A DNA stretch of 64,000 nucleotides, taken from assembly GCA_004022145.1 (NCBI GenBank), contig RCNU01000016.1; one strand, 5' to 3'. Origin of the DNA: Paecilomyces variotii. Its lineage: Eukaryota. Shown here in pieces: positions 1 to 64,000 of this stretch. Position numbers and translations under genes: made by a program. Each line of letters starts with the position of its first letter. Position 1 is the first letter of the stretch. The notes below the pieces were generated by a model. That model made no database searches, had not been told where the DNA came from, and saw nothing but the letters and a program-made list of their open reading frames with translations.

Positions 1-1599
1 TGCCTAGCTGCCTCGCGCAAGAAGAAAGGAATCGACGCCATTGACAAAGCCTTCTTGAAGTCTCTCAGATACTACCCACGAGCCAAAAGTGCACTCACTC
101 AGTACAAGGTCATCGACTTCCATCCCTTCGACCCGGTTTCCAAAAAGGTTGTTGCCGTAGTCCAGTCTCCCCAGGGGGAACGAATCACCTGCGTCAAGGG
201 TGCTCCTCTTTTTGTTCTGAAAACTGTCGAAGAGGACCACCAAATCCCTGAGGAGATTGACAATGCATATAAGAACAAGGTCGCCGAGTTTGCTACTCGC
301 GGATTCCGCTCACTTGGAGTTGCTCGTAAGCGTGGAGAGGGCGCATGGGAGATTCTGGGAATCATGCCTTGCTCTGATCCACCTCGTCATGATACTGCAA
401 AGACCATCCATGAGGCGAAGACTTTGGGTCTTTCGATCAAGATGTTAACCGGTGATGCTGTTGGTATCGCCCGAGAGACTTCGCGACAGCTCGGTCTAGG
501 GACCAATGTATATAATGCGGAACGTCTCGGTTTGGGTGGTGGCGGCGACATGCCTGGTTCTGAGGTGTATGATTTTGTCGAAGCAGCAGATGGGTTTGCG
601 GAAGTATTCCCTCAGCACAAATATAACGTTGTCGAGATTCTACAACAGCGTGGCTACCTGGTCGCCATGACGGGGGATGGCGTCAATGATGCTCCATCTC
701 TCAAGAAAGCCGATACAGGAATCGCCGTCGAAGGTGCCTCAGATGCTGCACGCTCTGCTGCCGATATTGTGTTCCTCGCCCCAGGTCTATCTGCCATTAT
801 CGACGCTTTGAAGACTTCCCGCCAGATCTTCCACCGCATGTACGCGTATGTGGTGTACCGAATTGCGCTGTCACTGCATCTGGAGTTTTTCTTGGGCCTG
901 TGGATTGCTATCCTTAACGAAAGTCTGAACCTTCAACTGGTTGTCTTCATCGCTATTTTCGCAGACATTGCGACTCTGGCTATTGCTTACGACAATGCAC
1001 CGTATTCCAAGACACCAGTGAAATGGAATCTTCCTAAACTCTGGGGGATGTCCATTATCCTAGGCGTTGTTCTGGCTGTAGGCACGTGGATCGCCCTTAC
1101 TACCATGTTTGCTGGCGGAGAGGACGGTGGTATTGTGCAGAATTTCGGACGACGTGATGAGGTCCTTTTCCTTGAGATCTCGTTGACTGAAAACTGGTTA
1201 ATTTTCATCACCCGGGCCAATGGACCGTTCTGGTCCTCGATTCCATCGTGGCAGTTGACAGGAGCCATTCTGGTTGTTGATATTGTTGCAACCCTATTCT
1301 GCATATTCGGTTGGTTTGTCGGTGGCCAGACCTCGATCGTGGCTGTTGTCCGTATTTGGATCTTCTCATTTGGCGTCTTCTGTGTAATGGGCGGGCTCTA
1401 TTATCTTCTCCAGGGGTCTGCCGGGTTTGATAATTTGATGCACGGGAAGAGTCCCAAGGGTAGCCAGAAACAGCGTTCCCTGGAAGATTTCGGTGAGTGT
1501 CTCGTACTGACTGCATCTGAGTTAGAATATCATATACTGATTCTATTTCTAGTTGTCTCGCTGCAACGAGTCTCCACGCAGCATGAGAAGAGTTCATGA
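1..1599 (+). CDS. PMA1: Plasma-membrane P-type H+-ATPase (P3A), 5' end outside the window; terminal intron 1493-1552
   Basis: Frame 1 is open from base 1 ([20 protein letters not shown]). Contains KGAP, DPPR, MLTGD and [15 protein letters not shown]. Splicing GTGAGT..TAG restores the typical C-terminus [21 protein letters not shown]. Confidence 0.96.
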
Positions 1600-2516
1600 G
1601 ATCTGGTTGAGACCAGCTGAAGCAGCGGCGGTTCTCCCTCTTCTGGTGATTGGCCACGGCATACATGATATGCCCCCTTTCCGGTTCAATGACTGATCTC
1701 TGATGATGCGCTGAGCTCAGATCTTCCTGCATGTCCCATGCCTAGTAATGCCGCTAACGTATCCTTGTCTTTTGGTCCAACACTTGTGGCACCGTATTCT
1801 GACTGGTGTAATTTCTTTTATGGCGACTGTCCCTTCCACATGACTATAGCGTCTTCTGTGTTCGTTGCACTGTGGATATATACCTGTTTATGGAGAGCAT
1901 GCCGGTGTGGAGTCGCGGTGGTATATAGCTTTCATTATTGTTTGCTAGGTACAATGGGCAGTACAGGAAATAGGAATAACAGGACTATTCTCATGCAGAT
2001 CATAGCAGCCAGGATAGAATGGAAGTCCGACTGTCAATCAAGGTCATGTAGTAAAATCACAGATGTAAACACTACACGTAGCACCCGACAGCATGGGAGA
2101 GACTTATGGCAAAAATAAGAAATGACATCGCCAAAGTACGGACTACCTTGTACATGACAATCCCGTCTCCAATGTCCCGCGGGGATCGATTGATCGGCGG
2201 GGTGAATCTCGGAAAATAACCAGGAATGCGGGGAAGCCAGACGCGATCACCAGATCCGTTCAGCACCGTCATTCAATTGAGCCGAGAACAGCCCCATTCG
2301 CTTGGTTTTGCTCGGTAGAATATGAATCGGTACAGTGTATTTTGCGCAATGGCACGGTAGTATTGCTAGAAGAATCGGCTCATGCGCGGGCTGGGACTAC
2401 CGGGTACCTGGATATATAAGAGACGTAGATAGTATCTCAACATGGAATTGCAGACTAGGTGTAGAGTCGGTTCTTTCTAGACGGATCGATACAGGACCAG
2501 ATGAAGATAGAACAAA

Positions 2517-3981
2517 ATGAAGCCGTTATTCGCAATCCTCACTGGTATCATAGCAGCAGCAGCAGCAGTGTCTGCGCAGTCCTTCGATCCCAATGGAGTC
2601 ACATCAAACCAGGGCTTCGATCCAGCTAAGGTCGGAACGAACAAGACGACCAATGCGACGTATTCGAATCCCATCATGACTGCCAATGCGGCTGATCCGT
2701 AAGTGATGCTTTTCATTTGAAATTGGTGAGCTACAGACTAATTTTGGGATATACATATATAGATTCATGACACGATACGACGACTGGTATCTGTTGACGT
2801 ATACAACGAACGATAATATCACGTTGAAGAGATCACATTCTCTAACAGATAACTGGGACGACGCAGAGACCCGTGTGGTCTTCAATCCAGATCCAAATAG
2901 CGGCGAGCCGTGGGCGACTGATGTTCGTTTTTCAGTTTTAACTCCTCATATAATAACTCTCTACTCTTGTTGATACTAATATACTAACCAACTCTTCCTT
3001 TCAAGCTCTGGGCCCCTGAAATCCACAACATCTCCGGAAAATGGTACATCATCTTCAGCGCAACCCCCGACGCTGACTCCCCCCACCCCCTCCAAGACGC
3101 AATGTGCCGATTCTCCTGCCCAGCCATCAACCACCGGATGTTCGTTCTCGAAAGCTCCGGCCCCGACCCCTGGACATCAACCTACAATCTAAAAGGCATG
3201 CTGAACACCTTCGACCAATTCGCCATCGACGGCACCTACTTCCACCACTCCAATAACCTCTACCATATCTATTCCTGCTGGGAAGACAAATATTCCGCCT
3301 GGCCGGCAAACCTATGCATCACGCGCCTCTCCTCCCCCTGGAACGTCAGCTCATCGTTACTCGAACGACGAATGATCTCCACTCCTTCTGAGCCATGGGA
3401 ACAAGTACCCTACGGTCGAGCGGGGCGATTAGCTACAAACGAAGGACCGCAGCAATTAACGAATCCGAAAACAGGACAGGAGTTCATTGTGTATTCGGCT
3501 GCGAGGGTGAATACGCCGTTTTATTGTCTCGGGTTGTTGGAATTGGTGGGTGATGATCCGATGGAGTATCAGAGTTGGAGGAAGAGGAGGGATGGGTGTG
3601 TGTTTCATCAGAATGGGAAGGAAGGGGTGTTTGGGACGGGGCATGCGAGTTTTACGGTTAGTAGTAGTAGTAGTAGTAGTGAGGATGGGGTGGAAAGTTG
3701 GTTGGTTTATCATGCGCAGACGGAGGCGGATCCGAGTGGTGAGTTTTCGACCCTTTTTTTTTTCTTTCTTTTCTATATCGGATGTTTTGGGCTCAGAGAA
3801 TACGCACCGGTATACCTGGTATATATATGGCTAACAGTATATATTTGTTCTAATTAAAAAAGCAAACCTCTACCGAACAATACGAACTCAGAAATTCACC
3901 TGGAATGAAGAAGACGGCACGCCTATTTTCCCTGCTGCTGCGAACGGGCCATTTCCTGTTCCGAAGGGGCAGGTCTCGTGA
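2517..3981 (+). CDS. Secreted GH43 glycoside hydrolase (arabinofuranosidase/arabinanase-like); exons 2517-2698, 2763-2922, 3006-3738, 3863-3981
   Basis: Signal peptide, then NPI..ADP, LWAPE, IDGT, NEGP, GTGHASF, LVYHA and C-terminal RTIRTQKFTWNEEDGTPIFP. Three GT-AG introns join the exons in frame. Confidence 0.9.
3660..3680 (+). repeat. (AGT)7 microsatellite encoding a poly-Ser run in the GH43 gene
   Basis: agtagtagtagtagtagtagt read directly from the sequence. Confidence 0.85.
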
Positions 3982-4731
3982 ATCGAATCATTAATTGTGT
4001 GAGTCAATCTCAACTACTCAACCACTCAGTCGGTCAGTTATGATAGATGAAGATGAAAGATCAAGATCGGATTGGATTAGATTAGACTAGGGTGGGTTGG
4101 GGGTGGGGGTTTGTGTGTACTGTACTGTACCTGTGGGATTAATTATTATTGTCTGTTGTTCATATTCGTTCTCCTCTATATCTATTTCTGGCTGGGGATG
4201 GGTATTGTATTTTGGGAGATGGATGGTAGGAATTGATTTAATATATAGATGGGCCTTAGGAGGATATGATTAACCTGGGTAGGTTGTTTGCTATACTCTT
4301 AAGTTAAGTCGTACCGCGGAAGAGATTCTCAATTACATTAACTAACTACATATACATGGATTAAAAACTACCTTCTAGTAACTCTTATACAGTTGTAGAC
4401 TCCTAACTTCTGCTTCTTATATAACACCCATACTCTGTACACTACAGCTCACAATTAGGAAATAATTAATTAGAGAAGGTAAAACGGCAATCTAGCTGAA
4501 TATCCACACAAAATCCAGGACAGAAACTATTTGCCGCGCTTTGTCCCCCTTTTCTCCCATCCACTCACCATTGTGCTTGCGCATGGTCGTTGTACAGTAG
4601 GAGATCGAAGGCCCGGCTGGTCATAATCAACACAAATCATATGGTAATGGTAAAAGGGTCGGGGAATACAGATGCTAAAATTGGAGATACAAAAAAGAAA
4701 AGCGCAAACGAAGGATATATGCAAAATGCAA

Positions 4732-7700
4732 TCAAGACTTGGACGTCAGGTAATCGGCGGCCTGGAACATGAGTCAGCGGTGGCTATCTCTAACTAATGC
4801 ATGCTCCCAATGTCTAACTGACCTTATCAATGTTATAGTCAAACTTCTCCAATGCAGCAAGGGATTCCTCTCGTGGGTAACCCATGCCCGTCAGCCGCTG
4901 CAAGATTAAGTCGTCTTCGCCCGTGTCAGCTTCCAGAGCCCATCCCGGCTGACGCTTAGAGTTCGAAGACTGCGTCGACTCCTGCGCATTTCCGTTGCTC
5001 TCACCTTCCTTTGGTGCTCCAAGGGGCGCAAAGAGGGCATCCCAGTCATGATTCGTTGCGGAGCCATTGCCTGACGCCGGAGACTTGGATGCATCAGCAG
5101 AAGGGCCTGCGGTATCAAAGCTGAAAAAGTCTGACGAGCCCGCATTGTGAGCGGGGAATGCCGCCTTGGGAGAGTCAAACGACATGTCGAAGTCGGTCGG
5201 GTTCTTGTTCGCGTTCGGTGTCTCAAACTCGTCATCATCGTCATCGTCGTCATCCGTCTCCTTGGCCGGAGCCAGATCAAGACCAGCAAAGGCAGCCTCA
5301 AAATCAGGCTTGCCAGCAGGCTTCTGGTCAGCGGCAGCAGTACCCCCCGCGGCATCCTTCTGTGCCTGGCCAGAAACGATCGGCGCACCGCTTGACGATT
5401 CTACAGAATGAGGAGCATCCGGTGGCTGCGTGGGATCCCCACGCTTCGGCAAGAGACCATTGAACTCGCGAGGGAAGTCATCCTGGGACTGTTCGGTCTG
5501 GTTGTAATCGGGAGGCGACTTTTGAGAGTCCGCAGGCGGAGGTGAGATTGAGGCGGTGCTTGTGCCAGGCGCTGGGAATGCGTGTAGCTGTGAAGCGTCT
5601 ACCCTTTCGTTCTTAGAGCCATCCTTGGTCTCTGGCGGGGAGGAAGGCGTGAAGTTATCATCGAACCCCATTGGAGCCTCGCTGTCGGTGCTATCATCAT
5701 CGTCGTCATTGTCGAGTTCTTTAATCGGGGGGAACTCGCTCTCCGCGACCACAGGAGGAGCAGCACCTCCGTTTGTCTGGCCGGTATGCTGAGGCTTCAT
5801 GGACGCAAAAGCTTCATCAAAGTCGTTCGCCTTCTGGGACTGCGATCTCTCCCGCGCCATACTTCCAAACAACTCGTCGAAACTTGGGTCCTTCTTGGCT
5901 TCGCCCTCTTGTTTAGCGGCGTCAGAAGAAGGGAAGTTTCCCGGCATCTCAGGGAATGGTGATGGCTTCAGCTCTTTATCCTGCGGCTCATCAAAAGGGG
6001 ACTCTATCTTTTCCTCGGGCTGCGGCTCTGATGGTGCAGCAGCACTTCCCACTGTCGATGCCTCCGACGCCTCAGCTCCAAACCTGCTGGCAGGCGGAGA
6101 GACTCTGGTTGAGGACGTCACTGACTGTGCCTGGAGGTCATCTCTCCCAAGGGGCAGAAAGGACGGGGTCATTTGCCTCGACTGGGACAGGGCTGGGGCT
6201 TCGCCGGCCACGCCCGGTGGAGGAGGGGAGACAGAAGGGGTGGGCACTCCAGATGTGGTCGGTGACTTGGACAGACTTCTGGCTCCCTGGACTGCAGAAG
6301 GGGATGCTGCCCGGAAAGCTGTTGGAGGCGGCGGAGAAGAAGTCGTCGGGGCCGCAAAGGATGGACCGAACAGATTGTCAAATGCAGTCTGCCGGTCAGT
6401 AGCTACTGGAGGAGTCGTTTCGGACGAACCGGTCATCTGTCTCTTGAAAAAAGGGTTTGTGCCTTGGCTGGTAGTCGAAACAGCCGGGCTGGCGACGCGC
6501 GGTGTGCCGGTCACGGCACCGATGGCGGCGCTGTCTTCTGGTTCTTGCCTATCCCTCCCTATGGCATCGATCTCAGCCTGGATCTTGTCCCTTTCGCCCT
6601 CCACCGTCGCCAACTGCTTCTTGTTGATGGCCACGAGGCCCTTCTGCTGTCGGGCTTCAGAACGAGCCTTCTCCAGCGCCGGCTTGAGTTGGCTAACAGC
6701 AGCGTTCGCCGCCTTGATCTTCTCTTTCAGGCTCGCATTCTCACTCTGATCAGCGGCCAGTGCGGCGGAGACCTGGTTGTACTGGTTCTGGAGGTCTTGT
6801 CGGCTGCCTTCGATCAAGGCGTATTCTTGCTGTAGCCGCTTGGTTTCAGCTCGAGAGGTATTCAGCCGCTCCTCGAGGGCCTTGAAGTCCTTGACCTCCT
6901 TCTCGTACATCGCTCTGGCCTGTGCCAGTCGCGCTTCAAAGTCACGCTTCTGCTGAGAATTCTGTGTGAGTTCCTGCTCGCTGGCTGCACGCTTTCCCTG
7001 CACGTTCTGCATCTCCCTGGACAAGGAGCCGATTTGGTTGGACAGGTTAGCAAGTTCGGTCGTCTCCTGAGTGAGCTTGTTGCTCTCCTCCGGGTCATTG
7101 TCACCCAGCAGATCATCCGAAGGCGGCGGTGGTGATTTGATAGGCCGTGGAGGGCTTACAGGAGATGCACCGGTCAGCTGCGGGTTCAGACTCTGGCCAA
7201 AAGACGACGTCGGGACGAAGGGCCTAAAGGTAGAAGATGCACCCTGCGGAGAAGAAGCTCGCGCGGGGGATCCGGGAACCTGGAATGCCGTGTTTGATCC
7301 TCCCGTCATTTGAGGAATCTGGGATGGAGCGGCCGGCGGCGGCGGCGCAGCGATAGAATCCAGTCCGAATAGGTCATCGGCGGCAGATCTTGGAACTGGT
7401 GCTGGTGCTGGCGCAGGTACAGGAGCCGGCGCTGGTACCGGCCTCGCGAATTGACGACGCATGCTTGGAGGTATCAACGCAGGAGGGAGTACTTGAGGAA
7501 GAGGCTCCTTTCTAGCCCGCTGCCCGCGGACCAGATGCATGGCGACGGCGAATTCATCTGGGGTGAGCTGCCCGTCAGAGTCGATATCCGCCAGGTCCCA
7601 TATTTGAGCCAGAACTTCCTCCGGCAGCTGTGCGTTAGTGAAGAAAGCGACGGCCTGGTCGCCGCTGATCGCGCCCGCCTTTGCGGTATCGACTGTTGTG

Positions 7701-8950
7701 AAGATGTTGTCATAGTGTGCCTTTTCTTGAGGCGTGATCAACCAGTCGTTACCGGTAGACTGCGCTGAAAGAGGAGATGCGTAGAGCTGTCTGTTGATGG
7801 GGCTCTGGGTCCGCTGGGGGCCGGTGAACTGCTTAGGGATGGCAGGGACTGGGGGGATGTCTGAGCCTTGCCGTGAGCCTGTAGATGTCCGGACCCCTCT
7901 GCGAGCAGCAGCCTCGAACAGTGCGGGGGGTAGAGTAGGGGGGATGGCTCTCATGGCACCGGTCTTGTAGGAAGTCAACAGGTGCATAGCAACTATGAAC
8001 TCAGTCGCATCCAGAGCTCCGCGCTGTCTCGTATCCGCCAAATTCCATATCCGACCCAAGACCTCATTTGGTAGTCGAGCGCGCTCAAAGATCTGCTTTG
8101 CAGCCTCACCTACGCGACCATAGATATTAGCCCATGAACAACACCCCACAGCCGGTAGACGTACCTGAAAGAATACCCCCCTGGACATCAGACTTCTCGA
8201 ACAAAGAGTAGAACTTGTTCACATCATCCGGATTCAATGGCGGGACCCGTGCAGGTCCGCCAGCAGAGGGCGGGGGACTGACGGCTCCGTCGGCAGTGCG
8301 CGGAGGGGGAACGGTGACATTCAGGCCTTCGAACTTGGGCAACGGACCGGCTGCATACACGATATAACCCGTTAGTACCGAGGTAGCCTTCTTGTGCAAA
8401 TCGAAAATGCGCAGCCGAAAGTGTACTCACGCTGCAGTGCCAATTCCTCCGTCGGTACGCGACCAGCTTGCGCATGTCCAATCAATCTCAGCACGACGCT
8501 GAAACCCGACGGCGTCAGGAGGCCTCTGTTCTCTTTGTCCGCGAGTTGCCAGATCTATTGCCATCCCAGTAGAAATAATCAGCAATCAGGACTCTTGATG
8601 TGTGTTGATATTCCATACGCGACTGGTAATTGCACACGACGTACCAATCCGAGTGTATCCGGAGGGAGCTTGGTCTTCTCGAAGAACGGCACGGCAACCT
8701 CACCGGTGACGACACCGAGGTTGGTGGTATCTGCCGCCTGGAAGAGCTGGTAGAACACCCGCTTCTCCTCCGACGTGAGGTTGAGATTGGGATGAGTCGG
8801 TCCTGCGGCTTTGTAGATATTCCTGTCAGCTCCGCTGTAGTACATACACCCTGGGGCCCTCATCCCCTGCTATGCGCTCCAGCCAGCTCATGGTGTCTTC
8901 AAAAAAGGCCCGTACATAGGGAGCTTTTGGTACTCACCTGTCTCCGGCAT
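4732..8950 (-). CDS. EDE1: Eps15/Ede1-like endocytic scaffold (three EH domains, coiled coil, NPF/DPF-like region, C-terminal UBA); multi-exon
   Basis: EH signatures (LGLIWQLAD, LGRIWNLAD, LAQIWDLAD), central coiled coil, NPFF and UBA motif LTGMGYPREESLAALEKFDYNIDK|AADYL. Start MPET at 8950; spliced last exon ends TGA at 4732. Confidence 0.92.
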
Positions 8951-9945
8951 GATTGCTGTTCAGGACCACGTGGACCTTCTCTTGCTTCCCAAGGTAGCTA
9001 GATGAGAGAGGGGGACGACGCCAGTCGCTCTAGTTAGCTAAGGGAGGCCAGCGGCATAGACGGCCCAACCGCCAGCTGAGAGGGGGGCAGCGAAGCAGGC
9101 AGAAAGGATAGATAATGCTGGAAACAATTGAGAACAGGCCCGGACCGTCAGCAGAGGGAGAGAACGGGGACAGCCCGTAGACTGGGAGGAGAGAATATCG
9201 ACGGGGACAAGACAAGGTGCTTGCATCGAACGGGGTAAGATCATAGCTGGATGGAGTTGGGAGGTCAATTAATGCTAACTAACTAACTAGTGAGTTAATG
9301 CTTCCGGGGAGAGCTGCTTACGTGACCCCGTCACTCCCTCCTGGCCCCTCCAACTCCACGCCGAACAAAAGGGATAAATGGATGGATAAATCCAGGTGAA
9401 TAAAAAAAAATAAAGACACAGACTGTTTTTCTTTATTTGTCTTGATGAGAGTGAAGATATCTCGTCAGGTCTGGTCTTGTCAGCATCTGCGTGGTCCGGG
9501 GGTAGCTATGGCATACTATGGCATACTATGACGGCACGACTACTCCTACTACAGTAGTAAGTAGAATAAGTAGTATACTACTATTACTGCAACCAACGGA
9601 ACGAGTGGAAAATTCATTACTTTCTTAGGGATATTAAAATTGGTATAGCCCTCCAAAGAAACACAAGAAATGAGAGTCTGTCCTGGACGGCCGGAGCTAA
9701 ACAAATTTTCTTTCTCCCATCGCGACCGAACAGTTACCCCGAGTCTCAGGAAAAAAAGACCCTTCTTTTTGCCTCTCCAGTGCGCGCAAAAAGAAAAAGA
9801 TAAGGAAACATGGCTAGATGGCTAATGGCATGGGTATATTACGAGACTCGGCGCGTGGTAGCTTGGTGCAGGGTCGTCACGCCGTTGCTCTTCACCACCT
9901 AGCTCCCAGCTTCCTCTTCGACGCCTGCAGAGGGCCTTCTTCCGT

Positions 9946-11690
9946 CTAGTACTCGGCCTCGACCTCCTCCTCTTCCAGCGAGTCGCTGGCCACCTCCTCG
10001 TAGTCACGCTCCAGGGCAGCCAGGTCCTCACGGGCCTCGGAGAACTCACCTTCCTCCATACCTTCACCAACATACCAGTGGACGAACGCACGCTTGGAGT
10101 ACATGAGGTCGAACTTGTGGTCGAGAGCGGACCAGGCCTCGGAGATGGCGGTGGTGTTGGACAGCATGCAGCTGTTTTCGTCATTAGCAATCTGACCCCA
10201 TTTCGTTTTAGGCAAGGTAATACTTACACAGCACGGTTGACCTTGGCCAGATCGCCGTTGGGAACCATCTGTGGGGGCTCGTAGCAGATACCGATCTTGA
10301 AACCGGTAGGACACCAGTCGACGAACTGGATGGTGCGCTTGGTCTTGAGGGTCGCGACGGCGGCGTGGGTCTCCTTGGGGACGACGTCGCCACGGTACAG
10401 CAGACAGGTGGCCATGTACTTGCCATTGCGGGGGTCGCACTTGACCATCTGGTTGTTGGGCTCGAAGCAAGACATGGTGATCTCGTTGACCGAGTTGGAC
10501 TCGTGGGAAGCCTTGGCAGCAGACACGACGGGGGCGTAGGCGACCAGAGGGAAGTGGATACGGGGGTAGGGGACCAGGTTGGTCTGGAACTCGTTCAGGT
10601 CGACGTTGAGGGATCCATCGAAGCGCAGAGAAGCGGTGATGGAGGAGACAACCTGGGCGATCAGACGGTTGAGGTTGTCGTAGCCGGGGCGCTCAATTCC
10701 GAGGTTGCGGCGGCAGATGTCGTAGATGGCCTCGTTGTCGACCATGAAGCTGCAGTCGGAGTGCTCGAGAGTGGTGTGGGTGGTGAGGATGGAGTTGTAG
10801 GGCTCGACCACCGAGGTAGCGTTCTGGGGAGCCGGGTAGACACAGAACTCGAGCTTGGACTTCTTGCCGTAGTCAACGGAGAGGCGCTCCATCAGGAGAG
10901 CACCGAAACCGGAACCAGTACCACCACCGAAAGAGTGGAAGACGAGGAAACCCTGCAGACCAGCGCAGTTGTCGGCCACGCGGCGGACCTTGTCGAGGAC
11001 CTGGTCGATCATCTCCTTGCCGACGGTGTAGTGACCACGGGCGTAGTTGTTAGAGGCATCCTCCTTACCGGTGACCATCAACTCGGGGTGGAAGAGGGAG
11101 CGGTAGGGACCGGTGCGGACCTCGTCGACGACATTGGGCTCGAGGTCAGCGTAGATGGTACGGGGGACGTATTTGCCCTGGCCTGGCGGAGTGAAGATGG
11201 CGTTAGAAGGTGGGCGACAAGCATCAATTATTTAGATCTATATCATCATCACATACCCGTCTCGGAGAAGAAAGTGCTGAATCCATGGTCGGGATCGGCG
11301 GCTTTACGCTCCTCCGTCAGGTATCCATCGGGCTATGTGTATTTGTCAGTCACGAACATCCGGTGAGGGGAGGGGACTGTCCGTCTATGGCGGTGTCACC
11401 ATGACGGCCACAGACAGGATCGAATGGCATACCTGAATACCGTGCTCGAGACAGTAGAGCTAGAGAGCAGTCGTGTCAGTAATCGCGGGATATCTTTTTC
11501 CGGGATTGAAAGATAGGAGGAGGAGGGGGGAAAAAGTGATCGTGCTCGTACCTCCCAGCAGGAGTTGGCGATCTGGCAACCAGCCTGACCGACTATAGAC
11601 AGCAAATGAATATCAGCAGGGGTTCTTCTTGCAGCATGCAAGCAGTGGTGATAGGCCCAACGCACCGTTCAAACTGATAACTTCTCTCAT
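9946..11690 (-). CDS. tubA: Alpha-tubulin, several short 5' exons
   Basis: MREVISLN start, GGGTGSG signature, C-terminal EEEEVEAEY. Confidence 0.98.
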
Positions 11691-12552
11691 CTTGTCGGGT
11701 TGACCTGCGCGATGCGGAGATCAATTGATAGGGGGCAGAGTGGGATGGCGGACGTGATGGAACGGAAAAGGCCACGGACGCGGGAGGAGGGAGAACCGCT
11801 AATCCACAGCAGAACGGGAGGAGAAGACCGTTGGAGGGGAAGGTAGAAGTGATTGATGGACAACGGGGAGGATGTAGAGATGGGAAGATCAGAGAGACTC
11901 GAGAGGCTCTGCGAGTGAAGCCAAGCGGTTCGTTTTTGTTGTGGAAGAGCCAGCAGAGCGCAGGAGCCACCGCCTGCGCTGTCATTTGAGCCAGTTCGCT
12001 GCCTTCGCCGCGCTGGTTCGTGTTTACTTCGCCCGATCCGGTAAGGCGCGTGACACGCGTGTCTTCATTGGTCAATCCTTGCCCCGTGACTCCCCCGTGA
12101 TCCCGGCCGGCGGTGAGTAGGGGGGTGTGGTCATGTGATGTATCAGTCAGCAGGGTCCATGACGGCATTTAAGTTAGTTAACTTAACTGGATCATCATAA
12201 TCGAGGAGATGGAAACTCGTTGCGAGCTGGCAATCCAAGGACCAGGCCAATGGCAAGTTCAATCAATCCAGGTTCTGCGTCAGAGATCAATTAATTATCC
12301 TGGTGCCTTCATATGGTTATACCGAATCTTCGCGTGACAGATAGAGTGGCCAAATCCTCGACTCGTCCAGTATGTATGTACTCCGTAGTCAGGATCATCC
12401 ATGATGGCCGCCATGCGCATTTCTGAAACACCCCAGACTCCAGAATCCAGATAACCTACTCTAGTGCAGATCATCAATCATCCTAGTCAATTTCCTCTAG
12501 ACGCGCTTAATTCAATCATCTTCATCTTTCTCAACCCCAGAAAAATAATCGG

Positions 12553-13453
12553 ATGAAAAACACAATGCACCTCCTCAGCTCCCTCCTCCCCCTCCCCCTC
12601 CTATTATGCCTTCTATCCCTTCTCATCTCCCCCACCAACGCCAACACCGAAAAGACCATCTTCATCGCGCCCCAACCACTCCCGGTCCCCTCTCAGCAAG
12701 CGGCCATCGATGATCTCGGTCTGGAACGCTTATCGCCTGAAGCACCGGTGCTGCGCACGTATCTGAACGCGTCGTTCCCGACGGAAGAGGCGCCGTTGGG
12801 GTCCGAGTCGTGGTTCTTTCTCGAGGATCTCAACCCCGGTCAGAGGTATGAGGTCAGGGTCTGTTGGTTGGCTACGGTATGTATTTCTTTCTTCCTTCCT
12901 CTCCTCTCTTCTTCTTCTGATTTTCTTTTCTTCATACAATATTCAAAATGTGAAAATCAATGCTAACAAGAAACCTAAGCAACCAACCTCATTCCACCTA
13001 ACAACATACACCCTCTCATCCATCCTCGAAGACGACCCGACTCTCCTCTCCTCCATCACCGCCTTCAGCTCCTCTCGTCTCTCTTCCCTCGAAGCTATCA
13101 AACCCTCCTCGCAGGACGACACTCTCGTCTCTTTCTCCGACCCCTCCCATGCGCCCCCATCCACCTCCTCCGCCTCACCCAAAGAATCCGTTCTCTTTCT
13201 ACGCATCTACGCTGCGGCCGATTACTTCACTCTCGATGAGGGCCTGATGCGTTCCCCCCCGCCCGTGCTGGTCGATTTGATCCTCGATCCGTATTTACTA
13301 AATGTGTTTCCGAGATCGTTGGTCCCGACGGCGGGGTGGGTGATTGTTGTCGCGGGTGTGTCGTGGGTGGTGGGTGGGTTCGTGGTTAGGTTGGTGCAGG
13401 GGATTGCGAGGGAGGCGGAGAAGAATGAAGAAGAGGGGAAGAAGAGGCGGTGA
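12553..13453 (+). CDS. ER membrane protein, probable GPI-mannosyltransferase II co-activator (Pga1-like); intron 12877-12979
   Basis: Signal peptide then NTEKTIF, spliced YEVRVCWLAT|QPTSF, LILDPYLLNVFP, one C-terminal TM helix and basic terminus GKKRR. Family recalled from motifs only. Confidence 0.7.
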
Positions 13454-14018
13454 TTGTTGTTTTCGTTTTATTTTATTTTATTTCATTTGTTATTTTGCGT
13501 TACTTCTTAAGATCAGGTGTCTGGGCTGTGAGATTATGTCTTCCTTGTTTCCTGGTTTCCCATCAAGGTCAGGGTCATTATGTCCAAGTTGGATTGTATC
13601 ATTACCATCACGGAGGATGTCAGGTAGTGCTGATTTCTGCATACACGCGTGGTTGGTCGTGTGTCTTGTATTATATATTGTACGAGTCAGAGTATTTGTG
13701 GTTTTAATCGGATAATAGAGATCACCGTTACTTTTAGAAGACAGAGTAAGTACTTGGCATAGTCAACTGAATCAATTATAAGCTACATTGATCAAAGTGG
13801 CCAGGCACTGGAAATAAATCCTATCCACCACAAGATGGTTGATTGATACAAGAACTTTTATAATTAATTCCTCCCATCCCTGACGCCAGAGGCTATGCCT
13901 TTGCTGCAATCAAGTACACCTCGTACAGTACATAACTGTCGAGTTTCTTTTTTATTTTAGCACAAGTATTTTCAACATTCCCATAACACCGGATCACCTT
14001 TTCCCAACCTCTCCCTTC

Positions 14019-16179
14019 CTAATAGTCCCGCAGGACCGCAACCATGTCATCCAGTCGAGCAACCTCACCCAGCAGGAGAGCCTCCTTGTCTCTCCACTGC
14101 TGCAGCGTCTGCAGCTCCGCCTCGGACAAATAGCGTTCTTCATTGCCCTTGACATCGCTTCGTTCGCACTTCTCCAGAAACTCCTTTAACCGGTCCCGTT
14201 CGACTGCGATCCGCTGCAGACAGCGGGACATCGCTTTGTAGATGTCCTGCACAATGTTGCGCCGCACCCGATCGGGGTCGTAAAACCACAGGTAGATCGT
14301 CTTTGACGGCTGACGCTGTGCGTCCCGAGGAACTTCCTGCAGATCCACGAATCCGCCCGCTTGCATGCTGGCAAGAACCTGTCTGAGGTCCTTTGGGGGC
14401 AAGAGACTGATTTCCTGCAGGCGCTTCTCATCAAGCTTCCCCTTCGAATGGAGTACTCGGGCAACACGCAGCGCTACATCGCCGTAGCGAGCCTCGATCA
14501 TACGCTCCAACTCGAGATGGCGGAGCTTGCGGGCCAGATGCCGCCATTCGACCGTCCAGGTGATGATACCTGTCGTTGTGCGTCGAGAAGAAAAGTTATA
14601 CGGTGGCTGAGCCAGAAGTGCCAGGTGCTGATCCACCTCGTAGGCGCGGCTACGGCCGCCAGGAGCTTCATTACCGGCAGCATTCCCACCGTCCTCCTCA
14701 TCCAGAGGCCGTTTACCGCGTCTGCTGGCAGTCTGTGACGGGTCCGCAGGCCCGATAGAGCTTGCGAGATCGAGGTCCGGGTCGATCTCCTGAACTAATG
14801 CGTGCAACGGAATAGCCACCGAGTATTGTTCTCCTTCCTCTCCCTCATACGGGATTTCTGGCTCATCACGGCAGCGAGGGGTCTGGTATTCGATGCGACG
14901 GAGAAGAGTCTCATAAACCTGAGCGGTTGCGGCTGATGTCCCCTGTTCAGATAGTTCGACCAGGCGACGGTTCCTGAAAGCAACGTCTAGCTTCTCGTAG
15001 TTCACGCGAACAATCAGGCCAGACTAGACCAGTTAGCATCCGTTGATCCATTGCCAAGCCGGAGAATATTCACCTCCATCGGGGCGGTATCCTCAAATCC
15101 CCCCTCGTCGTCGGACCAGTCATTCTCTTCGTCATCATCCTCATAACCAGCCGAATCGTCCACCTTCTGCTTCTTATTGGGGCCGTCTACCGTTCCATTC
15201 GCATGTCGTCTCTTCGCACCTCGTGGAATTCCATTGAACATCAAGCCACGAGAGAGGTCGCCGTCTGTGCGCTCCTTGACCATCTCTACAGCACCCTCCG
15301 CGACGGCCTCCTCGAGTTTCTTTCCCTTCAGCATCTTGATGTCTGACCGGGCCTTCATTGCCCGTTCTGCGTAGAGCAGATTGTCTGCGGGGCTCTGGAA
15401 TTGAGCCTCGCGGACACGGATGATGTAGCCGTGGGCAGCAAGTGCTTTGAGAGTTGGATGAAGTCTTCCAGCGCCCTCTTCCGCTGCGCGGTCACCATTG
15501 ACGTCATTCGTGTGGTTTTCTGTTTGGCCGTTTTCATCATGTACACCATTTTCACCATCCTCAACGGCCAAATCCTCGTACGGCTCTCCCTCGTGCTCCC
15601 CATTGACGCCATTGGTCTCCGGCTGCGCTGAGTCGCCGCCCTGCAATTCCGGCAGAGTCTCGAGGTAACCGACCTGCGCGTGTCCCAGGAAAAGAATCGC
15701 AGACATCACTTTCGACGCATATTTTCCCAGCCGGTCTTCGATGAATTCGAGAATCTTGCCGGATCGGATCAGGTAGTATGCGGCCTGCATATTCGCCTCG
15801 TAGTACGTGAGTCCGTCATCATAGGAGGTGTAATGGAAGACGAGGTGATGCTGGATCATGGCAGAGAGGCCATAGCGTAGCTGCCGGTCTGACAGACCCG
15901 AGTAGAATCGAAGACGGGGGAGTGGGAGTCGATCGTAACGGCGCAGCGTGGAGAAGATCCGCTGCAGGAAGGTCAGTACATGATTCACCGCGAAGAAATA
16001 ATAATACCTCTCGGGCAAACCCTGAACAGGGACCAGGGCATTGAGCATCAGGACAGACATACCGCAAACAGCTCCCCGAAATTGTCTTCGATCAGGAGCG
16101 TACACAGCTCCGTGGCATACTGTCGCAACGATTAGCGGCAGAAAGCTATGCGGCGGGGTGCAGGACATACTTGAGACAT
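14019..16179 (-). CDS. RPC82: RNA polymerase III subunit C82/RPC3; multi-exon
   Basis: Start ATG TCT CAA|gt at 16179. Winged-helix-type regions (YGDVALRVARVLHSKGKLDEK, LQEVPRDAQRQPSKTIYLWF) and terminal VLRDY. Confidence 0.9.
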
Positions 16180-16606
16180 GGTGGCAGGACCTCTAGAGAA
16201 ATGCCAGCGCCTCCAGAAGGGTGGTCAAGGGGTCACCGGCGGCGGCGCAGGAGCATCGTGCGAGGAGCAGCGCCGGGGAGGAAGAAGAAGACGATCTTGA
16301 TTGTCTCTATCATCATAATAAATTATTATATTCTGACTTTCTTCTTTCGCAGCTGCTGCCCGCGCACGTGACAAGGTCACCTGACGTCACCTGACGAATT
16401 GCCGGTTCCGCCCGCCCTCGTCACCGCAGCCAATCAGCGGGCGCGTAATCGGGCGCTGCTGGGAGACTCGGGATCTTGAAGCTTTTCAAACGTGCTCGAC
16501 AACCTCCATCCTCCCTCCGCTTCTCCTGGGTAGTCCCAATTGCCCTCAACAACAACCCCCGTCGTCTCCCCCATTCCTCTCTCCTCTTCGTTCTTCGGCA
16601 CATGCG
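16180..16606. promoter_or_regulatory. Bidirectional promoter RPC82/QCR2 with CCAAT box and tandem GTCACCTGAC repeats containing a TGACGTCA (CRE-type) site
   Basis: Head-to-head ATGs about 430 bp apart; gtcacctgacgtcacctgacg at 16376-16396; ccaatcag near 16430. Confidence 0.5.
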
Positions 16607-18209
16607 ATGATGCTGTCGCGGTCTGCCCTCGGCCGAAATGCGCCGCGTGCGCTCCGGAAGCAGTGTGCTGCCAACACCCGCCGTGGCCTTGCTACGCCCT
16701 CGACCCCCAACTTCTCGTACGATGTCTCTGAGACGGCCGGTGTGAAGCTGGCCAACCGTGAAGTCGGCGGTGCGACGACCACTCTCGCGCTGGTCGCTAA
16801 GGCTGGTTCCCGTTACCAGCCGTTCCCTGGCTTCTCGACCGCTCTCGAACAGTTCGCCTTCAAGGTGCGTGAGAATCGCAGGCATTGAACCGCCAAACCG
16901 TGCCGGATGCTTGAGGAATGTTGTCAGGCTGATCATACATGCAATTGGTAGTCCACGCTCAAGCGGTCGGCGTTGCGGATCACTCGGGAGACTGAGCTGC
17001 TGGGTGGTGAAGTTTCCTCTTCTCACTCGCGAGAGAACCTCGTCCTCAAGGCCAAGTTCCTGTCTGGCGACCTTCCCTACTTCGCAGAGCTCCTCGCTGA
17101 GGTTGCTTCTCAGACCAAGTACCCGAGTAAGTTGCCTTGGGGTCCATGAACATAGTTTGGGGGGACCAGGGAGGTTTCTAACCGGATTGGCAGCTTATGA
17201 GCTCAACGAGCTTGTCATCAACCTCGTCAAATACAAGCAGAAGACTCTTCTCGAGAACCCCGAGGCTCTGGCCATCGACACCGTCCACGCCCTGGCTTTC
17301 CACCGTGGCCTCGGTGAGAACATCACTCCCACCACCGCCGCGCCTTACGAGCAGTACCTGACCGCGGAGGCTGTTGCTGAGTTCGCCAAGGGCGCCTACG
17401 CGAAGCCCAACGTCGCCGTTGTCGCCAGCGGCCCTAACTCCACCGAGCTGTCCAAGTGGGTGAACGAATTCTTCGGCCAGCTGCCTTCCAGCGTCCCCTC
17501 CAACCAGTTCCAGCCCCGTAGCACCGCTCCCTCCAAGTACTTCGGTGGTGAGCAGCGTGTCCCCGGCAAGAACGGCAACGCCGTCGTCATTGCTTTCCCC
17601 GGCTCCAGCGCCTATGGCACCGCCGGCTACAAGGCTGAGGCTGCTGTCCTGACTGCCCTCCTGGGCGGTGAGTCTACCATCAAGTGGGCTCCTGGCTTCT
17701 CCCTGCTGGGCAAGGCCACCGCCGGATTCTCTCAGGCCAAGGTCTCGACCAAGAACTTCTCCTACTCCGACGCCGGTCTCCTCACCATCTCCGTCACCGG
17801 CAAGGCCGACCAGGTCGCTTCCGCCAGCAAGAACGTCGTCGACACCATCAAAAAGGTTGCCGCCGGCGAGGTTGCCAGCGAGGACATCAAGAAGGCCGCC
17901 GCTCTGGCCAAGTTCCGTGCGTTCGAGGCTGGCCAGAACCTCGAGACCGGTCTGGAGATCACCGGATCTGGTCTGATCCACGGCAACAAGGCCTACCAGC
18001 TTGGAGAGGTCGCCGAGGCCATTGACAAGGTCACCGAGCAGCAGGTTAAGGATGTACGTGCTCCAACTCTCTTATTGTTTCTGATTTCTGATCAATATGC
18101 TAACTGATCGCAGCTCGCCAAGGAATACCTGTCCAACAATGCCTCCGTCGCCGCCGTCGGAGACCTTTTCCAGATTCCCTACGCCGAGGACCTTGGTCTG
18201 ACCGTTTAG
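16607..18209 (+). CDS. QCR2: Ubiquinol-cytochrome c reductase core protein 2 (M16 peptidase-like); three introns
   Basis: Arg-rich mitochondrial presequence, KAGSRY, STLKRSALRITRETELLGG, FSYSDAGLL, C-terminal AVGDLFQIPYAEDLGLTV. Confidence 0.95.
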
Positions 18210-19869
18210 ATATATACGCAGTAGGCCACCACTGCTGACTCTTTCACACGTCACCGTCATGTATCCTGATCAACTCGTTATTTCCTTTGTTCGATGTGGT
18301 TGTGCTTGTGTGTGACTGTAATTGTAACCGTAAGGAAATAAATTAGACATGCAATCACCCTTTTACTTTGGTCTGTAGCAGCTGGCTCTAGTCCGAGCCT
18401 GTACATTGTCACCATACAGCAATGCAGCATGAGGTTGCAGTTCAAGTAAATAGCTTTGTATCCATGGTCTGATCCCCACTGCAAAGTCCTGCATCTTCAG
18501 TAAAGGTAGTAGTATCCTGTCTGCAGTCCATATCCATGTATCTGTACTTCCATCGTCAGCTTCCTAATAACTTATCTAGCCAGTTTCACTCTGAGCAATT
18601 AGCAAACAATTTGTAAATAAGTAATTGATAACTAATAGATTAGCAATCAGTCATTATAGACTAAAGTGAGATAAGCTAGCTATAGTAGTTATTGTATGGT
18701 AAGGGCTATAGGAATAGAAGAGCTAGGATAACTTGAGAAATCCAGTCTGTATTCCAAGGTTAATTTCGCTAGACAAACTCAGCCAAAAAGGAGATTTCTC
18801 CTTTTTGGTCTCCCCTGGGTCTGATAGTGTTTTCGGGATTTAAGGAGCAGATCAATATTACGCACACCAACAACCCATCATGTACGATTACGTTGGCGAA
18901 CGACAGATTCGAGGGGTATCTGAGATATTTACCCTTCAAGACAAACCCCGGGCAGAACATAAGTATCAAGCTACCGAATCCCGACTCACTCTTTCAGAAT
19001 ATATTCAATGTGAGTAGAAATGGACTAACAAATCGATGGCCATATATAAAAGAACTTACTTGCTTTGCGGAGGATGGATCTAACAATGTGAATCGGCTTC
19101 TTGCTCTTCGACTTGTACCAGCGTCTCTTTGTAAATGCTTTTGGAAGTCCATAACAGCCATGGTGTTGTTTGTCTAACGGTCAGGGGCGATTGATATTCA
19201 ATAAATAATATGAGGCCCTGTTATGCTTCTTTCTTAAGCATTAGCTTTCTCACTTAGAATGAACTCTGTTGTTGGTTCTTTGGGTTACTTTTTTTTCTCC
19301 CTCCATGTGCTTGCTCTATGTCTTTTTTTATCCGCACTTGAAGTTTTATACGTCCAAAAAATGCCATTATTGTACTTATCCGCAACTTCTATTACCATTA
19401 TGTCCTATGGGCCAATCCTGGCCGTCTTCTGTTTGATTAAACCCCAAATCAACAATTCATGGGATATCATCCATCGATATTCCCACCAATAACGTTCTTG
19501 GATGTCCATACCTCGGCAAATTCCGAACTTGGAAACCTTCTTCTTTCAGTATAGATCTATTACTGGGGGGATGGAGTTGGGATCAATGAGGGGAAGTTAT
19601 GGAAGTATCTAGCTAGTTGTGCTTTTGCAAAGGCGGAATGTACAGTACATCTATTTTTCGATGTGGTTATTGGGATTCACTTTGGTGATGAGACGAATGA
19701 CGTATAATACTTGATATCCGACATGTGTACTCTAGAAGTATAGCTAGAATTGATTATCTCGTCATCCGATTCGTATTCATCATGATTATCCATATATGCA
19801 TAATATCATCGAAAGTGCATTGGTGATGGTAAAAAGCAAGGAGTATGTATCTCATAGAATCAAAACCAC

Positions 19870-21645
19870 CTAGACATCAACCTTCGATCCCACAGGAACA
19901 GTCTCATGATGCATAGCTCCGCCTTTCACATCTTTGATTTCGATGTGCTTCTCTTTCGCTTCCTCGATGAGGGCGTCCAGTTTCGAGCCACCAGGCTTGG
20001 TCTGCCATGGTCGTGGACCGCCTTTGCTGAACATCTCTTCGATCTCTTCTAGAGTCTTTCCGCATGTTTCAGGGTATCTTGACAGAAAGCAGATGTGTTA
20101 GATATGGTTTTGCCGGTGGCAAGATGGTAGACACTTACGTGAAGAAGACTTGAATAGCGGCGCCAACACAGAGAACGCCAAAGACGATGAAGAGCTTCCA
20201 TGTGATGTTGGCGAAGCCTGGGGGTACGAATAGACCGAGAGCAAAGTTGAAGAGCCAGTTTCCGACGGCGGAAATTCCCTATATAATAAGATGTATTAGC
20301 GCAGGTTCTCATGTTGGATAGATATATAGAGTATAGACTGGAGATGATTACCATTCCTGTAGCGCGAGTCTCTAGCGACCAGACCTCTGCGGCGTAGACC
20401 CAAGCGACAGGAGCCAGAGTCAGAGCATAGACAATGATGAGGAGATACGAAAAGGCAATGACGGTGTGCGCCTTCCCTCCCATCACTTTGATGAGGACGT
20501 TCAGATTTCCGTCGACGCCGTTGGGGACGTATTCGCCTGATGAGAGCACTCCGCCTACGACAAAGTGGCAGGCGGCCATTCCCAGGGCGCCGTACATGAG
20601 AAGACCACGGCGGCTAGTCTTGTCGATGTAGAAGAATATGACGGATGTGAAGACGATGAACAGAGCGTACTGAATTCCGGACGACACCAGGAGGACGTTT
20701 CCGCTCAAACTGTTTTCTTAGAGTTAGATATCACTTATATCGGGGCTTGGGAGTAAGTAGTAAAGGCACTTACCTCGCCATTTGAAACACATATATTACG
20801 TAGTATGTGATCATATTTGCACCGCTCAACTGCTGCCACGCCTGAACGGTGAAGCCAGCGATGGTTCGACGCCACATGCCATTCTGGACGAACTTGCGCC
20901 ATCCGGGGGCCGCTGTACGTTCTGCAGCCAAGACAGTGGTGATTTCCTCCCACTCTGCAACGACCAGCGGATCGTTTACGTTGCCTCCAGCCTGGATTCG
21001 AGCCAAGGTAGTGACAGCTTCCTCAGTGCGGTCTACCTTCGCCAGCCAACGTGGCGATCGAGGCAGGAAAGGGAGGCCGATCATCAATAGAACGCAGGGA
21101 ACGAGCTGCAACGCCCATGCAGTGCGGAATGATGCCGGGCCAGCGATGAAGGAACATCCATAGCCAACAAAGAACATGATGAAGATACCCCATTCGATGG
21201 CCAACTGCTGGATGACAATGATCGAGCCGCGCTTCTCCTTCTTGGCAATCTCTGCTAGATACACAGGCACCTGAGAGGAAGTGATTCCAACGCAGACACC
21301 ATTAAGGAGACGACCGGCCATCAGCATCCCGAAACCGTTGACTCCTGCCTGGATGGCAGTGCCCACAAGCCACCACAGACAAGCAAACATGATAGAATCG
21401 CGACGACCAAGCTTGTCGGAGATTGGGCCTGCAATGATAGATCCCACGACAGAACCAGCTGCCAACACGGAACCTATGGCTCCCTGGCGCACGCCATGAG
21501 GATTGTCGAAGAAATCAATGTATTGATCCGTAGCAACAATTGCTGACATGGACGAGATATCGAATCCAAAGAGCATTCCACCTACCGTCGCGATAATCGC
21601 GACAAAGTAGGTGTTATAGATCTTCGGGAACGTGGGTAACTTCAT
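19870..21645 (-). CDS. MFS sugar porter (HGT1-like high-affinity hexose transporter); multi-exon
   Basis: GGMLFGFDISSMS, DKLGRR, PRSPRWL, QQLSGAN, YPETCGKTLEEI. Confidence 0.92.
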
Positions 21646-22563
21646 GATGGGGCACACTTCGACACAGAAAAACAGCACACACCTAGCCCTGAATTGATTG
21701 ACAGGATAACAGCACCACTGCCAGCCTCCTGCGACTGCTGCTGCCATCCCATCATGCGCGCGTGAACCGTCATCTTTATACTCGCGGCAACGCACCGACT
21801 CGACAACCGTTAGGATGGTACAAACTTGCCGTCTGGCACGCGAGAGCCCTCATGGTCTGGCTGCATCTTAAGCTTGTCCTCCAATCGCCGGGAGTTTCTT
21901 GTTAGCGTTGAGATGGCGCTGCGCCGTTGTCTAAGGAATCCGGAGAACTAGCCCAAGACATACCTGGGGCCCCGCGTTGTGGCGCACGGAACGCTTCGTT
22001 GTTGGAGGGAGAAACAGCAACAGGCAAGCTCGATGCTTAAGAACTTCTGGCTCTTCCCGGCGGGGTTAACTTTCTCCTCGTTTAATATTTCTCGTGGACG
22101 GTTAAAAGGAAGAATCAAAGCGAGAAACGTCTGGAGGCTCCGGTGGGGGAAGAATCGAAGTAGTCGGGGATAGATGCCCATCCCCAGAATCTACGACGAT
22201 AACCATAGTCCTCTTGCTCCATTCTCTCGGGGATGCGATCCACATAGACGATAGACTGGACCGGGATAGAGACCTTAGTACGTCTACTATTACAATGGAT
22301 ATTGTCATTGGGGCCAAGACACGACTACTAGTGGCGATAACATGCTGGCGTAACAAGAGATTCCACACAGTTTGCGTTCAACAAGCCGTTAAATTAACCG
22401 ATCTATGGAAAGTACTTTGGCAGGCACTAAAAGAGATAGGCAGTACTTCTGCTATTTACCGACAGAAAAAGTACTCTATCTAGCTATAGTCAACCATGCC
22501 GACATCGTAACGAGGATGTGCAGATATACACATGCCACAACATTAAACAGTTCCTAGGCGCCA

Positions 22564-23510
22564 TCAGGCCTTCTCCTCGCGGACAGCCTTGGAGACTTCG
22601 ATACCATCCTGTAATTCCTACGTTAGCAAACAGTCCGCAAGTCCAGAAACAGTCAACAGGCAAAACCCTGTACATACCGATCTCCCATCATGCAAGGTCG
22701 CCTCCAGCAACTTGGTCTCATATACCAAGTTCGGATTTCCAGCAAACTCAAACTCCTCCTTCTGAGCCTTCTGCTCAACCTCCTTGGCCGCCTTCCTCTT
22801 CTCCTCGACGCTGCTCCGCACATAAGCCAGATACTGCGGCGCGCCAGGGCTAATCACGTTGTCAGCCGTGAGCACCGATCCGGGCGCCACAAGACCATAA
22901 TGCTCGCATAGCTTCAGATCCACCGTATAAAGCGGCTTAAAGTGATCGAGAAATAGCAATGGAATCTGCTTGATTTCTCCAGTCGTCGCCCACTTCTGGA
23001 GCGTCTTCGAGCTCGATCCAACGATAATAGTCACGAAATCGCGCAGCCCAGCCAATTCGACAATCATGTTCGTGACGGCTGCGAATTCGGGACTTTTCTC
23101 TAGACCGATATAGCGCTTTCCACCGGCGCGACGGACGGCGTCTGCGAACAAGACAGCAGAGTATCCGACATAACTGCCTAGCTCGACCATGAATTCGGGC
23201 TTGAGATCCGCGATGACATCGGTAACGTATTTGCCTTTCTGGGGGCCCACGTTCGGAAGTGATTTCACTTTGGTGTCGAATTCATCGATGGCGGCGAGGA
23301 CTTTGGATGGGTTGCCGCGGATCTCGTCGATGTCGGGGCGCTTGTAGATGTAATGGAGGAGATCGAGATGGCGGGAGTCCTGCAGACGTGTCAATCGAGG
23401 GCATACAAAAGAGATTTGAATATCGGTTTATAAGACTGTTTACAATGCGGGGGGCCACATACTTGAAATGGGTTCACGCGACCTGACGGGTTGGTTTGGG
23501 CGGCGCTCAT
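22564..23510 (-). CDS. Catechol O-methyltransferase-family SAM-dependent methyltransferase; two introns
   Basis: VLAAIDEF, NVGPQKG, VELGSYVGYSA, LFLDHFKPLY, ADNVISPGAPQYLAYVR; spliced end DGIEVSKAVREEKA. Confidence 0.9.
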
Positions 23511-24533
23511 TTTGACGAGGGTAATAGAAGGATTAGAAATGAAGACTTTACTGCGTGATATCTATCGTGGGTATCTGAGATGTGGAAGAGAATGAACTGA
23601 TGAAGAGTGAATGGATGGAGCATATAATACATTGATAAGGTGGCTTTAAATACTGCGTACTTCTATAGCTATTCGGCCATAATTACCCGGAATAGGAGCA
23701 TCCTCTCGGCGTTACGCCCGAAGACTTCGCTCGGCCCCGATGGCCGAGTTTCATGAGTTTCACGAAGCTCGAGGTCCCGCCATTGCAGATAATAATAAGA
23801 TTAATCGCGTCGGATCGGAAATACTTCTGTAGAATCTAGATATGCCCGAAATAGCACCTGGATTCATCGGGGTTCACGTTTCATCGCCGTCTCGGTGAAT
23901 GCGATATCGCTTCGGAGATTAGATTATCTTACACTCAAAAAATAGGCCGGCGCCTTTCACTGCCCCACGATACGATGATCATACACCGTCCTTGTCGAAG
24001 TACAATATGGATCTTCGTTGAGACGGCATGGATCATTGCATACCATGTAACCATAGTCGCGTCGGCTCAACGAGTCCCCACGAACTGCCAGACCGAGCAA
24101 TTGGGTATACCCCTCCCTGCACTTCTTGTCCGATCGTATAGTGGCCATCTTCGCAGCAACTGGCTGAAGGCAGTCTGGTCTAGTAACTAGCACAATGCCA
24201 CCAAATAGCGACAAAGGTGAAACAACCAGTAGATATCCCCGCAGATAGACATGCCAAGGTAACTGCGTATTTATGATTCCACTCTCCTGGGACAGACTCC
24301 GGCCTGTACAATACCCACGGTAACAGATATATACATTGGTCTGGCCATGGCGTGGACTGCTAATGACAGAATTTCTGACTCTGCAGGTACATACCTACTT
24401 TACTGTACTCTCGACAGCGATTGGTGCCTGACGTCGGATACTGTTGTATCCCTGATGCATTGTGGCATGGCTGCGTTCCCTCGTTGGCGGAGCGTCTCAA
24501 CTACCACAACTTCTCTGGTGGTACCTGTCCAAC

Positions 24534-27056
24534 TCAGTGGCATAGCGATATCCATTTGTCGACAACATCCTCCATGTCGTGTGCTATTCCCCACTGCGAG
24601 GCCAAGCAGCGGAATAACTTCTGCATCGAGTTCAGCTCGTACAGCAGATTTCGTGTTGTCCCACCAGTGGTCGGACCACGAAGTTCCCCTCGGATATAGC
24701 GGCTGGTTTCAGAACCAGACATCATATCCCCGACCACCAAGTCATCGTCTCCCTGAGATAAGAGCACCTCTCGCCAGACTGGCATCCGTGGAAGACACAC
24801 GGAGGCCAGTCCCGCAAGTGAAAATAAAGTATAGATAATCGCGGCAGCAAACAGAGAGCTGGGCATGTGGATAACATGCGCCCTGCCCCTGGGGAGCTGC
24901 TCTACGATGTCTTGAATCGCAACAGCGTGCAGTAATGCTCGACGGGCGTCCCGGCTGTTCGCCCATTTGGCCAGATCCAACCTAGCCTTTGGTGCCTTAT
25001 TCCCTCCACAGAGATGTTGGGTGATCCCATAGATGGAGCAGACCTGGCTGCAAAGTAACGAGGAGTTCGTGACAGTATCCAGGCAGATAGTATGCCATCG
25101 TAGAAATATCTCTAGCTTCTCGGAACTAGACAGATGAGTGTTGATCCCAATGCCTTCGTGCAGTTGGGCTAATGCCTTTCTCACGTCAGATCTCGCCGGG
25201 ACACCAACAGTAGCCACGTTGTTTTCATCACAGTCTAGTATCAATGACTGGAATCCTTCCAAGATCACTCTGAGCGACAGGACGCTGAATGTGAGATCTA
25301 GAGGATAGGAGCTACTAGACGGCGAGAACAGAGAGCGGAAGATCAGTCGGAACGATGGCTGCTCCGTTTTCCGAGATCGCATCAGCACAATCCACTCGTC
25401 AGCTGTACTGGCGTTGAAAATGGCATCGTCACATGAGAGAGTGAGCGGATTAGCAACATGACGGACTGAAGTGCTGTCTCCAGACATCTGAGCCACAATA
25501 CCATCGAGGATGTAATATGCCAAGATCGCACGCTGTTGAATCTCTCTGGCAGCCCAGGTCCGCCAGTGATGTTCCTTCTCGGCATTGGAAGCGTTTAAGG
25601 AGGGGAGGTTCTCGACATTCCACGGCTCGCTGTCAAACATCCCACAATGTCTGGCCCAGAAGAATCCAAGCGCCCGAAATACCTGGCTCGTAGTACGAAT
25701 TGCTTGATTCTACTGTCTGTCAGAAAATATCCACTATGGCTTCAGTCAACATACCTTGGACAAAGCCCCGTACACTTGGCCCAGTAGGGCTGTAATCACG
25801 AGTTGGACGCCTTTGCATACATCATATGGACCACGATGTGTAATTAATGATTGCCACTACGCCATGTCAGTAACCAGTACGCGTCTTTGAAAGCAATCAA
25901 CTCACCGAAGTTGCGACAGCTGTGTGGGCCAGACGCCATAGAGCCTCTCCCTGGAAGCAGTGAGAAAATGCCTGCATGGACGATTTTGGAAATAGTTTTG
26001 GCAGGATACACACCTTGCCAGCTGCATTCTTGGGTCCCAAGTATAGTGACCCGATAGCAATAGCATTGAGAAGTAACGGATGCGTGCACTCTCTAAAGAC
26101 AAAGGTTGCTCGATGCAGAATGGGAAATGTAGGGATGAAGCGGACAAAGAACATATGCAAACATTCATCAAGGAAAACAGATGTGATTGACGTTGCTTTT
26201 ACGGCAGCAGTAACGCTAGAGGACTAGCCACATATCAGTCTCCCTGTTAGTTTCAAAATAAGCTGGAAAAGACTCACGGAGCTGGTAACCATCTCTGTCA
26301 CATCGTGCACCGCTTGATGTCCTTCCCCAGAAGGTATCGCACCTACCGAAGAACCTCTATCATCAAACGAGCCTGGAGAGTCGAGGTTGAAACCGCTCGG
26401 TGGTGGCACTGTTGGTGGGAATGGCAAGGTCCCCAGCGGGATCTGCCATTGGTCAGTAGTATCAGAGGACATGATCGTTTGGAATAGTTCTTCTGCGTCG
26501 GGCCAAATTAGTCCGAAATCCAATTCTGTTCCTACTGTGCCATGATGCAGGCCGGATACATCTTCAGATTGGGATCCTATCCATGTCTGGTCTTGTGTTG
26601 CTGGAGTTTGCATCGCAGCAGCGGCAGTCCGGTCATGACCATGGACACTCCCATCTTGCCATGGAGACACCGAGTCTGCCCTTGTAGGCTCAGAAGTAGA
26701 TGGTGATAATGGTGTAGTATTCTTATTGCTGCTGCGGCGGGTGTGAAGCCTTTCATGGCGTATTAAGGCATCCTGACGAGCAAAGGGCCTTCTGCAGTCT
26801 TTGCAGACAAATGGTTTGGAGCCGGTGTCTTTAAGCATAGAAGTCCTTTGTTAGTTCGCGTGGACCGTTTACCCTGCTTGACTTGTGGTTCTTACGACTG
26901 CGTTCATGTCTCTGCCCAATGGTCAGCTTACTGATGAGGATGTCTCGAAACAGGACAGATCTCTACCCTTAGATGTTCTGCCTTGGAGAAAGCTTTCTGG
27001 CAGACCTTGCACACTGACTTTCTTGTGCCATCTGCCATCGATCCGGTAGCTGTCAT
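24534..27056 (-). CDS. C2H2 zinc-finger transcription factor with fungal-specific TF middle-homology domain; includes a 16-nt micro-exon (26896-26911)
   Basis: Spliced fingers CKVCQKAFSKAEHLR|RHERS|HTGSKPFVCKDCRRPFARQDALIRHERLH; FPILHRATF..LLLNAIAIGSLY; WRTWAARE..R; ARRALLHA. Confidence 0.9.
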
Positions 27057-27836
27057 CTTTGGGGGTTTGTCTTGTACAGTCGCAAGTCGCCGGCCGGATG
27101 AGCGTGGAGAAGACGACAACGTGTGGGGCAAAGCGGAGGCCGGGCGATCTTCTGGTTCTTGAACTGTTTCAACCGCCAGCCTACTACTACAGCCAAGGCA
27201 AGGCATCAGGAGTCGAGACCCCAAGTGCAAAGGAGGATGATTATCGCATCGTTTTTCCTTCCTATCAGCAGTGCAGGGTATCTTTCTGGCCGGGGACCAC
27301 ATGCAAGAAGCCGCGTGGAGACGAAGACCGCTATATACATAGTTCGCTATCCCGAACGCCTCCCCCATATTCGATCGGCTACCAAGCTTCGCTGACGTTT
27401 CCCCATAGTCACACGGATCTGATCCCACGGATCTTTTCCTCAATCGCGCACGGCTTGCATGGCTTTTGGAACCGTTTGGGCGCCGTCCGCCACATGCGGA
27501 GATTGTCTCTCCGCTTCGTCATATCATGTCGCCGAGTATCGGCTAAGCCTGATGCTTAGCGTGTCGATTCCTTCTATTTGGCTGCGACATGGATACTGCA
27601 TTGGTAGTTCCAGCTTTGCCGTCGGATGAAAATGGGATATGATAGTCCGTGACTAGTAAACATCGTCCATACATATTGCATTATGTGACAGGATCGCTCC
27701 CCACGAAGATGTCCCTCGTTCGTACGGGCGTTGTCCTGGGAGCAGTTATAAGCCCCGGGGTTAGGACTTCTTCACAATACGGCTTGTCCCTCGTGTTTCT
27801 TCCAGTACTTAGTCGTTTCCATCCAATAGGGGAAGC

Positions 27837-29604
27837 ATGTCGTCCACGAGAGAAGGCGACAAGGTATCGCCAGAATCACAAAAAGATGACGCCCCGGGTT
27901 CCATTAAGCAGGAGGACATCGATCTTATAGAGCAGGCCTCTCTTGGATCTCATGCTAGCCGGGCAAAGACTGCCATCGATGAACTCTCCCCAGCACACAA
28001 GGAGTTCCTCCTTCAAAGACATGGCAGTTTGGATCTGGATCCGGTGCCTTCATTTAGCGGTGCTGACCCATACAACTGGCCGACATGGAAGGTATTCAAC
28101 CCAAAGCCTTTATAAATGGGATAAACCTCTAATCTCAGCTTGAACTATACAGAAAAATATTAATCTCATCCTCGTGGCCTTTCACGCCATGATGGCGACG
28201 TTTACTGCCGGATCAATCATCCCAGCATATGAAGACATCGCCCAAGACTTCGGGGTCAGCATCCAGCGTGCATCGTACCTTACATCCCTCCAGATCGCGA
28301 TTTTAGGCGGTGCTCCTCTTATATGGAGGCCGCTGTCCAATCGCTTTGGGCGTCGCCCAATCTTCCTCCTGTCGACGATCTGCAGCCTAGCAGGCAATAT
28401 TGGCTGCGCCAAGAGTCCAGACTATGCATCGATGGCAGCATGTAGGGCCATCGTGGCCTTCTTTATTTCCCCAGCGGCGGCGCTGGGAAGTGCCGTGGTT
28501 ATGGAGACTTATTTTAAGAAGCAGCGTGCGCGTTACATGGGAATATGGACAGTGATGGTGACGCTAGGAGTTCCTGTTGGGCCATTGATATTTGGATTCG
28601 TCGCCTTTCGCGTAGGATACCGATGGATCTTCTGGATACTGGCCATAGTAAGGATATAAATCCAGCATCTACGGGGAAGACACTTATTAATTACCGTTTG
28701 CTGCAGGTCAATGGTGTCCAATTCATCCTCTACATCTTCTTCGGGCCAGAAACACGCTTCCTCGGGGATGACATCGACAGTCAAGCTTCCGAGTTCAGAA
28801 ACCAGTATATTTCGCTCCGACGCATTGATACCAAGCCACTCAGCCTCTGGGGATTCATCCGGCCATTGACTCTGGCGAAGAATCTGACCGTACTCATCCC
28901 GGCTGTCGCCTACGCGATGGTCTTCCTGTTCGGCAGCATCTTGATCACAGTGGAGATTCCCCAGCTTCTCCAGACGAAATTCAATCTCAACACAGAACAG
29001 GTGGGAATGCAATTCATCGGTGTTATCATCGGGTCTATCCTCGGTGAACAGCTAGGAGGATCCATGTCTGACGCGTGGATGGCCCAACGCGCAAAACGAA
29101 TCCGAACTCGACCTGAGCCCGAATTTCGACTTTGGCTGAGCTACATCGGTTTCGTATTGACCATTGTCGGTCTGATTGTCTTCCTGGTTACAACTGAACA
29201 GGCGCCCAAGGGTCATTGGGTAGTGTCCCCTGTTGTTGGAGCTGCAATCGCCGCTTTTGGGAACCAAGTCGTGACCACGGTATTGGTCACCTATGCCGTG
29301 GACAGCCTACCACATGAAGCAGCCAGTGTTGGTGTATTTATCACTTTCGTCCGACAGATCTGGGGATTCATCGGGCCGTTCTGGTAAGTGTATAACCGTC
29401 GTAGACATAATTCTACTCCCTCATTTCGTGAGTATCATAGCTAACATAACCAGGTTCCCTGATATGTTCGAGAACGTTGGCACAGCAGCTAGTGCAGGTG
29501 TCACGACTGCTCTCATGGTGGGCGTAAGTGCCATCCCAACAATCCTATTGCACTGGCAAGGAAAGAAATGGCGATTTAGAGAAACCGAGTCCGCCCTGAA
29601 ATGA
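27837..29604 (+). CDS. MFS transporter (DHA1-like); three introns
   Basis: DPYNWPTWK|K, PLSNRFGRRPIFL, GYRWIFW, FGPET, PEPEFRL and multiple TM helices. Confidence 0.9.
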
Positions 29605-31179
29605 TTTTCATCGTATTGTATAGCATGTATCGCTCATTGTATGTTGTCATTTGCGCATATGGGAATAAGAATGGAAAATGGAGAGTGAACACGAACGCTA
29701 ATGCGAAAGCGCATGCTATTCATGATAATCTTTGCATCTGGTTCAGACTTTCTTTTCTCAAAATTGATATGGTTCTCTATGAATCATCCAAATGGAACTT
29801 TTGAACACCTATTTATATGGATAAGACCTTTCCACCTGCTCTGCTTCAAGCAATCTCAAGTGGGATGACACGGAAAACAGATAAAGACCTGCACGAGTCC
29901 GCATCGACCGGCGTCGTATGATGTCTTTGATCCTGGTTTTCTTACCATCCTCCCTAGTCAGAACTGGATAGTTGGTCAGATCAACCCCTGCTCTTGCTAT
30001 AGTTCTTATCCGACCGTCTCAGAATGAGTGTGTACTAGACATTGTTAGCACGTGCTACGAGATTTAGTCTGCAGGCTATCATGGTCTATTACATCCGACG
30101 GTGAGTGTTTCGTTGCGAGAGATCGGAACGTAGGTATTGTCGTGTCATTCGGATCCCTCGCTGGATGCAGGACAAGCGGCCTTCTCGATGGAAGGGAAGG
30201 GGGCCAGCCTGAGAACCCAACGAAAAGCCAGTCGCCTGTTCTCAAGCCTCTCAGCTTTCATCACCTGCACATTCGATTATGCTTCGAAAAGCTTTGTTCG
30301 GCAATTTCCTTCGGTATAAGAAATACCGAGAGCAAGCACAAACAATCCAATAATGACGACTGGATCCAGAGGGCATTATCCGACGAGAGAAACACACTTC
30401 CTCCCCGACAGCCGTCTCTACATGCCGACCACAAGTGTACGTTACTTCTCCTCATTAAGAGCAGGGATGATTTCCTTGGCCTCGTATCAAGCTTCACAAG
30501 TCGTCGCAGTAGAGTGTACCAATCCCATTTGGGAAAGTCAAGAGGGGAGCAAATATTGTGGGGATGTCTGTGCTGTGGGGATCGTGGAGACGATATCTTG
30601 TGGGAACGCTTTGAGATACATCCCCACACATATCAGATATCCCTCTTCGGGTATTTCGGCGGCTGTCAATTACCGACTAGATAGTCTAGCTCAGTTCCCA
30701 CCCCCGCATAATGATCACCAAGCCAAGCTTGCTGCGGGAAAAGACTTTCCAAGCGCTGCAGATCTGTGTATGAGGATGATGTATGAGGATGGTGAATGCT
30801 ATTACCAAGCGAAGACATATCAGACGCGGCTATTCAGTAAGGGGGAGAATGTAGATTCCGAAGGGTAGAATGTAATACTTACCAGCTAGCTATACATATA
30901 TATATATATCTATATAACGCGATTGTTAATAGAAAATCCCATTCGAGTCCGAGTCTTTGTAATTCTAACTCCAAGTGACGACTAAGGAGACAAGGTAAGT
31001 AACCTGACTTGCCTTAATTCCTAGATCTAGTTTATCGTGGAGTTGCTGGTCGATCCATAATATTCCGGGCACCAATAATGCCCTGTTGATTTCACAACTC
31101 TCTCTCGCGCTCTCTATCTGCCTTTCCTCAGACAGCACCCAGCGTCGAAGTAGCCATATAGCAAGAGACGAAAGTCAAA

Positions 31180-32547
31180 ATGGCTACGGCTACGCAAACA
31201 ATGACGAAACTCGAGAAGGCATCTGCCGCCTTTCGCAAGCACCTACCTGATCTCAACACGCCGCGTTTCCAGGAAGCGAAGCAGCAAGATGCCTATTCGT
31301 ACGCAGAAGCGTTTCAGAAAAACCATGTTCCGCCGTGGTTGTATAATTTGACTAAGGCGTGGGAGAAGTTGTATGAGGAGCCGTATAAGGGCGTTACGAG
31401 CGATGGTTGGTGTCATTGCTAATTTTTTGTGTTTTTGATGTCGTAGACAAAGGGCAAATGCTGATAATGTGTTCAATCTACAGGAAACATCATTCCTGAT
31501 CTGTTTAAGATCCAAGATGAGGGAGTAGACACTGGAAAGATCGTCCAGGCCACAGAAAATCTGTTATCGAAGCTCTCTCCCGAGCAGAAATCCAAGCTGC
31601 AGTATCCCGTCAACGCCCATGAATGGCGAGCATGGTCGAACCCAGAGTTTCTACTCAGACCATTCGGTCTCCGACTCGAGGAGCAGGACGAAAGTGTCGC
31701 CCGTGCGATCCTCGCTGTCATAGAAGCCTCACTTTCCCCAGAAGGCTACCAAAAGGCGCTGGGCGCTATGCGGATTAACCATTTCCTGGGTGAAGTGTGT
31801 GAAGTTCCCAAGATCATGAACAAGTACTCGTACAATTTCCTGCTCTTTGGCACTCCCTCGACCACGGAAGCCTGGGGATGGAACATGTACGGACATCATC
31901 TGTGTCTGAACGTGTTCCTGAAGGGAAGTCAGATTGTGATTTCTCCAACTTTCACCGGTGCAGAGCCTAATGTTGTGGACGATGGCGAGTTCTACGGCAC
32001 ACAGATCCTTCACCCAGAAGGTGATCTCGGTCTGAAGCTCATGCAGAGTCTGTCTGAATCTCAGCAGAAGCGAGCACAGATCTTCAAGAAGTTGCGCGAC
32101 CCGGGCATGAAGCAGACAGGCGACTTGACCGTTGATCGATGGAATCGTGATGACCAGCGCCATCTCTGCGGTGCCTTCCGTGACAATCGCATTGTTCCAT
32201 ATGAAGGGGTCCGTGTTTCCGAGTTTACTTCAGAACAGAAGAACCTCATTCTCGATATCGCGGAGCAATTCCTACTCTACCACCCGAAGAAAGCACGAGA
32301 GATCCGCAAGGCCCAGATCAAGGAACATTTCGATAACGCCTATTTTTCTTGGATTGGCGAATACGGCGATGACGATCCATTCTATTTCCGGATCCAGTGT
32401 CCTATCATCATCTTTGAGTTCGACCACCATTCTGGTGTATTTTTGACGAATGAGGAGCCAGCAAAATTCCACATTCATACGATTGTGAGGACGCCAAATG
32501 GGGGCGATTATGGAAATGCGTTGAGGAACCCGGCGGAGAAGCTATAA
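31180..32547 (+). CDS. DUF3500-like conserved protein; one intron (about 31406-31483)
   Basis: WRAWSNPE, GLRL, FGTPSTTEAWGWNMYGHHLCLN, SPTFTGAEP, FYFRIQCP, EFDHH, FHIHTIVRTPNGGDYG. Confidence 0.82.
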
Positions 32548-33043
32548 TCAGTTATTCCTGTTGTCTGTATTGACGTACTTTGACCGTGAAACATAATATG
32601 AGTGAAAGATATAAAGTTGAAAAATATGGTCTTGTAGGGCTTTGATTTCAGTATTGCGTTAGGATGATCAGCCATAGTCGCCTTTGTATATCTGAGTTGA
32701 CTGTAAAGGATCCGAAGTCCTCGTCTCTATCAAGACAACTATAGAATCTCTTTACACGCTGAATTTATGGCTCATAGAACGAATTAGTACAATTACACTA
32801 CTTGATGGCCTAGGGTATATAGTACACTCTTAATATCGACCAAGCCGGTGTGGGGAAACGCCTGACGGGAGCTCTGTCTACATGCAGGGAACTCCAACAA
32901 GAAAACGCAGAAGACAATCCATGTAAACTTACGCATTCGATGATAGCTGAGAATTTCATTTTTATATCCGTCCCTGAATATGGATATCTATAACAACTGT
33001 CTCTATAAAACAGACTTCCTGAAAATCCCCCAAGGATCCTCCC

Positions 33044-34169
33044 TCACTCATTGACGAACTTGGTAATCAAAGTCCCCACATGAGGGAGCAACTCAACAGC
33101 AAATTCATCACCCGCCTTTAGGAAGTTCTTCGAAGCTGCGCCAACTCCAGGTGGTGTTCCTGTTAAAATGACAGTTCCTGCTGGTAAAGTTGTTCCTTGT
33201 GAGAGGAAGCTGATTAGTTGGGGAACGGTGAAAATCATATCTCTGTTTTCGATTGTGACACGTTAGTATTGAGATGTTTACGTTGGAAGAAAATAGTTAT
33301 GGTTGTGCTTACTCTAGTCCGCAGTCTTGTACGGGGTTTCCGTTCTTCAGGCCCCGAATACGGAGCTTAGACGCGTCTGGGATCAATGAGGCCGAAGCCA
33401 GGACGGGTCCTGTTTGGCATGAACATCAGTATATAGCTCCTTCTTCATCTATCATGATGAGACATACCCAAAGGACACGAGGTATCAAAACCCTTTGAGA
33501 AACACCACTGACTCTGCGCCATCTGTGACGTCCTACTGGAGATGTCGTTGGCGGCAGTATATCCGAGGACATAATCCAAAGCATCAGCTTCGCTAACGTT
33601 CTTCGCATCGCGGCCAATTACAATGGCCATTTCAGACTCATAATCGCCCGTATTATCGAGCTGGGTGATCTTTGGCAGAATCGAGTTTGCCGGCCATGGA
33701 TCCGCAAGTGATGTGGCAGGCTTGAGGAATAGCGGTGGTACCGCGGGGAGCGCCATGTTCATCTCCTTAGCATGAGAGACATACTGCCGTTGATACCCTT
33801 GTCAATCATCATCTATGAAACTTCCATGTAGGGAAACTCACGTTCAGGCCAATACATCTAATCGTGCCTACTTCCTGTTTCGTCAACGGGGAGAGAACCC
33901 TCCCGATCGTCTCGACAGTATCTGTCTTCTCTCCCGGCTGCAGCACCGATGTACCGGAGAAAAGGCGAACTTCTACATCCTGATTGCGGTATGTTGCCAA
34001 TCCAACATCGATGCTGGCGTCGACTGGTTCTCCCAAGAGGATCTTTGACGCGTCTGACTTGGGAATAAAACGCACGAGACCTGTGGATTTATCAGAAGAA
34101 AATCTTTTGGCTGATCTGGTTCAATTGGAGGTTCTACTTACGCGAAAAACGCGATGCGATTGTTGCCAT
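33044..34169 (-). CDS. Fumarylacetoacetate-hydrolase-family protein (FAHD-like); multi-exon
   Basis: [59 protein letters not shown]. Start MATIASRFS at 34169. Confidence 0.92.
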
Positions 34170-34629
34170 TTTGGAAGCTATAACCAACCTATCGTAAAAA
34201 AATAATCAATGTACGATATGCGTCCTTTGTTAAAAGGTATGAGTTTACTCCATCAAGAAATTTTTGGGGATCCCGGATTTAGCCCCTCTCAATCGCTATC
34301 AACGGCCGGTGTCGACATAAAGCACATTATCCACACATATTTGACCGGTACAACTCCGTGATACGTGATACAGCAACCACGGAGATGAGGAGGTGAAAAT
34401 GCCGGCAGAATCTATACCCCGTGCCTAAGTGACAGTTGACTCTCCTCTAAATATCGCTCCCCACACCAGGGAGGGGCAGCGTGGGGAGGGGCATTCGGAT
34501 TTCCCACCGACGCAACGATCGCATCGCCGAGCTTTCAATAAATCGTAGAAAATATCATAAGGAATTCAATTTATTGCTGCCTGGATCATCGGAGAGAACA
34601 AAAGAATTGCAAGAATATACCTGGTCAAA

Positions 34630-35122
34630 ATGTCTGAGTCTGGCCCTAAAGGACCTTACACGCTGGTCACCGTCAACACGGCGCCGGAACGAGCAAAGAG
34701 GCTCATTGGGCGCATGGTCGAGGCACTAAAGGACCGTTACACCATTATCTATGCTGCAAACTGCGAGAGTGTGTTCACTTTCCTATACTTACTTGACTTT
34801 CTGGCCCTTTACTGATGTCTACGACAGCGATCGAGGAGGTAGCTCCTAAAGTCAAGGAATTTCAGCCTGACGTATTGGTAAGAGGAAGCAGCATTGAACA
34901 TAATGCAGTATTTTGGATATGTCGAACCTGTGCTGACAATGAAGATAGTTCTGTGCTTCAATGTGGACAGCCGAGCAAGCTGAAGAGATCCAAAACATCG
35001 GCAGGTCGCTCAGACCAGGTCTCAAGACACATGCCATCCCACACGGTCTGCAAGTCGAGCGCGGTCCCGATGCTATCGTGGAACATCTACTAGAGGTCGT
35101 TCCTCCGCTGTTGGAAAGCTGA
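34630..35122 (+). CDS. Small conserved fungal hypothetical protein (about 120 aa); two introns
   Basis: Spliced MSESGPKGPYTLVTVNTAPERAKRLIGR...FQPDVL|FCASMWTAEQAEEI...HAIPHGLQVERGPDAIVEHLL with canonical splice sites. Confidence 0.8.
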
Positions 35123-35876
35123 GGAAAGTAAGATCGCCAACGAGCGAGGGCCTGTTTTGAGAAATGGACGAAGAGCTGATGTCAAGACAGTGTATTGCTG
35201 CATTAGACATTGTTGCCAGAGCTTTGTCCAGTGCTTCGTCTGGGGAGAACTAGACATATTCTTCAAAAATTATAACTCTTAACCTCATGAGACCATGTAG
35301 CATGATTAGAGAGGATTCTTGTATATACTGCACCAAGATAGACTATTCACTATAACATACCCAGGACATAGAACGACAGGGCTCGAATTGATCGTAGCGT
35401 CTCATATCAAGTCTGGAACGTCTCGTAGGGAATCAGAATCGGACAGGGCAAAAAGAAATACCCCGTAACTATAAATGTATCCGGGAATAATAGAAAGAGT
35501 GATAAAGTGATCTTATCTCATGGGCTCCTTGTTGGCCAGCTTGATCTCTAAGCTTAGTTAACTCTACCCTAGGTTGCTTGAAAGCGGCCCATTCTCCAAA
35601 CCTGGGGAATGCTTTCCTCTATGCCGACTGATGCTTTCGCTGGGACCTCCATTTTGCGTGACTTGAGTATAGATTAGATGGTGTCGATTTAAAGTGATGA
35701 AAGGACCAAGTGGTTGTAGATGATTTGTACTCGTTGACCAATAACTAACATGCTGATATAATCGCAAATGGGTTTACGCCGTCACGTGATGCTCTATTGC
35801 CATGGCTTCCAACCGGCAGTCTGGATAGGTAATCTCTCCTTCGTTAACGTATACATTTCCAACCACAAGGCTGACC

Positions 35877-37169
35877 ATGCTACCTTTCAGACCATTGAGA
35901 AGCCCCTCGCTCCGTCGAGCATTCTCGACATCGAGACGGCTCAATTTCGAACTTTCACATCAGATCTTCACGCCAGATTCAAAAGCAAACCATGCACAGA
36001 AGGGAGGAGACCCGATCATATTCATGCACGGCCTGTTCGGATCGAAGATGAATAATCGGAGTATGAGTAAGTATGTATATACTCACAAACTAAACCATTC
36101 ACGAATCTTAGTCGATCCAATTTCTGGTTTTTATGCATGTTTTAGCTCTAATACATTGACAATAGGGTCTTGACACGTGACTTGAACCGGGAGGTGTTCA
36201 TAGTGGTTCGTTGTGAGATGCATATTCTATGATAGGCGGAATGTCCGTTGAATTGGGATATTTAGCTCACTTGATGTTCTTGTGACTTGGTAGGATCTTC
36301 GAAATCATGGACATTCCCCCCATGCTCCGGAACATAACTATACTATCATGGCCGATGATGTTGAGAACTTCCTCCATCGACATCGCATCAGCAAGGCTGT
36401 TTTGATTGGTCATTCCATGTATGTTTTCGATGTTATCTGAATAGTCCACATTGGAATTAAACAGGGGCATACCGAAGGAAGCTAATGCTGAGAAAACAGG
36501 GGTGCCAAAGTAGCCATGACAGTCGCATTGCGCTCACCTAATTTGGTGTCTGCTCTTGTCCCCGTGGACAACTCCCCCGTCAAAGCTCCTTTGCAGAGCG
36601 ACTTTAGGAAATACGTCAACGGGATGCTAGAGATCGAGGCCGCTAAGGTGACCAAACAGAGCGAGGCCGATAAGATCCTACAGCCATATGAACAGGTAAG
36701 TCCAGAACTATACACTACCGTAGTAGAAATCCTCCTATAGATTTCTCATGCTCGTTCTGTCCATCTTATATAATGGAAACAGTCTCTCCCCATCCGCCAA
36801 TTTCTCCTCACGAATCTCATCCGCACCGACGACGGCCATCTGAAGTTCCGTGTCCCGCTCAACGTCCTCTCCAAGTCTCTGGACGAAATGGCCGATTTCC
36901 CCTGGCACGAGCCCGGCGAGGTACAGTACGACGGACCGACCTTGTTTGTACGCGGTACCAAGAGCCGTTATGTCACCGATGCAATGATCCCTGCGATCAA
37001 GAAGTTCTTCCCGAACGCGGAAATCGCTGATATCGATGCGGGTCACTGGCTCATTTCGGAGAAGCCGGAGGATTTTAGACATGGTATGTTCTTAACTCTT
37101 GCTTTAGTAACTGTACTTGCTGACTTCCGGTCTCTAGCTGTTGTCAATTTCTTGAAGAAAAATGCGTAG
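35877..37169 (+). CDS. Mitochondrial alpha/beta hydrolase (ABHD11/Imo32-like); multi-exon
   Basis: Presequence, HGLFGSKMN, DLRNHGHS, GHSM|GAK nucleophile elbow, IRQFLLTNL, PTLFVRG, DAGHWLISEKP. Confidence 0.9.
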
Positions 37170-37414
37170 GATTGCATCGGATCAGCATATAGACGTGGAT
37201 GTAATAGACCCTGTGTTATCTTCTGTTTGTATTATTGTTCACACACCGTACCTAATATAGCACGTTGGCATCTTCTCGAAAAATAGGACTTATTACATTG
37301 GTATCTATAACAGCAAAGTTCCCTCCGAAATCGATGGTTTTAACCAAGAAATGCCGCGCAAAGTAGAGATCGATCCGATAATTGTTTCCTCCATTTGAAA
37401 TATATGCATAAAAG

Positions 37415-39991
37415 CTATCGCCCGTTACCGGAGTTGACAGTTCCCTCCTCTATCTGCCGCTTCTTTCTTTTCTTCTTCTTTCTTGCCGAGCTAGGATCCG
37501 TCTCGAGACTCGGGCTGGATTTGGAGGACGAATGGACCTCTGAGACACTTGTTGGAATACTGGAGCTTTGCTCTTCGTCTGAGGATGCAGTGGGCTTCCT
37601 CCGCTTCCGATGCTCATCTCTAGGTTGCGTGTCCATCTTTGGCTGACCTAGACCAATTTCAGCAAGCCTGTCGAGAGGCAAGCTCGCCAGCTCTTCTTTG
37701 ACCTTCTCAAGAGCCTCTAGCCGACCGACAGCGTCAGAGATGTCTCTCTTTGCCAACTGGGCCGTCTCCTCGAATTTTCGGGTGAGAGCCTTGATCTCTT
37801 CCGTAGTAGCCTTTTCAGACTCATGGATGCGGCCAAGTAGAGATGTCACGGTCACGCCATTTGTTTCCCGGATTTTATTATCTATGCCTTTGATCTTCTC
37901 CGCTAGATCTTTGACAGAATTGTCGACAGATTTGATCTCGTCGTTCAATCGGTCCCGCTCCTGCTGCATGTCTCGGAGGAATGATTGCCTCTCCATCTCT
38001 CTGTTCGTGATGTCATGCTGGACCTTTTCCGTATGTTCGTAGAGCCTGCTAGTTAACGATTGAAGCTGATCCCGCAAAGGCGTCATTTCACGAATATTTG
38101 GCTGTACTTCGTTCTGCATATGCGCCCATAGAGCCGATTGTTGATAGTTAAGGGCAGCTATTTTCTCGGTCATCTGCTTGTTGTTCATTTTCAGTGTCCC
38201 CTGGTTCTTCTCATAGTGGTCTTCCAGTGCCGTTAACCGCTGTCCCATTCTTTCCAGCTGGGCTTGCTGCATAGCAGTGTTTGACGCTTTCAACTGATCC
38301 ATCTGCGTCTTCAAAAGACCGAGCTGTTCCATCAGTGCAGGCAATGATAAAGGGTAAAACTCTTGTATCACTGTGATAATATTCTTCGCCAGTGTCTCGG
38401 TGGACAGGTTGTTATAGCGTTCCTCCAGGGAACGGAGACCGACGTCAGCTATAGTCTGCCGCTTCTCGATATCTCGCGCTAGGGTCTGAAGTGATGCTGA
38501 AAGCTCACCGACCGTCTCATGAACTCTCTGGTCCGCTTTCAGCTTCTCTAGGACGTTTGTGTGCTCAGCCAGCCGTTTCCCGAGCGACTCCATCTCTTGG
38601 AACTGCAAGTCATCCTTGGCCTTGAGCACATTTTGCAATGCTGAGAGTTGCTGTGAGAGCTGTTCCACGGTGATTCTAAGATCGATTTGATCGCGATCAT
38701 TTGTGCTGGTTTGCGCTGGCTGCTGTCCTTGGGCCTGTCCTACCTGCTGCACTTGGGACTGGAGTTCTTTAAACGCTTCAGAGAGAGTCTTTATTTCTTC
38801 TTTGACGCTATCGTTTTCTTTCCTCGAAGTAGCGCTATCATTTGCCCATGAAGCATTCTCCAGGCTAGAAAGACGTTTGCTGATATCATCCAATTGACTT
38901 CGAGTATGATTCGTCAGGTCCATAACGCCATCGAGCTTTTGTATGGTAGAAGAGGTGTCGGAAGAGTTTTGTAGAGCAGATAACTGCTCTTCGAGCTTAG
39001 GGATATTTTCAAGAGCAGCTTTATATGCTTCACCGGCGGTCTTCAACCGGTGAATTTCCTCTTTGATATACCTCTGGTCATCTTGGCCACTGGAGATCGA
39101 ACGAAGTCGGGATTTTATCGAGGTAAGGTTCTGTTCCATATCTCGTATCCTCTCGTGGAGACTTGATGATCTCTCCTCTCTGGTTTCCACATCAGTCTTG
39201 CGGGCTAGGGCTTCAGATGTGCTTGCAAACTGATTCCGACACTCCTGAATATCTTTCGTGTGACGAGAAAGAAATGTAGAGTGAGCCTTGGTAGCGGTAT
39301 CGAGAATATCAACTCTTGACTGTAAATACTGGAGTCTCTCTTCCAACGCTTTATCGGTCTCTTTCCGTCCCTTCAAGGTTTCGATTTCTTTGTGAGCATT
39401 CGAAGCTATCAACTGTGCCTCAAGTGCCGACTTTTTCGCGCTTGCAGCCTCAGTTTTTGCGTCACGTAATTTTATCTCTATTTCGGAGTCATGTCTATGT
39501 GACGTGCTCGAGCTGACGAGAGACCCGACGCTACGCTCCAACTCATCCCGACGAAGCTTATTCTCGCGCAGCTTCTCTTCGACGCGCCCTAGATCATCAT
39601 TGTCGTCCCTCCTCAGCTGTTGAAGATAGGAAATTGTTGACGGGAAGTTGAAATGTTTCTTTGTTTTCGTGAAGCTACCTTCAGTAGCTTCAAGCCTTTT
39701 CTTTAGGTTAGCCTGTTCGGCTGCAGATTGTGAGAGAGCAATGATATTTTCTGCCAGGCCGCTGAATGATCGTGCAAATGTTTCACTAGAAGGAGTACCT
39801 GGTCCTTCTGACACTGGCTGATCCTTAGATGGCACGGTGGCCTGGTCAGTGGTGGCCGGGCTAATGAGTGCAGAAGGCTCATTATGAGATTGGCCTTTGG
39901 CTGCCCCAACTTTGAGCGTAATCGGACGGATACGGGGATCACGCGGAGGTGCGTATGGGGCATTTTCATCATTTGCTCGATTCTGCTCCAT
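37415..39991 (-). CDS. 858-aa coiled-coil protein of unknown function with basic C-terminal NLS-like segments
   Basis: Long uninterrupted ORF, L/E/Q/K heptad-rich; RKRRK and RKKKKRKKR near the C-terminus. Confidence 0.8.
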   Translation of the reverse strand: MEQNRANDENAPYAPPRDPRIRPITLKVGAAKGQSHNEPSALISPATTDQATVPSKDQPVSEGPGTPSSETFARSFSGLAENIIALSQSAAEQANLKKRLEATEGSFTKTKKHFNFPSTISYLQQLRRDDNDDLGRVEEKLRENKLRRDELERSVGSLVSSSTSHRHDSEIEIKLRDAKTEAASAKKSALEAQLIASNAHKEIETLKGRKETDKALEERLQYLQSRVDILDTATKAHSTFLSRHTKDIQECRNQFASTSEALARKTDVETREERSSSLHERIRDMEQNLTSIKSRLRSISSGQDDQRYIKEEIHRLKTAGEAYKAALENIPKLEEQLSALQNSSDTSSTIQKLDGVMDLTNHTRSQLDDISKRLSSLENASWANDSATSRKENDSVKEEIKTLSEAFKELQSQVQQVGQAQGQQPAQTSTNDRDQIDLRITVEQLSQQLSALQNVLKAKDDLQFQEMESLGKRLAEHTNVLEKLKADQRVHETVGELSASLQTLARDIEKRQTIADVGLRSLEERYNNLSTETLAKNIITVIQEFYPLSLPALMEQLGLLKTQMDQLKASNTAMQQAQLERMGQRLTALEDHYEKNQGTLKMNNKQMTEKIAALNYQQSALWAHMQNEVQPNIREMTPLRDQLQSLTSRLYEHTEKVQHDITNREMERQSFLRDMQQERDRLNDEIKSVDNSVKDLAEKIKGIDNKIRETNGVTVTSLLGRIHESEKATTEEIKALTRKFEETAQLAKRDISDAVGRLEALEKVKEELASLPLDRLAEIGLGQPKMDTQPRDEHRKRRKPTASSDEEQSSSIPTSVSEVHSSSKSSPSLETDPSSARKKKKRKKRQIEEGTVNSGNGR

Positions 39992-40573
39992 TTTTCTCGA
40001 TTTCTCTTCCTAATCCGAGTAGGGACCCGAAAGAGATCATCAACTATAAAAATGCACAGACGGGATAGAACATGGCGGAAGCGAGCTCCAGAAGCAACGA
40101 TGAGCTATCCCCGTAGCCCAAACATAGGACAGATAAGGGACGCGAGAAGTAGAAATCAAAATATCAGGCGTTGATCGTGAGGTTGCGGTGAAGGCATGGA
40201 GTGGGGCTATAGACACGGTAATAGAAGTGACACAAGACTAAGAGCAACTTGATAATACCGAATGAGATGAAAAAATAGGAATCAGATGAATCGATTTAAC
40301 AAGAGGATAGATGCCTCGAAAGTCATCAACAAGAGAATGCCATAGCTTTTAGTCTAGTGCTGCGGCATTATCACATCAGGAGACCCCGAGATAAAATGTT
40401 GGATTCTGCCGGGCGGTGGAGAAGACGGTGTGCAGCCAGACATCTCGTCCTCACCTGAGAGCTCTGAACAAACGAATCTCCCCGATTAAGCCAGTGCCTC
40501 GTCACAACGCGCGCTTTCGACTGTGGTTAGAAAAGAAACGAGGTCCCCTGGCTATTGCGACCTATAATCCACC

Positions 40574-42104
<1,531 letters not shown>

Positions 42105-42466
42105 CGCTCTGGGGTATTCCCTCTTCATTTTCCCTACTAGGGTCTATTCTTTCATGGAGAATTGGGATGGATGTTGTCCGGACATGGAAAAAGTAGCACT
42201 ATCTGTTTTGTTTTCATACCACGTTATGTACGATAAGGCCGGCGCTTGTTCAGGGCTCGTCAGCAGGGTAATTTGATTCAGTTTTTTAGATTTCCCATGA
42301 TATACACATCAATTAGTTCGGGAGAACCGAATACAGTAACAACCGTACATGCAATTAGGGTCTCCACGATATCAATGGAACAGTAGTAAGAAAAAGTTCA
42401 TGAAGAACGTATACAAGCATGACTTGCATGGAGAAATATGTCCATACAGGACACGCGGTTCAATGT

Positions 42467-43840
42467 CTATGAGAAATCAACGACACGACTCCAAGGGCCA
42501 GAGTCACCTGCTTTTCGGAACTCGACTTCTTGTCCAAAATAACCGGCCTCGCTCCACGAGCGCATCATAGCAGTGTCGTAAGGCCCATGCGGTTCTCCGC
42601 CATCGCGGGCGTCCGACCAGCGGTACTCCCACATCGTCGGACCTGTCTGGGCTCCGTCATTCGCAGACAGTTGCTCTGACGAATCAATCCAGTCCTCTCC
42701 AGTCTCTCGTCGAAATTGCCTGGTCAGAAGCTCACGTTCCGCATCGTAGATCTCGGTCTGGCCTCGCGTGAGCAGCATGTCTGCTGCACCGGTTACAGCT
42801 TCAATGGTCTGTTTCAGCGCCGCCTCTGCTGGGTTTTCTTCTGACATTTCGACATCTTCAGAGGCTCCACCATTTCGTTTCAAACGGTTCTTGTTCTTGT
42901 TTTTATTCTGCCACTTTGGTTTCTTCTGGACACCCTTTCCTAGCCGCGCGAGAGCTTCTAGCACCGTCTCTCCTCGTTGCATATTCGTGATGAGTGTTCG
43001 AAGTAGATCGGCCGTCAAGACACTGTCATCTGCTCTCTCCCTCGCTTTGCGCTCTGCATCTCGCTTCTCAGCAGCATCCTTCGCCTTCCTGATATCCTTC
43101 TTGGAGACCCCATCTAGCCAGTTATCGTAAATTGCGTCCGGGTCGACAGCTTTTCGCACGTAGTTCCCTTGTTCATCAAAGCGACCTTCTTCCTGCTCTG
43201 CGCGCATGTTGAACGCATCCAAGAGAGGCGCATGCGTCTTCTTAGCACCAGCCCCAAGTTCCTCGTCCATGTCTTCGGTGAGCTTCGCTCGCTCTTCGTC
43301 TGGAACGTCGCTTTCTTCCGAACTGACCTCCTCCACATCGACAGCATCTGCACCCTTCCTAAGATCAACATTTAGTCTGCCTCCTCCCTTTGACGATGTG
43401 ACCTGGCCCTCGATCTCATCGTCTCGCAGAAATCGAACATTCTTCTTGTTCTTCCGAAGCGCCTCGTCCGCATCGATGTCCTCCGCGCCAAAATCCTCCT
43501 GTAGCTCTGCGAACATGTCATCGTCATCTGCGTCATGCTTAGCTCTGCTGCGCTTGGCTTTTGCTTCAATCCGCGCTGAGAATCCCTCGTTTTCACTATC
43601 TGAATCGTATCCATCAATGTTGACAGCTCCGCGGCGCACTTGCTGACCGCGATGGCCGATCTCGTCTGCATCTAGAACAGCATCGTCTTCCAGCTCGTCA
43701 GGCGCAAGCGCGGACGGATTCCGGGGATCGAAACGCGGCTTTTTCGAGTTGATGTGAACGTCTGGATCCTCAGGGTCATGTGCGTGAGTGCGGGAGAAGT
43801 CCTCGCCCGCCCGCTTGGGGCGCCCGAGAGAGGCGGCCAT
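42467..43840 (-). CDS. LIN1: GYF-domain U5 snRNP protein Lin1/Snu40/CD2BP2
   Basis: AFNMRAEQEEGRFD, DNWLD, GETVLEALARLG, C-terminal GYF domain (WEYRW..GPYDTAMMRSWSEAGYF). Probable start MAASLGRPKR at 43840. Confidence 0.88.
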   Translation of the reverse strand: MAASLGRPKRAGEDFSRTHAHDPEDPDVHINSKKPRFDPRNPSALAPDELEDDAVLDADEIGHRGQQVRRGAVNIDGYDSDSENEGFSARIEAKAKRSRAKHDADDDDMFAELQEDFGAEDIDADEALRKNKKNVRFLRDDEIEGQVTSSKGGGRLNVDLRKGADAVDVEEVSSEESDVPDEERAKLTEDMDEELGAGAKKTHAPLLDAFNMRAEQEEGRFDEQGNYVRKAVDPDAIYDNWLDGVSKKDIRKAKDAAEKRDAERKARERADDSVLTADLLRTLITNMQRGETVLEALARLGKGVQKKPKWQNKNKNKNRLKRNGGASEDVEMSEENPAEAALKQTIEAVTGAADMLLTRGQTEIYDAERELLTRQFRRETGEDWIDSSEQLSANDGAQTGPTMWEYRWSDARDGGEPHGPYDTAMMRSWSEAGYFGQEVEFRKAGDSGPWSRVVDFS

Positions 43841-44245
43841 TGGGTTATGTGGCCAAGAGAGTAAATATGAGGCAGGTTTCCTATGTGATAAGAGATAGGA
43901 TATCCTCTTCAGCACAGTAGGCTGTCAGTAATCTGTTTAAGCTTCTTTGTCGTTCGGTTGTCGCAGGTTGTCGCAAATGGTCTGAGTCTGGGGTCGGCCC
44001 GGAAAATCGTAGGCGGATAGACTTGCGTCACTTCGCAGTTCAACGACAACCAGCTGTCCAAACCACTTGCTGGGCGACGCTTTTTGACGCATCGAGATAA
44101 TCCGGCGTTCTTTCTCAGGACTATTTCATATCTCACAGGGAAGACTGTATCCAACGGTTCATAGTTTTTCAGGTCACATCGGAACCTAATACAAGCTCCC
44201 CGCCATACGGAGAGCGGCCATCGGCTTCTTGATACATTCACCAAA

Positions 44246-45570
44246 ATGGTAAGAGTACAGCATCAAATAGCTCCATCGGGGCGTATCACTAATGTTACTC
44301 TCTAGTTCCGTTCAGAATTCTGGGAGGACGACCCTATGGAGGGAGTCATGGGCTCCTCCATGTTCCATCGCGGCGGTGCCTCTCGCCGCTTCGACGAGTA
44401 CTACCGTTGCTATCCTGTAGCAATGATGCCTGGACCAGAGAGAGAGAATGTGAACCACGGTGGCAAGGTTATCATGCCGCCCAGTGCCCTGGATAAGCTG
44501 ACTCGGCTTCACATCACTTATCCTATGCTTTTCGAGCTGCACAATGGAGCAAAGGAGAGGATGACACATGCTGGTGTGCTGGAGTTTATCGCGGAGGAAG
44601 GGAAGATTTATCTACCATTCTGGGTTAGTTCACAGATTTTAGACCCTCTGCATTCCACTCTGTGCATAATGCTGATAATTATTCGGGGTGAAAGATCATG
44701 CAGACGCTCCTTCTTGAGCCGGGCGATCTCCTCCAGATCAAATCAACAGACCTGCCTTCTGGCCAGTTTATCAAACTGCAAGCTCAGTCGACATCCTTCC
44801 TCGATATTAGCGATCCCAAAGCCGTTCTAGAAAACGTCTTCCGTAACTTCTCATGTCTCACGAAAGGCGATGTGTTTACGTTCCATTACAATGATCAGGT
44901 GTACGAAATGGCGGTTTTGGAAACTAAGCCGGCCAACGAGAAGAACGCCATCTCCGTCCTGGAGACAGATTTGGAAGTCGACTTTGCAGCCCCCGTAGGC
45001 TACGAAGAGCCCAAAGTTCCTAGCGGGACGAGTACTCCTCTGAGCATGCCTGGTGGAAAGATCCCACCTGGTGGCATGCTTCATCCTCACGGCACTATGG
45101 CTCAGGCTATCAACTACGCCGCCATTGCTCCAGAGTCCACAGATGCGAACAAAGGTGCCAAGGCCGCGTCGTCGAATTTCCTCCTGGGTGGCCAGCGGTT
45201 GAATGCGAAGAAAGGAAGTAAAGCTCCAACACCTCAGCCTACCACACCTGCTCCGGGAACAGCCAAGACACAGCTTCCACCTCCTACACGGAGGACGAAC
45301 GGACCAATGCCGCTACGACTGCCTCCGAATCAACTATTCTTCGGCTACGCTATCAAGCCCGTGAAGAAACGCGATGAGCAGGGCAGAGTCGCTGATGAAG
45401 AGGAGAAGCCGAAGTTCCAGGGTGCTGGACAGACCCTCCGGCAGAAGAAGAAAGGCGTTAGTGGAGCAGGCACCCCTGCATCGGGCAGTGATGCTGAAGG
45501 TTCCAAGGGAAAGGATTCGAAAGGCAAGGACACCGGCCGTTCTCTTGGGAGCTCCCGAACCCTCCGGTAA
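44246..45570 (+). CDS. UFD1: Ubiquitin fusion degradation protein Ufd1; first coding exon is the ATG alone
   Basis: GGKVIMPPSALDKL, YPMLFEL, THAGVLEFIAEEG, DPKAVLE, FQGAGQTL. Introns 44249-44305 and about 44623-44694. Confidence 0.96.
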
Positions 45571-45862
45571 AGGCGTCTTGATCTGGATATCTATAGTCGC
45601 GTTATCCTTACGACTGTAGCTCTATTCTTCGAACGATATTAATCGGCTGGCGCTCTATGTGTTTCTGGTGCATAGCGGTTTGGGTTGGCGCTTAATGGTA
45701 CTGTGACTTCTTCTGAAATAGAAATATACGTGGGTTTTCTGCCAGACCGCCACAATGAAACGACTTGTAAGTCATACCAGCAAAGCATAAGCACCGTATT
45801 CTGGTCACTCACTGTAGCTATAAAAATCTCCACACTCAGCAGTCAGTATAGAGCACTCTAGC

Positions 45863-46252
45863 CTAGCTCAGTTCCCTCTTAGCTTCATCCAAAACATCAT
45901 CCACCCAATTAACGCAGTTCCGCGCTGGCGGGTCAGGCTTTGTCTCCGTCAACACCCTTGGATCGTATGGCGGGGGATGTTTTGCCGCAATCTCTTCAAA
46001 ACGATGCAGCATCGATTTCGGAAGCTGAAATTGGAACGTCGAGTCCTTGTAACCGTCTATAGCACCAAATCTATGGCCTGGCTTTCGTTCGTAGTCCATC
46101 CCCATACCGACGGTTCCTTTAACGTGGTAGAATCGTCCAGCTAGCTGGTCACTGTTCTGAGCGGGCACCAACGCGATGCCTTCGTGGTCGGGGTTGCCTC
46201 GTTGTGTGAACCGGACTCGGTAGACGTTGTATGTTGTAGTTTCGAGAGACAT
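45863..46252 (-). CDS. 129-aa intronless fungal hypothetical protein (DUF6540-like; H...YHV.G...NC..W pattern)
   Basis: Clean ORF with DHEGIAL, GRFYHVKG and RNCVNWVDDVL. Family name recalled, not searched. Confidence 0.7.
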   Translation of the reverse strand: MSLETTTYNVYRVRFTQRGNPDHEGIALVPAQNSDQLAGRFYHVKGTVGMGMDYERKPGHRFGAIDGYKDSTFQFQLPKSMLHRFEEIAAKHPPPYDPRVLTETKPDPPARNCVNWVDDVLDEAKRELS

Positions 46253-47127
46253 GATGGGGGTTAGATGGCTAATCGTGGTATAATAGTATCGAAACGCTTA
46301 TAGTCTTTGTATTGTGTGAAGCGAGATCAGATCTGCCTCTGGCAAGGTGACAACACGTCAACTCTTACCTATTTCAGCTTCAGCTTTTCATGCCCTTGTT
46401 TCGTCGGACAGTCATTACAGAATCGGAGAGCGGCATCTCGCGCAAAAGGCTAATGGCAAAGTACAGTATAATGTCGAATCCACGATCTTCCTCTAAGGAG
46501 TTCTCCTTTTTGGTCGAATCAGTTAGGATCCTTCGACATATAACGGGAACCGCCTCCAACTATACGGGTTGGGGCTCTTTCCATCCAGATCAGCGAATAT
46601 ATATATCCGCGGAAATAGGAGTTGTATACGGCGATAGATGTAGTTCAGACATTGGTGCATTTCTTAATTCAAGGTAAGTTCAATCGCATCGTACTGCACA
46701 TGCTAGTGGCTTCATTACACAAATAAACGAGGGGAGGCACTTCTGGAAGACTTGAAGACACCATGTGCCAGCATTACGTCCAAACAAACAAGTTGATAAT
46801 TTTGGGGACCCTAGTGTGCTCCAGGCCTAGAGACTTCCCTTATCTTCCGGGTCAACTAGTGGACTGCACTGTGCAGCAGAGTCACGGATTTAGATGGCTT
46901 GTTTCAGGGCAGCTAGATCGTACCACAATGAAGTAGTTCTGAGAATAATTCAATTATGGTACCATTCAGAAGTCTCCCGGTTGGTTTCCCAAATCGCATG
47001 TAGCCTGGGTATTAACTCCTAGAATGCAAAATACCGCTTTGAAATGAACAATGGCAAATGATTCAATCAAATATTCGAAATTAGAACGAGGCGTAAGTAT
47101 AGACAAGAATGGAAACAGCGAAAAGAG

Positions 47128-48192
47128 TCAGGAAGACGGGGTCGCAACTTTGATTTTCCCCTCTGCTATTGCGACTTTCAGTAGATATCTGACATCTCGT
47201 CGTAGCTTCAGCAGGTGGGTCTCTGAATCCTTGACCTTCTGGAATTCGAATGATATAGTCCCAGCTAGATCGGTCACGTCGTTTGAAGCATCCTCTGAAG
47301 CATCCATGATATTCTGGCTGATAAGATCGGTTTCCTCACTTATCAGCGCTGCAATCCGATCCTTAAAAGCCTCCATCTCCCGTCGTTGTTGCAATTGCAT
47401 TTCTTTTAATAACTTTTTCGTGCTGTCAAGGATATTCTCAGCAACTCGGTCAATTTTGTCGCTGATTTCCTTGAGATCTTTATGAGAAACGGGCCGCGCA
47501 GATGTCGTTTCAGGAGGCGATGTATTGACTCTGCTCACCACGCCGTGCGCTGGATCCACGGCAGGAAGTCTGCTCTCATCCACAAAAGTTTCTGGATCAG
47601 TCGAAGTATTCATCCAGTTATCCATACGCTCCTGCCACGCGTTGAGCTTTGCTTGCTCCTCCTGCTCCTCGTCTTGCTGGGGTTGCTGTCTTGGTGTCGC
47701 CTCCAAAGCATCAAGTGGTGGTTTTTTGTCCTCGCATGGTCTTTTTTCTGCTTCTGTTCTCCTAGCCCGTCTCAAAAGTTGTCTGTTCCGTTCCGAATGC
47801 CATATCCACTGGCGCACAAACTCGGAGGCAGGAGTAAGAAGTTGCGCATCGTTATACTGACTGGGCTCGGAGTTCATAGCGATTCGAGTCCTCTCCTTCT
47901 TAATGCTCTCCTTGAATCGCCTTTGACACGACTGCCATGAAAACGTCCTTCTGGCTCGCTTTTGAAACTCTTCACTGATCTTAATCCAGTCTTTGCACTG
48001 ATAATCTGCGTCCCATCTATCACCAAAGGTTTCTTGGCATATTTGCAGGAGGATCAACTCCTGGTGAGCTGTGAGTCGCCCCCGAGTTGTCGCGATGGGG
48101 GTGACCCCTCCTAGCGATCCATTTAACCCATGCATCCCGGTAGGTGTACTGCGGGTAGTAGGAGGAGTAGGATTGTCCGCGAGGCCGTTCAT
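47128..48192 (-). CDS. Cluster gene A: 354-aa protein with Myb/SANT (trihelix/MADF-like) domain and C-terminal coiled coil
   Basis: LTAHQELILLQIC..DWIKISEEFQKRARRTFSWQSCQRRFK matches the helix1-W..I...F-S..C..R pattern; intronless ORF. Confidence 0.72.
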   Translation of the reverse strand: MNGLADNPTPPTTRSTPTGMHGLNGSLGGVTPIATTRGRLTAHQELILLQICQETFGDRWDADYQCKDWIKISEEFQKRARRTFSWQSCQRRFKESIKKERTRIAMNSEPSQYNDAQLLTPASEFVRQWIWHSERNRQLLRRARRTEAEKRPCEDKKPPLDALEATPRQQPQQDEEQEEQAKLNAWQERMDNWMNTSTDPETFVDESRLPAVDPAHGVVSRVNTSPPETTSARPVSHKDLKEISDKIDRVAENILDSTKKLLKEMQLQQRREMEAFKDRIAALISEETDLISQNIMDASEDASNDVTDLAGTISFEFQKVKDSETHLLKLRRDVRYLLKVAIAEGKIKVATPSS

Positions 48193-49070
48193 ATTTAGGC
48201 TTATCGGTGAGAGATGGAGATGTCAATCGCGGTGGTCAGAATCCAGACATATGGTTAATAGAAGATATTCCTAAAGAAGAACAAAGGGGAAAATCTGAGC
48301 TGACTGGAAATTGAATCTCGAATAAAATCGTATGATGGTTATCGTGAACTCCCCTGACTAGTGAGCGGTAAGACGCGCGCGACGCGACCTCTCCACGCGA
48401 TCAGTACGAAGGTTCTCCACCGAGAGGGACCAAGAACTGACGATGATCCTGCGAGAGCTCTTACAAGAGCCCTTAAAGAGACCTTTGATAGATATTGTCA
48501 TGTAATTACTAGGTATTCTACCTTTTTCCTATCAGAATCAATTGAGAAATTATCTACAAGGTTATGTTTCTGCCGGCAGTATTGGGCAAATATCTACTGG
48601 ATTGGGTAACTTTCGTCAGGCGGTGTACGAACAGACGCGTCTAACCGCGTGTTTGTCGCGATGGCGGTGAAGATCACGAGACCCGGGCCGAGGATGAGAA
48701 AGAATGCCTCGTTTGCCATGATGAAGCAGCTGTCATGATAACTGCCTCGAGGGTTGATATACGCAAGATACGATACAGGTTGCAGCATCGAGCAAGGAAT
48801 CTATATCCTAGTCAACCTACGATGTCACATTATTACACAAAGGAATCGATCTAGAATTACTATGTGAGTAAACACCGTGGGAGTGACCTTCTGATTCAAA
48901 TGAGCCTGAACAGCTATCAGCGCTAAAGATGAGGGCCACATTGTGTAAATAATTGTGGTTTCTATGCCCGAGAACCCACAGAACAAACTACCATTTCCCA
49001 GGAATCCATCAGTTTTCGTGTTCTTTTATTCTGCACGGAACTCTCGTTGCAGCTCTGAATCTACCATAGC

Positions 49071-49893
49071 CTAGACGACTTCGTGGTAAAAGCCCTCGTC
49101 GAGATCAGGATATTCAGCCTGATTTGCACCGGTGAAGTAGCTTGCCATGAATGATCCATCGAAAGCAGTAGTATCAGTCGCAGCAAAAGCTGCTGCAGAG
49201 TCGGCATAGCCGTTGGTCTGGCTATTGATTCTCTCCTGCTTTGGGTCCAACAGACTATCAGCCGTTTGAGGGAGCTGCTTGTCTTTGTCATCTCTCGCAT
49301 TCTCGATGCTACTGAGAACGCTGGTTTCGGTCTTGTATTCATCCGTGAACGAACTGCCAGACTCGACTTTCTCAGACTTAATCTGAACGGGGGTCTTGAT
49401 GTTCAACATGCTGATGTCAGAGTCGTCGTCGAGGTTGATGGCGTCGACAACGCTTTGGCCGCGCTTGCCCAAACCGCCCTTCTTGGATGGGGTCGATAGA
49501 ATCTTTGCGTCGAGATTGCTGCGGTGACTTTTCCCGCTCGACGGGGTGGATTTGGTGACACCATTTCTTGGTCCTCGAGGACCACGAGGAGTCCGGGGTG
49601 TGCCTCCGTTTCCACGGCCACGGGGAGGGACAGAGACTCCGTTCGCGGCGGCTTCCGACTTGAGTTGTTCGGCCTGGCGACGGTATTTACGGAACTGGCC
49701 TTCGATCGAATCATAACTTGCAGAGCGACCATACATGGCTGCCATTCCGTTGTAATCGAGCTGCGCATAGTCAGATATAAGAGCGATGATAAAAGCCCCG
49801 GAGGAGTAGCTCACTGACCTTAAGGCTAGGGTGAGCTGCGATCAAAGCACTGATGAGGCGTTCAGTGGCATCGGCACTCTTCCAGTTGACCAT
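49071..49893 (-). CDS. Cluster gene B: N-terminal Myb/SANT-like protein, 254 aa; exons 49893-49819, 49760-49071
   Basis: Spliced MVNWKSADATERLISALIAAHPSLK|LDYNGMAAMYGRSASYDSIEGQFRKYR; GTCAGT..CAG intron; PRGRG/TPR basic tail. Confidence 0.85.
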
Positions 49894-52139
49894 TTTTGTA
49901 GCTTTCAACGCTTCAGAATGCTACTTAGTTCTTCTATAAATGCATGTCAGTCTTTCTCATCGAGTATGATAAGATATGGAAGACATACAGATTCCGCCTC
50001 TGGGTTAAGGTATGGTGTGGTGTAAAGGATTTGGTGTGTAAAGTGGACAAGAGATGATGTAGAGACAAGGATACCAATGTGTTCCTCTTCCAGATGGGTG
50101 GCGTGAAAGGCAGAAGTAAATCTTGGGCACCCTCAAAGTTTGTTAAGTTGTAGTACAAGTGAAGCTCAAGGAACACAGTAGCCAAGGGTCGGTGAGAGAA
50201 CCACTGAGAGCAATAAAGTAGTCATGTACACGAAGACATAAGTCCAAGTATACTGAGGTGCGCGCTTTTATAAGTGCCAGACTCTAAACTGACGTTCATC
50301 TGTGGCCTTTCTGTTTTCAGCTCGCGGAACATATGTCAAGATCTTGGAGACAAAAGGATTTTTTTACACGTAGGGCTCTAATCGCAGAGATTGTGGAGGG
50401 GCATACTCTCAGTTCTGGCGGGGTTAGCCGCTTGAAGTAGCGAAATCAATAGATATGCACTCGCTGATAAAAGATCCCTCTGTGAATTCATCCAACATTA
50501 AGGTCCAACGCGACAGGTTTGTGGACACTGATACGACCCATAATGACACGATACAAGGAGCGATCAGCATGGCCATCCCTGTGGGATACGGTTTGAATGT
50601 ATACGCTATCACATTAATGCTGTCTCTAGACTTGAACCGGTTCTTTTTTTATGCAGGGATTTATCTGATCTGTTTGCTGGAATTAACTGGAACCAGGGCG
50701 AATGCAGTCTACTTTTTGTGATTTATCCAGTCAGAAATATAGATAAGTAGTTAAGGGACGGCTAGAGATGGATGCATGGAAATACATATGACTACGTATA
50801 GTGGCGGAAATTGGATTTTAATTTCTACTGCTGCATGTAGCATAGCGATTTGTTCGAATATGCTTTCTTTTAAGATACGAATATTCTCATGACTCCCTTT
50901 TCTGTGCCGGTCTTCAATGACTGGAAATCAGATAGCATCGTAAGCTGTGCTCCCCATCACAGCTATTGGAGGGCGAGTGCTAGCATCGCGTGTCGGGACC
51001 TGACTAATAGACAAGAGCCAGGACGTCAAGATTCGAACCCAAGAACGTGGGAATTGGAGCTATCAGGACACTTGCTCCAATCCGATGATTTCCAACAATG
51101 CGGCGCCATCAAGAGGGATATGCAGGAATCGTCTCGAGATAACACACTAACAAACATTATTATCCCAGCCTCACATGTCCTGCGGCTAGGCAGAAGCCGT
51201 TATGCAGTCCTACTGCCCGGGGATGTTAGCAGAAGAGTTACCCAGGCGATTCGGAATCTCGAAATGGCTTTCCGAAAGACATAGGTCCCTTTCTACCCCT
51301 ACACCGCCTCAGACGATGCCGTGATTCGAGCAGCAGAAGCTCCGTTCCTGCGCATATCGCGCGTCATTCACAGGGTCAAAGACGGCAGAGAGAGGGGTAG
51401 AGCTGCGTTTTCCGACAGACTGGACTCGAGGTATACGGAAGTACAGAGGGGAACAGGTGTCGTTGGCGTAAGGTTTGCTGGGTCGTCCGTAAGCGAGCAC
51501 GGATCGTCGCGCCTTGTTTGCGTTCTCCACGAGGCGCATCCACCATCATCCACCGGCTGGGATGTCGGCCACGCTGATCCTGTAGAGAGGCCGTTATAGA
51601 CTCGAAAAGGGACCCAGGGACAGTTTCTTGTTGGAACTTGGGAGCTGTCACGCATGAGAGATAGATTCTTGCGGGAAAGCTGTTGTTATCCTGCTGCAGG
51701 CTTGCTATCTTCTGAGGTGCCTGTACTTCTTTACGCTTCTTCACAGACGACACAGCTACTGATAGAATACACGACTGATCTTTAACTTCTACATTGGTCG
51801 CGGATGAACGCGGAATCGATACTTGATGGGCCTGAAAAGTGTAGTAATCTGTTAACAGATAACTAACTACGGCAATAAAGCCATCTTTTCAGACATAATT
51901 TCTCAAGTGAACGCAATCTATTCTCAAAAGTGACGGCTGGCTCCCTGGGAGGAGCCGATACTTCTCTCATAACACATTCTTCATTGTGTGCTTGCTCTTT
52001 GTTTTAAAACTCACCTCGTCCTCGACCCTCTCTCCCTCTTCTTCCACCACTCTCATCTCTCACACTGCATCCTATCACCCACTACTCTCTGAATACTAGC
52101 AGCTACAAACCAAGGCATAGCGTTCTTAAGCTTACCACG

Positions 52140-52938
52140 ATGCCTATGAGGTGGACTCCCGAGACGGACCAGCTTGTGAGCTTTTCCCACGCTTGTGCTC
52201 CATGAACATGCACAATTTGTGTTTTCATTCGAGTCCATCCCTCACGCCACCCTTGACCACAGACTGACATGAACACTGCTATAGTTGCTGCTGAAGATCC
52301 TCGAGACTCATAATCTCTCTGTCGACTCAAAGAAGGTCGCAGACGCATGGCGTAAGCCCATTTCCTCCCCATGCATAACTCCAATATTAACCCAACCAGC
52401 CGGAACTGAAGCTGGCTCTAAGCCCACTCCCCGCGCCATCACTGAACGTCTCGTTCGCATGCGCGCTCAGGTTAGAGCAAGCGGAACTGGAAATTTCAGC
52501 ATCGGCAGCAGCAAAGGCTCTGCAGCTTCCACTCCTCGCAAGCCGCGCGCTAAGTCTGCAGCAACCACTCCTGGCTCTGGGAAGCGCAAGCGCTCCGATG
52601 CCAATGCGAACGAGTCTGTCAATGGTGACGGCGATGAAGAGATGCAAGCCGATACTCCGTCAAAGAAGCAGCAGAAGCCAAAGCGTGGTCATGTCAAGAA
52701 GGAGTCGACCAGCTCTGAAATAACCATCCCGGACCTCGACACCATTGCCGCTACTCCCGCCAAGCGTACCCGCACTCCTGCTGTCCATCCTTCGGATATG
52801 GTAGTCTACCAGAGTGAGGGTGAGAACAAATCCATCGACAGCTCCGCGTCCGAGTATGTCCCCGAGGAAACAGTCGGACAGGAGAACACGTACCTCAAGG
52901 ATATCGATGACGAGATGGATGTGCAGGCTTGGGCCTAG
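52140..52938 (+). CDS. Cluster gene C: N-terminal Myb/SANT-like protein, 213 aa; exons 52140-52175, 52285-52351, 52400-52938
   Basis: Spliced MPMRWTPETDQL|LLLKILETHNLSVDSKKVADAW|PGTEAGSKPTPRAITERLVRMR; basic TP-rich tail with acidic end. Confidence 0.85.
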
Positions 52939-53764
52939 ATTGGACCACCTGTCTACTCTCACCTCGTGTCTCATCGCCAGTGCTCGTTTCATTGAGAAAG
53001 TTTTATGGTTTTCAGCTGTATGGAGCAAAGGGAGAGGAACTTTCAGAAACGCCAGCTTGGGGGGAAATTGGTTTTTGACCACCGGATGCCATGTATGTAG
53101 ATAGATTAGCATGCTAGTCCGTCGGAAATGGCCTACCTTTATGGGATCTACACTTCAGGAGAATATAAGCGGTAGTCTTCCTGTGTACTATTAAGATACT
53201 GTAGTGCCTAATAAGAGTGGATCTCATTGCTGTTCGCACACAACTATGCGATATGAAGTATTCTTTTTGAATTAGCCGACCTGCGGAATATATATTTACG
53301 AGTACTGCACGAAACGAGCTAAATACTGAACAGACAATCTACGCGGAACGTATAAGTGTCATATGTCTAGTTCGAGGCTTCTGTCACACGAAGAACTTCT
53401 TATTGTATAATTGGACAGAATACAGAGCGCGCGAGAGGGATCTTGAACTATTTTATTCGCAAACTTTCCATAACAGCGCCTTCGATCTCTGTAGAAAAAG
53501 GAGCTTGATATTTCTGTTATTCCTCAATAGACACCTCCCATAGGAAAATTCATCACGACCAACGACCAGGATACAGAAATAGTGACTAATCTCCAGGGGT
53601 TCGAGCTCAAAAATGGTCATGCGCAGACAGAACATAGGTTCCGTCACCAGAGCTACAAATCCATGTCCCCTAAAAACAACACCCTGTCTCATGACAACGC
53701 ACGACGAAACCCAAGTCATAGCGCATGAAGACGTGCATGCTCAGAGACAATAACGAGGAACCTC

Positions 53765-54223
53765 TTAGATAGTCTCATTGGTCACATTATCGTATTCTTC
53801 GATTGGCTCGGCCTTGATCTTCTTCGGAGTAATGGGATCGGCCGCTTCGCTCTCCTCGTCGTTGTCTGTCTTTGCGTTGCTTCTCTTCTTACGCTTGGAC
53901 GGAGTGTTCGGGGTAGAACCAGATGCTTTTCCGTTTGCTTTGTCTTTGAGCTTTCTGATCCGGTGCTGAATGGCATACACGGTACAATCTGATATTATTG
54001 GCGTTAGAAGTCAAGGTAGTAAGTAAAAGCGGTTGTGGAACTCACCGCCACCCATGTACTCCGAGAGCTTGTCATAATCCATCTTCACGTTACCAACAGC
54101 TATGATGGCGACCAGGAGCTAGTATTGAAGTTAGTAGTCTGTGGTAGTAAGAGTAGTTGGAGATTTGGTGATATAATGGGAACTTACGCGCGCATCTGCC
54201 TCCGCGTTCCAGCTCATAGGCAT
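53765..54223 (-). CDS. Cluster gene D: N-terminal Myb/SANT-like protein, 110 aa; exons 54223-54188, 54118-54046, 53988-53765
   Basis: Spliced MPMSWNAEADAR|LLVAIIAVGNVKMDYDKLSEYMGG|DCTVYAIQHRIRKLKDKA; canonical GTAAGT and GTGAGT donors. Confidence 0.85.
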
Positions 54224-54725
54224 CCTGGGAGAGAGATTTGAACAGTATTGTTGTAGAGGTGCGTAGATACTTTCAAGGTAAAGATAGAAAGTTACACTGC
54301 TCTAGGATGATGATGAGATGATAGGAGTTGAGAGAGAAATGCCCTGTAGCGTGAGAACTGAGAGGCAGAGTCAGACGTAAAGAGACGTTGAAGTGTTGCT
54401 TGTGGAGTGCAAGAAGTGAGGGCTTATCTGGACTCGGAGCTGCCCGCGCACTCTTTGTTTTCATAGATACAAGTAATCATAAAGGCTTTGTTCCCAACCT
54501 CGCTAGACTAGAAGGGCCCCAGTCTCTCGCTTGCAACACTCATCCACTGTCAACAGTATTTAATCTCTCAAATATCACCTCGTCCTTCTCCTAACATCTT
54601 TCATCTACAACTACCACCATCAGATAGCCCTCTACGCGTACGGAAGTGCCTACACTTATCTCTCAGTCAAACAGCCTCGCCATCCTCTACACCTTTCAAT
54701 ACCATCAATTCTCCAACCAACCACG

Positions 54726-55395
54726 ATGGCTCCGTGGACCGATTCCAACGACCGCAAGTTGCTTCTCACCTTGATCGATCTCAAGTCGAAGAAGGACTGG
54801 GCCCGCAGCGCTGAACTGATGGGTCCCGAGTTCACTGCTGAAGCTTGTCGGTAAGTACCTAATCTTCTGATCCATACTGTCATGCATAGATTCTATGTCA
54901 AATACCTGTGTGCTATAATTGGACAGTGACCAGTGTTCATAGTCTACCAGCATTCATGATAATATAGCGACTGTGATTATTTCTGACCACAAAGCCTGCT
55001 CACTGATTGTCTACCTCACATGTCACGTGGTCTATAGTTCTCCCTTTCGTCGGATATTGTCCTAGTCTGGCACAGCTGGCTTGAGCTTATCTTGACCTTT
55101 GTGTACCCATGTTATTTGATATCTTGCTCTGAGAAATACCTCACACTTGGATATATGCTGACCAAATAATAGCCAGCACTTTCGCAAATTCAAAGATGAG
55201 GTCGATGAGATAATCGCAGCCGCCGAGGGCAAGAAAAATACCTCTACCACCGCTGATCCTACGGCCGATACTCCTAAAGGACGCAAGCGCAAGGCCCAAG
55301 CCACTTCTTCCGTCTCTCCTAAGAAGCGTGGCCGCCGCGCTGCAGCCGCTAAAGTCAAGACCGAAAGCGCTACTGAGGATGAGGAGAGCTCCTAG
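54726..55395 (+). CDS. Cluster gene E: N-terminal Myb/SANT-like protein, 115 aa; exons 54726-54850, 55173-55395 (not in the ORF track)
   Basis: Spliced MAPWTDSNDRKLLLTLIDLKSKKDWARSAELMGPEFTAEACR|QHFRKFKDEV...TPKGRKRK...SPKKRGRR...VKTE; GTAAGT donor, GCTGAC branch, TAG acceptor. Confidence 0.82.
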
Positions 55396-56808
55396 GCTGT
55401 TTTGGAGGTACGGACGCCCGGATATGTTCTGCCTCTTATCGCGAATCTTGGAGAATAGAACTAATGAATTTGTATTCTTATAGAGATTAGATGACCGCCT
55501 TATGCGTTTCCAGCATCTGGCTGATGGATCTTTTGCCGGGTTTAGGACGGTTTGAATGTTCACTTGGGATGTACGCTCTAAAGTAGAGATAGTATCAATC
55601 GCAGAGATCTTCGTCGCGTATATTTCAGATTATCGTAGAGTCGTACATAAATGTCTCCGTTAGAAAACGCGCTTTCACTTTTTAAACGAGTATTTATATC
55701 TCATTCTCCATTACAATACGACTAGAAAGCACGCAGACAGTTCGATAATGATAGCCCGATGACAAGACTGCCATCGAAATGTTGCTGTGCTTACTCATGG
55801 TAGTTTCTGATTGATTCCACGCTACATAGTAGAAAATAGCATCATGCCTTGGACAAGGGCCAACATACAATCTTCCTTGATCGAGGAACACAACCGAAGT
55901 CTCAGGTGAAGAAAAGCAAATATATTAAACATCTTGCATGATAATATCAGACTAATTGACCTATTGAGAGAAGGCATTATTAAGACCAGCGTTTGAATTT
56001 CCAGTATTATTCTTTATCCTCATAGAACTGGACAGAATAACCCTCAAATTTGAGAGCCTCATGGAAAAGGATTGGTTGAAGACTACGGGTCATGATGGAT
56101 ATAAGCAGTTCAAGTGGATGCGGAACAATTACCTTTAAAGGAGGGTTAAAGAAGCAATTAGTAACTGTGGTTGATATGACTGGATATCACCCTTCAGAAT
56201 GGACTCAGTCTACAGGAAGCGACTTCTGTGACAAAAAGATAAAAAAGATAAACATTGATGATATTAACCATATCCTATCTAGAAACGCCCGAAGCCACCA
56301 TGGGCAACAGATAAAGTACACATATGTCAAGTGCTGGAGGACATGTCCATGTTGACTTTGTATCTGATATTATTCCCCTGCATCTCACCCCTCGTGTGCG
56401 GCTTACCCTCGTCATTCTTAGTCTGAGGTTTCGATTATCGGCTTGGGGATGAATATTGATCTCCACGTCCTTGTTTTCGAGGTTGTGGTCGTGGCCGTGA
56501 TTTCCTTCTAATCGATTTGCTTGCACCCCTTCGATTAGCGGGACTGCGACCGCGCTGATCGGCTTGAGTCCTGTTTGAGAAGGGAGTGGGAATCTGCACC
56601 GATTTGAATCTCCCGGTTTCAGGTGGTGAATATGCCCCGTTACTTGTCTCAGTACCTGGGCTTGCAGTACTATTGTTCGGCGAGGTCCTTCCTGGTGTAT
56701 CGTATCTGGCAGCGCGGGCAGATCGATGGTCCTGGCGAGAGCGTTTTTGTCTATTCTTGTTTCCGTATGTTCTCTTTTTGCGTTTCTCATGAGACACTGC
56801 TACGTATC

Positions 56809-57307
56809 TTAGGATTCTGGCTTATCACTAACCTGGTATGTCCGCTTTCTCGATTGTGGTGTAGCAGGAGCTGGAGACGACGATTCAGAGCACATGTCAC
56901 TCTCTTCCTCTGATTCCTCTCCTGAACCTTCCTCAAGATCGTCGGGGATGAACCGTTCACTGGTTTGCCGTCTCTCATCCAGCACTGCTCTTGCACGTTT
57001 ATAAATCTCAGGCAATTTCTTTCTGCGAGGGGTTATATTAGGTACACTCATGTTCCATATCGGCCTCTTGGGTAACATACCGAAGTGTATCCGCTGAAAC
57101 GATACTAGTCCCCAATTCTTCTGCGACGGCCCTGAAGTCGGGCTTCAATGGACTCATCTCGAGCGCCACTGCTAGAAACAGATGCTCCTGTCGGAGATCC
57201 CATTTAATCGGTCGTCGACGATTTATACCGCATGGAGATCTCGGCTCGTGGTCCACTCGGTTCTCTGTCGTATCGCGCTGGCGATTATTTATCTTCGTCT
57301 TCGCCAT
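56809..57307 (-). CDS. Cluster gene F: diverged Myb/SANT-like protein, 146 aa as read; exons 57307-57081, 57022-56809; may be 3'-truncated
   Basis: Spliced IKWDLRQEHLFLAVALEMSPLKPDFRAVAEELGTSIVSADTLR|KKLPEIYKRAR; GTATGT..CAG intron. A basic tail-like ORF continues out of frame to 56435. Confidence 0.65.
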
Positions 57308-59412
57308 CGTTGTTCTTGGGAGGTTCTGTTCAACGAAAAGCACCGGGTCACATAAGGCAGAGATCGGTGAGTATGCAAGAATTCTCTCTGCTCAGAGACA
57401 GAGGACAGACAGTTCAAAGCAATTCTACATGGTGCTAAATACTAAGAGACGGTGAAGCTAAAACGCGAATCAGACACGAAAGCGCGATTACATTTGGTAC
57501 TTTTGACAGGCATCGCGACGCAATGGTACATGCTTGGATTAGTTCAGTCAACGGAAAGATAATCGCTAAGGTAGTGAGAGTCCAAGGATCTAAGAGGTTA
57601 GTATTGATTCAAATTTGAGAGATAAGTCCCAAAATTATAGGAGATAATCCTCTGTAAAGTGCTTTTTGTGGGTCTAGTTTGGCCCTGCTCGTCCGTCGGA
57701 TATCACTAGTTTCGAAAGATGCGCAGACATGTCTCAGTCGCGTCTGCAATGGACATTACACGGTGAGATAGATACGCGACCAAGGCCAAGTCGCGAAGGA
57801 ATTGCTATCCACTTAGATGTTCTTAGATGTAGGAATCGTTGGGAGTAAATATGTACCAATGAGTAGTATAACCGTCGATTGCGAGAGAGATATGACAACC
57901 ACTAGTTCAGCAGTTTATGAATACAATAGATTCAATTACGACTTTGATCACAGTCATCTAGGTAGCGGATTATATGCCTCCTTGTCAGGTAGCATATCCA
58001 CAAGTGAGATGGCAAGATTTTCTGTTCTATTATCTCTCAAGACATTGTCCGAACCTTCCGCGAAAATCGCCATTGCGCTGTCCACATCGAGAACCGTGCA
58101 CGTAGACGACGCGTGTTGCCGTCGCGGGCTCTGTCTTTTGCATCTTCAGGATTCCTTGCCTTCGAGGATCAAAAAATGGAACAAACATCTGTTGGAGATA
58201 AGCTTCCTCCCCGGTGGCTTCAAAGCATTGCCCATTCCGCTGGGCTACACCATCTCGATGGCTTATGGTCAGCAGCACAAACAAGTGGTAGCATATCTTC
58301 ACAGCTGGTCTGGATCTCAATGCCTAGTGCTCCTTACCACGTGAGCTGCTCCGACGTAAGTAGTATATCGGACTCTTTAGACTGCTCAACCAAGAAGGAG
58401 AAATCTCCCCTTGGGCGCCCTGAATCAGACTTTGCATACATGTTTAACCTTCCCAATCCTGCCACTGGTTAATTACATCATAAAGCCTCTCAATCACCTG
58501 TTTAGTGGTTCCTCTGTGGGTACGGTAATCCCTGAAACCTCGTTTTCTTTGTACATATCTTGGGACCTGCGCTTTGTTAGATACCGATAAAGCTGATAAC
58601 AGGTAACTGGATATGTGGGAGATAACTGGTCTTTGCAATCGAACAAGGATAACTAGTGGGAAATGCAGTAAATGGCAAGCGTCTACCCGTAGGAATTATT
58701 TTTCTCTCTGGAATATACACAGTTTGATGACTATTCGGAACAACAACCCATGGAAAAATGTATCGGTCTATTGTAAAGAAATGGCAAAGAAGAAATACAA
58801 TCCGGAGAGTATCAGTTTAATAAAGAGGAGATCAGACTGCTTATCCACCGTCTGGACTCTTTTGAACCTGAAGGTGGTATGTGTAGAATTCACCCTCTTT
58901 AGGGTCTTTGAGAGACCCTTTCGACCAATGGCTAATAAAGGCACCGTGAGACATAGGAATGGACAGGGAGGATAAACTTTGCTTCCATATAGGCAACATC
59001 TAGCTCTTTCAGGCAAGTTTATAACGCTCCCCTTAGCGTTTGGCCCTGGAAGCCAATCAAAGAAGGGATCCCAAATCGTAAACCTTCCAGAATAAAGCTT
59101 GAACTGACTTCCAGGCTGCTGTATCATACAGATGAAACATGGTTCCAAATGTTAACGTGTATGTGATCTTTGTTCTCTGGAGGATTTTCTTTGTCGATCC
59201 GGATACTTGCATGTTTATCCGCCATGAGCAAGTCCTTGGCCCCCCAGCAATATTTATTCCTGACTTCCGTGCAGTAAGCTGATATCCGATCCATCATTCT
59301 CAGAAACCATATGTGCATTTCTGATAATCTCGGTGAGATTGGCCCCAATTAGACTCATCCTTGCACCCAAGTCTTCTTCACAGACCACTATCCACACATA
59401 TCACTCGTAGCA

Positions 59413-60033
59413 ATGGCTACCGGTCTGCGGCGCAGCAAGACCATGCCGGCCGATGGCCAGACGGCCAAGTTCCTCTACACGATCATAAAGCAGCTGGATC
59501 TGAAATCGGTAAGTTGGACGGCCTCTCCCCTCTCCGGGACCGGGATAAGGACCTTCGGATTTGAGACTGATCGTGGGAACACCGCTCCACAGATCGACTG
59601 GAACCTGGTAGCATCGCAACTGGAAATCTCCAATGGACATGCTGCACGCATGCGCTTCTCTCGGTTCAAGCAACACATGGAAGGCATTCCGACGAATCCA
59701 CGAAACCCGAGACCGAAGAAGACTCCGAACAAGAAACCCGCGAAGGGCGGTCTCAAGGGAGGATCCGGGAAAGAGACCACTCCGCCGCAGATTCAACCGA
59801 AAGAAGAGCATCCGGATGTTCCGTTCAACCTGTCGAATCCGTACAACGTCAAGAGTGAGCCAGCCCCTGAGTCAGCACTCTCGCTTGTTCCGCCGGCCAT
59901 GTCGTCCATAGCGCCTGCAACAGCGCCAATGCAGGCTGCGGCGTCCCAGAACGTCTCGTATCCCTTTCTGACGGTAGCGCCAGCAGACCTGACCTTGCAT
60001 CATCCTGTGCCTACTCATCCTTCGAACTTTTAG
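59413..60033 (+). CDS. Cluster gene G: N-terminal Myb-like protein; intron 59509-59592; coding-like frame continues past the TAG to 60147
   Basis: Spliced TAKFLYTIIKQLDLKS|IDWNLVASQLEISNGHAARMRFSRFKQHMEG followed by a P/K-rich tail. Confidence 0.85.
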   Translation: MATGLRRSKTMPADGQTAKFLYTIIKQLDLKSVSWTASPLSGTGIRTFGFETDRGNTAPQIDWNLVASQLEISNGHAARMRFSRFKQHMEGIPTNPRNPRPKKTPNKKPAKGGLKGGSGKETTPPQIQPKEEHPDVPFNLSNPYNVKSEPAPESALSLVPPAMSSIAPATAPMQAAASQNVSYPFLTVAPADLTLHHPVPTHPSNF

Positions 60034-61252
60034 CCCCAGTCTCATTTCTATCACGGGCAGCATCTATGGGCTCCTGTCAAGACGGAGCAGCAGGATGATG
60101 TGCGTATGAGCGATGTATTCGTCAAGGTGGAGCCACAAGGGAACTGACAGGATATTCTTCATTGGATTGTGGCCAAAGCACATGAATGTGTCCTTTCTGT
60201 ATGAATATGTTAGCTTCTCTAGAGTCTCGCAGTGTTATCCCATGTGTAAACCTCGAATACCATATTGAACCAAAGTCGGAATGTTCTATTCCTCTTGCTA
60301 TAGATATTCCATTATCAGCTTAATATCCCGTAGATATTCTAAGCTCTTTAATATCCATATAGTACTTCAGCATTCAGTATCAATATCTTCATGATTTGTA
60401 CCAACACTTTCGAGACGTCTGGATAACCTGTGCTCTTGTCTTTGTAGAGGTAGGACACTTGATGAGAATCATGGAAGTTCGCCAGCCAAAGAACAAAAAG
60501 ACCACGCTATGTGGTCGTCAAAAGGGTAGGTCGTAAAAGGCACAATTAGAGCACCTGGATATGTTACAGCATTGGTTGTTCACTGTGCAGAGCGGCTTGT
60601 CCCGTTTATAGTAACTTGTGCTCACTATCTTGTAGATACGATCTATTACAGAACGCCGAGAACCCCATGCCATGAAGGAAAACAGAACATGATAAACAGG
60701 ATAACCTATATTAAGCATATTAGGAGTCTATATCATATCCTCATCAGAGAGTATAAACTATAATGTAGTTCACTATCTATATCTATGTCTTGATCATAGC
60801 AATAATCACTACTATGGCCATGTAACCACACAAAGATACATTCTGGTCAATCATACATAGTGCTAGGTCAGCGTAACGTTATTTTCGCGGACGTAACGCC
60901 GCAGTGAATTTGACCCACGAACACTTCCTATGAGCTGTTTTTCTCTCACAATCGTGTGAGGTTCACGTCAACATTGATCCAACACACAGAGTTCTTCTCA
61001 CCTCCTCACATCCTCCTCCTTTCCATCCTTCATCCTCATTGATATCAAGACTCGGATAGTACACCCTGAACCATATCGAGGCTCGGGGTTCATTATTCAT
61101 ATCAGGATCAGGTCTGTATATCATATCTTTACTATCCTCGTTGATATATTATGATTCAACTCACTTTTCACGGTGAGAGATCAAGCTAATGTCCCATCCA
61201 TCTATAGAAAAATCAAATTCAGCATCAAGAATCGAAGACAAAATCGATCATC

Positions 61253-61901
61253 ATGGCTACCAAGACTGCTAACATCGACTCTGTCCTTTCCAAAGAGGGC
61301 GCCGCTCCCCGGGACGATTTCGGGTTCGCTCTCGAATGCATGAAGAGTCTCGATGACAACCACAATGTAATAGAATTTCCTTTCCTTTTCATTTCTGTGC
61401 CTCCATGTTGTATATGGAAATGATCATTTATACTAATCAGGGAGCACACAGGTCGATCTTACCAAGGTTGCCAATGCTTTGAACTACACAAACGTTCAGT
61501 CTGTCGGTAATAGATACCGTGTCTTCCGCAAGAAGTACGGTATTAACCTGAACTGCGTGACTGGTTCTGGCGTTGTCACCACCAAGGCCGGCGATGGCGA
61601 CGAGATCGACAGTCCCAGCCCTGTCAAGACACCTAGGAAGCCTCGTGCTCGCAAGGGCGCGAAGGTCTCCTCTGAGCCTATCCCGGCTACTGCTGATGAC
61701 AATTCAAACGATGCTGGCGAAGCTGTTGCCAAGCCGAAGACTCCGCGCCGCCGCAGGACGGTCAAGGAGACCGTCCAGGATACAGATGTGGACACCCTTC
61801 AGGCTGCTATCGACGACGCGGTCGAGAATGTCAAGAAGCGCAACAACACCAAGGTCGTCAAGAAGGAATCTGAGGATGAGACTACTGCGGACTCCGAGTA
61901 G
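61253..61901 (+). CDS. Cluster gene H: N-terminal Myb-like protein, 187 aa; exons 61253-61366, 61452-61901
   Basis: Spliced DDFGFALECMKSLDDNHN|VDLTKVANALNYTNVQSVGNRYRVFRKKYG; TACTAAT branch; SPVK, TPRK and TPRR in the tail. Confidence 0.82.
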
Positions 61902-62744
61902 ATGTCGTCAGACTTATTCTGACCAATACGAACGGTACGTTTTGTAGATTGCTATTATATCATCACCGGCAATGGATCATAACTGACGTGTCTACTTGAC
62001 AGGACAGTATCCGAGATCTGATTATGTTGGAACTTGGAAATCTGTATCTGTATGCTTGAGGGTCACCACTCACTTTGGGGAAGCTGTAAACATTGAAAAT
62101 TACGTTTTGTCCACCAGCGGGAGGAGATCTTGATATTGGCTCGATGCCAAGGGAGAGATAGTCCATGTAGACAGTCTCCGATGCAGCTGTATCTTCGAAC
62201 AGTAGCACCTAGGTCATTTGTGATAGCTAGTCGATCTCACTCACCAATAAATTGATATCATACTCATCTTCCTCTGTACAAAAGTATATATCAACATGGC
62301 AACTTTAACAGCATCTAGCAGGTTGAGACTGCGAAGATCCTAAAAGACTCAGGATGTCGTCTTGAACCCAAGTCTCATTTCTCTTGGAATGTCAATTTGC
62401 TATCCGATTGGTCTCGTTCATTCACCGCTATCCTTTGTCTGCCATCTCTGTATTCACTGTCCCCCAGGTCAAAGCGAGAGTGAGCTAAAGACAACACAAC
62501 CGCATTACGGCAAATAATTAATGCCACCTGACGCACAATATATCTGAACTCTTCCTCATCATCTGTCTTCTTCTGTCGGTCACTTTTACACTCTGGACAT
62601 TCCAGTGCAGTCTCTGACACAGCTTGATCAAAATACCAAGGTAATCAGTTCTGTCTTCATACTTCAGTCTGGTATATTTACTGAGATCCACATTTTGTGC
62701 TAGGTCTATCTATAGCAAGAAAACGCAACAAAAAAAACATCAAC

Positions 62745-63398
62745 ATGTCTCGTACCAACAGCGATGAGCAGCTCCAGTTCCTGCTCAGTTGTATCAGGTA
62801 CTCGAACAATGGAAAGGTCAGTTCTAGTTTTCATCTTACATCAGTTCTGCAGCTGTATTTCATTCCTCATGCATATAACAACGCTGACACATAACAGGTT
62901 GACTTCACTGAAGTCGCGAAAGAATGCAAAATCGTCTCCAAGGGCGCGGCGTAAGTTGCTTCCGTCCCATAATCTGCTATCTAGAGTTGAATGGAGTTCA
63001 TACTAACTTGCATAACAAGCGCCAAACGCTACGAGCGCATGATGAAAGCGAACGGCATCAATCCTAACGGTGGACCGTGTCCTCCTTCGGCTTCTCCCGA
63101 CTCCAAAACCAATACCCCGACCAAGGGTGCCACTGTGGGAAAAGCCACTAAGCGCAAGTCGAACGGAGGCAGTCCTGAGTCCAAGAAGGCGAAGATCAAG
63201 AAAGCTGCGATCGAGAATGCGGAGAAGCTTGTTGTTCCGAAGGAGGAACCATCTGACAATGAAAGCAAAGATACCCCTTCTCACACTGCGTATCTCAGCC
63301 AGGGAGCGATGGCGGACGAGGACACTGACAAGGACTTGTTTGATCAGTTCTGCAACACTGGCGAGGATGATTCTCAGGAGGAGGAGCTCTTCGCGTAG
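62745..63398 (+). CDS. Cluster gene I: N-terminal Myb-like protein, 167 aa; exons 62745-62816, 62898-62950, 63020-63398
   Basis: Spliced MSRTNSDEQLQFLLSCIRYSNNGK|VDFTEVAKECKIVSKGAA|AKRYERMMKANG; TACTAAC branch; basic then acidic tail. Confidence 0.86.
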
Positions 63399-64000
63399 CC
63401 GTGTGGCTGTTCTGCTAACAATGTGTTTGTTTGGCATGACTTGCGAGTTTTGTTGTGGGGATCGACCACGATATCGTTGGATGCCTGTAAAGACAAATTG
63501 TTGCAACTTACAATCATTGGGTTTGAGAGAGTCTAAACTGGCTTTGGCTCTGTCGTTTGTGACTTGGAGCATATTGTATTGTTTAGCAATTTTGCCCGAG
63601 GATGCTTTCCTGGTTGGCGGTAGCCGATAAGGACTCTAGCCCAATGCACTCTTTCTTAGCATCTCAACTTCTTTAGTTAAGTCAATTTTGGGCACATGCG
63701 CAGTGGCATTTGCCGCTAGACATTCCCAGCGAGTCTCTTGGTAGTATTCCCCTCTGGCTATGTTTGATGGGGTAAAAATGCGATCGCTCCGCCATGATTC
63801 TGTACGACTAAAGGCTAAAAGGGAATATGCGATGTGATTCGGGAAATACGATTACGATAAGTGAGTTCCATAGCACACTAGTAAGTGAATATGATTCCCT
63901 GTAAGGAAAAGAAATAGTACATCATACACAAGATTCCTCCCTGTCGTACCACCCGCAAAGACCTAACTCGAAGATCCTCCCTCCTTATAACGCCATAATC

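Follow-up and report, generated by a model that had tools for sequence, protein, structure and literature searches.

Eight diverged Myb-like genes of Paecilomyces variotii probably form an ancient cluster that is partly conserved across Pezizomycotina classes

Towards the end of a 64,000-nucleotide stretch of Paecilomyces variotii contig RCNU01000016.1 (hereafter the window) lies a run of small genes that raises two questions: are they old duplicates of a single family, and do their products work together? We consider it likely that the segment from 49.07 to 63.40 kb is an ancient cluster of eight paralogues, conserved in part across Pezizomycotina classes, which belong to one Myb-like helix-turn-helix (HTH) superfamily and probably act as a set. 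The members, in the order I, B, C, D, E, F, G, H, are intron-bearing genes encoding proteins of 110–254 aa (Table 1), and each protein couples an N-terminal three-helix domain of ~50–60 residues, in which helix 3 is net positive, to a disordered tail with abundant K, R, S, P, T, and E. The helix-1 and helix-3 strings quoted in a preliminary description of this DNA were all recovered in our gene models (8/8 and 7/7, respectively). Family-HMM matches are confined to 49.6–63.1 kb, with none in the first 47 kb of the window. The same description had proposed nine genes starting at 47.13 kb; the cluster itself stands, with eight members and a start at ~49.07 kb, and gene A is a neighbour rather than a member. 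Gene A had been credited with a related trihelix-type domain, and we rejected it as a ninth member, since it matched neither the family HMM nor PF22980 nor any other Pfam model. For this gene the Atlas offered no more than leads: at 0.90, clusters from Ascomycota that bear the name 'Sex determining protein', and structural matches to Myb_DNA-bind_4, every one of them sub-threshold.

Table 1. Gene models of the eight cluster members and of the neighbouring gene A (window coordinates).
Gene	Coordinates	Strand	Protein (aa)	Coding exons	Introns
I	49071..49893	-	254	exon 1 49819-49893; exon 2 49071-49760	49761-49818 (phase 0, immediately before LDY of helix 2); 5'UTR intron 49934-49988
B	52140..52938	+	213	52140-52175; 52285-52351; 52400-52938	109 nt (phase 0, after codon 12); 48 nt (phase 1)
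C	53765..54223	-	110	54188-54223; 54046-54118; 53765-53988	69 nt (phase 0, after codon 12, as in B); 57 nt (phase 1)
D	54726..55395	+	115	exon 1 54726-54850; exon 2 55173-55395	54851-55172 (322 nt, phase 2, splits the Arg codon of ..EACR)
E	56435..57307	-	251	57081-57307; 56833-57022; 56435-56773	57023-57080 (phase 2, alignment column as in D); 56774-56832
F	59413..60033	+	178 (this strain)	exon 1 59413-59508; exon 2 59593-60033	59509-59592 (84 nt, phase 0, open in frame)
G	61253..61901	+	187	exon 1 61253-61366; exon 2 61452-61901	61367-61451 (phase 0, column as in F, H, I); UTR introns 61110-61205, 61934-62001
H	62745..63398	+	167	62745-62816; 62898-62950; 63020-63398	62817-62897 (phase 0, column as in F, G, I); 62951-63019 (phase 2)
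A (neighbour)	47128..48192	-	354 (from first Met)	single ORF	

The genes are transcribed and spliced, given that 7 of the 11 predicted coding junctions were seen as GT..AG joints in RNA contigs of X3 and/or X6, representing two studies (I 1/1, B 2/2, D 1/1, E 1/1, G 1/1, H 1/2). Contigs of both X3 and X6 contain the two joints of B, the joint of D, intron 1 of H, and both joints of E, whose third exon had been missed in the preliminary description. The coding and 5'UTR joints of I are both present in an X3 contig, and the joints of G in an X6 contig. Of 22 joints, the 15 listed do not include the F junction, either C junction, or the second junction of H. The model of C was built from splice signals and reading frame. 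The F junction is supported by database proteins, since 8 of 11 F proteins lack the insert that the intron would encode. Intron 2 of H has GTAAGT and TACTAAC signals and uses the first AG downstream of the branch site, and the NCBI model P0122 (98% identity to gene H over the exon-3 query) is spliced identically. Gene E is oriented divergently to F, a position that D-type genes occupy in other fungi.

Judged from sequence comparison, the core of the superfamily is Pfam family PF22980 (Myb_DNA-bind_8; 'Myb-like DNA-binding domain-containing protein' in UniProt and NCBI), with B, D, and I as putative divergent branches beyond Pfam recognition. The gathering cutoff of this model (27 bits) is exceeded by F (read-through ORF; 60.5 bits, E 9.5e-17), by H via P0122 (84.9 bits, E 2.2e-24), and by two of three intron-free C-type orthologues (34.1 bits in L010 and 28.9 in L029, against 18.1 in L021). 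Exon 1 of E (16.9 bits, E 0.004) and exon 2 of G (15.3 bits, E 0.013) match below the cutoff and in register. Relatives of F number 296, and PF22980 is present in all 120 listed; it is also carried by 4 of 7 relatives of H, whose Atlas neighbours are Ascomycota clusters with this domain. B, D, and I are not recognized by Pfam (D and I as exon pieces): none of the 21 B orthologues found has any Pfam domain, and three full-length ones gave no PF22980 match at E up to 10. We therefore assigned these three genes to the family by profile comparisons, a leave-one-out HMM, and common intron positions and phases. Using hhalign, the B profile aligned to the C-type profile with a probability of 97.3% (E 1.9e-11), and the D-type exon-1 profile to F with 90.7% (E 1.2e-6), to B (2.7e-5), and to C (7e-5). 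C aligned to F (1.7e-4), the I exon-2 profile to the C type (9.5e-4, in register), and gene E to the D-type profile (0.005, in register). Comparisons of B with F (E 0.017) and with H (0.11) were weak. By blastp, G matched H at 1.7e-6; some of the pairwise blastp E-values carry no composition correction and are inflated by the low-complexity tails.

When each gene was scored against a model of the other seven domains (Z=10000), six of eight fell below E 0.05 (C 6.5e-10, B 5.6e-7, D 2.6e-6, H 2e-5, F 7e-5, I 0.01), and E (0.53) and G (0.72) failed. Such values, together with the Pfam silence on B-type proteins, the lack of any alignment between the I exon-2 profile and F, the tail-inflated blastp values, and an HMM from F orthologues alone that found none of the other members below E 0.1, would fit a smaller true cluster, with I, E, and G (perhaps also B and D) resembling PF22980 genes by chance or through convergence between short helical domains that have low-complexity tails. 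We regard this as improbable, even with I as the weakest member, because PF22980, an independent model, aligns in register with exons of E and G and the strongest profile alignments (B with C, D with F) used profiles built from other species. All eight domains can moreover be aligned helix by helix, and intron positions recur among them: a phase-0 intron lies at alignment column 30 in F, G, H, and I, and a phase-2 intron at column 55 in D and E and one column away, at column 54, in H. In both B and C, codon 12 is followed by a phase-0 intron, and a phase-1 intron interrupts the loop. I-, G-, and D-type orthologues also adjoin F elsewhere. The single common layout and the paralogy of Myb-like three-helix proteins, both proposed from the letters alone, are thus borne out by HMM scores beyond chance and the independent E and G matches, with F, H, and two of three C-type proteins passing PF22980 and the rest joined through profiles and introns.

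A self-blastn of 49–64 kb returned nothing between the genes below E 0.4, the best match being 21 nt around the start codons of B and C, and protein identity between copies is 19–28%. The duplications are therefore old, in agreement with the earlier view that the copies lack DNA-level similarity and are not a recent tandem array. Recent tandem arrays likewise consist of adjacent members of one family; here, in contrast, DNA similarity is absent, orientations are mixed, and each copy has orthologues in other classes, which makes the duplications ancient. They are older than the separation of Eurotiomycetes from both Sareomycetes and metagenome lineages that are probably lichen-related, and the individual paralogue types have remained distinct ever since.

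Linkage is retained in other fungi, where every paralogue type is represented by an orthologue of its own within the linked set, which bears out the earlier view of a physically maintained cluster. A Thermoascus-like contig (L001/L002), whose F protein shares 69% identity with its counterpart in Thermoascus crustaceus, carries B+, C-, D-, D'-, F+, G+, and H+ in the order of the window. The 80 metagenomic fungal loci that we analysed form 49 distinct groups, 20 of them with a locus of at least 10 kb; in 13 of these 20 long groups at least one further family gene lies beside F, and in five at least four do. Among 13 named assemblies in which both genes could be located, F and H are 2–4 positional locus tags apart in seven (P. 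variotii, Arachnomyces sp., Polytolypa, Helicocarpus, Trichophyton benhamiae, Aspergillus tanneri, and Sarea resinae), on equally long contigs in four, and on different contigs in two, so that their close linkage spans Eurotiales, Onygenales, and Sareomycetes. F and B are three tags apart in Thermoascus crustaceus and lie on equally long contigs in five Aspergillus species. I-type orthologues adjoin F in L036 and L047, and G-type orthologues occur in L001, L050, and L057. Gene order and orientation vary by lineage: C follows H in L010, L031, L033, and L040, and the window has D in the opposite orientation to that in other loci.

Hox and ParaHox clusters and plant tandem arrays of R3-MYB or MADS genes are old linked duplicates of one DNA-binding-domain family. 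The genes described here are likewise old duplicates that have long stayed linked, each with its own orthology group. They differ from those clusters in their tiny size and in an order and orientation that vary from one lineage to the next, and part of their linkage may be background synteny.

The proximity of true old tandem paralogues could also be a frozen accident of slow segment rearrangement, with no functional coupling, co-regulation, or heteromers. Several observations lend this reading some weight, and we hold it to be possible, though the less likely one. The linkage in L032, L050, L059, and L060 extends to UFD1, a GYF protein gene, and a conserved gene at 40.6–42.1 kb; since these flanking housekeeping genes are syntenic too, part of the conserved linkage may be ordinary local synteny of the segment rather than cluster-specific selection. 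Besides the variable order and orientation within the cluster, F stands alone in 7 of the 20 long locus groups at the thresholds used, has left the B–H neighbourhood in P. lecythidis, and lies on a different contig from H in Malbranchea. Between the window and L001, conservation is limited to the family genes, and no conserved non-coding blocks were found. Against an accident, several paralogue types remain within 10–20 kb in two named classes and several further lineages whose F proteins are just 35–47% identical overall, whereas filamentous ascomycetes reportedly shuffle gene order and orientation within chromosomes. The divergent arrangement of a D-type gene and F recurs in at least ten distinct locus groups, and pairing of the F and H domains in silico gave a weak pass. 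The neighbourhood retained in distant fungi hints that these uncharacterised proteins work together or are regulated together. As a set, the members would probably share regulation of the divergent pairs I/B, C/D, and E/F, and could possibly be coupled through domain-domain pairing.

Myb/SANT-like domains of the Myb_DNA-bind_3/4/5 type often derive from PIF/Harbinger-like elements, and one D-type exon matched Myb_DNA-bind_4 (E 0.0019), so we considered whether the locus could be a transposon graveyard of domesticated or decaying Myb-like accessory genes. Such an origin is highly improbable: the genes are expressed as spliced RNAs, they are surrounded by neither repeats nor inverted repeats, and housekeeping genes flank the region. 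Each type furthermore has single-copy-like orthologues that are syntenic across classes. Nine intergenic or antisense ORFs (127–210 aa) contain no Pfam family and no transposase, which also upholds, from I to H, the earlier statement that no intact gene of another family lies between the members.

The domain is already in Pfam, and public genomes already list the products of these genes as hypothetical or Myb-like proteins. The Pfam entry is silent on genomic clustering, and our literature search returned no paper on the Myb_DNA-bind_8/PF22980/IPR054505 family or on the cluster, and no family member with an experimentally tested function. In the AF2 model of F, helices span residues 15–28, 35–41, and 47–61 (pLDDT 75–84), and the remainder is disordered. 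The best Foldseek match was c-Myb R2 (E 2.2; TM 0.61 by target, rmsd 2.0 over 42 columns), next to the SMRT DAD (E 2.3). The best VIA-align score (Z 5.7) was shared by Myb, AsnC, LuxR-type, and other HTH domains, with ZZZ3, Cdc5, and UFL1/DDRGK1 at Z 5.0–5.7; no solved structure of any sequence relative was found. Scores for the modelled fold do not single out Myb among HTH folds. Canonical Myb/SANT domains (c-Myb R2, Cdc5, the plant GT-1 trihelix, MADF/Myb_DNA-bind_4) are likewise three-helix bundles of ~50 residues, and the likeness extends to a basic recognition helix and to D, where W4, W25, and F45 (spaced 21 and 20 residues) are followed by ACRQHF, a pattern that we take to resemble the Myb repeat signature. 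In contrast to canonical Myb proteins, the cluster proteins are single-domain rather than R2R3 tandems, and F, G, and H are without the first tryptophan of the Myb triad.

That missing tryptophan, the SMRT, ZZZ3, Cdc5, and UFL1/DDRGK1 matches level with DNA-binding Myb, and the weak F:H pairing would also suit SANT-like adaptors, in which the domain binds histone tails or other proteins and any nucleic-acid contact is left to the basic tail. We think this unlikely: SANT domains are typically acidic in helix 3, whereas all eight domains here carry a net charge of +1 to +4 and their third helices +1 to +5, and in D, helix 3 still carries the ACRxxF motif and the aromatic residues still follow the Myb-like W-x20-W-x19-F spacing. 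Under the favoured reading of a Myb-like set, we infer from the Pfam name, fold, and charge that the proteins would be nuclear and would bind DNA or chromatin through helix 3, with the basic tail presumably serving nuclear import and non-specific contacts. The tails may also be subject to SUMO control, as suggested by their psi-K-x-[ED] motifs (the psi-K-x-E type), which number 13 against 5.0 expected from shuffles; orthologues of F retain two of these motifs in their tails.

Eight expressed paralogues make up the cluster, each encoding a small basic three-helix domain followed by a disordered tail. We derived their gene models from three-frame views and splice signals (coordinates in the table below). 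All helix strings quoted in the preliminary description, which had proposed nine clustered Myb/SANT-like genes from the sequence alone, were found in these models. The F product is 99% identical to a P. variotii protein, and the 178-aa form of F encoded in the window is recorded for this species as well (database protein P0180).

Window coordinates and strands of the eight Myb-like cluster genes
Gene	Coordinates	Strand
I	49071-49893	minus
B	52140-52938	plus
C	53765-54223	minus
D	54726-55395	plus
E	56435-57307	minus
F	59413-60033	plus
G	61253-61901	plus
H	62745-63398	plus

For the transcript check, assembled RNA contigs from four runs in three studies were placed on 46.5-64 kb. GT..AG joints in runs X3 and/or X6 match at least 7 of the 11 predicted coding junctions among the joints listed, namely those of I, B (both), D, E and G and the first junction of H; the two junctions of C, the F junction and the second of H are absent among them. 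The expectation that the predicted junctions would appear in RNA was thus borne out for the first set. For two of the other four, protein and splice-signal data are at hand. The 28-37-residue insert that the F intron would encode is missing from 8 of 11 database proteins. Intron 2 of H is spliced in the same way in the NCBI model P0122 and carries GTAAGT, TACTAAC and, as its acceptor, the first AG after the branch site. RNA joints additionally revealed an extra intron in E, which gives this gene a third exon, as well as UTR introns in I and G. With 322 nt (54851-55172), the D intron is several times the length of all other cluster introns (48-109 nt), and its joints occur in two runs.

Some transcript contigs show further features. 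Inside the plus-strand gene F, contigs from X3 and X6 contain CT..AC joints at 59500-59552, equivalent to GT..AG on the minus strand, and X6 contigs contain such a joint at 62936-63007 inside the plus-strand gene H. Read in the sense frame, the F joint would shift the frame and run into an early stop; that of H stays in frame and replaces the conserved SKGAA motif. On these contigs, from which no strand can be read, the joints resemble those of spliced antisense transcripts covering the exons that encode the F and H domains. An X3 contig runs continuously from 50831 into B exon 1 and then across both B introns. This may reflect a B 5' leader of ~1.3 kb (50831-52175), or an upstream transcript co-assembled with B; the ORFs within this leader match no Pfam family. 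Two metatranscriptome runs, X1 and X2, cover 46.5-64 kb with unspliced contigs of up to 6.4 kb bearing many strain differences to the window; these probably stem from DNA or unprocessed RNA of a different P. variotii strain present in a sample of fermented food.

We assigned the genes to a family using PF22980 (Myb_DNA-bind_8), whose gathering cutoff is 27 bits. Two window genes score above it: F with 60.5 bits (E 9.5e-17; read-through ORF, in two stretches flanking the intron) and H with 84.9 bits, in a match that covers positions 1-49 of the 50-position profile and was scored via P0122, the P. variotii H model that is 98% identical to window H exon 3. Intronless C-type orthologues in metagenomic fungal loci reach 34.1 bits (L010) and 28.9 bits (L029), both above the cutoff, and 18.1 bits (L021), below it; exon 3 of window C alone, a gene split by two introns, gives no PF22980 match. 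Exon 1 of E (16.9 bits, E 0.004) and exon 2 of G (15.3 bits, E 0.013) align in register and stay under 27 bits, each being a part-domain on a single exon. Three full-length B orthologues (P0129, P0131, P0143) have no PF22980 match at E values up to 10, and none of 21 B relatives carries a precomputed Pfam domain. For D and I, the exon pieces and, in addition, an I-type ORF (L036) were scanned as part-domains and likewise show no match to PF22980; a D-type exon of L032 matches Myb_DNA-bind_4 (E 0.0019).

These gaps were bridged with profiles built from other species. In hhalign comparisons, B matches the C-type profile with 97.3% probability (E 1.9e-11), and by this measure B appears to be tied to the family solely via the C type. 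The profile of D-type exon 1 matches F (90.7%, E 1.2e-6), B (2.7e-5) and C (7e-5); further links connect C with F (E 1.7e-4), I with C (E 9.5e-4) and E with the D-type profile (E 0.005). The family links were routed via the C-type and D-type profiles because direct comparisons with F or H are weak (H with F, 0.0069; B with F, 0.017; B with H, 0.11) or, for I with F, empty. When each gene was searched with an HMM of the other seven window domains (Z = 10000), C (6.5e-10), B (5.6e-7), D (2.6e-6), H (2e-5), F (7e-5) and I (0.01) were recovered at lower E values than E (0.53) and G (0.72). Across the window, matches to the family HMM are confined to 49.6-63.1 kb. An HMM from F orthologues alone (88 sequences) is too specialised, as it finds only F (G 0.11, H 0.21, D 1.7). 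One apparent relative, the metagenomic protein P0296 (1511 aa), matches the H profile in 15 stretches and was rejected as a translated tandem DNA repeat.

Intron positions provide evidence for common descent of the eight genes that is independent of these profiles. F, G, H and I have in common a phase-0 intron in the same alignment column, directly before the [I/V/L]-D-[W/L/F/Y] motif of helix 2, and D and E have in common a phase-2 intron in helix 3. The phase-2 intron of H lies one column off that of D and E and, in D and H alike, exactly 125 coding bases in; with both intron types, H bridges the two classes. Two intron positions unite B and C, one (phase 0) directly after codon 12 and the other (phase 1) in the loop that precedes helix 3. 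By the intron criterion, E is a D-class gene. In the metagenomic locus L001, two adjacent minus-strand D-type genes (6170-6811) lie upstream of F, at the position of window E. Taken together, this D-type pair and the phase-2 intron common to D and E suggest that E arose as a duplicate of the D type and evolves fast, and that an inversion of D took place in P. variotii.

The preliminary description had held that the N-termini share a Myb-like fold; our structural analysis upholds the three helices and is compatible with the assignment to Myb. An AlphaFold2 model of F, based on a 20-sequence alignment, places helices at residues 15-28, 35-41 and 47-61 (pLDDT 75-84) and leaves the remainder disordered, giving the three-helix bundle of ~50 residues that characterizes Myb/SANT domains. 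A B-type model has the same helices and is of little use, as the first row of its alignment (P0128) is a mis-spliced Logan model. A Foldseek search of the F model against the PDB returned no row at E <= 0.001, the best being c-Myb repeat 2 (E 2.2), and exhaustive VIA-align comparison peaked at Z 5.7 in a tie of the Cdc5 Myb, GT-1 trihelix, AsnC-type, DosR and other HTH domains. At the sequence level, F- and C-type profiles had no match among PDB sequences at E <= 5, i.e., no sequence relative with a solved structure. As modelled, the fold is a generic three-helix HTH, compatible with Myb and not diagnostic of it.

Myb repeats follow the rule W-x19-21-W-x19-21-W/F, with three aromatics at regular spacing. 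In D, W4, W25 and F45 occur at Myb-like spacing, together with an ACRQHF motif. The first tryptophan is also present in B, C, E and I and missing in F, G and H; the second position holds W, F, Y or L (S in B), and the third F, Y, L or I. All eight domains have a net charge of +1 to +4, with +1 to +5 in helix 3. The tails consist of 77-96% K/R/S/P/T/G/E/D/Q/N/A, and seven of the eight (all except I) contain basic runs of the NLS type. Across the tails, 13 psi-K-x-[ED] motifs were observed as against 5.0 expected from shuffles, and two of them are conserved among F orthologues. Proteins of this kind could bind DNA or chromatin in the nucleus via helix 3, the disordered tails would serve nuclear import and non-specific contacts, and their activity might be under SUMO control.

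Gene A (47128-48192), which encodes 354 aa in a single exon, had been counted as the ninth member. Its N-terminal region looks Myb/trihelix-like and its C-terminal half is coiled; however, it matches no Pfam family, has no Myb Pfam match at E <= 1 and is not found by the family HMM, and we therefore dropped it from the set. By these searches, gene A is best regarded as a neighbour of the cluster. Its nearest Atlas entries are Ascomycota clusters auto-named 'Sex determining protein' (score 0.90), which we treat as a lead, and all Atlas structure rows linking it to Myb_DNA-bind_4 clusters fall under the bar (TM 0.22-0.33). The first 47 kb of the window encode a HAD-type hydrolase domain, an EH-domain protein, RPC82, an M16 peptidase, a sugar transporter, a GYF protein and UFD1, and these housekeeping genes mark the region as core genome. 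Between UFD1 and A, a small minus-strand ORF (45866-46297) matches DUF6540 (65.8 bits).

The duplications are old. In a self-blastn of 49-64 kb, no similarity between genes fell under E 0.4, the best match being 21 nt (E 0.47), and pairwise protein identity among the members is 19-28%. Together these values rule out a recent tandem array, in agreement with the preliminary description, which had seen no DNA-level similarity between the copies. The only self-match under E 0.01 in this interval is an imperfect palindrome of ~31 nt in the I/B intergenic region (51838-51868). A transposon origin of the cluster was considered and rejected on the basis of the self-blastn and a Pfam scan of intergenic ORFs.

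We then asked how far the linkage extends to other fungi, comparing F with H in 13 assemblies by locus tags from protein searches and cluster look-ups. The two genes lie 2-4 positional tags apart in seven: P. variotii, Arachnomyces sp. PD_36, Polytolypa hystricis, Helicocarpus griseus, Trichophyton benhamiae, Aspergillus tanneri and Sarea resinae. Sarea belongs to the class Sareomycetes, and the other species with adjacent tags are Eurotiales (including P. variotii, Thermoascaceae) or Onygenales. In four assemblies (P. variotii No. 5, Xylona heveae, Uncinocarpus reesii and A. heteromorphus), F and H are on equally long contigs with non-positional tags. They are on separate contigs in two, Paecilomyces lecythidis and Malbranchea cinnamomea, where the separation could be due to relocation or to an assembly break. 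In P. lecythidis, B (008776) and H (008781) are five tags apart, and F (009620) is on another contig. For F and B, the distance is three tags in Thermoascus crustaceus; five Aspergillus species have the two genes on equally long contigs, and A. tanneri has them on different ones. Proteins of the H type occur widely, with 367 representatives at E <= 0.001 that include Leotiomycetes and Chaetothyriales.

Metagenome contigs were additionally scanned with the F alignment, yielding 80 loci with flanks of up to 10 kb per side that form 49 groups at >=95% DNA identity, and these loci were searched with the spliced window proteins and the family HMM. Loci L001 and L002 contain B (plus), C (minus), two D-type genes (minus), F, G and H (all plus) in the same order as in the window; their F is 69% identical to that of T. 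crustaceus. Six-frame and DNA comparison of the window with L001 revealed nothing conserved between the clusters aside from the family genes, including no conserved non-coding element, and the remaining 5.5 kb of L001 past H are without a family match. In more distant groups, where overall F identity is 35-47%, members of the L012-L019 group carry five or six family genes, B, F and H types included, in ~15 kb. Other loci contain B, D, F, H and C (L031), a D-like gene followed by F, H and C (L040), an I-type gene followed by F and H (L036 and L047), or F, H and C (L010, with an F 71% identical to that of Pleopsidium flavum). A D-type gene is divergent from F in at least 10 groups, a place occupied by E in the window, and type-specific motifs of B, C, D, G, H and I adjoin F in other loci.

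Among the 20 groups with a locus of at least 10 kb, 13 have at least one further family gene and five have at least four. At the search thresholds, F stands alone in the other seven (L004, L007, L025, L027, L072, L077, L079); in L072, L077 and L079, a D-like ORF upstream of F is found at E 1.3-2.6. The proposal that each paralogue has its own clustered orthologue is borne out by the L001 set, by the type-specific motifs beside F in other loci and by F and H in 7 of 13 assemblies, and not where F is alone. In that paralogues have linked orthologues of their own in other lineages, the cluster resembles a Hox-like organisation, with order and orientation varying between lineages. Some of the housekeeping genes that flank the cluster likewise stay with family genes in distant loci: L032 has UFD1 and GYF, L050 has UFD1 together with the conserved gene from 40.6-42.1 kb, and L059 and L060 have the latter gene, so part of the conservation of the cluster may be background synteny. 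Filamentous ascomycetes are said to reshuffle gene order within chromosomes, in which case the retained tight linkage would be notable. The locus itself is a real, old and partly conserved cluster of a known family.

The domain is already catalogued in Pfam, and existing annotation lists the genes as hypothetical or Myb-like proteins. We found no paper naming PF22980/Myb_DNA-bind_8, IPR054505 or six F/B orthologue locus tags, and supplementary tables could still list the genes. What appears to be new is the eight-gene locus, the addition of the B, D and I types to the family and the finding that different classes have kept the locus in part. The family is fungus-specific, we found no studied member, and it is present in major human pathogens, with F orthologues in Aspergillus fumigatus, Coccidioides and Histoplasma, H orthologues in Blastomyces dermatitidis and both in Trichophyton. 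The locus provides a frame for this family, as it unites eight deeply diverged members, three of them apparently outside Pfam's current model, and much of it is retained in at least two named classes. It also offers an experimental handle, since a single deletion of ~14 kb would take out the whole set. If the linkage is selected, the locus would be a rare case in fungi of paralogous regulator genes, and not metabolic genes, staying clustered over long times; otherwise, it would still be a clean natural series for the divergence of a minimal HTH domain.

Three divergent pairs (I/B, C/D and E/F) open the cluster and the tandem genes G and H close it, an arrangement that would allow shared regulation. 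Physical pairing was modelled for F(1-75) with H(1-62), without input of our own alignments. The two domains pair with an ipSAE of 0.46 (best control, 0.00), with contact agreement between runs of at least 93% and a partner pLDDT of at least 69. This mark is reached by 51 of 78 solved complexes and by 2 of 108 mismatched pairs; the range of 0.60 or under holds five of those 78 complexes and all four passing mismatches (of 180). Of 44 neighbouring gene pairs drawn blindly, 7 pass the test as well. The pairing test thus lends weak support to a possible F:H heteromer and falls short of establishing heteromers. A far more ambitious reading would see a selectively maintained Hox-like locus specific to leotiomycete-grade Pezizomycotina, in which the eight ancient paralogues, each with a single Myb domain, share regulation by way of three divergent promoter pairs and spliced antisense over F and H, form combinatorial homo- and heterotypic domain pairs on chromatin and act as one genetic unit; we consider this unlikely.

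A minor observation concerns the end of gene F. In the window, F stops at a TAG (60031-60033) after ..HPSNF. In other P. variotii strains (P0001 and relatives), the protein extends 38 residues further, to 216 aa when spliced or 244 aa with the intron retained. The tail missing from window F includes W-x-P-x-K-x-E and a terminal VKxEP block, both conserved in 11 of 11 aligned database orthologues, and those 38 residues are still encoded in frame directly past the stop.
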